Positions 1 through 64,000 of a stretch of DNA of 64,000 nucleotides are shown piece by piece. This DNA comes from Chlorokybus atmophyticus (lineage: Eukaryota; Plantae; Mesostigma and Chlorokybus algae). Numbering within the stretch: position 1 is the stretch's first letter; each line of letters opens with the position of its first letter. The translations under genes were made by a program, and so were the position numbers. The stretch covers positions 1-64,000 of the forward strand of contig RHPI01000773.1 of assembly GCA_009103225.1 (NCBI GenBank). Reading direction: 5' to 3'. The notes below the pieces were generated by a model. That model did not search any database. It saw only the letters and a program-made list of their open reading frames with translations, and was not told the origin of the DNA.

Positions 1-789
1 CCACGACAGTCTAAATTAGCGTCCTCAGGTGCACGGCCGTTGCCAATATTTAGTCGGCCGGCAGGGAAAACATATTGCGACGATGGCACGGCACATTCAT
101 TTGATTGCCGTCTCACCTGCCATCCAACCATGCTTTATGCAATTATCTCCTCACTCCCATCATCTCACCAAACTCACACACGAGTTATATGCGACGCACA
201 GCTCATGCTGGGGGTTCACTATGGGTCGATAGCACGGTGGCTACGCCCAGCACCCAAGTGCATTACAACATAAATATATAAGTGTATAGATACAGGCTGG
301 TCTATACACAAGTCCGCACTAAGGCGCTAGGCTACAACTATGGGAACTACTTCTTCACAACAGGTGCGAAAGTCACGCGCTTCTTTGGTCTTCGACTTGT
401 TAATGGCGCCATGGCTGCTGACGCAGAGGTCGAAGCTTGAGAAGCTTGTACACCTGCAAAGTAAACCACACTTGCCACCCACGCCAAGGATGGCGCCGCC
501 GTGGTAGGGTTTCAAGCGACCAGATAAGGAGCTTGTGACTCACAACTCACTCTATTGAGTGCTTGTGCCCGTAAGTGCCTAGGGCACTAGGGGCACAAGA
601 GTCTTATTACTCGTTAACGAGTTGTTGAGTTCATGGGCGCGCATTTGCGCTTCATGAACTCATATAACTCACACACGAGTTATATGGAACGCACAGGTCA
701 TGCTGGGGGGGCGCTATGGGTCGATAGATGGATAAAATCAGTTTGAGCGCGTACCACCTAAGCCGAGGCTCCTCGGTAGCGTGTGCAAC

Positions 790-1743
790 TCAGGCAACGC
801 GGCGCGCACATAGCCCTCAGCTGCAGTGGAAGACTTTCAACGCCCGAACTGCTGCCACAGGTGCTGGGGCACACCAGCTTTTACGGCTTGGGTCGCAGCT
901 CCCGAACGAGCAGAGTGTGTGCCAGAGCGCGTGGGGTCCTCCCCTGCCGCCCTAATGGCTGCCTTCTCCAAACCAAGGATGGTGCCACGGTGTTGCATAT
1001 GACGCACGTTCCCCCCGCACGTATAATGGAGCGCATCAACTTGCCCGCGTGCTGATATCCTGAGGCAAATAACAACTTTTCGGTGTGCATCACAGGGCAC
1101 AAATCACCGCCCACAGCAGCTATATGCACTGTGGCGCCCACACCGTGTTGATCGGTTTTGCTGCGCGGGATGACGAGATCTATGCGGCCTGGGGGAAAGA
1201 CGTTGACCTCCGCCAGGACGGAATACTGCATCATACCTGCAAACCGCAACAGCACCGCCACCGTTTGCAACCTGGCCACCAAGTCCCACCCATTGCGAGC
1301 AAAGTGCGAGACCATGGCTCGCAAGAGCTCAGGCGCGTAGGCGTCCTTCTTGCGCGTGTTCAATGGGAGCAGCCTGGCAGTGGCCTCGCGCACCACAGCA
1401 ACAAGTGCATGCGCAGTGGGAGAGGCCTAGCCTGCCATGGTATGCGCAGCATGTATGGCCGAAGAGGCATGTTTCACAGGTGCCGGGGTGGTGGAATCCA
1501 CCAACACCTTGTCAGGAAAAGGGCTACTGTGCCAGGGTCTGTTGGTAGGGCAGTCCAACCACGGGGCGTGCAGAACTCCACAAAGCGGCGCCAGTAGCCC
1601 TCATGGTCGCGGAGGGTGCTAGTAGCACGTGACGCCGTTGCCACTGCCGGGTATAAGGTGCGCAGGCGCTCAATCTCATGGTCTCCAGGGACGTTGGGCA
1701 TGAGCGACTGTAGGCTATGCTCGATAGCAGCTGCACACAGCAT
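790..1743 (-). pseudogene. DIRS tyrosine recombinase (frameshifted)
   Basis: Motifs YWRRFVEFC, IPRSKTDQ.G.G, DLCPV, THSARSGAAT, FGR*KSS..EGY are spread over ORFs 1474-1743, 881-1396 and 837-1100. Confidence 0.85.
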
Positions 1744-2700
1744 GTGTCAATGGCCAGGACGCAAGTCAATCCGCAATGCGCCCACATGCGACTATTGGGC
1801 AAGCCCCCTTGAAGATCCGTGGCTTGAGGGCTAGGCCACAAGCAGGCTGGGCCTCTGGGTAGGCTTACAACATCTGGGACAAATGGTGCCCACACCCCGC
1901 CGGGGCAGAGGACGGGCCACCAAGTTTGGGTTGTCCACTCGGGCACAATGAGGCACATGCGAGCCTTGCATTCGCGGGCATGGCGCAAGACAGGGCCAAC
2001 ACGGTGTGGTGGGGATGGCACCGGTTGTTGCAACCACTCAAGTCAGAGTGGAAGGCATTGCCGGATGAGCCCCGACATGGCAACACCGAGTTGAAGGCCA
2101 CACACACAATGTTGGCATCCGTAGCGAAGCGGTCAACATCAAAGGAGCCCCACTTGCGGGCGAGCAAGCGGGCCCATGGGGTTTGCAAGGTCCAACCATT
2201 CCAATCCGGTGCTTTGGAGAGCGCGTCCGCCTCCACATAGAGCTCACGTGGTAACCACTCCACACACGGTGGCAATGTAAGAAAATACGGCATGCCACTT
2301 GCTGCAAGTGCTCGGCCTCACTGCCCCCTTTGCACATAATGCAGTACACATTGCGGGCATCGCCATATCACAGCACCGTGCGTCAATGTAGCTCTTCCTT
2401 CACAGTGAGTAGGGCACGCTTAAGTCCGAGTACCTCGCGATATGTTGATGAAGTCCAGCACTCGTCCGGTGTGAATGTGCCTTTCACCACGGGGGTAGCT
2501 GTGCCATGGCGCACTAGTCCCCAACCGGTGCCGCTAGCATCCACAAACTGCACTATGTCCGGCTGCACTGTCGGCCAAATATGTGCCATGTTCAGCTTCT
2601 TAAAGTGGCCTCGCAACCATGTCAACTCATTAATCTTCGCCTTGCGCAGTACCATGTGTAAATTCCGGGAGTGGCGCGTGTCAAGCGGCGTGTATGCCAA
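1600..2700 (-). pseudogene. DIRS RNase H plus phage-like N6-adenine methyltransferase domain (disrupted)
   Basis: RNase H: FVDASGTGWG, SSTYREVLG, WLPRELYVEADALSK. MT-like: FDVDRFAT..N...FNS and VLRHARECKARMCLIVPEWTTQTWWPVL. Confidence 0.75.
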
Positions 2701-3751
2701 GACATGAGTTTGACGCAGGCCCTAACACTATGACTATAGTTTGTAGCTTGCCACAAATCCTGGCCAGCAACTTCACTGGGACATGGCGCCTATCGCCAAA
2801 AGCACGCTGCAGATCTTTGAGACCATCTCTCTTCTTGCCGGGAACACGTACCACGCCAGCGTGTGTATCCCACACAAAGCCCAGGAATACAATCACCCGA
2901 CTGAGCACCGGTTGCGCCTTGGCATTGTTCACCAAACCGCACCATGCTGCATCTGCTTTTGCCATGGCTAGGGTGGAGGCATGCGCAGCCTTGGAGCGAG
3001 CAGCAAACAAGAAATTATCAATGTATGGCAGGACGCGGATGCTTTGTATACGCCAACGGCGCACCAATTGTTTCATCACCTTGGTGATTACGAAGCAAGC
3101 TGTGCTCAACCCAAACGGCAACGAGCAAAAGTTGTACACTTTGCCCGCAAATGAGAACCCCAAGTAGCCGCAGAAGGCGGGGTGTATGTCTACATATTGG
3201 TTTCCGGACTTCAAGTCCGTGGAGAACAACCAGTCCATGGGCTGCAGCAAGTCTGGAATGCTGCGCACATCCTCATACTTGAACGGCGTGTTCACCAAGT
3301 TGGAGTTGACATAGCGCAACTTCATGATGAGGCGCAGCTTGCGGCCATCATTGACCACGTTGAGTGGGCTCACCACGAGGGGGGGTGTCACACACTCTTG
3401 TGCGGCCCCACTATGCACTAGGTTGGCGATGGCAGCCGCAGTGAAGTCCGCAAACTCATGCACACCCTTGTGGTTGGTGAATGCCCATTCGGGGGGTGGA
3501 TCAGTCGCCCATGATAGCTTGTACCCGTACTCCACCCACAAAAGCACCATGGTAGACTCACAAAATTGCTGCCATGGTGGCAGGGCCCCCCGTAAGCGGT
3601 GCCTCATGTATGGGCCTTCTACCACCAAATTGCTAGGTGCTCGTGCAAACTCCTGGTGTTTCATGTAGTCCTCCACCAACTCCGACTTAATTGAAGTGTA
3701 GTCAAGTGCCACCGTGCACGCTGCCGCCGTAACTGGACCCCGTATGTGCAA
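2681..3751 (-). CDS. DIRS reverse transcriptase (catalytic motif degenerate)
   Basis: SPLNVV..GRKLRLIMKLRYVN, DLKSGNQYVDI, LPFGLSTAC, RVLPYIDNFL (YxDD changed to YIDN), FLGFVWDT. Confidence 0.9.
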   Translation of the reverse strand: MHIRGPVTAAACTVALDYTSIKSELVEDYMKHQEFARAPSNLVVEGPYMRHRLRGALPPWQQFCESTMVLLWVEYGYKLSWATDPPPEWAFTNHKGVHEFADFTAAAIANLVHSGAAQECVTPPLVVSPLNVVNDGRKLRLIMKLRYVNSNLVNTPFKYEDVRSIPDLLQPMDWLFSTDLKSGNQYVDIHPAFCGYLGFSFAGKVYNFCSLPFGLSTACFVITKVMKQLVRRWRIQSIRVLPYIDNFLFAARSKAAHASTLAMAKADAAWCGLVNNAKAQPVLSRVIVFLGFVWDTHAGVVRVPGKKRDGLKDLQRAFGDRRHVPVKLLARICGKLQTIVIVLGPASNSCLGIHAA

Positions 3752-4284
3752 GAAGTGAGTGCATGCACTCTCATCTTGGCACGGTCATAACTTTTGCAAA
3801 CGATGTCCGATGGGGACGTTTAAGGTGTAAAAAGGAAGCGTTTCTCAGCGCTTAAGCCGAGGAGCGGCTCCAATATGAATGGAGACTTTCGTCTGGCCAG
3901 GGCCTCAAACGAAAGTTATGAGCCAAACAAGTTGCAACCATAGCAAACCGTGTTTAAACTGCACGTTCTTGAGCTCTACTTGAGCGTCACTGTGTCATAA
4001 TCATGAACTTAAAGTTTTATTCCATTCGAGGGTCATTTAAGACGTTAAAAGCAAGTACAGGCAATATATGCGCACAAGTGTACAGCTACCAGGCTGTCAC
4101 GACACAGCTACAGGGCTGCTATGAGAGCTAATGGCCCCCACGCCTGCAGGCTCACGGCAATAGGCACGCAGGTGCCCGGGCTTCCCACAGTTGTAGCAGG
4201 TGCGGACATCCCGCTGGCCCCCAGTAGAAGCTGCCTGAGACTGCATAGGAGCAGTCTGGTAACTGGTCTGCCCCGCACCCGATG

Positions 4285-4818
4285 TGTAACGGGAAGGTAC
4301 ATTAAATTACCACAAATCGACCATAAAAGCACCAAGTCTTTTGTGGTCGAGTGGGCTGTGACATTGGTCATCGGAGCTTGAGACCCGGGTTCGATTCCTG
4401 CCTTGCACACGAATTCCACGGTCGTTGTTTCTCGATCCAATAACATCATAAGTGGTCACTTTATAAGTGCCATTATCGATGGGTCGCGACTTGCATAATG
4501 GCAGTCGCGCCGAACTGACCAGTTCAGTCGGCGCGGCAGGGCGCGACCTGCCTATCGCGGCGACGCGACCTGTGGGGCCGGCAGCGGCGCGCTATGCGCG
4601 CGTTGACCGGTATGGGCCTAAATTGGCCGGTCCTTGGGTGGTGGGGCCGGTAACCGACCCTAAATCAGACCCCTGGGAAGATTCCCCAGCTAATGAGCGC
4701 CAGCTGCGGAGGACATCAGCGTTCTTAAATTGGGGGGAATGTAACGGGAAGGTACATTAAATTACCACAAATCGACCATAAAAGCACCAAGTCTTTTGTG
4801 GTCGAGTGGGCTGTGACA
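4285..4818 (+). mobile_element. TRIM (miniature non-autonomous LTR retroelement) inserted in the DIRS element
   Basis: Identical 79-bp LTRs (4285-4363, 4740-4818; TGTAAC..TGACA), PBS-like TGGTCATCGGAGC, PPT TGGGGGGAA, perfect 5-bp TSD CGATG. Confidence 0.92.
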
Positions 4819-7230
4819 CGATGCATAGGACCCAGAGTAGCGGGGGGGTTACTGGCCCCGCCCCTTGTTGGGATGGTAGGCAGGCTTTGCCTTGGGCTTG
4901 GGCTGCGCCGCAGCCACATTCTTGAACGCCTTCTTGAGGCGCTTTGCCTCATCATCATCCACGGCGAGGGGGTTGCGCACCAGCTCGTCTACGACCTTTC
5001 AATCATGCTTGTTGGCCACTTCCACATAGTGGAATTGCTTACACACCTCATCCAATCCTGCGCACAGAGCACACATGAGCAACACGCGTTGCATGTTCCT
5101 ACGGGCTCAAAGCCACCGGGTCTAGCGCCAAGCGCACCCCCAATCCATTCCCATACTTATCATGTGCATATGTGCGCATGCAAATGCAGATTGTTGTGCC
5201 CTGTTGTGCTTGTTCCCTTTCTGTGGGGTAGTCATAATGTGAATACAGAGGTGAACATACAATGGTGTTAAGTGCGGGCGCCTCCCCCCCCTCCGGACAT
5301 GGGGGGAGGAGGGATGCGGAACACATGTAGCTAATGAAATGAGTGTGTAGCTATACGGGCTGACGCCCTCATAAGGCACATGATGCACGCATGTGCAAGC
5401 GTGCGTGGGCGAAGTCCGCACCCACATGATTATGTGCCTACATGCGCGTGCATATGGCGGTGCTCGACAAAGAATGAGCCCACCTTTCATGTTGTCCTTT
5501 CGGCCTTTGGCGAAGTGGGGGTCCTCGGCAAGGTGCGTGGGCACTCGGGCGAAGGAGGATGCCGCCGAGCGGAGATGAGCCGCCACTTTGAGGTGTTGTC
5601 GAGCCTGCTTCTTCAAGTTCTCCTTCCAAGGGGTAACGGGCTCGCTGAAGCGGGTGGCCATAGCTCCCACTCGAACGTTGGGGTTGGTTGAGTCGCCGTT
5701 GTCGCGACGAAGAATGCTCACAAGTAGGGGGTGGTTGGGCTCTTCACCGGGCTCATCACGAGGGATGGCGGGCGCCTTCTCACGCTTTAAGCGAATGTTC
5801 TCCGCCTCCAACACCTCCAACCTCCTCACCATGTCCTCCACGGACATCATGGACGGGGTGGTAGAGCGACTTGGACTCGGAGCCCGCTTTTTGCGCTTTG
5901 GGCGAAAGTCCTCATCCGACTCCTCATCGGGCTCCTCATCCTCGCCTCCACCACCACCCTCCTTATTCACCTCCTCTACTCTCCCATCGCCGATGGGGCG
6001 CACCTCTCCCTACTCTCTCTCCTTCCTTCCCTCCTCCACCTCGCGACGCGGACTCTTAGGCCGCGACAAGCGATTGGCGGCTAGCAACGCCGCGGCGGCC
6101 GTGGCCGCCACCTCCTCTCTATCATCGTGGGCACTCGCTTGTGACCGTGTGACCATGGTGGAGGGCCGCCTCCGTCCACACCTTCTCACCACACTCGCCA
6201 CCCACGCCAAGGATGGCGCCGCCGTGCTAGGGTTTCAAGCAACTAGATAAGGAGCTTGTTATTCCCAACTTACTCTAGTGAGTGCTTGTGCCCCCAAGTG
6301 CCTAGGGCACTAGGGGCACAAGAGTCTCATAACTCAATAACGAGTTCTTAAGTTCTTGGGCGCGCATTTTATGCGCTTTATGAACTCATATATTGCATCG
6401 CGGCATGGCTTAGCATGTGGTGCTTTGCCGATGCAGACCCTTTTTCTTGCCACGCAGATATACATTAGTTTATCTAATGCTGCTATAAATATAGATACCA
6501 GCTTAGACGTCAAGTCGCACGGCACTTTGCATACATGCCTGTTGCATTATCTGCCTCAGACACCTGCCCATCGTCGAAAACTGTCACCTCCGCCAGATAC
6601 ATGTAACAACATGGCAGTTTGCCTCTTGTTAATCTCTAACTCTGGCCAAAGCACCTGTAGTTAACAGATGTTTGACAGGTGTTCGAGCTGATGCACGCTC
6701 GCAAAGTTTGGAACTGAGAGACAGCGCGTTTCATGTCGCAAGGAAAGGCAGAAAAATTATTGAGCAGATTAACAAAGCAGACCCAAGGGAAGCTTCAGTA
6801 GCAAATGTTGCTGCCAATGAGGTGTGTTGTTATCCAAGTTGATGATTGGATTACTGTGCTTGCCAGGATTTGTCGCGATGACATGAGCATGCTATGGTTG
6901 CATAGCAGAAGCTTTACAACAATGGACACATCAAGCAAGAACCCATGCAGTCACTCCATCTTATGTTACACTTCTGTTTTTTCATTGTCTTCCTTGCTTC
7001 TGATCCTTTGCCTGTTGTCTGTTTCCTTGCTTCTACGTCTGCTATGCATGTATATCAACATTGTTCAACATCAATCTCGGATGTGTACTGCATTCATAGT
7101 AGCATTGTTCTTTGCAGGTAAATAATGAGGTCCAGATGCTCATGCAATCCTCGGCAGCAAGAAACAGCATCAATCAAGTCAACACCAACATCAGGGCCTC
7201 TTCACGTACCGCCAAAAACGTGCGCAACCC

Positions 7231-7591
7231 ATGAATACAGGTGCGAAGTTTTTCTACAAGTTGACGCATGTGGCAACACAAAAAGTATATAGGTCAAAGT
7301 AGCCACCCAGGTTGACGTTATAGGAAACATCGTAGACAGCCGCCGAAGAAAATGTTGCCCGACTTAAATAGCAGTAAACTTTCTGAAGAGCAAGTGCAGT
7401 TGAAAGTTTTAGATGAAGAACATTGCAAGGCGCGAATCGGTTGGTTGGAAGCTAGGTATAGCGCCCAATACGACTCTCGTGGGTGCAAAGGTTACAATAT
7501 GGATGAAGGCAACCCAGCAAGGTTCAAAGCATTTTGGGCGCGCCGACGTAGTGGTAGCGGTTTTTGCAATAACAACAAGAAAATGGCGTGA
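7231..7591 (+). pseudogene. Stand-alone GIY-YIG endonuclease pseudogene
   Basis: MNTGAKFFYKLTHVATQK, +1 frameshift, KYIGQSSHPG*RYRKH ... IGWLEARYSAQYDSRGCKGYNMDEG. Confidence 0.7.
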
Positions 7592-8489
7592 TACTAGCTA
7601 TTGATTCTGTGGGGTTCACCATGTATGTTCGACAATTGGTGCGACACCATGCTTTGGTGTTGATATGATACAGGTGGGTGCATATTAGTGACTGTGTTGG
7701 TGTAACTTCATATATGTACGTATGCTGTGGTGTAAGTGTATGCAGTGGAGTGTATGCATGTGAGAGATGCTGTATTCGTCACCTTCCACACAGGTGGGTG
7801 AAGACAATAGCAGTGCATTAGCATGTGTGTACACACTGATCGCCTTGCAGCTCTGATCTTGGCAACGACTATCCCGCTGTGTTTAACCTTCATATGCTGT
7901 ACACTATGTCATGGGGCGCTGACACACATGGCAATGCGAGACAGTCGACTCAACTTCCAGGTGCTGCAAACCTTGTGCAACAGCATGGTTACTGTACTGT
8001 GTGGCAATGTCTCATACTCCAATACACACTAACAAGAGACGCTGCAATAGAAAAATGTACAAGCGGTTGTAACACATGCAGTGTGCATTAATAGCAATGT
8101 CCACTTTGCTTGCCAACTTAGTTGAATGCACAGAAGACTTAAAAATATCCGTATGCTGCTTATTCAGCATGTTACACAGTGACAATACAATGTGTGCGGC
8201 TTGCGAGTGAATGTTGTACAAGCAAATTCCATAACAACATAACCATACATGTATTAATATAGCATAGATTGTTCAAGTGACAAACTTGACATATGCATCT
8301 ACAAGGGCAAAACGGGCACCATGAATGACAGGCCTATTCAGGCGGTGGTGGTTGCGAAGGCCCAGTGCCAGCAGCACCGGTACTGTGTGTATCGACATCC
8401 TCATCATTGTTACTGCTGCTCAGTTCATATACAGGGAAATCGGGGGACGCTGCACCACATGCTGGGCGATACATAAAATAAGTTGAAAG

Positions 8490-9420
8490 CTGCGGCAGAA
8501 AGGACACTCAACTTGAGGGTAAGATCCTGTACGCAGCTTCTTTAAGCACTGACGGCTCAGTGTAGCTCCGCATCATGGCATTGGTAGCAACGCTTCCACT
8601 GGCTTCTGTTTGCAGCAGATGTCGCATGTGTTATCTTCACTGTTTACCACGCGCTTGCCCTTGTAGTCCTGGCGCACATGTTGCATTTCTTCGGTATTTG
8701 CTGCTTCACGCAGCAACGGGTCAACTGTGCGAAGGTATGTATAAAGCTTCTCCTAGAGTGTTTGGTAAAGTTGTAGTTGTTGTTGCCTATCAACATCTCT
8801 GCGATTGAGGAGCGATACCTGATACACCAACTAGTTAACACCCAAGTGTTGCATTTGTTCATACATGTAGTAGTCGTAATTGTTTAATACCTGTGCATTA
8901 AGGTCTATCTCCTTCAACATGTACTTTGCCAAGCTGTCCAAGTTCTTGCTGAAGACTTCCAGTTGCTGCTAAAAGCTCTTAAACTGCACGCCATCGGCTT
9001 CAACGCGCTCACGGAATTGCCAGTTTGCCGTTTGAAGACGCAGGACGCTTGTCAACTCTACGATCTACAACAGCAAGTCAGTTGCTGGAAAATCCAACAG
9101 TGCAGGCACACACACCTTTGTTTTTGTGTGCAGCAATCGTCTTGTTGGCTTCTCCAATTTGGCATTGCAAACGCGCCAATTTTGCATCGTCGCGCTTATT
9201 GTGCTGCTGCAACTGTGTGGCCCTGCGCTAAGCTTCTGTCAGCTGCTTGCGTAAACCCACGATGCTTGCTGCGTTTGCGTTTTTTACGCTTTCTGTCATT
9301 TTGGCGTGCTCAGCATGCTCTTCGTGTAATACACGCTCCAGGTCAGCAGAGCGTTGTTCTGCAGCAGCATGGCTTGCACGCATACCATTGAGTTCATTGA
9401 CTATTTCCAACAGCTTTGCA
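8490..9420 (-). pseudogene. Decayed coiled-coil plus C-terminal RING-finger gene
   Basis: CDICCKQKPVEALLPMP*CGATLSRQCLKKLRTGSYPQVECPFCR at 8626-8492, with heptad-rich ORF 9228-9410 upstream. Confidence 0.55.
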
Positions 9421-10714
9421 GCGATCTGGGGATCAGGCTGTGTTTGATTTTGACGTAACTGCTCTACTTGCTTGAGGTTGTGTTCGCAAAGGGCTGTGTT
9501 CTCGTCAACCAGTTTGAAATCTGCAACACAATGCCATCAGTGGTGTGTGTCAAAACAATGGCACAATGTGCTTTACTTTCGTTTTGTAGATGAGCATTGT
9601 TTTGTACTTCACAAAGCAGGTTGGCACTGAAAGTGTCAATAGCAGCACGCATGAGCTCAGGTGCAAGTTGGTGAGTTGGTAAAAGCGGCATTGTTTCCCC
9701 TGCGTTTATATGGTTAACACGATCAGGTTGGAACCTCTGCAATGATGACATTGATCACCTGTTTTAGCGTCAGAGACATGAGACGTGGTGGGAGTATCAG
9801 GCGCCAGACAAGTTCCTACGGCGCTAAGATGGAGTTACATGAAAACCTGTTTAGATACATACAGTGAATACAGTGAAACTTTTTATGTCACCACGAAGCA
9901 GTCGCGCATCTATTGGCACCGTCATGGCACTGGCGTTGGTGTCTTCGATAAGGTTAGGATCGTAGGAGATTTCAACAGGGTGCAGAACATCATGCAGTGA
10001 CGGTGGCAGGGGGTTGTTTGCTGCGAAGGCCACGTTCCAGCGACTGGCATAAAGGCACCAACAGTAGGATTGAAGTTGTGTCGTGCCACTGCAGCCCGAC
10101 CCTAAGTGGCAACGAGTACATTAATAAGATTTAAATCCCGCATACTTTTGTATGCTGTGCGATCATGCAGACAACATGCCCTCAAAGTAAATTGATAGTG
10201 ACATTGCACATGGTTAGGCTCCCAAGCTGTGGAGCAGATTGATATTCGACCCGTGCACAACAATACATGCCATGTATGCAGAACTCATCAGATCCAACCA
10301 ATACTTGAGCAAGTCGTCTTGCTGTTGGCGTGTTAGTGCATTGAAGGCGTCCTTGTGAATACCGCTACCAAGGTGAGACCTGGAGTTTTGCACTCCCACT
10401 CTGGCAATCTAGCCTTTGTATATGCCTGTGAGCTTGCATCCGTAGACGCAGCGGACGAAGTAATTTTCAAGGATGGCAACACGCCGAGAATACGCCATGA
10501 AACCTGAATAAGTAAGCGATGCAATGCACCAACGGAACAACACGGCGGCTACGCTCGACAATCTTGGCGTCGCTGCCGTCGAGGAGCTTGCATGCAACTT
10601 GGTTTCCGGGCCGTGGTAGTCGTTAACCATATCCCCCAGGCGCGTATGATATCGCATTTTACGCATGACACATCACGCACAGACCTACAATGTAAGTTGA
10701 ACTCTGTTATCACG

Positions 10715-10885
10715 ACACACAGGGATACTCACGACGTCGCACGACATTGCGCCATATCACGCAATATGACATCATATGCCGGCATATCGATTGCCGTGGC
10801 ACCATATGGTATGATATGGCTTGGTATGGTGCGATGTCGCGTGACGTTGCTGAACGTCGCATGACATGTCGTGAGTTCCTTGTTT
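10715..10885. repeat. Imperfect inverted repeat (MITE-like or hairpin)
   Basis: AGGGATACTCACGAC at ~10721 versus GTCGTGAGTTCCTT at ~10868, with a semi-palindromic interior. Confidence 0.4.
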
Positions 10886-11498
10886 AAAGAGTCCAGCGTA
10901 TAATGTGCCATAAACTGAGTTAAAATGACAAAACCGGAAATCATTTACGTCGCTGAGTTAACACAGTTCAGGCCACATTGCACGCATGATACCATATGTG
11001 TTTTATCCATCCATATACTGTTGAGCATATTGCCATATGATCCAGTTTGCTAGCACATCAAACAATATTCTATTGTGTGACGCCATATGCTGTGCTGCAA
11101 TGTCGCGCTACGTTCCATCCGTCGCTCTTTTTATGCCTGATGTGGCGGTATAATGGCGTGTAACAGGCCTTAGCCTGCACTGACGTGTTGTGCTGACAAT
11201 TCTTGACCCGTCACGTTGCTGTCGAGGTTGCCGCCATTGCCGTGGGGCTTGCAGCCCACCTCGTGGTCATTGTTGCGCTAGAATTTAAGGCAAGGTTGCT
11301 GGCGCCCGCTGCGTGGGTGTTTTGGGGTTGTTGGTGGGCGGCAGTGCGCCCCTACAAGCGTCGCCGTCTTCGGGTAAGTGCCCGCTGACCCCTTTGTTGC
11401 GATTGCTGTTGTGCCCTGCCTAGGTTGAGGCACCATGTTGAGGTCTGTTGCTAGCCTGTGTGTGCCTGTGCATGGGCTCTTGCATGTGACTGCGCATG

Positions 11499-11826
<328 letters not shown>

Positions 11827-13411
11827 CGATGCTGACTCGATTGTGCATGCAGATGGCAAATAAACATGGCCATGGCGATGAGCCATCGGCTGAGGCCCCT
11901 CCACAGCGCATGACGGAGGACCGCGCGCTCGGCCTGCCTTTGCCCACCATGGACAAAGACATTACCATGGAGCTGTGCCGTGTGGGCAAGGAGTCGGAGA
12001 AGTGCAGGTGGTATGGCGGTGTGGCTGGTGGCGGGGATGAGGGGTACGTTCAGGTGCTGCATAAAGGCTGGCAAGTCTGCACATATGGCCATGGTGATCT
12101 GGGGGGCCAATTGCATCTCGGCCAGAGTCAACGGCGGCGTACAGCTTGACCTGAGACAGTGGGAGGAGAGGGGACACGCCCGTCAAGGGCGCGTGCCACG
12201 CTTGCCTATTGACCACTTCCCACCCGTGACCAAGACCATGGTCAACCTAGGCAATTCTAATTTCTCTGCGCTTTGCGCAGTGTTTGAGCACAGATTAAAG
12301 ACCCCACAGGCTGGAGTTTCGGGAGTGGTGCTGTTGTGGCGGTTAGCGTTGGTGAGGTGGCTGACTACTGCACGCTGTTGAGGGGCGAGTTTGTATTACC
12401 ATTACCCTCACGATCAAGTCCCCCCTCCACCAGCATCTCCCATTCTGACTCCTGAAGCCTCCCCGCCCCCCTCTCCCCAAGCATCCCCACCCCAGGCTGC
12501 ACCAGCACCCCCACCCAGGCTCCAAGTCAGCGCAAGGGCAGACCCCTGGGCTCTGCTCCTCCTCCCAAAGCCAAGAAGCGTGCCAAAATTGGCCCTGTTG
12601 TAAAGGCAGGTCACTCTTCACAGGCAGGACCCTGAGGCTATGCACTTGTGCACAATTCTGTCACAGCAAAATGTTTCGCCTGCCGGCCGATTGAATATTG
12701 GCAACGGCCGTGCACCAAACGATAGTTATTTAGACTGTCGTGGCTCAGTCCACCTATAATCTCGATACAGGGACCTGATATAACGGCCGTCACCATTAGT
12801 CGGCAGCCGTTTTAATAAAGGGACTGACCTAGATTGACAGGTACCTGTCAAATACCCATCAGTCAAGCAAAAGGGACTTGACCTAATTAACCGGTACCTA
12901 ACAGTTAGGTACCGGCAACCGTACTTCAAGGGTGCCTACCTATCAGGTACCTTTGGGGTACCTTATGGTACTTTTAGGGTAACTGACGTTAATGTCCCCA
13001 GTACCTACCGGTACCTACCGGTACCATTCAGTCATGTGCTGCATACTGCATGCATGTGATTGTCGTCAACTGTGAGAGACGGCGAGTTATAAGCTTGACT
13101 GATGCACAAAAGTACCCATGGATTAAATTACAAACTGTTGCTACGCTACAATGTAAACTATGTTGAGCTATTACTATTACTACTACTACTACTACTCTAT
13201 ACTCTACCCTTATACTCAGCCGCCTGCGCCGCCGCTCTTCCTCCGCCGCCGCCGCCTCGCCGCTCCTCCTCCGCTGGCCTGGTCGGCAAGGGCGCCAACA
13301 CAATGGCATCATACATCATGACACATACAATCAAACTCACCTACCATGCCATTGCAATTGCCGCCGCCGCCGCCGCCACTACCGCCGCCGCCGCCGCACA
13401 ACTGTCCTCGA

Positions 13412-13470
13412 ACTTGAAGCCGTTGAGCATTTGAACGCTGCTGCGTTTCAAACGCTCAACGGCTTCAAGT
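13412..13470. other. Near-perfect 59-bp hairpin
   Basis: ACTTGAAGCCGTTGAGC and GCTCAACGGCTTCAAGT form 17-bp perfect arms, plus an inner stem. Confidence 0.8.
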
Positions 13471-14895
13471 CAATGGTACGATCGTAACATAAAAATGGTA
13501 CGATGGCTCCATTGTGCAATCACATAATGAGTACCATCTAGGGTACTTTTGATGGAACTGTTGTACCATTGCAATGGTACTATTGTTCCCATGAGGTTGC
13601 CAAGTATACCTTACCGGACTGACAGGTATCCGCCGCCATCGCTCGTCCCTCTTATGAGACTTCGTTGGGACTGAGTGGTCATTAGCTTACCAATGTAGGT
13701 TGGTCGCCGCCGCGGCTAATGTACGGCCGGCGGCCGGCCGCGGGTCAACTCTGACTCACCGGTATCGACCGTCGCCATTAGGGGCCTGAATGTACACTTA
13801 ATTGTCATAATAGGTAGGTTGCCGTTACGGAAGCTGTATGACCGGCGGTCGGCCGTCAACATATGTTGCTGTCACGTCACCACCGGTAGGCAACAATCCA
13901 CTGTACTGAACGATAGGCGGTCGATAATTGAGTATAGTCCACAAAATGCACCGGCAGTCCATTTCAGTCCCTTAATGGCCCAACTCGTTAGGTCAGTTAG
14001 GGTCAGATATGGTCAGGCACCCGACAATCCCTCAGTCTCTTGTCAGTCACCGTGTAAAATTTGCGACGGTGTTCTTGGTACTGTGATGTGTGTGTATGGC
14101 CACCTAGGTGATGCTGTGCAAGTTGTGTGTGTATGTGCATGGCGTGGTCTGAGGCTGGGCAGTTGGGTGCATGTGCCGTGCATGTGTGTAGGGTGATATA
14201 CCGTCAGCAGACTCAGCCCTGTACATATGCCCCCTCGCTAACGTCAAAAACTATCGCAACGCACTTTCACATTGCCCGCCAGAACTTTTAATGACTAACC
14301 TGCTAACAAAACCCTTGAGACCGCTAACCACACAACTAGAGGGTTGCGCAGACCTATCACACGCCACCAGCAAACACGAGCAACTCTATCCTAAGGATTC
14401 GTGGTCGAAGCAACCATGTGGGTCAAGTATAAGTGCAAAAGTTGCACCTTTGCTGTGGCGCCGATACTCAACCAATCACCTCACAATTTGATGCACTGAT
14501 AGGATTTGTCAATAGCTACACGACACCCATAGGTACCACTATGGTCAGTCGTCCGAGGGAATTAGGGAATCATCCGACTTTGGTTACACTTACCCTAGTG
14601 CTAGTGTGATGGCTCTTGTGTCGGGGATGAGTGTGTGACGTGATGCAATGTGCGGTGAGTCACTGGTGATGGCCTCCCGCCTCCCGCCCAATCAGCCACA
14701 CCCCTAGTTGCGGTTTACATACCTTGCTATAGTGACTTGTTGTCACTACCTCGAGCAGCATGAACATGTCAACGTAGTCATCAATTGTCATTACACAAAG
14801 TTGTTTGGATCTTGGTGAATGCATAATTTGCAACTTATATGTTGAATTTGTCAAAATTGCTTAAAGATTCCTTGTTGCAATGACAGATGGCACTA

Positions 14896-15196
14896 CCGTA
14901 GTGGTATCAACTATTTGTCGAGACGGCCTTTTGAACCTTTAGTTTTTTTCCCATCACCGGCCCAAAAACTTGGCAACTTTGCGTCATTAGCGCGGCAAAA
15001 GCCGCTGTTAGTGTACCGTTTAATACTATTAAAATTATGTAATAACTGCATTGAGATACAGTTGATATCAGCGTTGGAACCCTCGCGGTGAGTTTGTTTG
15101 ACAAAATTCGTCGCGGCGGCTTGGAGATCGGTTGATTTTTTTCGTTTCTGCCACTTTAGTAAATATTCCTATGACGAATAGTTAGTACCACTACGG
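14896..15196. mobile_element. MITE, Tc1/mariner(pogo)-like
   Basis: 24-bp TIRs CCGTAGTGGTA.. (21/24 match), flanks TA and CA, AT-rich 301-bp body. Confidence 0.6.
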
Positions 15197-16059
15197 CATA
15201 TAGCATTAATGCGTTAACGTGACAGGAACAACACCTCCGTGTAGTGACAAAATGCCTCCACATTCGTGGTCACTCTATGAGGGGAGACTAGGCCTATGCG
15301 CTGCGATGGCAGCAACTAACATTGTGAAAAGACACTTTACTGCACGCTTGAGCCGCCATTCCATCCTATCAGTCTCGACGCCAGAGACCATTGTTGGGGC
15401 AGACCTTAAACCGGTTGGATCATCGCTGTTCCCGCTGCATAACGTTGTGTTACTGCGATGGGATAAGATGGGAGTTGTGGTGTTACGTAGATTGACACCG
15501 TCGAAGTGGTTGTATTCGGCGCTTAGTTGGACGGTGCACGACGCGTGGTCTGCGCTGATTGATCAGTGTCGGCATGCTTTTGGTTCAGTCGGCTTACTGT
15601 TGTCGATCAGGCTTTGACGGACGTGGAACAGTTGAGGGTAATGGTGCGTAAACGGGGAAGTGGGCTGCTTAAACTCATGCATATCGTTTTGGTCAGTGGT
15701 TTAGCGCGGTTGCAAGTGGGTGTGGCGTTGGACGTATATCGGCTTGTAGTGAAACGCTGCGTGGATATCGCGTGGTTGTTGTGTGTGGGTTATGGGCGGG
15801 TCGGTGTTGCTGCTGCGGCGGCAGCTGTGTTGGTGTTGTGCGTATCATGGCGGCTCGTGTAGACGACGATGACCATGTGCCGTAAAGTGTTTCATTGTCG
15901 CTTGGTGGTCCGTTGCCATATATTTAGTGGAGCGCCTCGTTATACCAAGCTGGATATGAGCAGGTGGGCGCACTAGTTATGTGGGCATGTGTTAGACATA
16001 TGCGGTGTGTGTATAATGTTGCCGGCATTTGTTGGAATATTGTGTCGTGCGGTCGTCAG

Positions 16060-19000
16060 GTGCCGCTGGGATGTCCAGCCCTAATCACAGGCTCCATGTC
16101 TGCTTCTGGTGATGGCGTCAGGGAGCTGCATGTTGAGCTGCCTGGTGGGTTTGGGTTTAGATACAGTTTGCATCGTGTGCGGCAAGAGGGAGGCATGCAA
16201 TTGCGATTAAGCAGTGACCGGCTAGTTATGGAGCATGTTGTGGGTGGGGTTGTGCTCGCTCAGTAGGTGATTGCTACCACTAGTGATATGAAGCCCGGGA
16301 GGCGAAGACATTGGGTGGAGCAGTGGCATGACACTGAATGGCTATCATTTGAAGTGGGGCAGTGGAGCCTGCATCCTCTGCAAAGCGGCGACAACGGTTA
16401 TGGCGACAATCTGGGGTTGCCCCACCCACCCCCTGTAGTGGAGGGGGGTGGTTGGCAGCCAGTCATGCCTCTCGGATCAGGTGAGCAGTCACCTTTCACA
16501 CGCGTGTCGCATTTATGCGCAATGGGTTGATGCAGTCCCTGTTCATGTCCATTGTTGTGTGCATGCCAACTGTCGTGACGCTATGATCTGTGCGCATCTT
16601 CGTGTCCGATCATGCGTTGCATTACTGGACTGCTTTGTTGTGTGCATGCTAACGCAAGCGTTGATTGTTTTTGTGCTGCAGTGGTGTCACAGTCCCGAGA
16701 CCCAGCCGATGGTGGATAGAGCAATTGCTGGGTGCGTCTTATAGGTTGACACCTGCTGCCCACACATTCTGCTATTTGAGTCTAGCGCTTATGTGCAGAC
16801 AATGCGTGTGCATAGGCAGAGTTTATTTGATTGCAACGATACCGTGCTGCATGCTGTTGATGCATGTCGATTGTGCAAGCCGAAGTAGATCTCACTGACG
16901 ACAGATCAGGTGGGGTGTGGAGACTGTCAGATCCTGCCAGGCCCGTAGCATGATGCAGTTTTGAGCGATTGATAGTTGTTGATGGCTCGCTGACCGCAAC
17001 ACCCTTATGCGCAGACAATGCGTGTGCATAGGCAGAGTTTATCTGATTGCAATAATACCGTGCTTGCATGCTGGTGATGCATGTGAATTATGCAAGCCGA
17101 AGTGGATCTTACTGACGTCAGACCAGGTGGGGTGTGGAGACTGTCGGATCCTGCCAGGCCCGTAGCATGATGCAATTACAGCGACTGACAGTTGTTGATG
17201 GCTCGCTGACAGCAACACCCTTATGCGCAGACAATGCGTGTGCATAAGCAGAGTTTATCTGATTGCAGCGATACCGTGCTCGCATGCTGTTGATGCATGT
17301 GAATTGTGCAAGTCGAAGTAGATCTTAATGACGACAAACCAGGTGGGGAGACTGTTGAATCCTGCCAGGCTCATAGTGTGATGCAGTTTTGAGCAACTGA
17401 TAGTTGTTGATGGCTCGCTGACTGCGACACCCTTCTGTATAGCTGTGATGGATGTCTGTTTCATATTATTTGCGAGACCGCCAAACAGGCTGTGTATGTT
17501 TTCTCTGTGTGTGCGAGATGCGGTCAGCGTTTGACCTTTGCAAGCACAGGTGTACCAGTTGTTGCAGCATTATAGACATGCCACGACAGCTAATGTGCGC
17601 AGCTGATGACAAACTGAGAACTTTTCACTCTATCTGGTTGTCTTGGGCTGAATTGACAGCGGCTCTATCATGCAGAACTTAGGGTTTGGGAGGGTTGATG
17701 TTGTTGCTAGTGTGGGGGTGGTGCTGCATGGGAGGCGGAAGTGTGGGTGTGTTGGGGCGGCGTCGCTGCAGAGCTTGGTGTTGGTTGTGGTGGATCTGAT
17801 GTAGCGTTCACCGGTGAAGTTTTGCACACGGCGGACAGAGCGGGCGGCATGGCGGGCAGCAGCCGTCTGAGGCCAGACTTCCAGGGAGGGTTGGTTGGTC
17901 AGGCCGATGGCAACATCTGCGACGTTTTTAAAAGAAGGTATGCATGCAGTGTAAGTGCAATCCCAAAACCCTTATACAACTCCCTCCAGCGAATGTGATG
18001 TTCCCATGCATCCTGTCCCATAGTCCATGCAGTGTGTTAGGGATCATTGGCCTGTCCAGGTGATTAGTTGTGCTGTTGTTGTGTTGTTGACCAGGTTGCA
18101 GTATAAAATAAATTTGCTGCTCGCATGCATCCTGTGTTTGGTCCCATGAGTGTATGAGCGACACGTTGATCAGCATGGCAACTGCAGCAATTTGAACGCA
18201 TACATTGTTATCAGTATTGATGCTTTCATATGGAAGCGGCGTAGCCAATCGTGCTCAAGTTGTGACGTAAGGAATGGCATTCGTCATGCTCAAACGACAG
18301 GTCTGAGTTCACTGGTTGTTGCAATGAATGCCAGTGCATGCGTACAGCGTACGAATGCGAACTGAAGGCCAAGGATGTGGAGATGATGATGAAGATGCGC
18401 GCGCAGCTTCAGAATAAGGACAAACAGCACAAGGCCTTCGAGAAGCAAGTGATTAAGTGTCGCAGGCAGCAAATGACAGTGCCGTGTAATAGTATTGCTG
18501 GCCAATGAAAGACTGTGTACTGATGGGCATTGTGCCTGTTGGGCAGGTCACATGCCTAGTGCGGACAATTAAAGAGCTGAGGCGCAAGTTGGAGGTGCGA
18601 AAGGCGGCGCGCCAGGAGGAAATTAACAAGGTGACTAGTGCTGTAGTCTCATGGTCAGGGGTTGTGTGAAATAACGGTCAAGCTATACTTGTGTGCATGG
18701 CTCTGCTCTTCTTCTACGTATTCTGCCTTTCACTAGGTGTGAACATGGGCATTCATTGCCAAATGCAGGAATCATGCTTGTGGTGCCAGAACATGCATGT
18801 AGAGCGGTGCATTTGTTGTCACATGCGTATGTGACTCTGTTTGAATATGGGCCATCATTGCCAGATGCAGGTCCTTAAGGACAAAAAGTCTAAGTACAAA
18901 GACCATTACAGGCGCAGCGAGAGCGTGATCTCTTAGTTGACCTGGAAGCTACATCTGGTTGTCAACAAAGCATACAGAGACATTGATGAAGCATCTGTCA

Positions 19001-19200
19001 GTGAGCAGAGTGACGCTGGCAAGGAAGAGTATGGCGCGTACAACGAAGCAGCTGTGCACATGGATGAGCCTTTTGAGGCGCCATCGTATACGTTGCATGG
19101 AGACTGAGTTGTGCCTGGCCACCGGCACACGTATGCAACAGGTGGCCATGTTGACATCTGTCCAATTTTGGTAGTGTTGCATGCCAGCCATGCCTGATGA
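16060..19200 (+). pseudogene. Decayed spliced cargo gene of unknown function with coiled-coil exons
   Basis: Exon 16060-16480 (AG/GT bounded, one in-frame TAG), then exon-like pieces ECELKAKDVEMMMKMRAQLQNKDKQHKAFEKQ, LVRTIKELRRKLEVRKAARQEEINK|gt, ag|VLKDKKSKYKDHYRR. Confidence 0.45.
16788..17434. repeat. Three tandem copies of a ~216-bp unit
   Basis: Units start CTTATG(T/C)GCAGACAATGCGTGTGCATA at 16788, 17004 and 17220. Confidence 0.9.
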
Positions 19201-19301
19201 ACAGTGTCTGCTGAAATAGCATATGTATAACTCATTGCTGAATAACTGTGTGATGAACTCTTAGCATGTGTACAACGCTGGATTCGCAGTCGGACTCATG
19301 T

Positions 19302-20473
19302 CTATGGTATGGTAGTAAAGGTGACTGGTAGCTGCCTGGCACTACCTTGCAAGACCTTAGGCTGACCATGACAAGGGGCCGCTGCCGAGTGTGTATCCTT
19401 CAAATTAAACATCTGCCTGCCTATGTACTCAGAATACGCAGGTGGGATGCACTCGACTAGTGTGGGCTCTGCTTGTATCCAACGAATGCATGATGCCTGC
19501 TGCCAACCGGTGAGTGTACCACGGGATGCTGCTCTGCCATATGCCGGGAACATTTGTAGCGTTGCCTGCCCTGCGTTGGACGCTCCATTGCTGCCTCTAT
19601 GGCCAGACAAGTTGCCTAGGCTTTTCGACTTGTGGTCACATACAAGATCTGCGTCGAGGATTGGATTTGTTTCATAGATTCTGTGTCAGAACGTAGGCAG
19701 CCCAAACATCGTTCCACACAGCACCATGTTGGTCTCCATGTGAACAGCAGCGAATGGTACATTCTCCATTATGTACGGTGTCCCACAAGCTTGCAGTCAA
19801 CTGAGCAGGTTGGGTAGGAGAGTGCTGTGCTGCCAATGGGCATCATGGGTTGTGCGTTGCGCCTCAGGTATGCATGTCACATATGCTTGGCATGGTGGAC
19901 TAGCCCAAATCAAGTCGTAGCCGGTAAGATCGTGTGTCATGGCATCACCTTGCATGAATGGAAATGGATACTCCGGTTGTGCATTGGTGTCCATGCCAGT
20001 AACGTTAAAGCCAGCGCGGTAAAGTCCCATGCTGGCTGCACCACCGCAGCAACAAAGGTCCAGCGCCCTTGGTCAATGTGGTACACCGTCACCACGGATG
20101 TGAGTATGTGTGAAAAGGAGTGGTGTTGAGTCGGTCCACAATGGTAGGGAGGGCAATGGTGGGGTGGCCTTGCGATGTTGCTATACACGTTGTCCTCCAA
20201 GCAGTATGCAACACAACCTGCCATTGTGCGTGAAAGTGACGGCCACACTGTGCAATGCCAGCTTTAAGTGCTGCACATCGTCATCCTCACAGCGGACGGA
20301 GTGGCGGCCTGCCAAAGACGGCATGTCAGTGACTGCAGGGAACATGGGTGGTATGACAGGTACGACAACAACTATGTGGTCTCACCGCTGTCAGTGCTGT
20401 ACGCGTAAATGGCGCCACTGTACCAACTCGAATCCGCTGGCCGGTATACCATGACAGCACTGCCAATCAACGC
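19302..20473 (-). pseudogene. 3-prime part of cargo gene: Tudor domain plus phage/bacterial-type C5-cytosine DNA methyltransferase
   Basis: Exon 20473-20386, GT-AG intron 20385-20309, exon 20308-19302. Tudor: LIGSAVMVYRPADSSWYSGAIYAYSTDSG/RHSVRCEDDDVQHLKL. MTase: [67 protein letters not shown]. Four in-frame stops, no frameshift. Confidence 0.85.
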
Positions 20474-21114
20474 GACATGTAACGATGCTCGTGCTCACAT
20501 ACACAGCACACAAGTCATACAACACATGTGTGCAGCTGAGCACAATCTTCACACCGGAACCTTGCCTTCACTCGCGCACGCACGCACGCGTCGAGCGCGC
20601 ACACGCACACGAACACTACTACTTCTCACGCCAAGCAAGAACGCAGCAGTGTGCCTTGGACCACAACTCCCTCAAGCATGCACCAGCATACTCACAGCAG
20701 AGAGCAGAAAACAAAGTTGGTTGCATTACACAGGGTTTTTCTATCTATACAAGCACTAGGAAGAAATAGCCTAATTAACAGGCATTTCATTATTCACTAC
20801 CAAATCTAAAGGCAGGTCCAAGTGCAGGCTCCCCGCCACGCGCGTTGGGCCTTCGGCGGCTGTGTGACTGTGCAGTCCGCGTCACCTGGCACTGCACAGC
20901 GCGTGTCCAGTCAGCGGCTGTGTCACAACCGCGTGGCAGGTGGGTCACGTCGCCGAATTAGCTGCTGTCGAGCAGGTCGCAGGCGAGTCGCGCGCGGCAG
21001 CAGGGGCAGGCGCCACATGGGCTTAATAAAGCTCATAAAAGCCCTCATCAAGCCAGCAAAAAAGGCAAAATAAGTACTTTATGTACAATAAAATACAAAA
21101 AATGCCCCAGGCTG

Positions 21115-24100
21115 TTACACCTCTTCCCCCCCGGGGAAGCTTCGTCCTCGAAGCTGACGACTGCCTCCTCTGGCCTTGTAGTCTTGCAAGACCTGTTTGG
21201 CATTGGTAAAGCTCTCCTCGGGCTCGTATGTCGCCTCGTGCATTGGATAGCCACGCCACTTCACCAAATACTTGCGCACGCCTCGGATCAGCTTGTCCGT
21301 GACAATTGCTTCCACTTCCCACTCAGCCTCACCTTCACGAACCACATCTGGAGGCGGACGAGCTGGTGGCTCCCCTCGATAACCTTTAAGAAGCGAGACA
21401 TGAAAAACAGGGTGCACATGCATGGTATTGGGCAGCTCCAGCTTGTAGGCCACCTTCGAGATGACCTTGATCACTTTAAAGGGCCCAAACCATCGCTCAC
21501 TCAGCTTGCGCACCCCCGTGACCAGCTGCACATGCTTGGTTGAAAGCATTACAAGGTCACCCTCCTCGAACACAACATCCTTGCGACGCGCATCGGCGTA
21601 TTGCTTTTGCCGGTTTTGCGCCACAAGCAGAGCCTCTCGAGCTGCCTTGGTAATGTCGGCACACCTTTCAAGAAAGCCGTCCACGGCCTCCACATCTGAA
21701 CTTTGCATGCTAGGCACCCACGCCGTCAATGGCGTCAATGGATGTTGCCCATAGTTCATAAGGAAAGGTGTCACGCCCGTGCTTGCACTCTTGTGGTTGT
21801 TAATGGTGAACTCAATCAGCTCCAGCATGTCTCCCCAATTGTCTTGGCGGCTGTTCACATAGCACCGTAGCATGTCTTCGATGACGCGGTTGGCGCGCTC
21901 CGTTTGGCCGTCCGTTTCAGGGTGGTACGCGGTGCTGAACTTCAAGCTCGTGCATAGAGTTGCGTGGAGAGCTCTCCAGAAGTTGCCAGTAAACCGCGGG
22001 TCTCTGTCACTGATAATGCTTCTTGGAAGGCCATGAGAGCGCACCACATGCTTGATGAACAACTTGGCAGCCTCGGGAGCTGTGCAAGTCTCCGTACATG
22101 GCGCCAATCGCACCATTTTGCTAGTCTTGTCCACAAACACCAAGATAGCATCATGCCCTTCACGTGTCCGTGGCAGCCCCGTGATGAAGTCAAGAGTAAC
22201 TTGCTCCCACTTCGTCAAAGGTATCGGCAATGGTTGGAGCAGCCCACTGGCGCGTTGATTGCTCGCCTTCACCCTTTGACAAGTGTCGCACAATGCCACA
22301 TAGTCCTTAACGTCACGATGCATCTCCGACCAGAAAAATTTCTGTTTCAACAAGGCTAGTGTCCGTTCCAGCCCTTGATGACCAGCCATTGGCACATCAT
22401 GCGCTTCCTTCATCAATGCCACGCGCATGTGCGCAATGTTGGGTATGTACATGCGATCGCCATGCCATAGCAGCCCGTCCTTCAATGCCCAAAGGCCGCT
22501 ATGTTCAGTCCCATTCTCCAACGCCTCAATGGTCTTCTCCCCCACCGCGTCCTCATGCAATAAGGCACGGATCTGGTCAAGCCACTTGGGCTGCACTTGC
22601 ACCACCGTTTCAAGCGCGTTGAGTTGACGGCTTAATGCGTCCGCAACCTTATTTGAAGAGCCCGGCTTGTACTTCACTTCAAAGTCGAAGAGTTGGAAGA
22701 ACTCGAGCCAACGAGCTTGCCGCCGTGAGAGGTGAGGCTGCGTTTGAAGGTACCTTAATGGCGAGTGGTCCGTCTCAAGTGTGAACCGCTTGCCTTCAAG
22801 GAAACAACGCCATTGCCGTAGCGCTAGCACCTGCGCCAGCAATTCCTTCTCATGAACAGGGTAGTTGAGCTCAGCCCCGCTCATCTTCTTGCTGAAATAG
22901 GCCACTGGTTGCAAGCCGTTGCCGTGATCCTGCTGCAAAACAGCCCCAATAGCCTTGTCGGACGCATCACACGCCACCACAAAGGGCAATTGCATGTTGG
23001 GATGCAGCAGCACGGGAGCCGATGTCAGGGCCTCTTTCAAGTCGGAAAATGCCTTTGTTGCAGCCTCCGACCAGCTCCAAGCCACCCCCTTCCTCAACAA
23101 TGCCGTCAATGGTGCCGCCAAGTGCGAAAAGCCCTTTACAAACTTACGATAGTAGCCGGCAAGCCCTAGGAACGACATGACACCCTTCACGTCCTTCGGG
23201 GCAGCCCAATCGCGCACCGCGGCAAGCTTGCTTGGATCTGCCTTGATTCCTTGCTTGGATACAATGTGGCCAAGGTATTCTACCTCTTCAAGCAAGAAGC
23301 GGCACTTGTTGAGCTGAGCAAACAACTTGTGTGTACGTAAACGCTGCATCACCTCGTGTAGCAATGCCACGTGCTCTCTCTTGCTCTTTGTGTACACAAG
23401 GATGTCGTCGAGGTACACTAGCACGCCCTTGCCAATCAGATCAGCAAAGACCTCATTCATCAAGGTTTGAAAGGTTGCCGGAGCATTTGTCATGCCAAAG
23501 GACATCACCAACCACTCATAGTGGCCATAGCGAGTGTTGAAAGCCGTCTTCTCAACGTCTTCGGGCGCAACACGAATCTGATAGTAGCCACCAGCTAGGT
23601 CCAAGCTTGAGAAGAACTCAGCACCCTCGAGCTGCTCCAACAACTCATCAATGCGTGGCAAAGGGAACACATTCTTTTTGGTGATGTTGTTGAGTGGCCG
23701 ATAGTCGATGCACATGCGCAAGGCTCCGCTCTTCTTACGTACAAATAGGATAGGTGCACCGTAAGGAGACTTGCTGTGCCTGATGTACCCACGTTGTAGA
23801 AGGTCCTCGACTTGGCTCCTCGCCTCTTCGAGTTCAGCCGGAGACAACTTGTACACCGGTCGGTACGGCGGCTTGTGCACGCCCTCTATCAGTTCCACAC
23901 GGTGATCAACACTTCGCGTGGGTGGCAGACCAGCTGGTAGCCCATCCACCATGACGTCTTTGAACTCTTCAAGCAACCTCTGCACCTCGGGGTCCTTCGA
24001 ACTCTCCGAACCAGTGCCGACCAGCTCCAAGTCCGACTTGGGAGGTGTCTCACGCACCATGCACAGCCATGCATCCTTCACATTGTTCCCGGACCAGATC

Positions 24101-24801
24101 TGCTCCATCTTGGTCTTAGAAACTTGTGACACCAGCTCTGGAACCCCTCCCCTTGAGCTAGAAGCATGTTGTGGTGCAGCTTGCTGGCGCGCCGTCGTGT
24201 CGTGCGCGTCACGCGCATGCAGCACATTGCTAGCAGCCTCGACGCAGCTCACACGCTCTTGAACCACACACGCGCCTTGCATTGAAGCATTGAAGCACAT
24301 CAAAACCTCACCACCAGCTTCCGGGGTAGTGAGCACCCGCTTCCTCCAATCAATGGCGGGGTTATGTGACCAAAGCCAAGGCAGCCCCAAAATGCCATCA
24401 AAGCCGTTGTTCAGCTCGATGCAGCAAAACCGTAGGCGATCCTTCATCATCCCCACGTGCATTTCAAGCTCTTTGCTTTGCTTGGAAGCTCCTCCTGCTG
24501 GCGCATAGCCGTCCGCTAGAGCCACCGAGCCGGCATTTGCCCATGACAACCACTTGTGCCGACGCGCAACCTCACGACTCATGAAATTGCTGTTCGCGCC
24601 GCAATCCACCAGCATCTTGCACTCCATCCATGGCCCATTGCCCTCACGGATCAGAGCCATGACTCCCAACAGCTGCCTCGCCTTGTCGGGCACTCGAACC
24701 ATACCGCTTTGCGTTGCCGTTGCGCACATGCCGCCAACCGTCAACAACGCTTCCACGCCAGCCGCTGGACATTCAACATCATAGTGAGGCTGCATCACCA
24801 C
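21115..24801 (-). CDS. pol: Gypsy Pol: protease, RT, RNase H, integrase, chromodomain (probably translated as gag-pol by -1 frameshift)
   Basis: LVDCGANSNF, YLDD, DASDKAIG, HHCC and DDE integrase, GPFKV, WEVEAIV..YLVKWRGY. Confidence 0.97.
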   Translation of the reverse strand: MVMQPHYDVECPAAGVEALLTVGGMCATATQSGMVRVPDKARQLLGVMALIREGNGPWMECKMLVDCGANSNFMSREVARRHKWLSWANAGSVALADGYAPAGGASKQSKELEMHVGMMKDRLRFCCIELNNGFDGILGLPWLWSHNPAIDWRKRVLTTPEAGGEVLMCFNASMQGACVVQERVSCVEAASNVLHARDAHDTTARQQAAPQHASSSRGGVPELVSQVSKTKMEQIWSGNNVKDAWLCMVRETPPKSDLELVGTGSESSKDPEVQRLLEEFKDVMVDGLPAGLPPTRSVDHRVELIEGVHKPPYRPVYKLSPAELEEARSQVEDLLQRGYIRHSKSPYGAPILFVRKKSGALRMCIDYRPLNNITKKNVFPLPRIDELLEQLEGAEFFSSLDLAGGYYQIRVAPEDVEKTAFNTRYGHYEWLVMSFGMTNAPATFQTLMNEVFADLIGKGVLVYLDDILVYTKSKREHVALLHEVMQRLRTHKLFAQLNKCRFLLEEVEYLGHIVSKQGIKADPSKLAAVRDWAAPKDVKGVMSFLGLAGYYRKFVKGFSHLAAPLTALLRKGVAWSWSEAATKAFSDLKEALTSAPVLLHPNMQLPFVVACDASDKAIGAVLQQDHGNGLQPVAYFSKKMSGAELNYPVHEKELLAQVLALRQWRCFLEGKRFTLETDHSPLRYLQTQPHLSRRQARWLEFFQLFDFEVKYKPGSSNKVADALSRQLNALETVVQVQPKWLDQIRALLHEDAVGEKTIEALENGTEHSGLWALKDGLLWHGDRMYIPNIAHMRVALMKEAHDVPMAGHQGLERTLALLKQKFFWSEMHRDVKDYVALCDTCQRVKASNQRASGLLQPLPIPLTKWEQVTLDFITGLPRTREGHDAILVFVDKTSKMVRLAPCTETCTAPEAAKLFIKHVVRSHGLPRSIISDRDPRFTGNFWRALHATLCTSLKFSTAYHPETDGQTERANRVIEDMLRCYVNSRQDNWGDMLELIEFTINNHKSASTGVTPFLMNYGQHPLTPLTAWVPSMQSSDVEAVDGFLERCADITKAAREALLVAQNRQKQYADARRKDVVFEEGDLVMLSTKHVQLVTGVRKLSERWFGPFKVIKVISKVAYKLELPNTMHVHPVFHVSLLKGYRGEPPARPPPDVVREGEAEWEVEAIVTDKLIRGVRKYLVKWRGYPMHEATYEPEESFTNAKQVLQDYKARGGSRQLRGRSFPGGEEV

Positions 24802-24843
24802 CTCAGCAGGAGCCTCTCCAGCTACTGAGGTGAGCCGTTTCCC
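24795..24843 (-). promoter_or_regulatory. -1 programmed ribosomal frameshift signal
   Basis: Slippery G GGA AAC (24843-24837) in the gag frame, followed 4 nt later by stem CACCTCAGTAG..CTGCTGAGGTG. The -1 frame is open into pol. Confidence 0.7.
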
Positions 24844-25868
24844 GGCTGCAACATCTCCTCCTCCACCATGTTCACGCGTCCACCGCTGCGAGCGTTGCGG
24901 GCATGTGCAGCAGACTTTGCCTTATAGATAGGGCAGTTGGAGCGCACGTGATCAGCAGAAGAGCACTCCCAGCACTTCCGAACAGCCTTGGCAGCCTCCC
25001 GACCCTTTGGGGCCTTCATAGCAACATGGAGCGCACCCAATTCCATTGGAGTTGGTCCCAAGCCAGCCCCCTGAGTTGCTGCAGCTCCCGAACCAGCCCC
25101 AACAGATGCGTATGAGCGATACGAACCTCCACGGAAGTGATTGTAATGTCCACGATCAGTGTTTTTGGCAGCCCCCTTGAAGTACAACACGTCCGTGCGC
25201 TCAGCAATGCGAATGGCCTCCGCGAGAGTCTTGGCGTCACGAAGCTCAACTTCCTTGCGACAAAGAGTCTTCAACCCGCGCGTGTAGCGGTCCAGCTGCT
25301 CCTCCTCAGTCATGTTCGGTACAGAGAGCACAAGACGCTGAAACGCAGAGGTATAGGCCATCACGGACTGCGTTTGCACAAGCGTAGAGAGCTGGTCGCG
25401 TGCCGTCTTCACACTCTCCACCGGTACGAACTGTTTCTTCACCTCAGCAGCCAGCTCAGCCACGGTAGTGAAAGGAACCTCAAGACCAGCTTCCACACGA
25501 GCACAACGATGACGCCACCACACAAGTGCAGCTCCCTCAAAGAAAGTAGCAGCCACATCGACACGGAGATGTATAGGTACCTCGGTGAGCTTTAACCATG
25601 TCGAAACGGCAAACACCCATTCCTCCACACAGTCACCGTCCCTCTGACCCTTGAATGGCTTTGGTTTTGGTAGCTTCACATGACGAGAGGCTGATGGGGC
25701 AACCACAGGAGCTGTAACGGGCGTGGACGCGCGCGCTTGCGCCATGGCTTGTTGAAATTGTGCCGCTTGAGCTTGGGCAGATGCTTGGACACGTTGCAGC
25801 TCCTCATGAGCAGCTACCAGCACTTGCTGAAGCTCCACAACACGTGCATCATCCATGGTAGCGTCCAT
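24822..25868 (-). CDS. gag: Gypsy Gag with zinc knuckle
   Basis: 348-aa ORF, retrotransposon gag motifs, GPTPMELG, CWECSSADHVRSNC. Confidence 0.95.
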   Translation of the reverse strand: MDATMDDARVVELQQVLVAAHEELQRVQASAQAQAAQFQQAMAQARASTPVTAPVVAPSASRHVKLPKPKPFKGQRDGDCVEEWVFAVSTWLKLTEVPIHLRVDVAATFFEGAALVWWRHRCARVEAGLEVPFTTVAELAAEVKKQFVPVESVKTARDQLSTLVQTQSVMAYTSAFQRLVLSVPNMTEEEQLDRYTRGLKTLCRKEVELRDAKTLAEAIRIAERTDVLYFKGAAKNTDRGHYNHFRGGSYRSYASVGAGSGAAATQGAGLGPTPMELGALHVAMKAPKGREAAKAVRKCWECSSADHVRSNCPIYKAKSAAHARNARSGGRVNMVEEEMLQPGNGSPQ

Positions 25869-26596
25869 AAACAGAAAAATACCTCACACACCAAAGAGAT
25901 AGTTAATATCCCCTTAAAACAAGAAACCCAACCCCTCCAAGGGCTCCGATACCACTGTAACGATGCTCGTGCTCACATACACAGCACACAAGTCATACAA
26001 CACATGTGTGCAGCTGAGCACAATCTTCACACCGGAACCTTGCCTTCACTCGCGCACGCACGCACGCGTCGAGCGCGCCCACGCACACGAACACTACTAC
26101 TTCTCACGCCAAGCAAGAACGCAGCAGTGTGCCTTGGACCACAACTCCCTCAAGCATGCACCAGCATACTCACAGCAGAGAGCAGAAAACAAAGTTGGTT
26201 GCATTACACAGGGTTTTCTATTTATATAAGCACTAGGAAGAAATAGCCTAATTAACAGGCATTTCATTATTCACTACCACATCTAAAGGCAGGTCCAAGT
26301 GCAGGCTCCCCGCCACGCGCGTTGGGCCTTCGACGGCTGTGTGACTGTGCAGTCCGCGTCACCTGGCACTGCACAGCGCGTGTCCAGTCAGCGGCTGTGT
26401 CACAACCGCGTGGCAGGTGGGTCACGTCGCCGAATTAGCTGCTGTCGAGCAGGTCGCAGGCGAGTCGCGCGCGGCAGCAGGGGCAGGCGCCACATGGGCT
26501 TAATAAAGCTCATAAAAGCCCTCATCAAGCCAGCAAAAAAGGCAAAATAAGTACTTTATGTACAATAAAATACAAAAAATGCCCCAGGCTGTTACA

Positions 26597-27230
26597 CCAC
26601 CCTCATTGCGACGGCGGCGGTGCGTTGCAAGGGTGTCCAATATGCCGACAGTCATTGATGTGGTCTGGGAATGCTCAATGTTGCCGACTTGCATAGCGTA
26701 CGTTCCACGTCCGCAGCGTGGTAGTTGGCATGGCTGCGCATTGCTCTCTCTCGGCGCAGGACATTGTGCATAGCTGTTGTTGCCTCTCATATCTTGATCT
26801 TGTCGGCGGTTAGGTGCCTGCGGCGAGAGACTGGGACGCAAGTATGGCATATACCGCATGGGTTGCCCATTCCATTTGAAGGCAGAGCACTGACAGGCAT
26901 TGCAGGTGCACTCTGATATGAAGAACTTTCATTTTTGCAGCGATAAATGGCTCTGCAGTCAAGGATGTGTTGCCCCGCGGCGTGGTGGTGCCAACATGCT
27001 GCGGTGAAGCCGAATCGCTGGTGGTAAGCCTGGCATTGGGATTGGTGTCGGGATAGACGAGAACGCTGACCGTTGCTAACGATGTATGCATGGCAGACGG
27101 TGCATGTGAGTGTTGGCGCCATTGGAGGATGGGACCACACAGTGCACGGTCTAGAATTGAACAGCGTCCTTGCGACATCAGGCGGTGAGCCGCCTCTCCG
27201 ATTGCTGAACCATAATAAATCGAGGTACAT
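26597..27230 (-). pseudogene. 5-prime part of cargo gene: Cys/His zinc-finger-like region
   Basis: MAPTLTCTVCH..RLSRHQSQC (ATG 27122) and PCGICH..RRRHL. The frame continues through two TGA codons to the Gypsy edge and joins the Tudor exon if a 5-bp TSD is removed. Confidence 0.55.
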
Positions 27231-27281
27231 CCTTATTTTGTGAGTCCAACGTATCGGTCCATCACATGCTTTCAGACGCAG

Positions 27282-30200
27282 TCAAATGCCATCCTTGTCC
27301 ATGTTGGTGAGGTCTTCCACGTCGCTGTCGCTGTCGCTGTCATCAGAGTCGTCAAAGTCCCAGTCTATGTCCACATCCACATGTGCAAAAACTGGTGCGG
27401 CAGTCATTGGCATGGCACTTGCGCATGGTGCAGCGTCTTGTGCACCGGATGGCTCCCGGGGGCTGTGGTTGTCACAGCCCGAACAGCTACAGCTGTCGGT
27501 GCATGCTTGTCCTGCTTTCCTTGCATTTGCAATTTTTGCTGATGCATCCGCTAGTCTTGCAACCACAGCCTTTCATCAGCATCCGCCTCCTGCTCTTGGA
27601 AATGCATGTTCTCCGGGAGATCTTGAACTGCAGTCCACACACCGTCCACTTCCTCAAAACCATACTCAGCCAGGTCAGGGAGGTGCATTTCCGCCTCACA
27701 GCTTTGCATCCACATTTGCACGGCATATACCGCACGCAATGCATGCAGCCATAGCGCATCCACTGTGGGCATCGTTTCCCTTGGTGTTGCAGCTTCTTCC
27801 ACACTGTTTTGTGGATGGCTTCCAACCAGTTGCCCAAGTATACCTTATTACTTGTTGTGGCGTCAGGTCCATGGAGCTCGTAGAATAAGGATGCTGGCGT
27901 GCCGCTGTCAAATGTCAAATGAACTGGGATACTTCTCGTAATATATACAGCCCAGCAGGCGCAGCACTGCAAAGCACATCTCATGCGCCACATTTACTTA
28001 TGTCGCCAGTAATGAAGTTGGCGTGCTGAGCCATGACAGTCCGCCATATGAACTGCTTGGAGATCCCAACAATGAATGAAGTGTAGTCGCTGCCCGTGGC
28101 AGCATATACAAGCAGCAGCCACCATCCCCTGCGGCCAACGCGCATGCTGGCGACTTGATGCATGCAGCTGACATGTTCCCGCAAGGTGTTTGAGTTGATG
28201 AATGGTGGACGAGTGGACCCACAGGAGTGCTGGGCCACCTGCACACATACCTCCTTCAGAGACGTATCCCAGCTCTCAGTCACCGCCACACCGATCATCG
28301 TAACATCCGTATCCGGTGACTATATGAGGATGTTGTTGTCGGGTGCGCAGTGGGCATGCACCCACTGCGCAGGAGTCTGCCTCGCCATGGTTGCAGCTAT
28401 AATCTGCCACAAAGTAGACAGATACTTGGTTGTCGTTGTTGCGTGCAACAACTTTTGCGAGGTCATCAAACTCAGTACTGTCAGCACCTTCAGCGAAAAT
28501 AGCCTCCTGGTCTGTCCGCAAATGATCCTGAAGCATGGCTAGCATGTGCTCCGTAATAAGTTCACATAGTGAACGCTTGAGATTGCGGGCCTTTAACACA
28601 TCACGCCATGATCGCAGCAGCTCTGTATCCAGAGTCAGCCTGCCTCCTGACGAGGAAGCCACGCCGTCGCGCGAGCGCTGCAATGACGACTTGACGCCAC
28701 TCTGCAGCCAAGGAGTATCGAACACCACATGGACGCTGCGCACAGCTAAGTTGGCCAAATGGCTGAGGACCGAGGTACGCATGAGCTGCACTATGTAATC
28801 CTTGATTGTTCCTTCTGTCATGTGGCATTCCTTATTTATTGGAAACATGCCCTCTAGGATGACGCAGTCAACCCCTGGTGGAGAAGTCCGGCTCCAGCAC
28901 GGTGCATCGAGTGATGCAACTTCCGACAGGAAGTTGGACTTGTCTGCGGACCACATCTTGCTTGTCAACTCTTCAAAGAGAGCTTTAGGGTGTTCACAAA
29001 ATTTGGCTATGACTGCAGATTTGTCAGCGCCGATTGCTGCTAGACGCTTGGCCACCAGCATTTTCTGTCGATACTGTTTGAGCACTGTCGCTTGATTAGT
29101 AATGCGTTGCTTTGCTGGCGCCATTGTCTTCAAGTTGAATCGCCAACTAACTTTGTACAGAGCTTTGGGCTTCTCTGCAAATCTCAACTTCCACAAAGGA
29201 CTTCATTGACTCACTACCGACTTAATAGTGGCGATCAGCCGAAGCAGCTGGCGTTGCAGGCGCCCCTGAGGTAAAGTGAATCAGCTGTAATTGGTGAGGG
29301 CGGGCCAACGCTTGAGTGTTCAGAAAAAGGTTTGCCATGTGCTGCAGATCGCTGCCGTACCTTGTCGCATCCTTGGCGAGGCTGCGCAGTACCCTCTCGT
29401 GGTCATCGTCAGCGTCATCGTCTAACTCGTTGTTGAGCAATGTGTTGCTCAGCAGCATCTGCTTCTGCAGCTGCTTGTGCGATTGGCTACGCTCGCCCAA
29501 ATACATTGATATATGTCGCAGCTGTTCCTGTGTAGGGCGGCAAATTGACATCTTCATATCTCTGTTGACCATGGACTCGTGAGCTTTGTTGAGTGCCACC
29601 ATGCGACCGGCAGCACCAGTGAGACTAAGTGCAAAGCCACCAGATGCCAGCATCTTGTGCAAGTCCCGAGGCATGACCTGCAAGTCCCCCAGATGCAGAG
29701 TCATAACCTATGGATAACGGTAGCGGTCCCACGCAAATGGCAGAGGACCAAGCCCCTTTTATGTGGCCATTCGCATGTGGCATATCTTCTGGCGCACAGA
29801 GCAAAAGACGCCGAGATAATTGAGCATGTCGCGATTGACGAAGTTCCACCACAACTGCCAAGTGTGGTCAGTCATTGCCTGTTATGCAAACCCATTGCGG
29901 AAGAATGTGGCAGACTTGCACGACATCACCCCATGCTCTTCTTGGTCAGCGCGACACGTGCTGAGCACTTCTTCGCTCGCACTCACCACCTACAGTTTGT
30001 ACATATGTCTGTACAGGGCCTCCCACACCTTGCACAGAAAGTTATGTGTCTTTTTCCGGTGTGAGCCATCCGCCAGATGGTTGCGCGCAGTAGATGCTGT
30101 AAATGCGGCTTCCAGTGACATCGCATCAAGTCCAGCGTCCCCTGCCATCTTCACGAGCACTGGCTGCATGTTCATGAGGACATGGAAATCTCCCGGCAAG

Positions 30201-33200
30201 AGCGTAACCCAATCTCCGTATCCCGGCCCTGCCTTCTTGAGGGAATGCATCGACAAAAATGTATACTGGTCACCGGTCTCACATATCTTGCTGCTGTCAT
30301 CAATAATGCCCACCTTGTCACGCAGGTGGAGCAATGCGTGCTTGAGATTATCAATGTTGTGGGGCAAAATGGCAGGACTGGCAGGTTTTTTATGTCATTG
30401 GCCACTACTGTTGTCTCTCCAGTGGATATCTGCAAGTAATGAGCCTAATCCTCCTTCAGCGTGGGCAGCGCAGCTGGGTCCTCCCTGGTCATCCGCCATA
30501 GCACAGTGTTATGCATTATGCTCTAAAAAGACTCCAATGCGGACGTCTCTTCAGGTTTTGGGTGGAGTATGGGGTCGCTCCGAATAACACTCGGCGCACG
30601 CGATAACGGAGCCTGTTTCAACATTGGGTCCGCCGTTGGTTGTTGAACCATCGATTCTGCCAGAGTTCTGTTCTTCAATGGCTGCCATGGTAGCAAGCAC
30701 AGCGTCAGCAAAACATGCAGAAGACTACAGTGCTTGTGACACAGGTGATCTAGATAGTAATTGTCAATCTCTCACCTGCAGAATTAGCGGTGGGAGTGCA
30801 ACACGTCCCACTGTGGATGTGAGTTGAGTTGAGGTTGCGTGGATGTCTCCTCCCTGCCTGCCCTTGTAGCGTGCCTGGTGTCCTGCCCTAATGTCAAGGT
30901 TGTCTATGGACGGCAAGACGTGCATGCCTGGCTTGTGACGAATACGACTGACGAAATTGAGATTGTGCAGTGCACGAGTATGGATGTGTCGGTCAATATG
31001 ACTGCGACTAACAGACCCCCCCAGACGGTTGAGTGTTTGAATCAGCTTATTGCCTTGCAAGTGCATGTCCACCTCATCAGTGACCACCAAGTGTAATGGC
31101 GAGTATGCGAACTTGCTACGCGCATACAACGCTGTGTGCATAAGGAACAGTGTCTTATTACGGAGTATGGTGAGCGTTGATGCATGTCTCCGTCCAGGTG
31201 TTCTCAGTCGCTCCAAAGCATTGTATCAATTCAGGGCCCCGAAGACTGTGCGCAGCTGCTCGCCCGAGGCATCCCACTCCTCCTTCCAGTCCACTGAACT
31301 CAGGTCAGGGTCCGACTTGTTGCGCTCAACCTGACGTTGCCGTTCATTCTTCATGAGCCGTGAGAGCGTACGCAGCACGCCATCTGGCAAAGTGTCCGCA
31401 TCAGGTACACTGGTGCCCGCATGCGTGGCCTGTGCACTGACAGGCACCTCGGTAACGCGTGTGCCATGACGCAGGAGGCATGACAGTGGGTCCGCTTAGG
31501 CGCCGATCATTAGAGTGCCCTGCTGCATGCCACCAGTCTCAACGACCACTGCACCTGGCAAGCGTTGATGAACAGCTCGCAACAGATAGCGCGCCGGCGT
31601 AATGCTGTACTTGGCAGCAATTGCCGTGAGGAAATTAACAGCATCTCTCTGCAAAAGTTGCTGCGCAACTTCCCGAACGGCACATGCCAACGGCTCCACG
31701 CAATCCTCAGTCGCCACACTAGTCACTTCTGCTTCAAAGAGCTGCCGCACCTCTTCAGCAACACGCGCATCGTGCTGTGTTTGTCGCACTGATGTGCTAG
31801 TGCATATTGTCTCCCTTACGCCGGCAATGACATCTTCCAACTCCACCAGCTTACTGCGGTACCCTTCCAGGTCCCTCTCAGCCTTGAGCCTGTGACGCCT
31901 TTCCCCGTTACCGACTTCTGCCTCCTCGCGCACCCTTGTCTCCAACACCTAAAGGGACACTGTCAGCAGAGTGCCCAATCGACCCAAGGACCGCCAGGTG
32001 CAACCACACATCGGTACAAGCAACACCTCAGCATGTTGTTGCAACTCATCTAACTCGTCCTCCTGTTGGCGTGCGCGTGCAGACTCCTCACACCGCCGCT
32101 GCTCCTCCAAAAGGTGACGGGCGATCTTGCTATGTGCTACCTGACACGACCATCCACAGCATGAGAGTGCAGTCCTACACCATAGAGACACCCCAGGTGG
32201 AGAGACTGCAGGAGGAGTCTTCATTCAGTGCTCACCTCACACTTTTTGCGCAATTGCTGAACCGCTTGCCTGGCGTCCAGCAATGCTTGGGACTGGCCTA
32301 TGCGTCCCACCAATCCCAGATCACGCATAGCCGCTCGCAACCCTTCAATCTCCACAGCTTGCTTGTCTGGCTCCTTGGACGCTTGGCTCAGCTGCGTTGT
32401 CAGCCTTTATACTTGCAGCCTGAGACACTGCGTGCCAACATACAACACAGACATGACACACTGAGCACACCCACGAACGGGGTGTTAGTAGTAGTAGGTA
32501 GATTAGGTAGAGTAGCCCGGTGGTGAACTACGTGGCAGTGTGAAATGTGAGTGGTATGATTGTGGGATGGTGATGGTCGTTGTGCATGAGCATATGCCAC
32601 GCGCATTGTATGTACATGCAGCATCCTGGCAACACCGTGATAGATGCTAGTGCATTTGGCCATGACCACAAACATGGACAGTGTATTGACCACTGCATTC
32701 CTCCAACCAATGCACAACTTATGCAACAGCATGATCGATGCTGCGATTGACTTGCCTACTCAAATCATGCAGTGTGTTGCACATATCCTCGCAGTATCAC
32801 ATAGCCATGCATCATGTACCTCCAATTGGCTGAACACACTTGTCTGCCTGTACGCCTTGTCTGCATGCACTCTTGCAGTCCCCATTGTATCTGAATGCAC
32901 AAGACCATGCGCATCAAAGCCGACACAGCCACCACAGGCTCTTCTTATTTGGTGTATTATTGCACATCATAGCACGCTAGCAGCGACCACTACCAGTCTT
33001 ACAGCCTTATCAGCACTACCACTGGCTAAGGTCTATTGTGCCAAGAAACCACTTCAACTCAACTGCCAAACCGCCCACCTGGCAGTGTCCCAAGTGGTGT
33101 CCTGGGCATCCTTGGCACGTTCTTAGCAGCAGCCACCATCCGCGACAGAGTTGGATGAATCCGCACACTTTTGCCATTACGGTCCACACGCGTGTTCGCG

Positions 33201-33824
33201 GACAATTGCTGATGCAATGCATGCGCAGATGGCACCTGCTGCTGCAGACTATGCTGATGCGACTTCTGCCTCTTGCGCAGCTGAGAAGAGCCCGGCGGAG
33301 TGTTCTCTTGAATCTCGAGAGTTTCATCCTCGGAGCCTGACTGTTCCAAGTCTTCTTCCTACAAGCACACAAGTATCAGCATGATCATGCATATACAATA
33401 AGCCTGCATGCACACACAGCGTCTGCACACCCTACCTGATCATAACCAGCTGGAGACAATGCAGCAAGTTGATCAGCCTCCTGCACATGCCATGTAATCA
33501 ACCACCTACACAAAGCACGCAGCCAGTTTCATAGCATATACCTACACTGACCCACTCACCTTCACCAGCACCAGGTCATCGCCCTCCCATCTTCAGGTCT
33601 TATTACACGTCAGCGCATACAAGAAGACACTAGTAGGGTTCAAACGGATCCTCGACAAACCACACTCTTCCTTCAAACTAGTTGACATTATATTTGTCTT
33701 CATCCCGCCGGCGCTTGGCATAATCACGCTGGTTATCATTGCGTAAAGTCCTCGCTACCTCTATAGCCTCCAACTTCCAACATTGCTCCTCATAAAGCAG
33801 TGCTACAGAGCCCTCATCCGCCAT
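27282..33824 (-). pseudogene. Academ transposase-XPG/FEN1-like nuclease-CXC (Cys-rich) gene, decayed
   Basis: SIDNLD, TGDQYT, LPGDFHVLMN, SLTG..G..VALNKAHE..NRD; XPG-like HVVFD, HGEAD, SPDTDV, TGSDYTS..GISK; C-terminal GCGCKTSGCISKNCKC / CTDSCSCSGCDN. Many stops and frameshifts; start approximate. Confidence 0.8.
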
Positions 33825-34595
33825 CACCGCCACCGCCGCCGCCGCCGCCACCGCCGTCACCACACAAACAACGACACTACATTCGTCCTGCATCAACACA
33901 CCCACCCCAATCCCCAAGTTTTAATTCAAACTCAACACCGTTGACAAACACCGATATACGCTGCCGATCAGCAATGTTGACGACCAACATTTCACGCGTA
34001 TCGATATCAGCAAGCGTGAGCGACATAGCCAATAAACGAAAATTGTCACCGCTCAATTGTGTCGAGACTGAGAACACTGCTGATTGACTACCGTTTTCGG
34101 TCGTCGACAGAGCTTGCAATACGCCGACAAACACAGGTGATCCTTGAACGAACACGCCTGCCGATCAGCCGCGATCATGGCAATACTACGTATCGAGAAG
34201 ACATCGCAGCCGTCCAGTTGCTGCAATCTGCCATACCATGAGGTCTCTGGCGTCGAGACTGCTATGTCCAGGGCGGACCGCCACGTGAGCAGATATGGAT
34301 GACAGCATGCGCTGGGGCCAGATGATGAGCTAGGGTTTGCTGGCGGCGGTGGCGGCGGGGAGGGTTGTCTCGTCATCGTCCGCAGGGGGACCATACGTCA
34401 CGCGCCACACTCCCTGCAGAGACTTCTCGAGGCCTCCGCCGCGACGCCCGGTAAGGCACAGGAGGCTTCTACAGCATACTGCGTGTGGGTACATTGACCA
34501 CATACACAATGTCACAGTGCAATTACGGTGTTTGGCAGCTGTCCTGGTGTGTCTGAGCTCCTTTGAGCTTGAGGAGGCACGCACAGCGCACTACA

Positions 34596-36058
34596 ATGCA
34601 TCGCAGAGGGTTCGGCCACCCCTGGCACGACCTGGAGATAGGTGCGTTTCGATTTGACTCTGACAATGCGGAAGTGTTCTGCTTTGCTCAATTGACAAAA
34701 ATGTGCATTTTTAATGCATGCCCTTGAACATGGGGCGTGTGTCTTACCCGACTCCGTTTGTGTACAGGCCCTCAAGCTCCAAAGGTGTTCAATGCCGTGA
34801 TTGAGATTGCAAAGGGTAGCAAAGTGAAGTACGAGCTGGATAAGAAAACCGGTATGAGTTGCAGGGTTGCACTGCACAATAGCACTAGTGTCTAAACCCG
34901 AAACTGACTGTTGTGTTCATGCACACAGGTATGATGAAGGTGAGATGAGAGCAATGCCACAGCTTGATTCGTCCCACGCATGCAATGGACTTCTGTGATA
35001 AACACATACACCCCCCCATGCGTGTGTACTTGTGCAAGTACTAGTAAGCCAAGGCAATGCATGCTGTTCATCTAGCATTGAAGTTAACTGCACTCTACAA
35101 CTCACAAACCAAGAACACATGCAGTTCATGTGCCGCATGCATTGAGTGCGGAAACGTGTTTTAAACTATTTACCGAACGTTGATTAATTATGAGATTGTT
35201 ATGTCTTGTCTTGCTCAGGTTGACAGGGTGCTGTACTCCTCAGTTGTGTACCCGCACAACTACGGCTTTATTCCCCGCACACTCGGCGAAGGTGAGAGCC
35301 GTTCATTGCGTTGGCTGTGTTGGCTGTGAGCGACTCCATTAGCTACAGCTGTTATGCTTTGCAGATAACGATCCGCTGGACGTGTTGGTCCTTATGCAGG
35401 TGCGCCTTTGCTTGCAATGTCGTGGACTTGTGACTCTCGGCAACAGGATTGTGTCGCGTGGTGCACGCATGCGCATCACCTCAAGTTGACTTGTCAACAC
35501 ACCACACGATATGCTGGGTCCAGATGCATTGTTGACCCGTGTGCATTCTGAGAGTGTTTGCATCTGGTGTCAGGAACCAGTGTTGCCAAACAGCTTCCTG
35601 AGGGCAAAGGCCATCGGCGTGATGCCTATGATCGATCAAGGCGAGAAGGACGATAAGATCATTGCGGTTGCCGCCGATGATCCCGAGTTCCAAGCCTTTG
35701 ATGACGTCTCGCAGCTGCCCCCGCACAGGTTGAAGGAGATCAAGCAGTTCTTTGAGGATTACAAGAAGAACGAGAACAAGGTCAGAAGGGTACCGAGAGT
35801 ACTCGGAAGTTCTTGTTTAGGTTATGCACATTATTGCAAATGCACTTGCTGTTTGCTTGTATTTGCCACTGTTAGCGAATGTTGAGTTTGGCGCACACGG
35901 CGTTGTGACAACTCTTGTGACAACAACAACAAAGCGATATGTACTCATTGCAGGAAGTGGTGGTGGAAAGCTTCAGTGGAGCTGGTGAAGCCCTTGTTGT
36001 GATAAAAAACTCCATGGACATGTACGGTCAATACATTGTCAAGGCCTTGCAGGCATAG
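34596..36058 (+). CDS. PPA: Soluble inorganic pyrophosphatase (family I), 7 coding exons
   Basis: Exons 34596-34641, 34768-34851, 34929-34939, 35219-35291, 35365-35399, 35574-35780, 35954-36058. Motifs [45 protein letters not shown]. Confidence 0.95.
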
Positions 36059-37390
36059 CGAAGCACTCCTTGGGACGCTCCTCAGTGCACCTGCCAATAT
36101 CTGCCAAGCCGACTAGAGCTGCTGAGTAGCTCCACTGTGTCGCATATGTGTTGGCATGAGGCAATGCCACTCCACGCACTGGTGCTTGCAGTTGTTGAGA
36201 TTTCATGCGCTGTAGCTGACTTCAGACTTGCAAACTCTAGCATATGAGAAATAGCATATGAGTCATATGCAAGCAGCCTCTGGCATCCGAGCTTTGTATT
36301 GCAGCTTCTTGAGTAGCATCGGTTGGTGAGAATCCTGGAGTGCTGGACCACTGGCCGCAGTTGTGTTGGCCATTGTGGACTGTACTGCCGCTATTAGTGC
36401 TGTGGAGGTGTACAAAAGATGCAAGGCGAGTTTCATGCATGCAAGGCACACCGCATTCATCAGATACATGCAGTGAGTACAGCATTACCAGCACACTCTC
36501 ACATACAACACCACCGGGCTACATGCTAACCTACTGCTAGCCACTAAGTGCGACACTAACTATTCACCTACCCCATTAGACATGCATGCATAGTAAGACA
36601 AAACGGCACGCACGTGCAGGTAACAACCGTGTGTTTTGACTGCACGCATGTGACAGCACAGTTTGTAAAGGGCCGTTGCCCATATGAGGTAATGCATAGA
36701 AGCTCATGTGCAGAGCATGAGTGAGCGCTAGACAGCTCACATCAGTCTGTTGAAGTTACTTGTGCAAGTGTAAGCCAATCTGCGCGGAGTGAAATGCTGT
36801 AAGTTGTGTAATGAAACCGGCAAGTTGTCACCTCCGTTGCTGGTGATGGAACCGACTGTGCTATGCATTCACTGCACCGCAATCTACTTGCGCGCGTAAA
36901 GTCAGTTGGCGCTGTTGTCATGTCATCAACGCCACTGCTTGTGAGTGCTGTCGATGCTAAGCATGGAGTTAACAGCTCTAGCAACATGGTGTGCAATCCA
37001 CCTTCCAGACTTGCAGACCTGGGTGTTCCCAAGCGGCCTTGATGTTGGCGTGCTTATACGCAATGACAGTTGCATATGCAATGGATGACAAAGCATACAG
37101 TACAATCGCGCAAATTGGCATTATTGTATGTCCTTTAAACAGTCGTGCGGCATGCAGCAACAATGCTGCCATGCTGTTTGCTGTTCTGATCTAGTGTCTC
37201 GGCAAGTGAACTACACTCAGTTCAACTGCGCTTCACGTCACCAGCTGACACCAACTGACGATAATATTGGTGAAAAACTATCTCGTGTGCAGTCCAGCGT
37301 CTTACCGTACTACAGGTGCACGTGCCTATACCGCTAGTGTAGAAAATATGCAATGCTATGCATGTGATGGTGCAATACCAGTGAATACAT

Positions 37391-40041
37391 CTAGTTAGCC
37401 TGTATGTGGATGTGAGTGCTAGGACTTGCTGCAAATGTAAAAACCCTGCTTAATGCTGCAATCAGTGCACCCGTGTTGAAAATGACACCTTCACCATGCG
37501 GTTCAGAGTCCACTTCAACCTGCAATGACATCATTCGCCAGTGAGAAAGCTCATAACATCGGTGTCATTCTACGGCAAGAAAGTACTCACCACGTCCACG
37601 TGCATTCGCTGAAGTGCAGGTTTGTTAACTGGAATCTGACCCCCGCGAGGGATGAAAACGGCAGTCACATAATCTGCTGCCTGCACACACACGCGCGTCT
37701 TTTATATCTTCCCAAACACTAAAGCAGCCAATGTGTATCACAAACTGTGTCCAATCACAACACACGCCAATAAACTTTCCAGCTGTCTTGGCTACACAAG
37801 CGGTGCAGTTGATAGCAAACAGATCTCTGTTTCCTCATTGTTCATTGCTGTGAAGGGGAAGCAAGTGTTGTGATGCTTACTTGATACTTCAGCCGCTGCT
37901 GTGCGTCACCACTGTGAGCTCTGTTCAATGCATCTGTGATGGCTGCAATGAAGTCCGCAGCATCCATGCCTTGTGTTTCGCGATCGTAGCAACCGTTAAG
38001 GAGAAGCATTTTGGGGCACCTGCTGGCAGCGATAGACTCACCAACACCTTTGAGAATCTGAAACACGAAGCAATCAGCAGGTTTTCATGTAACATGAGGT
38101 ACTCCTACAAAGTACAGTTAGAGGCCAAAGCTCACCAGTTGAGGACAGATGGATGTGTACAGGGAGCCCATGGCGTAGATAATACCATCAGCGCTAGTAG
38201 TTTTTTCTAAGACAGTCTGATTAACAGGCGGAAAAACCTGTTGGACATGGTCACACAGAGATCTGAGTCAGGGCAAACGGGGTGCACCATCAAGTTACCT
38301 AGTACAAACAGCATGTCTCCACCATTCTGTACCTCATGCACCAGGTGAGGTCCTTCAGTGGCAAGATAGAACACTCTGCGTATTCGTGATGGGAGCGGCG
38401 TTGAAGAGCGCGCATCCTGTCCGATGAAACACAGGTTTCAAGAAGGTTGTGGCAGAAGGGAGGACGTTCCTGAACACGAGTTACACTTGAGCACCACGGG
38501 CATGTATACCTTATCCACCGAGTTGCATAAGGATTGCTCTGAAGGGTGTGAGATGGCATTTTGACCACGAATAAAGGAACCATCCTGTGTGGACACACCA
38601 TGATGAGGCGTGAACACAGACGTTGAGGTGAGGTGCAATCCTGGTTGAACATAGTGCGTACCTCCAACTCTGCGCCTAATACTAAGCGATCTATGGTGTT
38701 GACTGCCGGGAGCACAAGAGACTCTGGAGGAACATGCGACACTCGGCTGTACAGGAAAATAGCCGCATCCATCGAGCGGAAGAAGGTGCGAGCTCCAGCG
38801 AAAAAAAAGTTACCTACACTGTGACAGCAGGAGCAACATCAGCGCGAATGCACGCACGCATGCCCTGTCATCAGCCGGTACCTGATGCAAACTTACCTGC
38901 CATTAAGAAAACAAAACTTGTCTGTTGTGTTGCGCAATATCTGTGAGCCATAGTGTCATTACTCTGCCACGCTGGGAAATGGCATTTGTTGCGCAACATT
39001 GCTGGTCCACAAGTGTACCTGTGAGTGGAAATGAATCAAAAATGCCTTGATTGTGTCTCGGTAAGGGTGCGAGATTCCTTGCCAAAGCTCGTGGTCACCT
39101 TCGACTATGCAAAACCTGCAGACAACCAGTTGCATGATGAGCACTACAATTAATCGTCAATGATAGCTGCGTGCATTGGTAGTGGCGCACCACTCCATCT
39201 TGGCTCGATTCTCGTCAGAGGGATGCAACCGGTAACCAAGGAGTCGCTTGACGGCAATTGCCTCTTCTGTGTCACTGGCAGAAAGGCGCAGGCAACGAGA
39301 ACGAATATCACCCACAGCAGGCCCCCCTGGCAAATGAACATCAATGTATATGTTAGTGTTGCAGCCATCAACTGCATGTGGGTCCAAGCGAGCAAGAAAC
39401 CTTACCTAAAACACGGACAATCTCTGCGGTGCTTCCGCCATCATCCGACACTGGCAAAACATGCGCGACGCGCGTGGTGTAGTGCATTAACTCCTCTGCC
39501 ACGCCATTGAACGCTGTGCCGCCTATTAACCAGACAGCGATCAGCATGCAAAACGGCACACAGTGCATCCTGCCTACAATGGATTGCCTCCTGCGCATAT
39601 AGATGAAAACCATGCAACCACTGCTGCTGCACAAAGCAAATCTATCCTTTCGAACAGACCTGAAAACACGACAAGTGCAGGTTCTCGCCGTGATGAAACA
39701 GATTGCCTTTGATTCCTTTGGGAACTCCTCTGCCCTTGGTACTCCGACCAGGGAGTTCCTGCCTCGTCTGCTTCAGTCCAGGCGTCTTTGGTGCGGCGGA
39801 GGTTGGGGTCTGTTGTCCTCGTGTCGTGGGCGAGCTCCGTCATGAGGCCTGGCGCTGAGTCGTGCAGCTGAGCAGCGGCCGTCAATGCTGCTGTGTGCTG
39901 TGCCGGCTGCTTCTTAGCCTGAGATAAGCTCGGTTTCCGCTTAAGAACGAGGCGCGGTTCTGCTAGGCAACGTTGCTGCTGCCTATTGTGACTGAGGCTG
40001 CGCCATAGCAAAGGCTGAGCAGTGCCTACAGCAGCATTCAT
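37391..40041 (-). CDS. CofD/YvcK (UPF0052) family protein, MEE18-like; true start probably further upstream (~40440)
   Basis: ALVVFSG|GTAFNGVAEEL, HVLPVSDDGGSTAEIVRVLG, GPAVGDIRSRCLRL, MDAAIFLYSRVS, LLLNGCYDRET; stop TAG at 37391. Confidence 0.88.
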
Positions 40042-41079
40042 GGAGCCTCAGTACAGGCAAATTTCAACGACGGTCTACAGCAGTGAAGTCACCTGCAACC
40101 ACAGCGGCGATTCACCTCACACATTGTTCACAAAGCTTACAGAGTCGGCTTCGCTAGTGGTCGCGATGAGCATACAGCATACAGCTTACGGGAGCATGCA
40201 GCACAGTGACGGCTGCGAAATGCGCCAGGCTAGTCTCAGGACAGGGCGAGCTTCGACCAGTAACATGGATCAACGCACATTAACGACATTGGAAGCTACG
40301 CAACCCATGCTAGCAATGCGTCGAAGCACAGTACCTCTCTTCCGTCGTTCCCGAGCCGGCGCCTCGCCAACGCCGCCGCCGCATGGCCAGCCTCAGCACC
40401 GCCACCACACCAGCCTGGCGTAGGCTCAGCACGTTACCGACGATACATACCGTATCTCACCTCCGTATCCCAGCCAGCTTACCATACTGGGGCACACGTC
40501 GACGCTCGCTTGTGCCGACATACACTCAGCCGTCGGCGCATGCCACATCAAGAGTAAGCTCAAGCTGACGTGGAAAGGTGCAATTCTGAGACGCGATGGG
40601 TCTTAAAGTCGCTTCACCAATGGGTTGGCATAGGGTCGCGGTAAGACCCGAGGTGTGGCTCCACTCGTGCTTATCTAGGCCGCGCGCAAAGAGCTGACAT
40701 GGACACAACGACGCGCCCAGCATAACGTTACGTAAGCCGGTTGCTCCGAGTCTTTTATATAGCGTAGCTTGTCGTTCGCGAACGTACAATGACTACAGTA
40801 CCGAGCAGATGGGCACGAGCTTCAATTACGTTGCCACGTACGCTAAACGTAATCCAATGTATTCTGGCAGGATGTTACGCTGACGTTACGCAACACTCGA
40901 GTTACGTGCTGGTGACAGCACGTAACTCGGCAAGGATATGCACGAGGCCTGCAGCACAACGCTGAAGGCGCCAACTGTGCTGACGGCAGGCGGCGGCGGC
41001 GGTGTGGGTGGCGGAAGCGGCGTCGGTGGGGTAGCTGCGTAGGTGGCCTGGGTTGGCTAGTTGTTTCTTCACACACACG

Positions 41080-43416
41080 ATGCAGAGCGACAAGCAGACG
41101 CTGCGTCAGAAGATACTGCTCGACCATCTGCGGCCGGCAGCTTCGCGCGGGAGCTCCGTGGAGGTGAGTTTGGCGCTTGGCCAGCTGCTTGGACCACAGC
41201 CGCTCTACTTGATGTAGAAGTCGAATTTGTCTTACCTTGAACAGTGAAGGGTCGCGGGTGTCTGCTGGTCACCGTTTTTGTTGAATTGTTTTCAAATACT
41301 ACGTCGTTTCGGTGCTCACGGCACCATTGGTTAGAAACTGCTTGCGCAGCGCTGGAAACGCATCTTGAGTGTACCATTCCAATAATGCTGCAATGTGAGT
41401 GAGCAACAGGAGTCAACACGTCTCTATAAGTCATGGCACTGTGGTCGTTGGTATTGGCTGGTTTTTGGCCTCTGTGCTTCCCTTCAAATCTGGGACTGCT
41501 GCTCGTGTAGCGAGCCGCGTCACATGCTTCTTACGTGGATGTGTTTGTCAGGCCATTGCATGCAGTGCCTCCCCATACGAGCGTCGCACGGATGCTGCAG
41601 ATGATGTTGTCATAGTCACGGCATTCCGCACACCTATGTGCAAGTCCAAGCGTGGTGGTCTCAAAGACACTGGAGCAGATGATCTCATTGCCACGTTGCT
41701 GAAGGCCACAGTTGAGCGCACTGGTAAGTTAATGTTCCAGAATGAACGCAGCAAAGCTATTGGTAGGGTGGTAGATAGGTGATTGAGGGTTACCTGGTCA
41801 TCTATCTGACCAGGTAACCCTGCCTGACGTTGCTGACTTTTGCATGTCTACGAGCATTATTTGGGTCAACCATGCAAATGCATGTGTGCTCATTGGCCGT
41901 GTGTCGGTAGGCATTGACCCCAAAATTATTGGAGACATCGTGGTGGGCAGCGTCCTGGCCCCAGGTGCTCAGCGTGCCAACGAGTGTCGAATTGGCGCCC
42001 TGCTTGCGGGAATCCCTGAGACCGTGCCCATTCGGACTGTGAACCGCCAATGCTCATCCGGTCTACAGGTGACTGGCTTCGTCTGTGCTATACATGGGCA
42101 CCCCTTGAGGAATGTCTCGCTCAACTTGATATATTGGGTTGTTATGATGGACATTGAGATGTAATCTTGTTGTTATGGTTACTGTTGTGGATTAAGCGAC
42201 TCCAGTATGGTGGTTGGAGGTTATTGCAAAGAAACAATTGGCCTGACGCTGACATTGCATGCTGCGCAAATGCAGGCTGTTGCAGATGTTGTGGCCGCCA
42301 TCAAGGCTGGTTTCTACGATGTTGGCCTCGGCTGTGGGGTAGAGTCAATGACATCTAATCCCATGGCATGGGAGGGAAGCGTGAACCCCAAGATTGAGAC
42401 CAATGAGAAGGCGGCTGCATGCATGCTGCCCATGGGGGTAACCTCCGAGAACGTTGCTGAGCGCTATGGTGTCACGCGTGCGCAGCAGGATTCCATGGCG
42501 GCAAGGTCGCATGAGCGTGCAGCTGCTGCACAAGAAGCAGGGCGCTTCAAGGTGATGATTGTCACATGCTGAGTTTTACGCATGCCATGCAACAACTCTT
42601 GTACCCAACTCTATCTATTTACCGCCTGACTGGGAGCATCAGCTAAGACTATTGGTTACAGGATGAAATCATTCCAGTGCACACGAAGCTTGTTGACCCC
42701 AAGACTGGTGATGAGCGTCCCGTGGTGATTTCTGAGGATGATGGCATTCGCAAGGGAACCACTGTTGCGTCACTCAGCAAGCTCAACCCTGTGTTCAAGA
42801 AGGGTGGAAGCACAACCGCTGGTAACTCCAGCCAAGTCACTGATGGCGCTGGTGCAGTGCTGTTGATGAGGCGCTCTAAGGCACAGGAGCTCGGCCTGCC
42901 AGTGCTCGGAGTTTTCCGCAGGTTTGTTTTTCTTGATTGATTGTTTGCTGCTGTGTGTCCTGTGCACGTCTGACAGTATACATCTTGTGCAGCTTTGCAG
43001 CTGTGGGAGTAGACCCTGCAGTGATGGGTATTGGACCTGCAGTTGCCATCCCTCAGGCTGTGGAAATGGCAGGTCTGCGCATTGAAGACATCGACCTGTT
43101 TGAGCTGAATGAGGCATTTGCTTCACAAGCCACTTACTGTTGTGATAAGCTGGACCTCGACCAGAACAAGGTCAACGTCAATGGTGGGGCAATGGCACTT
43201 GGTCATCCACTTGGAGCCACAGGTGCACGCTGCGTTGCCACGCTGCTGCATGAGATGAAGAGACGAGGCAAGGACTGCCGGTTTGGAGTTGTGTCTATGT
43301 GCATCGGCTCTGGCATGGGTGCGGCTGCAGTATTCGAGCGCGGCAGCATCGTGGATCCTTTGTCGACAGCTAAGGCATCACGTGTTCAGAACCATCTATC
43401 CCGCGATGCGCATTGA
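41080..43416 (+). CDS. KAT2: Peroxisomal 3-ketoacyl-CoA thiolase with PTS2, 6 exons
   Basis: Exons 41080-41163, 41552-41723, 41911-42068, 42276-42551, 42662-42921, 42993-43416. PTS2 RQKILLDHL; NRQCSSGLQ, NEAFASQ, GHPLGATG, SMCIGSGMG. Confidence 0.96.
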
Positions 43417-44030
43417 GAGATGCTTTGAAGCCTATGCACATGCTCGGGTTGTAGCCATGGCAGCTGTAACAGCCAAGTAGTGACGCTTCACGGCTGTGCT
43501 TGTGTGCAAGGACATTTGGCAATCAGCTGGTTGCAACTTGTAGTGAACCTGGTTGTGGTGAAGCTGTAACCGCTGAGATCTACCTGTATCTGTCACCTTA
43601 TGGTGCACAGCAACCCCGTTCACAAGCCATTCATGGCTGCTGTTTACGTGGTGCGCCATGCACTCTGTGCACAACAAACAAAAGGGCTGCACACACATGC
43701 ATGCTGCCACCGTACCATACCCCTTATATACACAGTTGTCTCGCGCATATCCTGTACAACAACCACCGGACTTGCTTTATGCTTCACTTGCATGCATGAA
43801 GTGCAAAATAAGCAGAGTCACTGTCGCAGCGATCGACTGCAATTGCATTACCACGACTGAAGTTGCTACAGTGTACAAGGCCTAAGGACCAACCCATCAC
43901 TTATTTCGTGCACAGGATGTGTACGGGGTGCTCCATCATACATGCTGGCCCATGCAATATGTGCAAAGAATGTATGCTGCATCTGCGACGTGCTGTTACG
44001 CATGCACAGCGTCATGCAACATGCATTTAT

Positions 44031-44225
44031 CTACTAGGCTGTGCCGCACATGCGCAACCATGCGGATGTATGCGGGTGTGTGTGTTCACGTGGGTTGGGG
44101 TTAGGGTTGGGGGCATGTCAGCAACAAATTTGCGTTAGCTACTAGGCTGTGCCGCACATGCGCAACCATGCAGATGTACTCATATGGGTTGGGGTTAGGG
44201 TTGGGGTCATGTCAGTGAAATTTGT
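44031..44225. repeat. ~108-bp tandem duplication, each copy with a short GGGTT(A/G) telomere-like tract
   Basis: CTACTAGGCTGTGCCGCACATGCGCAACCATGC occurs twice, as does GGGTTGGGGTTAGGGTTGGGG. Confidence 0.7.
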
Positions 44226-46856
44226 GTAAAAGTTCATATATATATTTGATTTTTTATATTGATATCATATGGGCTAGTCAACACACTATTACATGCAGCT
44301 GTACATGGCTCGTGTTGCTTATTAGCAGATTGCTAGACACTTATAAACATGCGTTTCAATTGTTGACGTTTCACAAGCAATATCATGACAATCAATTCTA
44401 TTGATATGTGTAACACAGAATACATCTGATGGTATATGTAACGGAGTGCTGCTGCTATGCGGTTGCCCGCCCCTATGTAATGAGAAATAAGGGTCCCAAC
44501 GGGATAAACATAGCCATTAGAGTCGCATGAGGGCCTTTGTAGGCTTTGATTGAATGTTATGTTATGTAATATCGATATCGACTCGAGACTCATGTCTCCA
44601 GTCGATATCGGCCACATGGCGGTGCTGCTAACGCAGCGACCGCAATAGCCAGGGGATCGAAAGATCTCCTGGCTGCCAGCAGCGGCGGCGACGTTGATGT
44701 GGTGGTGGTGTTGGGGTAGGGGATCAAAGGGGCCGGTAGCACCCCCCTTCTTACATTTCGTATCGGAGCGAGGGCGTGGGGGCCTGGGGGGGCGGCGACG
44801 GCTTTGGCAGCGGCGGCGCACAGAGGCGGCAGTCGACACTGCTCAGTGCCGACGTCAGGCCAGCGGCCTGACAGCGGCGGCAGCTAGCAGCCGCTACCCA
44901 TTAGGGTGGGTAGTGGTGGTTGTTAGCTAGTTGTTGTTGTTGTTGTATAATTGTATAATTGCTGCTGTTGGTGTAGCCTAGCCTAGCCTTGCCTTGCCTT
45001 GCTTGCTTAGCCTAGCTTAGCTTGCCTGGCCTAGCCTAGCTTGTGAGTGTGAAGGGGAGGCGGCCACTCAGGCAGCCTCACCTCAAGTATTGCATCCCAG
45101 CACATCACTTGTAATAACATTATCACATTATTACTTGTGAGTGTGCTCGTGGTTGGGGCTGCCACCACGTGGATTTGTGGTGTCAGGGGGGGTTTGTGGT
45201 TGTTTTCAGTTCTCCCACCCCAAAAAAGCAGTCTAACGCCAACTTGGGCTGTTTTGGCCGCCATTCAGTGCGGTAGGGCCGCCAGATTCATTCTAAGCGG
45301 TCGATATCAAACCCTCGACTCACAACATGTTGATATCAGCCTGTAGGGCTGATTCAAAAAGAGTTTGGCACCTTTTGTGTCATTTACAATTGTGAGTTGA
45401 GCAGGGTTGTAAAAAGTGAAAACTTTGAGTTGTTGTAGCTTGTGAACCGTCGCGTGGATTCGCATATGGTTTTGTTTACAAGCGAGCATCTTGTTGAGAG
45501 GTGTTGGGCAGTCATTTTACGTGATGTTTAACCCAAGTATAGCACCTTGAAATCAACGAGAAAGAAACAACGAATTTTAACACTTTCTGAGTGCACAACT
45601 CGTGTGCTTGTGCACTCGTGCACTTGTAAACTTCTTGACGGCTTGTCTCCTTCGGCAGATGTCTTACCAAGGAGAGGAAGGCGGGATGTATCCCGTTCTT
45701 GAGGATTTATCCTATGAGCCATCAAGTGATGAGGAAGTGAAGCACTTGGAAACGAGTGGTAGTTACTATGTCAATGAGGAGGAAGAAGCCAAGTCGAAGA
45801 GTGGTGAAGCTTCTTCAAAGAAGTCCTCTTATGACGAACAACCTATGGACGCTCAGAGCATCATCGGGACGGCCATAGCAAAGTACGCATCAGAGCGTGA
45901 GGCTCTTCTTGCTGCACACCCCCAGCTTCACAAGGAAGTGTGGGATGAGTGGGCGCAGCAAGTCCGTAACGCATATGAGACGGACTTCGCGGCACTCCCG
46001 CGCGCAAGCAAGGAAATGGTGATTCGCATGATCGAGCACGAGTTGACACGTAATGTACCGCAACTCATGCGCACAGATCTAGCAGTGGCCGCTCTTATGG
46101 CCACTTATGACAAACCAGGCCCGTATCCGGGCCAAAGGATGGCATTCGAGGCTCTCACCTTATTGACGATGAAAACTCAGAAGCGTTGCAAAGACCTCTT
46201 CTGGTACTTAGGGCCTGAGCTAGAGGAGAATTTGGCCCGAGAAGAACGCTTGACTGCACGCCTCGATGCTATGCAGTCCGAGTTGGTGGCATTACGCCAA
46301 CAGGTGGCCGGGGCTACCACAATTGTAGCAGGGACATCAGTTGGCCTACCTGTCACAGCGCTGAACAAGCCCAAGAAGTTCAAGCCCAATGGGGCTGTGA
46401 ACATTCATGATTGGGTGGTGAATGTGAAGCGCTACTTGGCTGCACTTCAGCGACCAGTTAGTGAGCATACATCTGTTGTTGAGTTGCTCATGCCACCTGA
46501 CGCTTTGGCCGAGTGGGCACGTTAAACAGATATGGTGCTTCCAACACTGTGGAGGCATTGTTTCAGTTCTTGGTGGAGCGCCACGGTGGCATGGACCCGG
46601 CTACTGTTGCTCGCAGCAAGCTTACCAAGCTGCAACAGAATGGTCGAGCGGTTTCAGTGTACTTGTACCGGGAGTTTCAGGCACTCGTTGGCCGTGTGAA
46701 CAGTGGGCTCATGCCCATGGACGGGGCAACCATGGGTTCCCGCGGACCTTGCAACCTTGCAGAGGTTGAGTGTGTATCTGTTCAACGACGATGCTGCGGC
46801 TGTGCAGGACAAGTCACATGTGGTGGCTTCAGTCAAGCCACGTCGTGGAGGGGGGA

Positions 46857-47247
46857 NNNNNNNNNNNNNNNNNNNNNNNNNNNNNNNNNNNNNNNNNNNN
46901 NNNNNNNNNNNNNNNNNNNNNNNNNNNNNNNNNNNNNNNNNNNNNNNNNNNNNNNNNNNNNNNNNNNNNNNNNNNNNNNNNNNNNNNNNNNNNNNNNNNN
47001 NNNNNNNNNNNNNNNNNNNNNNNNNNNNNNNNNNNNNNNNNNNNNNNNNNNNNNNNNNNNNNNNNNNNNNNNNNNNNNNNNNNNNNNNNNNNNNNNNNNN
47101 NNNNNNNNNNNNNNNNNNNNNNNNNNNNNNNNNNNNNNNNNNNNNNNNNNNNNNNNNNNNNNNNNNNNNNNNNNNNNNNNNNNNNNNNNNNNNNNNNNNN
47201 NNNNNNNNNNNNNNNNNNNNNNNNNNNNNNNNNNNNNNNNNNNNNNN
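46857..47247. other. Assembly gap (N run)
   Basis: Visible Ns. Confidence 1.
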
Positions 47248-50200
47248 GGGGAAGCGGTTCCCTCTACCAAGTGCGGCGAAAAAGGCTAAGATCTCATCAG
47301 CACCTGCGAGTGGTGCTACGCCTACTGCAGCACGCGCATGCTACGTGTGCCATCAGCCAGGTCACGTTGCGAAGAACTGCCCAACCAAGGGGAAGGGCAA
47401 GGCCAAGAAGGTTGAATAGGATTACGTCGTGACTGATGTACCTTCATCTAGTGGCCAGTTGCTAGTGTTATATACAGCAAATTGGTTTGATGAATTGTCT
47501 CGTGTGGATGTAACGACACATGCATGGCAAGCACATGATAAGCTGCCACGTTTTGGTAGCGAAAAAGTGGATGACAATGCTTGTGTGCTAGTGCATGTAG
47601 AGTTTAACATGCTAATAGAAGTTTTGCGCACATTGTGTTACTTACAAAGTAAACACACGACACTGAGTGTGATTGTCATTGTGCCCAAATATCATGCACC
47701 GTGGCTGAAGCATACTCGGGGGGGAACTGTGTTGAAACAATTCACAAAGCGTGAGACGGGGACAGTGCGGTTGTCAGCAGTATTGATTAACCCACGCATC
47801 AATCACGGAATCTTGGCTACCTTTCAAGGGCGAGTAGTACCTTCACAAGCACGGCACAGGGTATTACTAGCTCGTTCTTGGTTGACAATGGGGCAACGCA
47901 TAGCTTCATATAAGAAAAATGGGTTATTCGCAATAAGTTAACGTGTAAACCCTCGGCCTTTTCAGCTGCTGGTGCTGGAGTACGTTATCAGTAAAAGGTG
48001 AAATTAAGTTCAAAGTTAAGATTGGTAGTTATCAAGCCAATTTAACTTTTATCGTAGTACCCATTGACATAGCTGGTGTTGATGTGGTATTTGGCCAAGA
48101 ATGGCAAAATCAAGTGTCTATGACATTAGATACTGCTGCACGGTTGTGCATAGTAAGAAGGGGCGTAAGCGCATCACTTTGTCCGTACAGGGGTCGCATA
48201 GCTTAAAATACAAGCAAACAGACCCTGCGTTACTTACGGCGCTTCAAGTCAAGCGTGCATTACGTAAAAACACACCTGCTTTTCTACTGCACTTAACGTC
48301 GAGTGATGATGTAGTGCCTGGCAATACAGAAGGTGTGGCGGACATCATCAAAAAGTTTCAGGATGTGATCTCAGGTGAGTTGCCGAGCTTGCCCCCTGAT
48401 CGAGGTGTCACACACAATACCTTTAATTCCTGATAGTGAGCCTCCATGTCGGCCTATATATAGGTTGAGCCCTCGTGAGAGGGAGGAAATGGAAACATAG
48501 ATAAAAGAGTTATTGAAAAAGGGATTGATCGAACCAAGTTCTTCACCCTTTGGCACACCCATGTTGTTTGTTATGAAAAAGAATGGGAAGTTGCTCATAT
48601 GTGTGGATTACCGTGCTCTAATCAAGATCACGGTAAAGAACACTGTTCTTTATCTGTTCTTGATCTTTTTCTGGCAGATACCCGTTGCCAAGGATTGATG
48701 ATGTGTTTGACAAGTTGTTAGGGAATGCGTACTTTAATATGCGAGACTTGACAAGTGGCTATCATTAAATGCGGATTCATCCTTCGGATGTCTATAAGAC
48801 AGCATTCGAAAAAAACCTACGAGCCATTATCAATACAAAGTGTTACCTTCTGTATTGACAAATGCACCCGCTGTGTTTTAGAAGGAAATGCATAAAATTT
48901 TCAATGATATGCTTAGTCAACATGTCATGATATACTTGGATGACATCATTGTCTTCAATAAAACAAAGGAAGAACATAGGCAACACTTGGAAGCGGTGTT
49001 TGCAAGATTGCGCAAGCATTGTTTGTTGGCAAATCTCGCCAAGTGTGATTTTTGTAAAACGGAGTTGCCCTTTCTTGGTCACATTGTTAGTGATGCGGGT
49101 ATCAAGCATAACCCTCGCAAAGTGCAGGTTGTGAAAGAGTGGCCCCAACCTCAGAATGTCCATCAACTAAGGTCGTCTCTATAGTTGGCAAACTACTTTT
49201 GCAAGCTCGTGCTGGGGTACTCGACAGTTGTCATGCCTTTAACCAAACTGTTGCGTAAAGATGCCCCGTTCATTTGAACGATAGCACAAGAAGCTGCTAT
49301 GCAAAAAGGTGAAGTTGGCTTTAACATCAGCGCCGGTGTTAGAACTGCCAAATTGGGGATAAACACTTCACAGTGGTCAGTGACGCATCAACACTTGGGT
49401 GTGGCGCGGTATGTTGCAAGATGGCAGACCTTGTGCTTATGAGAGTGGGAAGTTAATTCCTGCAGAGGTGAATTCCACTACGACAGAGCAATAACTATTG
49501 GGTATAGTTCATGCTCTTGAGACATGGAGATGTTACTTAGAGGGTGTTCAGTTCACTGTTGTAACCAATCACAACCCGTTGGTGTATTTCTCAACACAGC
49601 AAAACTTGTCGAAACGACAAGCGCACTGGAATGAGTTTTGTCCAGGTTCACCTTTGATTGGGTGTATCGGCCGGGCAAAACCAATGTGGCTGACCCTTTG
49701 AATCGTTGCCCGTCATTACTGGCGGTGATGTGCGCGCAATTACTAGCGACACGCAGCACGTTGTCTCCCGATAATAAGTTTGTGCAAACTGTTGTACAGG
49801 GGTACAGTTTGAATCCGTGGTTTTCTATTGCAGACAACTTACAAAAGTTTGACAAACGTGACAATCTATATTACATGAGCAACGGTGTGGTAATACCTGA
49901 CCATGCTGACCTGCGTGTAAAATGCATAGCGGATACACGATCCACCGTGCGCTGGGCACTTTGATAGTCGCAAGACCACTAAGGCAGCGCAACAGTTGTA
50001 TTGGTGGCCATCGTTGCCTGCTAATGTGAAGCGGTATGTGGACACGTGTGTCAGATATCAACGTGACAAACCGTTACGTTGACAAAAGCCCGCTGGGCTA
50101 CTGCGACTGTTACCAGTTCCTAACAGTAAGTGGGAAAGTGTGAGTATGGACCTTATCACTGAGCTCCCTAAGACAGCATTGGGTCATATTGCAGTTGCAG

Positions 50201-50257
50201 TATTTGTGGATTGTTTGACAAAAATGGTTCGCATTGTTCCTTGCCGTACGGACATAG

Positions 50258-51982
50258 CACACCAATTGACGTCAAAGGACCATAAATGGTCCGTACCCTC
50301 GAACCGGGATTTTCCCCTGCTAAGTGAATTCCGTGGACCATGTCTGGTCCGGCCAGCGGACCATTGACCGCAATATTTATTTATAAGCATAATATGTAAT
50401 GCAAATGACGGAAAAGTGCTCTATCTTGAGCCGACAGTACTGGCCACGCCCGACCTGCGCAGCAGCAGGCTGCAGCACGAGGCCGCGGCGGCTTAGAAAT
50501 GATTAGTGAGGAGCGCATACATCCACCGAGAGTCGAACCCAAGACCTTTGGAATACAAACACGACACCCTAACCACTAAGCTACATGTGCACGTGCCGGT
50601 AGAAATGATGCAGTACTTGCATAATAGACTGTACCGACGGCCGCTCGGCGACTGTCGGCGGCGGAAATTGCACAGGAAGTCGGCGTTGTGAATTAACAGG
50701 CCCATAGGCAGTGCATGCGCTATCAATGTGCATAGGCTGTACCAGTGTTAATCAACGGTATGTTATTTTAGGTCATTATTGATGACACAGACAGCCGCAA
50801 CTCGGCGGCTGCCAAGATTTGTAAACTACAATGCTTTGTTGGGGGCTGTCCATGAGTATGTAACCTTGTTAGGGGTTGTCAACATCCTGCTTGCGTGCGC
50901 ATACACACACCTACATGTGTATATATGTAAGCATTTGTGTATTAAGTATTTATATCATGTATACTTATATACATACGTTTACATGATATAAATATTAAAA
51001 CCGCATTGCGGCACCAACGTAGGTATTTATTGGTTGGTTGGACACAATGCTTGGTCGGGGCTGTCAACCATTCTGCGGTCTCATAAGAGGCTATTATAAT
51101 AAGTAACGTCATTTATGTATACTTCTTGTACGTATTTTTATATGAGACATACCTTGTATATGGCTCAACCTAAATACTATTGATATAATCATTTAAACCT
51201 GCGTATTTATGCATATACGATTTGATTCATTTGTGCACACGCTAACATTTATATACAGGTATATTTTATGATATATATAATAATGCATTGACGTATGCAC
51301 ATGTATAATGTTCATATATACGTAGATACTTAGATAAACGCATAGAACATGTCAATGGTGCATGTCCACAAATTTTTGCAAATACACGTACGGTACTATG
51401 AAGTATGTTGATTGCATAGACAGCCCGTTACAGCTTGATTGACAGCCGGCCGGCTGTCAATCAGCCGCCGACCATTTGCGGCTATGCACTTGCGGCTGTC
51501 CACGGGTGTATAGCCGACAGTCGGTGCGGCTTGTCAATCAACACGTTAAGTGCACTTGTGCAATCAGGCAGTTAGGCAATCTATTGTACCTTACATAGGT
51601 TGCTACCTACTCATGATACATGATACATAGCGGCAGGGCCGCGGTCACTGGTCCGTGCCAGAACGTACATGTTGCGGCGCGGACAGTGCGGTATTATGTA
51701 CGGTGCGTGCTAGTAGGGCCACAGGACTGCGGGACCGCACCTGGTCCGCGTTCAAGGGCCAGCGTACGTTACTGGTCCGTGCCGCACCATGGATGGTGCG
51801 GCACGGACCATGCGTGGTGCGCGACGCCGCACCAGCCATTCACGGGCCGCGGGGCCCGGAATGGACCAGGAACGGTCCGTCCCCCGCGGACCAAGCAGTC
51901 CTGGCCCGTGGAGTACGGATCATGCATGGTCCGCGGGGTCCGTGAAAGGACCATGCATGGTCCTTCAACGTCAAGCCGTGTG
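50258..51982. mobile_element. Non-autonomous CACTA/EnSpm-like DNA transposon inserted in the Gypsy integrase
   Basis: 35-bp TIRs starting CACAC (28/35 match), 3-bp TSD TAG, many subterminal GGACCA/TGGTCC motifs. Removal restores the integrase frame (CRTDIG-FRDLAMLF). Confidence 0.8.
50518..50590 (-). pseudogene. tRNA-derived sequence (SINE head or tRNA pseudogene)
   Basis: A-box-like TAGCTTAGTGG and B-box GGTTCGACTC at tRNA spacing; the anticodon stem pairs poorly. Confidence 0.5.
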
Positions 51983-54170
51983 TAGGCTTCCGTGATCTAG
52001 CGATGCTTTTTATCGCGTCAGTGCTTAAGTTGCATGGCTTGCCTCGCAACATTGTCTCTGACCGTATTCCGAGGTTTGTAGCTTAGTTTTAAAAGTCGCT
52101 ATGCAACTTCTTAAAGATACAGCAGCACATGAGTACCGCTTGTCATCCGCAGATTAATAGTCAGACTGAACGCGCCAATCAAGTAATTGAGGAAACCATC
52201 CGGCATTTTGTGAGTCCGAATCAGTCTGATTGGGATATATATCCTCCAATGGCTAAGTTCGCGGTTAACAATGCATGGCATGAGAGTGTGCAGGAAACTC
52301 TGTTTTTCTTGAATTGAAAAAGCAAAGTGCATCCACAAAGTCCTGCAGTATCAAATTGCCGGCTAACGACTTGACTCGCGTGCCTGCAGCGCGTGAGATG
52401 GCTGCGGCCATGCAAGACAGGTTAGCGTTGGCATAGAACTGTCTGCGCGCAGCGCAAGACAGACAGAAAGCTCAAGCTGATAAGCATCATAGGCAGGCCG
52501 ACTATGATGTGGGCAATCCGGTGCTTTTAAGCACCGAAAACATATCCATCAAGGGAGTGGGTAGCCAAAAGTTCTTCCCTCACTGAATAGGCCCCTTCAA
52601 AGTGGTTGATCGGGTCGGCACTCATGCATGTCGTTTGGAGTTATCACAATCCATACGTATACATGACGTGTTTCATGTGAGTGTACTGAAACCGTACCGT
52701 TCAGACGGTCGGGTTCAACCTCCTCCACCCCCTGTTGCAGTGGATGGCGATGATACTTTCGAGTACGAGGTGGAAGCAATCCTTAGTCACCGTAAGCCCC
52801 GACGCGGATGCGCGCCAACTTACTTGGTGAAATGAAAAGGGTATGGTGTTGAACACAACACGTGGGAACCCGAAAGGAATCTTACCAAGTGCCAGGGGAT
52901 TCTTTGGGCGTACTGGAATGATGTTTCCACACGCAGACGGTAAAAGGGTGCTGGCAGACATCTTTACCGCTTCGGCCCTGGTTCTTTTCTCACTGAGGTT
53001 TTCAGTGCTCACGGTGGGTCCTTGCTAACCCTTCAATAAGGACATTGAAACCTAAGTGGGGGGCAATGTAACGGAGTGCTACCGCTATGCGGTTCTCCGC
53101 CCTTATTTGAATGAGAAATAAGGGTTCCAACGGGATAAACACAGCCATTAGAGTCGTATGAGGGCCTTTATAGGCCCTAATAAGGTGTTATGTTATGTAA
53201 CACCGATATCGACTTGAGACTCATATCTCAAGTCGATATCGGCCGCATGGCGGCGCTGCTAACGCAGCGACCGCCATAGTCAGGGGATCTTTCGAGCGGC
53301 GGCGGCGACGGCGACGTTGCTGTGGTGGTGGTGTTTAGGTAGGGGATCAAAGGGGGCGGTAGCACCGCCCCTTCTTACAGTATATCTACTTCAACACGCT
53401 TGTACTTACCTCATATGGAGTATAGCATTGAGGTAAACAAGGCAAGAAGCAGCAATTGCTTTGCAAAGAAACATTGTAAAAATCCCCTGGAATGGCTTAA
53501 GCAGCACCAATGAATAATAATAATGTGTATGCGACATCGTATAGTCCCTTGAAGTCCCTTGAAGCATCACATGAAGTGTATAAAAAAAGAAAAGCATTAT
53601 CGTGATGTTCAAGAGGATGTGTTCATTGCTTCTTTAATAAGGTGAATTCTGTCACCTTTGTCGATTGACCGCTATGTCATGTTTACCTTGTCGTGTTTTA
53701 GATTGCCTTTGCGACCTGACTCGGTAAACTTTGCAGGCATGCTCAAACTTGCACTTGTGCTTTGCATCCAGTGCAAATCTCATGGTTTTGTCCAGGCGGG
53801 CTCCCCCCCTCACTGGCAGCAGCACTTGTCGCCCGCCACGTGCTATTGGCGCCATTTCAGCATCCACCCGCGCACCAGACACCGCTTGCACCTTGACCGC
53901 CACGCGGCCGCTCTCACTGCTATACCAAGCCGGCTGCATTCCGCTCTATTCACATTGCTGTCCTGTTTTCACCGGCTCGCCGCTACTACGCATTCAAAAA
54001 CGACACACCACCACAGCCACAGCCAAAAAGTGCGACACAACTCACTCGCACATACCCACACGCAAACACGCGCGCGCGGGCATCTCTAGACCTGCCGCAT
54101 TGGCAGGGAAGGACAGGGAGGCGGAGGAGGAGTAGTAGGGGTAGGAGGTAAAGGAGGTGGGGGCGAGGGC

Positions 54171-57100
54171 CATGGGGTTTCTGCGGGCGTGCTTGCCGTG
54201 CGTGCCGGCGCGCAAGCAGCGCTACGGCGTGACGGATGGCGACAAGGAGAAGGCGGCGCCCGCTGCCGCCGCCGTCGCTAGCACCACTACCGTATTGGGC
54301 GCCGCTGCGGCCGCGCCGCTTGCTCCCGTGCAGAGCCCCTCTGCCGTCACTCCCTCCTCCCGCCATGACATCCCCCGCGAAGCATTATTCTCTCCTGGCC
54401 GCAGCAACCCAAAGACTGTATTGGGCCCTTTCCAGGTGCGAATTACACTCTCGTATGCACTGAGTATCACACGCATACACACATGCGCGTGCACTTTTGC
54501 ACGCACATGCACAAGCATACGCACATGTGCCCGCATACATGCACAAATGCTCACGCAATGGATTGGTACCGCTCTGGTGGAGTATTCATAATATATTCAC
54601 AAGTCTTTGCTGAACCTTTGTGTACGCAACTGATTGTGTGATTATCTACTTCCCAGTCCAAGAATGTGTTGGCCTCCCCTTACGCATACTACCCTTCCGA
54701 CCGTTTGATGAAACCCTCTCCCAAGGGCGACCGCAGCGGCGACGACGTGTTGCTGGTTGACAAGCACGAGCAGCAGCAGCAGCAGGCCCAAGTCAGTCCC
54801 GATGATGCAGTTGTGGTTGAGGAAGACGAGGCGGAGGAGGAGGAGGACAAGGAGGGAAAGCTGCATGAGGCATTGCTAAATCTGGCAGCAGCAGAAGTGC
54901 CCGCTTCAACACACACCACACACGCCACAACGGTAAGATTGTGCGCGCGCGTGACTACGTCTGTGGGTGTGCATGTGCATGTGTGTGTGCGTGTGCATAC
55001 GTGCACGTTTGCATGTGCGTGCATAAGAATGATGCCCATGCGCGTGCATGCGCATGTCCTTGCGTGCGTCAAGTTGCGCTGTGCATTCTCTCGCAACCGC
55101 AAACACCTTGTATAATAGGGGGTGTTTGCTGTTTACAATGCGTCTTTCCTGGGTTGTGCAGGTGGATGGTGAGGATGCCAACGGCGGTTGGGAGCAGCTT
55201 TCCAGGAGCAGCAGCGTGCAGCTCGACACGCTCAAGGGCGCCGCCGAGACCGCCATGCTGGACCTTGAAGACCGGCTCGCTCTCATCAGCAATGTTGATG
55301 ATCATCGTCATGAAGCAGTATCACCAGTAGTCGCGAGCTCCCCGAGCCGCCTGGTCGTTGCCGACAATGTCAACGAGCTTTCAACAAGCAATGACAACGA
55401 GCATGACAACCTGCTTCATGTTGGTCAGCACACGCCTGAAGTGGCGTCACAAGGTAGGCCATGTTCATGTGCGCGTGCAGTTTAGGTGCGAGTGCGAGTG
55501 ATTGTGTTTTCACATTCTTGTTGTCTTTGGCAGTGAATGCGTTGGCAGAGTCTGCATCGATGCTCGCTGGGCTTCGCGACAACCCGTTGTTTGCCGCAAC
55601 CGCGCTGGAAAAACAGCAACAACAATTGCAACAACAACAACTGCATTACCCACAACCTTCTGTCCCCGACTTCTATCCTGCTCGCAGCAGCTCGCCAGTA
55701 GCGATTGATCGTCATTTCCCCAACGCAAAGACGTACACTGTGAACTGGGACGCCGATGAAGAAGCGCCCTCAACCATAGTACAACTGCCAACCACCACAC
55801 CACTACCCGCAAGGTAGTGTGGACTTGGGTGTTGGTTATGTCGTTGGTCATGTCGTCCATGCATCAGATAACAGGAAGTTCGTTCCAGATTTTAACACCA
55901 TGCAGATACAGTGGTACATCAATCTGAATATATAGAATTGTGCGTGTGTGCACATACACACGCACATGTGCGGATACCTGCACAGGCGCGCGCACATGCA
56001 CACACACATGTACATGCTTAACCACCCAGTATGCACGCATGCATAACAGATGTAAAAGTGAATGAATTGCTGCTTTCAGAGTTGCCAATGGGAGACGGCC
56101 TGTTGTTGACGACACCCCTGCTTTCGGCGAGGTGGACTGCTCTCCCGTGCCCCCCGTTCGCCGTACGGTGTCGTTGATGGAGGAGGACCTCGCACGTCGA
56201 CGCGCCATACTCATGTTGGCCGACGCAACGTCCCCGCCGCCGGAGAAACCCACGGTGGACTCGTGGACCTACTTGGACCCCATGAATAGCGCAGACAAGG
56301 GTGCGCACACGATGATGACGAGTGTGGTGGCATCACCGGTTGTTGTCGAGTGGAGACTAGCGGATGAGATTAGCAACGACGAGCCAACTTCATCGGAGAG
56401 ACATCATGTTAGACAACAGCATGATGCTGTTGAACAGTCTCCTGTATCGTTGGTTGGGAGTCACCATACGCCTGTTGTTGCTGGCGTGCACGCGCGCTTA
56501 GAAGGAGGAGCCAACAACGAGCCCTTCATGTCCCCAAGCGTTGATCCGTTGGACGCCTGCACGCCTTTTTTCCCCCCCCCCACGCGCAGCGAGTCCCCGG
56601 AGCTCACGCAGTCACGCCGAATGAGCGAGTACCCGACCATGATACCAACATTGAGTAAGAGCACCAGCAGCAGCAAAAGGACAGCGAACCAACGCAGGTC
56701 TCTCCCGGCGAGACTCAACTCCTCGGGCGCACCCAACACCAACACAAAGTACCGACCCGAGCAACCCGTGCCTTTTGACCCCGCGCCATTTGACCAGAAA
56801 GTGGAAGAGGCTCTCTCTCTCACCCGGGCCCGACTCAACAACAACAACAGCGGTGAGGGCATGAGGTTCAGGGAGACTCAGTCCAGGTTGGAGCGCATAG
56901 AGCGCGCGAGGCAAAGGCGTGAACAGGCGGCGATAAATAGGAGCAAGTACGAGCAGGAGTTGAGAAGCAGCAGCAAAAAGAGGAAAGGAGGAGAAGGGAG
57001 TGGTAGTGGTGGTAATGCTGTGGATGGTAGTCAACCCAACGTCGCGGCGATGCTGCCCACGCACAATCAGAAGGTCCCGATGCCACACGCGCGCCGCGTC

Positions 57101-57178
57101 TCAGAGTCCAGAGCGATGCAGAAGGAGAGAAACAGCGCAGGCATGCAGAAGCAGTCTGCCACCACCGGCAAGAGGTGA
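54171..57178 (+). CDS. Hypothetical multi-exon low-complexity protein; 3-prime end uncertain
   Basis: Starts MGFLRACLPC; GT-AG-bounded open exons at ~54171-54435, 54657-54931, 55162-55452, 55533-55812 and 56080-57175. Confidence 0.6.
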
Positions 57179-57659
57179 GTGTGTGTGCGTGTGAGGTATG
57201 TTGTCTTTACACCCATGTTGGCTTGTTGCTCAGCTGTTCATTGTTGAACAACAGGTGGGAATTCTGATGTTCAAACAAGTGTCACACCTGACGGTTCACC
57301 AGCTCAAGCATATTGCTGTTTGTCCAGTAAATGCGGTGAGTCATTCTTTCACGCAAGTCATCCTCCTGTTGCTGCAAAGGATATATTTTGTGTTCATCTA
57401 TCTGCTTGACATACGTAGCCAAATCAGGCATGTGTGCAACGCAGGTGCCCTTAAGCATGTGCGCTGCGCCTCTTGTGGATACCGACTTTCTCTGTAGCTA
57501 TTGTCCAGTTAATGTGTACAGCATAGTTATCCTCTTCAACCCCAGTTGCACTCCATACACTGTGCCAGCTGTACATGCGCGCATGTGCGGCTGTGTAGCA
57601 CAGCTTGCTTAGCAATATGCATCACTACTTTCTATAGCACACAAGTGGTGGATCAGTTC

Positions 57660-60236
57660 AAAGATTGCGAACACCTGCATTGCAGCTGTATGCAAACTCT
57701 ACGCAATTTACAGTCAGAGGTTTGCACCGGTGCTGAAAGCTTCTGATGCAATACGCGTGCAGCCTAGCAGTTGCAATGCACAAATTTACCACCAGATCAT
57801 TTAATGGATGAAACTGGCAATATCTTGATGGTAATCGTCATCATCACCATCGACGTCATCGGCATTAGCGGCACCGCATAAGGTGTAAGTAGTATTAGCA
57901 CACGCCAAACACACCCCTGCATTGCATACACATATATATGTATATATCATACATACTGGAGCTACCATCACCCTTGTATAAAAACGGGCAACAGCCAGCC
58001 TTCCCTACACAATACGGTGTGCTGTGTACAAGACCAGCTGTTTTGCCCGCACCGCACCAACCGTGACATACGGTACAGCATGTTGTTTGCTGAGCAACTA
58101 CTTTCACCATCTTCACGCATGTTCAACACGACTAGGTGCGTGTATCAGCCATAATCGATCCCGGAATGGTGATGTATCCTGCCGTCTGTGCTCAGTCCAA
58201 TCGCAGAAACGGGCGAATGCGTGTCCAACGTGATCGATGCTACTTCACCGTGCGTTCCTGGCACGGGCGCGACGCGACAGCCTCCAGCCACGAATGCACC
58301 CTTTTAAGAAATGCATGAAGGACACAACATCACATTAAATTATGACAACTCAACCTGTATTGTTTCCAAGTGCAAAGCATGTACCCAACCACCAAGGGGG
58401 TTCCTACCTGCATCCATCCGTGGCGAAGGCGTTGGTACAGCTGCTGCACTGCGCGCTGTCGCGGCGGGTACACGCGTCGAGAAATGCGCTGCGATATTGA
58501 GATATACAAGCCAAGAGCAAGCCATTGATGTGGTGCGCTTTGGAAAGCATGCGTGGATTTGAGAGCGCGCGCAAGGTTCGTATGATGCATGCTTACGTGC
58601 AGCAGAGCCGTTAGTACGCGCAGCGATAGATACTCGTCACATTGCACTAAAGCCTGGATATCAACACGCGCGCTACCATCCTGCCGATGAGACGCGCATA
58701 TAATGAGTACACTGTGTAATGTGTGCCATGATCCGTGTTCAGAATCAGCTTCACTTGCATACCTGTTGCAGTTGCACTGCTTTTTGAAAAACAGCCTCTT
58801 CAAGTTCTTTGAACTGATGAGAAGCGTAGGAACAGAGCGCCTGGACTTGCAGTAACTCCTCTACCGGAAACCCTGACATAGATTGCAATCGGCTTCTATC
58901 TCCAGAAAAACTTGTGTATGCGACAACAAACCGGCATCGCCCATACCGGGTGTTTGCAACGCGGCCCGCACTCTGCTGCGGTAGAACGCCGTGTTTGCGT
59001 TGGTGGGGTCTTCAACCCACTCTTGATTTGCAATGCGACAAACCTGCGCACCACAACACAACAACATCAACAGCAACAGCACAACATCAAGCACAAGGAC
59101 AACCCACCCCAACCCTCACCTGCATCAGCTGCTGTTTGGTGAAGCCCAGCAGCGGCCGCACGAGGCGTACCCTCGGTGACAATGTTGCAACAGCAGGCAT
59201 GCCTGCAAGCCCATCAATGCCCGAAGCGCGCGCTAAGCGCATCAGCACCGTCTCTGCCTGAAAACACCAACACGTCTTACCACGTGTGCATGTGCGCGTC
59301 TGTGTGTGTGTGTTTGGTTGCATTACAAAGACTTGAGCTGCGATTGAGTACTTGGTCATCGGCGTGGTGCGCGGTTAGCAGCGTCGCGATCCCTTGCTGC
59401 CGGCACTCCTCTACTAGGAGGCGGTACCTACCACACAACATTCAATTGCCATGCAAGCGCCTCGCAGCAGATCCCATCACCAATTACTCGCCAGGCAGGC
59501 GCAATGCAAGTTTCACTCGCAAAACAAGCTCTCACTACGAATGCATGCAGTGTTTAAAAGTTGCCAACAAAAGACAGCACACGCGGAAGGCATGCCTTCA
59601 CACTGTTGCAACAGTGCAGAAGTCCAACATTCAAACGAGGAGCAAATGTCAAAAAGTGGGAAGGCATATTTTACCTTACCGCTGGTTCCTGGCATCCGCT
59701 TGCAGCCTGCTGCACCTGGGCTTGCCATCAGGCCACTCGCAGCGCAGCACTGAATGCGCCAGCCCTGACACACATGCGTAAATTAAGGTACACAAGCATA
59801 TGCACAAACGGTCTGCAGTCGCAAGCGAATGTGATTGCTTGCATGCCAGGTTAATTTACCCAAACTGTGAAGACCTAACCTTTCCTTTGCAGCCAGCCTG
59901 CCACAGTCGCCGCCTCCGCGGCGCTCTCCGGCCTGAGGGCGTGATCTACCACGCACGCCAGCAGCGGCGGGGAAGAGGGAGCTGTCGTCATGGACGACGC
60001 CAACAGCGCAAGGGCCATGCTGTCCGCGCCGCCCGACACCGCCAGCGCTGCGCAGGAGGACAACAACAAGAGGGAGGAGGAGAAGAGCGACACTGTCAGC
60101 CACAGGAAGCAGGAGGAGAATGAGAAAGGCAAGACGCACCCAGCGGGTCGGCGAGGCGGCGAACCCCCGCTGCGTCCAGCGCGCGGCGGAAGGCCACGGC
60201 AGCGGCGGCGAACACAGCGCCCACGCCGCCGCCCAT
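57660..60236 (-). CDS. tilS: tRNA(Ile)-lysidine synthase TilS/MesJ-like (organellar); 3-prime end approximate
   Basis: PP-loop LAVSGGADSMAL, VDHALRPESAAEA, LLTAHHADDQ|AETVLMRLARASGIDGLAGM, LVRPLL, WVEDPTN. Confidence 0.88.
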
Positions 60237-60699
60237 GTCGCCGCCATGCACAGCAATGCGGTGAATTTCCCCACCAATGATATCACTGCTTGCTCGGTAT
60301 CATTGTTGTCATCACAACTATCGACCTTCACCTGTTGATATCACACGGTGTGGTCACGTGACTTGCTGGGCAGGCGGTCCCAACTGGCACCTGATGACGT
60401 GGCGGCGGCGGCGGCGGCGGCCATGACGTGGTTGAAGGGGAGAAGAGGGAGACCCATGATGCAAGGGTGCACACGGACTGATTGCCCGCTGTTTAGTATT
60501 CAGCGTAGCGTTTGTTCTTCTTTGTTAAGGGTAGATGTTGGTGAGTGTGCTGGTTGTTAGGTTTGACATTAGCCCCCATTAGGGTTGAATGAGCACTGTG
60601 GCGCTGAAGAGTTTACTACAGTGTTGATTGGAGAGTGTGACACTGAGAGTTTCTGGATACTGGTGCCGAAGCAGTACAGAGTACAGCAGTCCATCCGCC

Positions 60700-63600
60700 A
60701 TGGAGCTCTCAGCAGACAAGTTCAAGCAGCGCGTGCTGGAGGCCAAAAAGACCGGCAGACTCAACCTCAGGTGTGAACGCGTGTTGCTGTAAGAGTCACA
60801 GCTTAAGTAAAACACACCAACAACAGATCTACATTGTCACAGTCAACTTCATCAAGGGCACAACCACACGCACACCCAGCCACACACGTACTTGTGCACA
60901 CATGCACGCGCACTCCCCTCTCCCCNNNNNNNNNNNNNNNNNNNNNNNNNNNNNNNNNNNNNNNNNNNNNNNNNNNNNNNNNNNNNNNNNNNNNNNNNNN
61001 NNNNNNNNNNNNNNNNNNNNNNNNNNNNNNNNNNNNNNNNNNNNNNNNNNNNNNNNNNNNNNNNNNNNNNNNNNNNNNNNNNNNNNNNNNNNNNNNNNNN
61101 NNNNNNNNNNNNNNNNNNNNNNNNNNNNNNNNNNNNNNNNNNNNNNNNNNNNNNNNNNNNNNNNNNNNNNNNNNNNNNNNNNNNNNNNNNNNNNNNNNNN
61201 NNNNNNNNNNNNNNNNNNNNNNNNNNNNNNNNNNNNNNNNNNNNNNNNNNNNNNNNNNNNNNNNNNNNNNNNNNNNNNNNNNNNNNNNNNNNNNNNNNNN
61301 NNNTTCCAAACCGTACACACTCACTCACCCCCTCCCTCCCAGTTACCTCGAGCTCGAGGAGCTCTCCCCTTCCCTGGTCTCCCGCATCCGCACCCTCCTC
61401 CCTTCCCTCTCCGAGCTCGACCTCCGCTCCAACGCTCTGGCCGAGTTGCCGGAGGAGCTCGCCGACCTCAAGACTCTCAGAGTGCTCAGACTGAATTACA
61501 ACAGACTGCAGAGGATGCCGGCGGGGGGGGTGCTGGCCGCACTGCCCAAACTGCAGGTGAGGGGTGTGTGTGTGTGATGTGTTTGGGTGATGCACTGTGG
61601 TATGGTATACTGGGGTGGACAGGACAGCGTGCTATACATGTTGCTGATGCAGTGTACGCGCGACAGCGATGCGCTAGATGGTGTTGGTTGGGGCGTGAGT
61701 GATGCACGTGGGTTGGTGCGGTGTAGTGCAATGTTGGTTGGGGGCGTGCCGGGGATGATGTGTCTTGACAAACATGATGGCGCAATATATATAGAGCATA
61801 AGCAATGACACTATCAATAAGCAATGACACTATCAAAACCACAGGTGCTGGAGCTGAGTGGGAATCATATAACGGAGTTGTCGGATGAGGTCGCGCTGCT
61901 CACGGGGCTGAGGGAACTGGACCTGTCGGGAAATAAGCTCACGCAGATGCCGGAAGCGATTACTGCGCTGGAGAACCTCACGTCGCTCAACTTGGGTAAG
62001 AGGACTGAATCGAGTGATTGTGCATGTGTACATGCATGTGCGTGTGTGCGCACCCTCGTTTGCGCGTGCGTGTGCGCGCTCGCGCTTGCGTGTTCATGTG
62101 CGTGTGTGTATACACGTGCCGATATATGCGCGGGCATGCGTGTGCGTGCGCGCTTGCGTGTGTATGGATGGATGAACGGTCACGAAGCTGTGTTGCAGAG
62201 AACAACCAGCTTCCGTATGCCTGACTGTGTGTACACAAACACTCGTGGACTTGCGCACACGTGCGTGTGTTCTGGCGTGTGTTGTTGACTTGATCACGCC
62301 TCTATCCCAGAGAACAACCAGCTCCTCTCCGTCCCCGAATCCCTCGGCTCCCTCTCTTCCCTCTCCCGTCTCGACGTCTCCACCAACCGTCTCACTTCCC
62401 TCCCTTCCTCCGTCGGCCGCCTCTCCTCCCTCACCCGCATCGACCTCTCCACCAACAACCTCGCCGACGTCCCTCCTTCCCTCGGCAACTGCCGCGGCCT
62501 GAGGGAACTGGACCTCAGGTACAATGCACTGAGGGAACCGTACAAGGCGAGGTACGAGGAGGGGCTGACCAAGTTCATGGAGTTTCTGAGATACGAGGAG
62601 GAGAGGCTGAGGCAGGAGGAGCTGGAGAGACTGAAACCAGTGGGGCATGAGCTGGGTAAGTGGGTGGGGGTGGGGGTGGGAGGCAGCGAAGTTCTGCATA
62701 GAACGTCTGTGTAGACTTGGAGGTCATTGTCGCCGCGGTTACATTGGACTGGGTTTGGCATGTTTCAGTTCTGGCGCTACGTTAATCATGTGTGTCAGGT
62801 TTCAACCAGTGTCGTTGTGTCAGCAATTTGGCATCGCTGTCACCATGCTTGCGCGCGGTGGTTTACCGACATTGGTACCACAGTGTACCAATGCTGCAGT
62901 TGTACCAGATCCGTTGAATGAATTGCCAGTGGTTGTGGTGTTCTATCGGTGTTGCACGACGCACGTGCATCCGCATCCGCATCTGTATCTGTACCAGCAG
63001 ATGCATCAGCGTCAGGGATGCTGTGACTATGAGTACGTCTTTGCATTTACATTCCATCTCACATCCCCGTTGCATGGCAGCTTACTTCACCGAGTTTTGG
63101 GTGGGCGAGGGGCGGGAGTGTCCTCCCGTGCGTACGGGCCACACTGTGACTCATGCCAACGAGACCACCTACTTCTTCGGTGGCTGCGTGGAGGGCGAGA
63201 TCGCTTCCGGCAACACCACCACCATATCTGCCACCACCGCTGCCACAACCACCACCACCACCACGAACACCAGCGCCACCGCCTCCAACAACAACAACAG
63301 CAGCGGCGTGAAGGTGAACGAGGTTGTCGCCATTGATATGGAGACGATGGAGTGGAAGCGGCTGCCGACCTCGGGTGCCATCCCACCCGCGCGTGATGGA
63401 CACGCTGCGGCTCATGATCCGGATACGAATAGACTATACGTGTTTGGGGGACGGTCGAATGAACGGAAACGATTGAATGATCTGCACTACCTAGACCTCA
63501 AGACGCGCATCTGGCACAAGGTGGGATGGAAACCATACCATCACTACTGTATAAACCAACATTGTCGCATCACTACATGATAGTCGTGCGCAGGTGTCTG

Positions 63601-64000
63601 CACGCGCGCGCCCACACAGGCGCGCACACACGCACGCACGCACGCACGCACGCACGCTCCATTGTTGTCGTGTGCATGCACACAACATCACAATTCCAAC
63701 TCACAGCAAAGCCGTGGTGTTGTGACGATTCATCCAATCTTGCGATCTGATCACCATAGCAACGTGTGACCTCTCTTTGCTTGCAGCCTGGTCTGGAGGG
63801 TTTGGGTCCGACGCCGCGCGAGGGCGTGAGCGCGGTGGTGGTGCGCAACACCCTCGTGCTGTTCGGTGGACACGGCAGTGGGCAGCGATACAACGAAGTG
63901 CACTTCCTGGACTTGAAGGCAAGCAGGCTCGCATGCATGTCTACTAACAACAAATGTGAAACATAGCAGTTGCAAGACAAACCACTGAGTCTGTTCATTC
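60700..64000 (+). CDS. LRR plus Kelch-repeat protein (runs off the window)
   Basis: ATG 60700; LRR exons (LSELDLRSNAL, LRELDLSGNKL, LTRIDLSTNNL); Kelch motifs RTGHT..YFFGG, RDGHAA..LYVFGG, LVLFGG. Confidence 0.85.
60926..61303. other. Assembly gap (N run)
   Basis: Visible Ns. Confidence 1.

Follow-up and report, generated by a model that had tools for sequence, protein, structure and literature searches.

A transposon with perfect terminal inverted repeats and two minus-strand genes

The DNA analysed here is a 64,000-nt window of Chlorokybus atmophyticus (assembly GCA_009103225.1, contig RHPI01000773.1, positions 1–64,000, forward strand). Within this window, a pair of terminal inverted repeats (TIRs) bordered by a tetranucleotide target site duplication (TSD) encloses two co-oriented minus-strand genes, a transposase gene followed by a Tudor-C5 methyltransferase gene. 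The borders, and the arm that lies 3' of both genes, are as follows:

15366..15369, unstranded: left TSD copy, CTAT, by direct reading; the same as 34262-34265
15370..15389, plus strand: left TIR, CAGTCTCGACGCCAGAGACC, 20/20 complementary to the right TIR
15390..19304, unstranded: left arm, 3' of the minus-strand genes, with no supported gene
34242..34261, minus strand: right TIR, a perfect inverted match of the left TIR
34262..34265, unstranded: right TSD copy, CTAT, by direct reading

Beyond the perfect 20 bp, the likeness between the TIRs continues imperfectly to ~36 bp, and the empty site reconstructed in silico has a single CTAT. The 20-bp TIRs and 4-bp TSD of the original prediction were confirmed. 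For the present copy, so was its claim of one cut-and-paste element holding both transposase and methyltransferase, as the TIRs and TSD enclose the two genes. Directly observed are the ends of the element, its TSD, its gene order, and the identity and internal position of the methylase. A third, convergent gene had also been proposed and was not recovered: there is no supported plus-strand gene in the left arm, where ORFs on both strands gave no significant match to Pfam, and the sole solid third coding unit is a chromovirus on the minus strand. The left arm does contain a 216-bp tandem repeat, present three times at 16788–17434.

A young chromovirus interrupts the element

The whole TIR-to-TIR span measures 18.9 kb, of which 6.1 kb is a nested retroelement, leaving ~12.8 kb for the DNA transposon proper:

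20478..26596, minus strand: nested Ty3/gypsy chromovirus, with LTRs, gag, pol, primer binding site and polypurine tract
20478-21119 and 25956-26596, minus strand: chromovirus LTRs, ~99% identical by alignment
21115-24801, minus strand: chromovirus pol, PR-RT-RH-INT-chromodomain (C-terminal), by Pfam
24822-25868, minus strand: chromovirus gag, by Pfam Retrotrans_gag

The nested retroelement is a young Ty3/gypsy chromovirus. Its coding regions matched the Pfam families RVT_1 (E = 8.7e-37), RT_RNaseH_2 (E = 1.7e-35), Integrase_H2C2 (E = 1.2e-19), Chromo (E = 6.3e-11) and Retrotrans_gag (E = 4.8e-15), and it has an initiator-Met-like primer binding site as well as a polypurine tract. In one low-coverage run from the same organism (X1), which yielded short contigs, LTR contig depth was ~68 versus 2–4 for the rest. 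An earlier reading of this region overlooked the chromovirus.

The chromovirus splits the Tudor-methyltransferase gene inside a Tudor exon, and the methylase exon lies outside its LTRs. No clean 5-bp target duplication was found when the chromovirus flanks were checked; the evidence that these flanks were contiguous before the insertion consists of the in-frame junction together with the matching outer TIRs and TSD.

The transposase gene and its possible AcademX affinity

The transposase gene is decayed and has the following features:

27282..33824, minus strand: multi-exon transposase gene, decayed, from Pfam, Atlas clusters and motif reading
29993-31225, minus strand: DUF6589-like DDE core, from Pfam DUF6589 and Atlas clusters
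28717-28728 (VVFD), 28375-28386 (GEAD), 28305-28319 (SPDTD) and 28083-28094 (GSDY), minus strand: FEN1/XPG-like motifs, by motif reading
28320-28322, minus strand: in-frame TAG, from the translation
~27465-27573, minus strand: CXC domain, broken by a frameshift, from Pfam TCR/CXC halves
27282-27284, minus strand: stop codon, TGA, by direct reading

A Pfam search of 27282–33824 gave a weak match of the DDE core to DUF6589 that fell short of the cut-off (E = 0.0055), and two TCR/CXC halves (profile positions 2–22 and 20–37 of 38; E = 0.0056 and 0.03) in the two frames flanking the frameshift. DUF6589 also supplied the nearest named Atlas clusters for the core, with scores of 0.94–0.95. The multi-exon minus-strand gene and the CXC domain of the predicted transposase-XPG-CXC gene were thus borne out, but its XPG domain was detected by neither Pfam nor PDB sequence searches and is represented by motifs, VVFD, GEAD, SPDTD and GSDY, that are arranged in FEN1/XPG order. 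The nearest named Atlas cluster for this region was XRN_N, at only 0.77, and an AlphaFold model of the nuclease region was uninformative (pLDDT 39). Word-based homolog searches with the transposase returned no matches.

The AcademX lineage (Kojima 2020) has TSDs of 3–4 bp according to PMC10045372, as far as that account goes. Measured against AcademX as so described, the element is likewise a TIR-bounded cut-and-paste transposon, with 20/20-bp TIRs and a 4-bp TSD, CTAT, and likewise has a single long protein that runs from a DDE-type core through FEN1/XPG-like motifs to a cysteine-rich domain near the transposase C-terminus. Unlike AcademX in that description, it adds a second gene, the Tudor-C5 methyltransferase, and resides in the nuclear genome of an alga, with many introns. 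We found no literature linking DUF6589 to Academ, and this kinship is one that we infer ourselves. Because its 4-bp TSD, DUF6589-like core, CXC domain and FEN1/XPG-like motifs fit the name 'Academ-like' that had been given to it, the element appears best placed near the AcademX lineage; as the XPG nuclease is backed by motifs, with the domain itself undetected by Pfam and PDB searches, this placement is plausible but unproven.

A phage-type C5 methylase joined to a predicted Tudor domain

The second gene begins 50–160 bp beyond the transposase stop codon:

26597..27230, minus strand: upstream Cys/His-rich exons of the Tudor-methyltransferase gene, from three-frame translation, with a predicted exon structure
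20476-20386 and 20308-20218, minus strand: two Tudor exons, from a splice model and a match to 7de9_A
19305..20067, minus strand: C5 cytosine DNA methyltransferase catalytic exon of the small phage/bacterial type, from phrog_363, tblastn and alignment

As predicted, a co-oriented C5-methyltransferase gene lies downstream of the transposase on the same strand, with its methyltransferase domain at 19305–20072. Its catalytic exon matched phrog_363 (E = 4.5e-15) and, when aligned with seven homologs, preserves the motifs DLCCCGG (I), PPCQ (IV), ENV (VI) and (R)HR (VIII) in order, together with IPPAY. The Pfam check on this exon was equivocal, as the exon itself matched DNA_methylase (PF00145) only at E = 0.26, but its homologs P0006, P0018 and P0001 clear the PF00145 cut-off. 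Actinophage methyltransferases were matched by tblastn at E = 2e-15 (43% identity) and 2e-7, and a search of the library returned 2682 matches. In tblastn against library homologs the exon aligned as a single colinear HSP, at 38–45% identity and with E-values down to 4e-49. The exon is colinear over its full length with bacterial and phage homologs of 200–250 aa; the best 150 of the 2682 matches range from 78 to 453 aa and are mostly 200–250 aa long, and no eukaryotic accessory domains were found in the homologs inspected among these 150. The homologs that we looked up came from Micromonospora genomes or a phage-like contig, and the viral-contig relatives are plain small enzymes. A eukaryotic enzyme of the DNMT1, DNMT3 or CMT type was rejected, since the best 150 of the 2682 matches are mostly small proteins and those inspected are free of accessory domains. 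The exon resembles the small methyltransferases of actinobacteriophages (phrog_363; Mycobacterium phage Pound gp111) in its colinear ~220 aa, its PPCQ, ENV, RHR and IPPAY motifs and its 38–45% identity. Those enzymes stand alone, whereas the domain in the element is preceded by exons, predicted to be spliced, for a Cys/His-rich region and a Tudor domain.

The methylase of the present copy is a pseudogene, with no ORF from which an enzyme could be made. TGA codons interrupt its frame twice, at 19797–19799 and 19686–19688; both fall at conserved Arg/Lys columns of the alignment, and both nonsense changes are of the CpG type.

The methylase was found where the original prediction had placed it, but the gene is longer than was thought, comprising Cys/His and Tudor exons as well and interrupted by the chromovirus. 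In our splice model, predicted GT-AG introns of 77 nt between the Tudor exons and of 150 nt (20217–20068) between Tudor and methylase exons preserve the frame. The Tudor matches depend on this model: the spliced 61-aa peptide matched PDB 7de9_A (E = 4.8e-4) over 46 residues that span the predicted junction, and its Pfam matches to Tudor_KDM3B (E = 0.006) and PTM_DIR17_Tudor (E = 0.016) were both short of the cut-off. The upstream Cys/His region, which has candidate start codons at 27230–27228 or 27122–27120 and includes CTVCH...H....C, continues over the chromovirus junction into the Tudor exon without a change of frame; it had no family match in Pfam or other profile searches. Taken as a whole, the gene appears to be a spliced Cys/His-Tudor-C5 fusion.

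The best solved match is the Tudor domain of PDS5C/RDM15, PDS5C being a cohesin cofactor. The two share a G-S-x-V, W/Y-Y-x-G, D-D-x-D pattern, although in the decayed copy some aromatic positions are conserved (Y, W, Y), whereas R and C occupy others. In 7DE9, the A. thaliana PDS5C Tudor domain is bound to H3K4me1 (bioRxiv 10.1101/2022.05.28.493846). Because the aromatic positions agree with those of PDS5C only in part, that the Tudor domain of the element reads H3K4me1 is a guess.

Carriage of the methyltransferase by the transposon

We interpret the stretch, with a probability of roughly 0.7, as one inactivated ~12.8-kb cut-and-paste transposon near AcademX that inserted at CTAT, was later hit by a chromovirus, and carries transposase and Tudor-C5 methyltransferase genes. 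That the TIR 20-mers and CTAT are instead a chance pair in a mosaic of unrelated repeats is scarcely credible, even in a window rich in transposable elements (the nested chromovirus; a second reverse transcriptase at 2681–3751) and with the exact TIR 20-mer also turning up fortuitously in a pair of unrelated metagenome contigs. Allowing up to three mismatches, the 20-mer occurs just twice in the 64-kb window against a chance expectation of 0.01, and two matches were reached in 0 of 100 shuffles of the window. The identical flanking tetranucleotide contributes a further factor of 1/256, and the TIRs enclose a transposase gene, as expected for a transposon.

Contigs from X1 bear on whether the methyltransferase is cargo or neighbour. 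Some are ~90% identical to the left arm over 16070–16247, 18582–18751 and 18859–19013, which indicates further copies of this arm in the organism. Others contain another methylase copy, diverged in sequence, whose translation includes ILENIPDAA and IFRHRLFET and has Arg in place of the TGA of the window copy. Multiple methylase copies would also be expected if Tudor-methyltransferases were a gene family of host or viral origin, such as a silencing system, beside which transposons tend to insert. We regard such mere neighbourhood as very unlikely, since a single pair of TIRs, flanked by a 4-bp TSD whose copies match, encloses the gene, and ~3.9 kb more of element DNA, itself repeated, lies beyond it. 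The methyltransferase has no separate termini that we could find and lies outside the chromovirus LTRs. Pack-type elements acquire genes by capture, and a host- or virus-derived Tudor-methylase captured in this fashion could be a passenger, picked up once or only now and then, for which the family never had a need or a use. The single copy examined, in which the methylase is a pseudogene, is compatible with this explanation. We nevertheless judge it improbable, as the gene is full-length, retains all catalytic motifs and has just two nonsense changes, both CpG-type; the layout is compact, with the gene 50–160 bp past the transposase stop; and the diverged second copy has an intact Arg codon. 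Carriage of the methyltransferase in the present transposon thus remains our preferred reading, and we infer that the whole transposon family carries it.

A model for intact copies

The present copy is dead. It is unable to act because the methylase has two nonsense codons, a retrotransposon sits in the Tudor exon, and the transposase frame is broken by a TAG and, apparently, by frameshifts. All genes of this copy are disabled, and methylation machinery of the element's own, as the original prediction had it, would be functional in intact copies at most. In intact copies, the transposase would bind the TIRs, cut the element out and reinsert it by a cut staggered by 4 bp. The Tudor domain may bring the methyltransferase to chromatin marked with methyl-lysine, possibly H3K4me1 by analogy with PDS5C, where the enzyme would write 5-methylcytosine (5mC). 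Such 5mC could damp the activity of the element itself or mimic host-methylated DNA. We propose tentatively, and with more doubt than confidence, that one mobile cassette is common to the nuclear cut-and-paste transposons of this alga. It would comprise a Cys/His region, a PDS5C-type Tudor (an H3K4me1-like reader) and a phage/bacterial C5 writer, and when intact it would be active and deposit 5mC on marked chromatin.

Cytosine methylation is normally a host weapon against transposons, a relation that an element with its own methyltransferase reverses. A nuclear DNA transposon of this kind would mean that the phenomenon takes in a further class of transposon, and would show a route from a prokaryotic or viral enzyme to a spliced, chromatin-targeted eukaryotic gene. 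The compact natural reader-writer fusion suggests a testable targeting rule, in which the reader domain directs the writer domain, and is itself an object for study. Were the shared cassette real, DNA transposons would help to write the host methylome beside host enzymes and retrotransposons. The present copy is a fossil, and its worth is that of an exactly delimited example in which the two ends, the TSD and the cargo are all in place.

Relation to other elements with epigenetic cargo

DNMT cargo in dinoflagellate and Klebsormidium retrotransposons, cited as precedent in the original prediction, is indeed published: retrotransposons of Symbiodinium and the charophyte Klebsormidium, of LINE, DIRS and LTR types, carry DNMTs, and the enzymes of SymbioDIRS and the Klebsormidium elements are of the eukaryotic Dnmt3 type (de Mendoza et al. 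2018, PMC5890265). Like these, the element described here is a mobile element encoding a C5 methyltransferase in a eukaryotic nuclear genome; unlike them, it is a DNA transposon, and its enzyme is of a small phage/actinobacterial type fused to Tudor. The claim that no precedent was known needs a qualifier, as the virus-borne transposons Mariner-1_OLpv and Mariner-2_PGv have a methyltransferase, with a Cyt_C5_DNA_methylase domain in Mariner-1_OLpv (Bao and Jurka 2013, PMC3627910). These are likewise DNA transposons with a methyltransferase beside the transposase, but they are Tc/mariner elements of giant-virus genomes that combine a methylase with a restriction-type endonuclease and have neither a chromatin reader nor introns. 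Methylase cargo has thus been described for retrotransposons and virus-borne transposons, and so far not for a nuclear DNA transposon such as this one. Among other cut-and-paste elements whose cargo enzymes act on epigenetic marks are fungal DNA transposons with TET/JBP dioxygenases and HarbingerS and MuDR elements with SET domains (Kojima 2025, PMC12730594). Their enzymes act by 5mC oxidation or histone methylation, whereas the cargo here would write 5mC.

Terminal repeats and layout of the element

The features on which the analysis rests are listed below in forward-strand coordinates of the window.

15366-15369 and 34262-34265: CTAT, abutting the left and right terminal inverted repeats (TIRs)
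15370-15389: left TIR, CAGTCTCGACGCCAGAGACC
34242-34261: right TIR, exact reverse complement of the left TIR as read from the window
16788-17434: tandem repeat in the non-coding left arm (the element DNA between the methylase and the left TIR), 216-bp unit x3, 88% matches
20072-19305, minus strand: methylase catalytic exon
20478-21119 and 25956-26596: long terminal repeats (LTRs) of a nested chromovirus, direct repeats of 642 bp and 641 bp
21115-24801 and 24822-25868, minus strand: the biggest ORFs between the TIRs, 1228 aa and 348 aa
~33824 to a TGA at 27282-27284, minus strand: transposase gene, in many pieces

The two TIRs are the sole matches to the 20-mer in the 64-kb window at up to three mismatches, against 0.01 expected from shuffled sequence, and a fainter likeness between the element ends extends to ~36 bp. 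Since this pair is unique in the window and flanked on both sides by CTAT, the limits of a cut-and-paste element that made a 4-bp target site duplication (TSD) are confirmed, and the 20-bp TIRs and CTAT duplication claimed in the original prediction stand.

A young chromovirus nested in the element

The interval 20478-26596, overlooked in the first reading, holds a young Ty3/gypsy chromovirus (6,119 bp), which shares its strand with the other element genes. Its LTRs are ~99% identical, start with TGTAACG and end with GTTACA; a polypurine tract adjoins the 3' LTR, and the 5' LTR is followed by a primer binding site resembling the initiator-Met tRNA type. The gag and pol ORFs are intact and carry the following domains.

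Pfam domains in the minus-strand chromovirus ORFs
Retrotrans_gag, E 4.8e-15
Protease domain, weak match
RVT_1, E 8.7e-37
RNase H, E 1.7e-35
Integrase zinc-binding domain, E 1.2e-19
SH3_Tf2-1
Chromodomain, E 6.3e-11

A clean target duplication was sought at the chromovirus flanks and not found (CGACA vs CCACC). The sole sequencing run with part of the stretch, run X1, is of low coverage; it is from the same organism as the window, to which a number of its contigs are identical. Contig depth in this run is ~68 for the chromovirus LTR versus 2-4 for the remaining stretch, which makes the chromovirus far more abundant there than its host element. Minus the chromovirus, the DNA transposon measures ~12.8 kb.

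A decayed transposase of probable AcademX type

The two DDE core exons of the transposase gene, 31225-30767 and 30394-29993, carry the motifs SIDNLD, GDQYT and PGDFH. One of them has a weak, below-cut-off match to Pfam DUF6589 (E 0.0055), and DUF6589 is also the nearest named ESM-Atlas cluster for both (0.94-0.95). Downstream of this core VVFD, GEAD, SPDTD and GSDY follow one another in that order, which is the acidic motif order of FEN1/XPG nucleases. No XPG domain was detected by Pfam at E up to 10 or by phmmer searches of the PDB, and an alignment-free AlphaFold model (pLDDT 39) was unusable. The two halves of a Pfam TCR/CXC domain match in different frames either side of ~27520, indicating a 1-bp frameshift in the CXC domain, and an in-frame TAG (28320-28322) stands between DNNILI and SPDTDV, with a further frame change just ahead of it. 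The gene thus reads as a decayed DDE-nuclease-CXC transposase. With respect to the transposase-XPG-CXC gene originally proposed, the DUF6589-like core, the nuclease motifs and the CXC halves were recovered, and the XPG assignment found no match in the Pfam and PDB searches. AcademX elements are described in PMC10045372 as making 3-4-bp TSDs, and both the transposase layout and the 4-bp TSD fit a probable assignment of the element to AcademX.

A cytosine methylase with two nonsense codons

The minus-strand frame of the catalytic exon includes WASPPCQ, YIMENVP and FGLPTF*HRIYETN, followed by ECIPPAYSEYIG. Its first 64 residues match the PHROGs family phrog_363, 'DNA methyltransferase' (E 4.5e-15), and tblastn against phages returned 307 records, nearly all from actinophages (43% identity, E 2e-15), and 139 records for the C-terminal part (E down to 2e-7). 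A full HMMER scan of 1.84 billion representatives gave 2682 matches, the top ones being proteins of 200-250 aa with 56-70% identity across the 64 residues; of those checked individually, one cluster, from Micromonospora, bears the annotation 'DNA cytosine methyltransferase' and another lies on a phage-like contig. Mapped back on the window, these homologs form a single colinear HSP from 20072 to ~19380 (E down to 4e-49), and alignment with seven of them revealed 38-45% identity with every catalytic motif present. The PF00145 cut-off was passed by three homologs, the window's own exon reaching only E 0.26. Relatives with 58-73% identity were also found in eight viral contigs, and none (0/8) has a Tudor domain; the C-terminal piece had no match in viral contigs. 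One relative, the 402-aa protein P0034, is encoded amid many small co-oriented genes, including RusA, on contig JAZHCL010411860.1 (L001; GCA_044343095.1), a phage-like context within the deposited assembly.

Two in-frame TGA codons, 19797-19799 and 19686-19688, interrupt the exon. Both fall at alignment columns occupied by Arg or Lys in homologs, the second at the Arg that is invariant in the RHR motif, and both could be explained by a CGA-to-TGA change at CpG, as deamination of 5-methylcytosine characteristically leaves. An 84-nt intron at 19797-19880 was ruled out, as the homolog alignment shows this to be a coding stretch holding the nonsense codon. CpG depletion was also considered as a sign of methylation; the values for the element (0.62-0.74), slightly below those of the TE-rich flanks (0.78-0.84), are not decisive.

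Predicted Tudor and upstream exons

Directly upstream of the methylase exon lie two short minus-strand frames, VALIGSAVMVYRPADSSWYSGAIYAYSTDSG and RHSVRCEDDDVQHLKLALHSV, and removal of two predicted canonical GT-AG introns, 20385-20309 (77 nt) and 20217-20068 (150 nt), would join them to each other and to the exon in frame. The resulting 61-residue peptide matches PDB 7de9_A (E 4.8e-4) in an alignment that spans the first splice junction; this structure is the Arabidopsis PDS5C Tudor domain bound to H3K4me1 (bioRxiv 10.1101/2022.05.28.493846). Pfam matches to Tudor_KDM3B (0.006) and PTM_DIR17_Tudor (0.016) are both below cut-offs. None of the sequencing runs on record as RNA contains the locus, and the exon structure is a predicted one. 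The chromovirus is inserted four codons ahead of the first Tudor strand, and beyond it the reading frame resumes in a Cys/His-rich frame (26928-26599). Farther upstream is an ORF with CTVCH...H....C, and its candidate start codons (27230 or else 27122) would place the start of the methylase gene 50-160 bp past the transposase stop.

The methylase belongs to this copy of the element

In this copy the methylase is part of the element. It sits between the TIRs and close behind the transposase, with ~3.9 kb more element DNA out to the left end. Were it instead the content of a separate nested DNA element with its own termini, inverted repeats should bracket it, and none were found; matches between its two sides are of 11-12 nt only (n = 4; shuffles mean 0.74, max 5). 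Cargo status in the chromovirus was likewise rejected, as the catalytic exon is outside the LTRs and the upstream exons are on the opposite side of the chromovirus. The original placement of the methylase inside the TIR-bounded element is therefore upheld.

There is no second copy of the element in the 64-kb window. No homologs came back from protein searches with three queries (a methylase piece of 127 aa, a transposase exon of 308 aa and a DDE exon of 153 aa), and the 308-aa query likewise had no match in metagenomes. The exact TIR 20-mer had no match in viral contigs and two in metagenomes (L010, 4454-4473, and L011, 655-674), which show no further likeness and lie on GC-rich, likely bacterial contigs; we attribute them to chance, and in very large collections an exact 20-mer match is therefore not enough to identify the element. 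Run X1 contains copies of three left-arm segments at ~90% identity, and its contigs at window positions 19743 and 19696 match part of the methylase before diverging into unlike sequence. The translated loose ends read ILENIPDAA and IFRHRLFET, differing from YIMENVPFAA and TF*HRIYET in the window, which shows that the same organism has a second, diverged methylase copy, with Arg where the window copy has a stop. The transposon family as a whole may carry the methylase, and for this the run X1 contigs are indirect evidence.

Proposed mechanism and comparison with other elements

In intact copies the transposase would cut the element out and reinsert it through cuts staggered by 4 bp, the Tudor domain would tether the methylase to methyl-lysine-marked chromatin, and the methylase would deposit 5mC. 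The mark read may be H3K4me1, a guess from the best structural relative. Such methylation might dampen or disguise the element, or change host genes. The copy in the window does nothing.

Symbiodinium and Klebsormidium have retrotransposons that contain DNMT genes (PMC5890265), mariner elements in giant viruses carry a C5 methylase alongside a restriction-type nuclease (PMC3627910), and fungal and oomycete DNA transposons have TET/JBP and SET enzymes as cargo (PMC12730594). Our literature search, of incomplete coverage, returned no report of a methyltransferase in Academ elements or of a Tudor-fused methyltransferase in any nuclear DNA transposon. The element matters to research on transposons and methylation, with the reservation that this copy is decayed and that carriage at family level is unproven.

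The left arm and surrounding sequence

The third, convergent gene originally proposed has no support in the left arm: the sole Pfam match there is to the coiled-coil-type DUF4709, weak and below cut-off (E 3.6e-4). It lies in one of the short plus-strand frames with a coiled-coil look (18266-19104), which may be what was taken for that gene. An OTU protease motif was looked for in the left arm and none was found. The window is TE-rich overall, with a further reverse transcriptase ORF on the minus strand at 2681-3751 (RVT_1, E 2.3e-9).

Follow-up and report, generated by a model that had tools for sequence, protein, structure and literature searches.

The segment 19302-20477 of the window, by which we mean the whole 64,000-nucleotide stretch of DNA that was analysed, is probably the 3' part of a dead, multi-copy Tudor-C5 methylase gene that is borne by a DNA transposon, comprises at least three exons and encodes a giant-virus-like enzyme. 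In the gene structure that we favour, an N-terminal Tudor of the plant PDS5C/RDM15/MSH6 type would stand immediately before a small C5 DNA methyltransferase, whose catalytic domain appears to have its nearest relatives in intron-less genes of giant-virus-like contigs, actinophage genes being more distant. The copy in the window is dead, and it carries several lesions: a Gypsy element at the first Tudor codons, two arginine codons changed to TGA, losses in the aromatic cage and changes in motif I. The features are given below; all gene features in 19302-27566 lie on the minus strand, and mod3 values denote reading frames.

15370-15389, no strand assigned: left terminal inverted repeat of the host DNA transposon, with CTAT just before it.
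19302-20067, minus strand: exon 3, encoding the C5 DNA methyltransferase domain in some 254 codons, then the stop 19304-19302, placed by homology and in one frame.
20068-20217, minus strand: candidate intron 2, 150 nt (a multiple of three), GT..AG, holding the in-frame stops TAG 20183-81 and TGA 20075-73.
20218-20308, minus strand: exon 2, which supplies the C-terminal half of the Tudor-like domain (..RHSVRCEDDDVQHLKL..) and extends the match to 7DE9.
20309-20385, minus strand: candidate intron 1, 77 nt, GTGAGA...TTTGGCAG, with GT at 20385-84 and AG at 20310-09.
20386-20477, minus strand: 3' portion of exon 1, encoding the N-terminal half of the Tudor-like domain (ALIGSAVMVYRPADSSWYSGAIYAYSTDS), which the Gypsy element cuts off in the first codons.
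20478-26596, minus strand: intact, young Ty3/Gypsy chromovirus with LTRs at 20478-21119 and 25956-26596.
26597-27281, minus strand: upstream region, with a Cys/His-rich ORF at 27230-26790 (mod3=2) and a 109-codon open stretch at 26925-26599 (mod3=0).
27282-27566, minus strand: last ORF of the transposase gene, with a CXC-like Cys cluster, an acidic tail and the stop 27284-82.
34242-34261, no strand assigned: right terminal inverted repeat of the host DNA transposon, with CTAT just after it.

The resemblance of the N-terminal domain to plant Tudors, which had been proposed from motif likeness, was borne out by structure-database searches. Among 177,635 distinct PDB sequences, exon 1 alone and the spliced form had the same top match, 7DE9, the Tudor domain of Arabidopsis RDM15/PDS5C. 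Exon 1 by itself reached E 0.065 against 7DE9 and E 0.012 against Pfam Tudor_KDM3B, and exon 2 by itself gave no Tudor match. Adding exon 2 to exon 1 improved the 7DE9 match to E 4.7e-4 over 46 ungapped residues, a value that becomes about 0.04 when corrected for 81 candidate introns, since intron 1 was picked partly for the better match. Past the junction, H-x-V, D-x-D and L-x-L follow in the alignment at the correct spacing. In Pfam, the spliced domain matched Tudor_KDM3B (E 0.006) and PTM_DIR17_Tudor (E 0.015), both below the curated cutoffs. In a protein atlas, the nearest named cluster for the exon 1 piece was Agenet/Tudor_3 at 0.76, which we treat as a lead only.

The borders of the 77-nt GT-AG intron that the preliminary description had placed at 20385-20309 are present, and its removal links the segment 20476-20386 (mod3=1) to the methylase frame (mod3=2). 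When the 81 GT-AG candidates were ranked by alignment to the RDM15 Tudor, this intron came first with a score of 78, as compared to 59 for the unspliced sequence and 61 for a 53-nt alternative intron ending at 20333, which preserves the frame and adds an insert of eight residues. The score of the spliced domain lay 13.6 SD over shuffles.

7DE9 is the H3K4me1-binding Tudor of RDM15, with a cage formed by W616, Y623 and Y641 plus D643 and D645 (PMC8184781). The motif that had been quoted for the domain is indeed the family motif, but the window copy reads Y-R-P-A-D in place of its W.P.D and C-E-D-D-D in place of its YDD. Here, the W616 equivalent is R and the Y641 equivalent is C, the equivalents of Y623, D643 and D645 are retained, and that of E647 is Q. 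Because two of the three aromatic cage residues are gone, a reader function can be claimed only for the ancestor or for intact paralogs; judged by its residues, the window-copy Tudor is not expected to bind H3K4me1. Whereas RDM15, the best sequence match, has no catalytic domain and works through Pol V (PMC8184781), the window Tudor is joined to a methylase.

The methylase exon aligned over its whole length and in a single frame with small enzymes of phages and giant viruses, and 44 of the 50 conserved columns are retained. Searching 1.84 billion representative proteins returned 2721 homologs at E up to 0.001, all of them virus or phage-like, with a best identity of 53-66%. By tblastn, the methylase piece matched 307 phage records at 43-50% identity when compared with actinophage methylases, and the giant-virus-like contig L004 at E 8e-56. 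Motif IV with its catalytic Cys (ASPPCQ; columns 91-100% conserved across 95 homologs) is retained, as are ENV of motif VI and IPPAYSEYIG, corresponding to the C-terminal IPP-x-Y-x-E. Other positions are changed. The premature TGA at 19799-97 (LLS-stop-LQ) occupies a column that is Arg in the closest relatives, and that at 19688-86 (PTF-stop-HRIYE) a column that is Arg in 92% of homologs; in the R-x-R motif, the first R of R-H-R is now a TGA stop. In the SAM-binding motif I (DLF-C-G-x-G-G), the F, 84% conserved, has become C and a 98%-conserved G has become A. The natural homolog P0004 likewise carries CCC in motif I. With its two premature stops, the frame of this PF00145-related domain is no longer open, and its stop-free pieces reached 11 bits in Pfam, against a cutoff of 22. 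Judging by homology, an intact enzyme would catalyse C5 methylation.

Removing candidate intron 2 clears both stops between Tudor and methylase and keeps the phase. Only two GT-AG pairs, with donors at 20217 and 20214 and a shared acceptor at 20068, connect exon 2 to the methylase without a stop. The resulting junction, ..THNG(R) to ALDLCCCGG, falls on the exact start point of the free-standing homologs, so that, under candidate intron 2, the border of exon 3 would coincide with the start of the ancestral enzyme.

The methylase had been called phage-type. Phage enzymes do align, in the identity range given above, but the nearest clade sits on giant-virus-like contigs. A quick tree grouped the window methylase with P0010, P0020, P0021 and P0065 (SH-aLRT 85); P0010 lies on L004, and P0020, P0021 and P0065 lie on contigs L002, L003, L005 and L006. 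These contigs encode topoisomerase II, ribonucleotide reductase, mRNA triphosphatase and protein kinases, and show a faint TBP match. The clade and the window methylase have in common H-x-H-x-W-x-H after motif IV, QMFP-x-YG and RGT..W..A, whereas the genes of the clade have neither introns nor a Tudor. Their accessory module is a methyl-CpG-binding domain (MBD), encoded within P0020 and P0021 and by a neighbouring gene for P0065; it stands inside or after the enzyme, where some 15 residues are all that the window copy has. A Tudor-methylase fusion was found neither among the 150 best representatives nor among 166 relative loci, and the comparison therefore provides no independent intact example. 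Likewise, no Tudor or finger was found beside the relatives in the 166 metagenome and viral loci or on the contigs of the closest proteins. The N-terminal extension of P0003 was considered as a Tudor and rejected; it is not a Tudor, and its contig is a phage.

The absence of the fusion from the relatives examined, the start of free-standing homologs precisely at the exon 3 border, the Pfam Tudor scores under their cutoffs and the missing cage residues would all suit a gene in which the Tudor likeness is fortuitous or a relic, the cargo being the methyltransferase alone from near 20067 with untranslated or intergenic sequence upstream. We consider this improbable: a plant Tudor tops the PDB for exon 1 and for the spliced form, the ungapped match runs through a canonical GT-AG junction with its downstream motifs well spaced, and the splice enters the methylase frame. 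The core of the preliminary description, a Tudor spliced to a small C5 methylase of prokaryote or virus type, is supported by the 7DE9 match, by the end-to-end homology of the enzyme and by its position in a transposon.

Concerning this position, 15370-15389 and 34242-34261 form a perfect 20-bp inverted repeat (E 4e-6 for the two flanks searched, about 2 kb against 2.5 kb), and a CTAT duplication flanks both outer ends of the transposon 15370-34261. Enclosed by terminal inverted repeats and a target-site duplication, the Tudor-methylase gene is DNA-transposon cargo, located downstream of the transposase on the same strand. The last transposase ORF matched Pfam TCR/CXC at E 0.029, below the cutoff. 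When fifteen ORF pieces were compared with Pfam for the transposase family, only a weak DUF6589 match emerged, and a scan of the tail 15370-19300 gave no match.

The element that interrupts the gene is a Gypsy, as had been described: it has TG..CA ends, a primer-binding site, a polypurine tract and chromovirus domains (gag, RVT_1, RNase H, integrase and Chromo in Pfam). Its LTRs are 99.1% alike, and reads cover the LTR at about 20-fold the depth of the flanks. All features of a Ty3/Gypsy chromovirus are present except a target-site duplication. A 5-bp duplication had been claimed around it; the flanks differ, reading CGACA (20473-77) and CCACC (26597-601). With no such duplication, the frame of a join across the element is an assumption, and the removal of five bases is arbitrary.

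This bears directly on the full-length protein put forward in the preliminary description, some 570 residues from ATG 27230 through a C2HC-like finger, the Gypsy site with 5 bp removed, the Tudor and the methylase. The frame arithmetic is correct, in that removing the Gypsy plus five bases brings the finger frame into the Tudor frame, and removing the Gypsy alone uses the frame of ORF 26500-26859, as had also been stated. However, the reading contains six in-frame stops, at 26789-87, 26654-52, 20183-81, 20075-73, 19799-97 and 19688-86. The ORF that had been drawn from 27230 to 26597 is open only down to 26790, the first two of these stops lying in its frame. The stretch 26925-26599 (mod3=0), by contrast, is in frame with Tudor exon 1 after plain Gypsy removal.

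For a finger speak the pattern C-x2-C-x15-H-x3-C, the CGICHTC cluster and, among atlas neighbours, several C2H2-like clusters at 0.86-0.89, although recognition was low. The finger ORF, however, matched nothing in Pfam at E up to 1, a search of 5.8 billion proteins of 81-257 aa retrieved no homolog, and its AlphaFold model had a mean pLDDT of 43.9; neither by profile nor by fold did it present itself as a C2H2 or C2HC zinc finger. Its codon score was -0.07 per codon, as compared to +0.05 for the plain-excision frame (mod3=0), and the frame-0 stretch upstream of the Tudor retrieved nothing in the protein atlas. Moreover, enumeration found no single in-phase GT-AG intron that clears both finger-frame stops. 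With a single intron, 116 models could link finger to Tudor after plain excision, and none could after removal of the five extra bases; with 116 possible models, the enumeration identifies no structure. We therefore do not retain the zinc-finger join, given the missing duplication, the two additional stops and an ORF with neither homolog, Pfam match nor confident fold, and regard the full 570-residue protein as rather unlikely. N-terminal to the Tudor, the gene may have carried a zinc finger or a further exon, or else nothing beyond a short basic leader.

The finger ORF begins 50 nt past the transposase stop in the same frame, and may hence belong to the transposase gene. A related reading would have the transposase transcript extend, at the C-terminus or by alternative splicing, into the Tudor-methylase, which would tether the transposase to marked chromatin and methylate there. 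The two genes share a strand, the transposase stop lies only about 690 bp from the Tudor exon with no room for a promoter evident between them, and a single stop divides the last transposase ORF from the finger ORF. Still, the acidic tail of the transposase ORF resembles a natural C-terminus and the window has no sign of such splicing, which leaves this extension very improbable. In the Tudor-methylase gene that we favour, the Tudor of an intact copy would dock the enzyme on methyl-lysine nucleosomes (H3K4me1 in the solved relative), and the transposon's own enzyme would then methylate cytosines of the docked chromatin.

Reader-writer fusions are familiar from host genes. Animal DNMT3 carries a PWWP domain and plant CMT a chromodomain. 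Further cases are DNMT5b with a Tudor (PMC9998398), ChloroDNMT with a PWWP in green algae (PMC12344493) and bdelloid N4CMT, a bacterial N4C methylase with a chromodomain that is cited in PMC12344493. Like the window gene, all these join a Royal-family histone-mark reader to a DNA methyltransferase, and N4CMT resembles it further in that the enzyme was horizontally acquired. They differ in being host genes of large eukaryotic or other catalytic families, whereas the window gene is transposon cargo with a minimal enzyme of virus type, which may or may not overlap the ChloroDNMT family. Element-encoded methyltransferases are known as well. SymbioLINE-Dnmt and SymbioDIRS-Dnmt3 of dinoflagellates and charophyte retrotransposons encode cytosine methyltransferases (de Mendoza et al. 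2018, PMC5890265); that paper does not mention Tudor or chromodomain, and the only DNA transposons with a DNMT that it cites are those of marine viruses (Bao and Jurka 2013). These retrotransposons share with the window element a C5 enzyme of their own and many copies, many of them decayed. They differ from a cut-and-paste element with terminal inverted repeats, and from a small enzyme of giant-virus/phage type with a Tudor reader.

A cut-and-paste transposon whose minimal methylase came from a virus and acquired introns as well as a histone reader of plant type would join virus-to-eukaryote gene transfer, domain fusion by exon gain and parasite manipulation of host epigenetic marks, and would provide a compact natural targeted methylase. 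We put forward tentatively, as a possibility somewhat short of even, that DNA transposons of a streptophyte-like alga took a giant-virus methylase and added introns and a plant H3K4me1-type Tudor, yielding a mobile, chromatin-guided de novo methylase. If so, the element would write 5mC at chosen chromatin, for example for self-masking or for reshaping host gene-body chromatin. The window copy would be one fossil of this chromatin-guided methylation system; it contributes the exon-intron layout, evidence of coding constraint on its paralogs and caution on the zinc-finger part.

Inactivation of this copy would have involved the chromovirus insertion into the first codons of the Tudor, conversion of two conserved arginine codons from CGA to the stop TGA, replacement of the W616 equivalent by R and of the Y641 equivalent by C in the aromatic cage, and the F-to-C and G-to-A changes in motif I. 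No uninterrupted copy was found in the 64-kb window, among 1.84 billion representative proteins or among proteins of 50-160 aa. Paralogs of the methylase gene were found in two independent read sets, as short, low-coverage DNA contigs that cover sequence outside 20222-20446, none of them bridging 20477/20478. A paralog contig has CGA at the position of the 19799 stop. Half of the listed paralog differences fall at third codon positions and are synonymous; the independent reads thereby give evidence that coding constraint acted on the diverged paralogs.

The fusion of a Tudor domain to a C5 DNA methyltransferase, proposed in the preliminary description, is supported, and we refine it by a second, candidate intron and by a giant-virus affinity of the methylase. 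Tudor-methylase genes form a family that is both real and unusual; the window copy is dead and interrupted. The methyltransferase occupies one minus-strand frame, from 20067 down to 19305, and aligns end to end with small enzymes. The Tudor segment lies in the same frame, as described, but a TAG (20183-81) and a TGA (20075-73) stand between the two. Just two GT-AG pairs, sharing their acceptor, yield a stop-free join. The cleaner pair brings ..THNG(R) to ALDLCCCGG, the exact start of free-standing homologs. The pyrimidine tract at its acceptor is weak; we infer this intron 2 from the sequence. Because the stop-free join falls at the homolog start, the gene is read as at least three exons:

to 20386, minus strand: exon 1
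20385-20309, minus strand: predicted intron 1, starting GTGAGA and ending TTTGGCAG
20308-20218, minus strand: exon 2
20217-20068, minus strand: candidate intron 2, CAG/GTTGTG ... CCAAG/G, 150 nt, in phase
20067-19302, minus strand: exon 3

Removal of intron 1 had been said to yield a Tudor-like domain, and this was borne out. For exon 1 alone (30 residues), Pfam gave a weak Tudor match, and the only domain-level match in the PDB was 7DE9, the Arabidopsis RDM15/PDS5C Tudor (E 0.065). With 20385-20309 removed, the match improved to E 4.7e-4, extending over 46 residues ungapped across the junction. Among the 81 GT-AG pairs that read on beyond the junction, this pair ranked first by 7DE9-fragment score (78 vs 59 unspliced), 13.6 SD above shuffles (n=20,000). 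A 53-nt alternative intron with its acceptor end at 20333 would keep the frame and add eight residues. The spliced peptide stays under the curated Pfam cutoffs. 7DE9 is an H3K4me1 reader with a cage of W616, Y623 and Y641, the monomethyl-ammonium being held by D643 and D645 (PMC8184781); the window Tudor has R, Y, C, D and D at these positions. The similarity to 7DE9 is real, but the cage of the window copy is broken. The Tudor motif quoted previously holds for the family, but is not read in this copy.

A 91-residue stop-free piece of the methylase (motifs I to IV) matched 307 phage records, mostly of actinophages, at 43-50% identity; a search of 1.84 billion representatives gave 2721 proteins at E up to 0.001. 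Of the 50 columns conserved in 80% or more of 95 homologs, 44 are kept, including ASPPCQ, ENV and the C-terminal IPPAYSEY. Six depart: in motif I, F has become C and a 98%-conserved G has become A; one R is now L; I to M and F to Y are conservative; and a TGA (19688-86, PTF-stop-HRIYE) replaces a 92%-conserved arginine. The other TGA (19799-97, LLS-stop-LQ) falls in a less conserved column, which is arginine in the closest relatives too. Both stops are the product expected from CGA by C-to-T change at CpG. For 19799 this origin is directly supported, as a 95%-identical paralog contig from read run X2 carries CGA there. The two CGA-to-TGA stops, together with CpG depletion, fit methylation-driven decay. 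X1 and X2, the two read runs, contain exact pieces of the locus as well as pieces of 80-95% identity, the latter only within coding blocks that are conserved (motif I, PPCQ, ENV-LCG, IPPAYSEY). Nine of the 16 listed paralog differences fall in third codon positions and eight are synonymous, which suggests that the paralogs diverged under coding constraint.

In a broad sense the methylase is phage-type, as first described, but its nearest relatives are giant-virus-like. It clusters with the homologs P0010, P0020, P0021 and P0065 in a quick tree (SH-aLRT 85, not decisive) and has clade-specific insertions in common with them. The contigs of P0010 and P0065 encode topoisomerase II, ribonucleotide reductase, mRNA triphosphatase, protein kinases, thioredoxin and a YqaJ exonuclease, with a faint TBP match also present, and thus resemble giant-virus DNA. 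In P0020 and P0021 a methyl-CpG-binding domain (MBD) sits within the enzyme, and a separate MBD gene comes after P0065; at that place the window copy shows no more than a short linker. The MBD-bearing relatives are:

L002 2028-3050: P0020
L003 447-1616: P0021
L005 9239-10534: MBD-bearing relative
L006 1064-2359: MBD-bearing relative

A methylase paired with an MBD, whether internal or encoded by the adjoining gene, is another kind of reader-writer pairing in viral DNA. Neither the 150 best representatives nor 166 related loci (about 1 Mb, metagenomes and IMG/VR) contained Tudor-like or finger-like sequence, so the fusion seems to have originated within the eukaryotic host lineage. Retrotransposons bearing DNMTs (PMC5890265), host genes with reader-writer fusions (PMC9998398, PMC12344493) and green-algal ChloroDNMTs with PWWP (PMC12344493) have been reported; the literature searched described no DNA transposon with a Tudor-fused C5 methylase.

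Upstream, the gene is interrupted by a Gypsy element:

20478-26596, minus strand: complete LTR retrotransposon
20478-21119 and 25956-26596, minus strand: LTRs, TG start and CA end inside 6-bp inverted ends

Its LTRs are 99.1% alike (five positions and one indel apart), with a tRNA-type primer-binding site after the 5' LTR and a purine tract ahead of the 3' LTR. Of the two long ORFs, one encodes a Ty3-type gag and the other a pol that includes RT, RNase H, integrase and chromodomain, which makes the element a chromovirus. The 5-bp target-site duplication claimed earlier is not there: CGACA (20473-20477) faces CCACC (26597-26601). With LTRs 99% alike, a duplication once present and since decayed would be very unlikely, and base-for-base joining of the flanks is therefore not to be assumed. 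Two-element recombination or junction deletion could leave a young, intact chromovirus in this state. Contig depth in the two runs was about 50-70 over the LTR 20478-21119 vs 2-5 in the flanks, which suggests that this chromovirus family has some twenty LTR copies or more.

The zinc-finger reconstruction is not supported. Its frame arithmetic was right, but the duplication is missing and the finger frame holds two further stops, which no single in-phase intron clears. The finger ORF (27230-26790, Cys/His-rich) gave no Pfam match, homolog or confident fold, and only sub-threshold C2H2-like neighbours in the protein atlas. With Gypsy alone removed, the Tudor exon runs upstream in another frame into a 109-codon stop-free stretch (26925-26599). 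This stretch, whose codon score is slightly better, ends in a basic run right ahead of the Tudor; it likewise has no recognisable relative. The finger ORF starts 50 nt past the transposase stop in the same frame, and could therefore belong to either gene. We consider the zinc finger-Tudor-methylase join doubtful.

The methylase gene and upstream transposase-like ORFs, all on the same strand, are enclosed by a perfect repeat:

15370-89 and 34242-61: 20-bp inverted repeat, CTAT on both outer sides

The gene is thus carried within a cut-and-paste element 18.9 kb long (12.8 kb minus Gypsy). Pfam did not confirm a transposase family; the sole family signal was a weak DUF6589 match (E 0.005) for an ORF in 29990-30367 (minus strand). 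The last transposase ORF has a CXC-like Cys cluster and an acidic tail, and one TGA (27282-27284) parts it from the finger ORF. ORFs of 15370-19300 had no Pfam match; plus-strand GC skew is strongly positive (0.10-0.20) over 14001-20000, across the 3' part of the transposon. Across 15370-34261 CpG is depleted and TpG+CpA in excess, with CpG o/e of 0.62 in the methylase gene (TpG+CpA 1.66), 0.71-0.73 in the host transposon and 0.81 in the young Gypsy.
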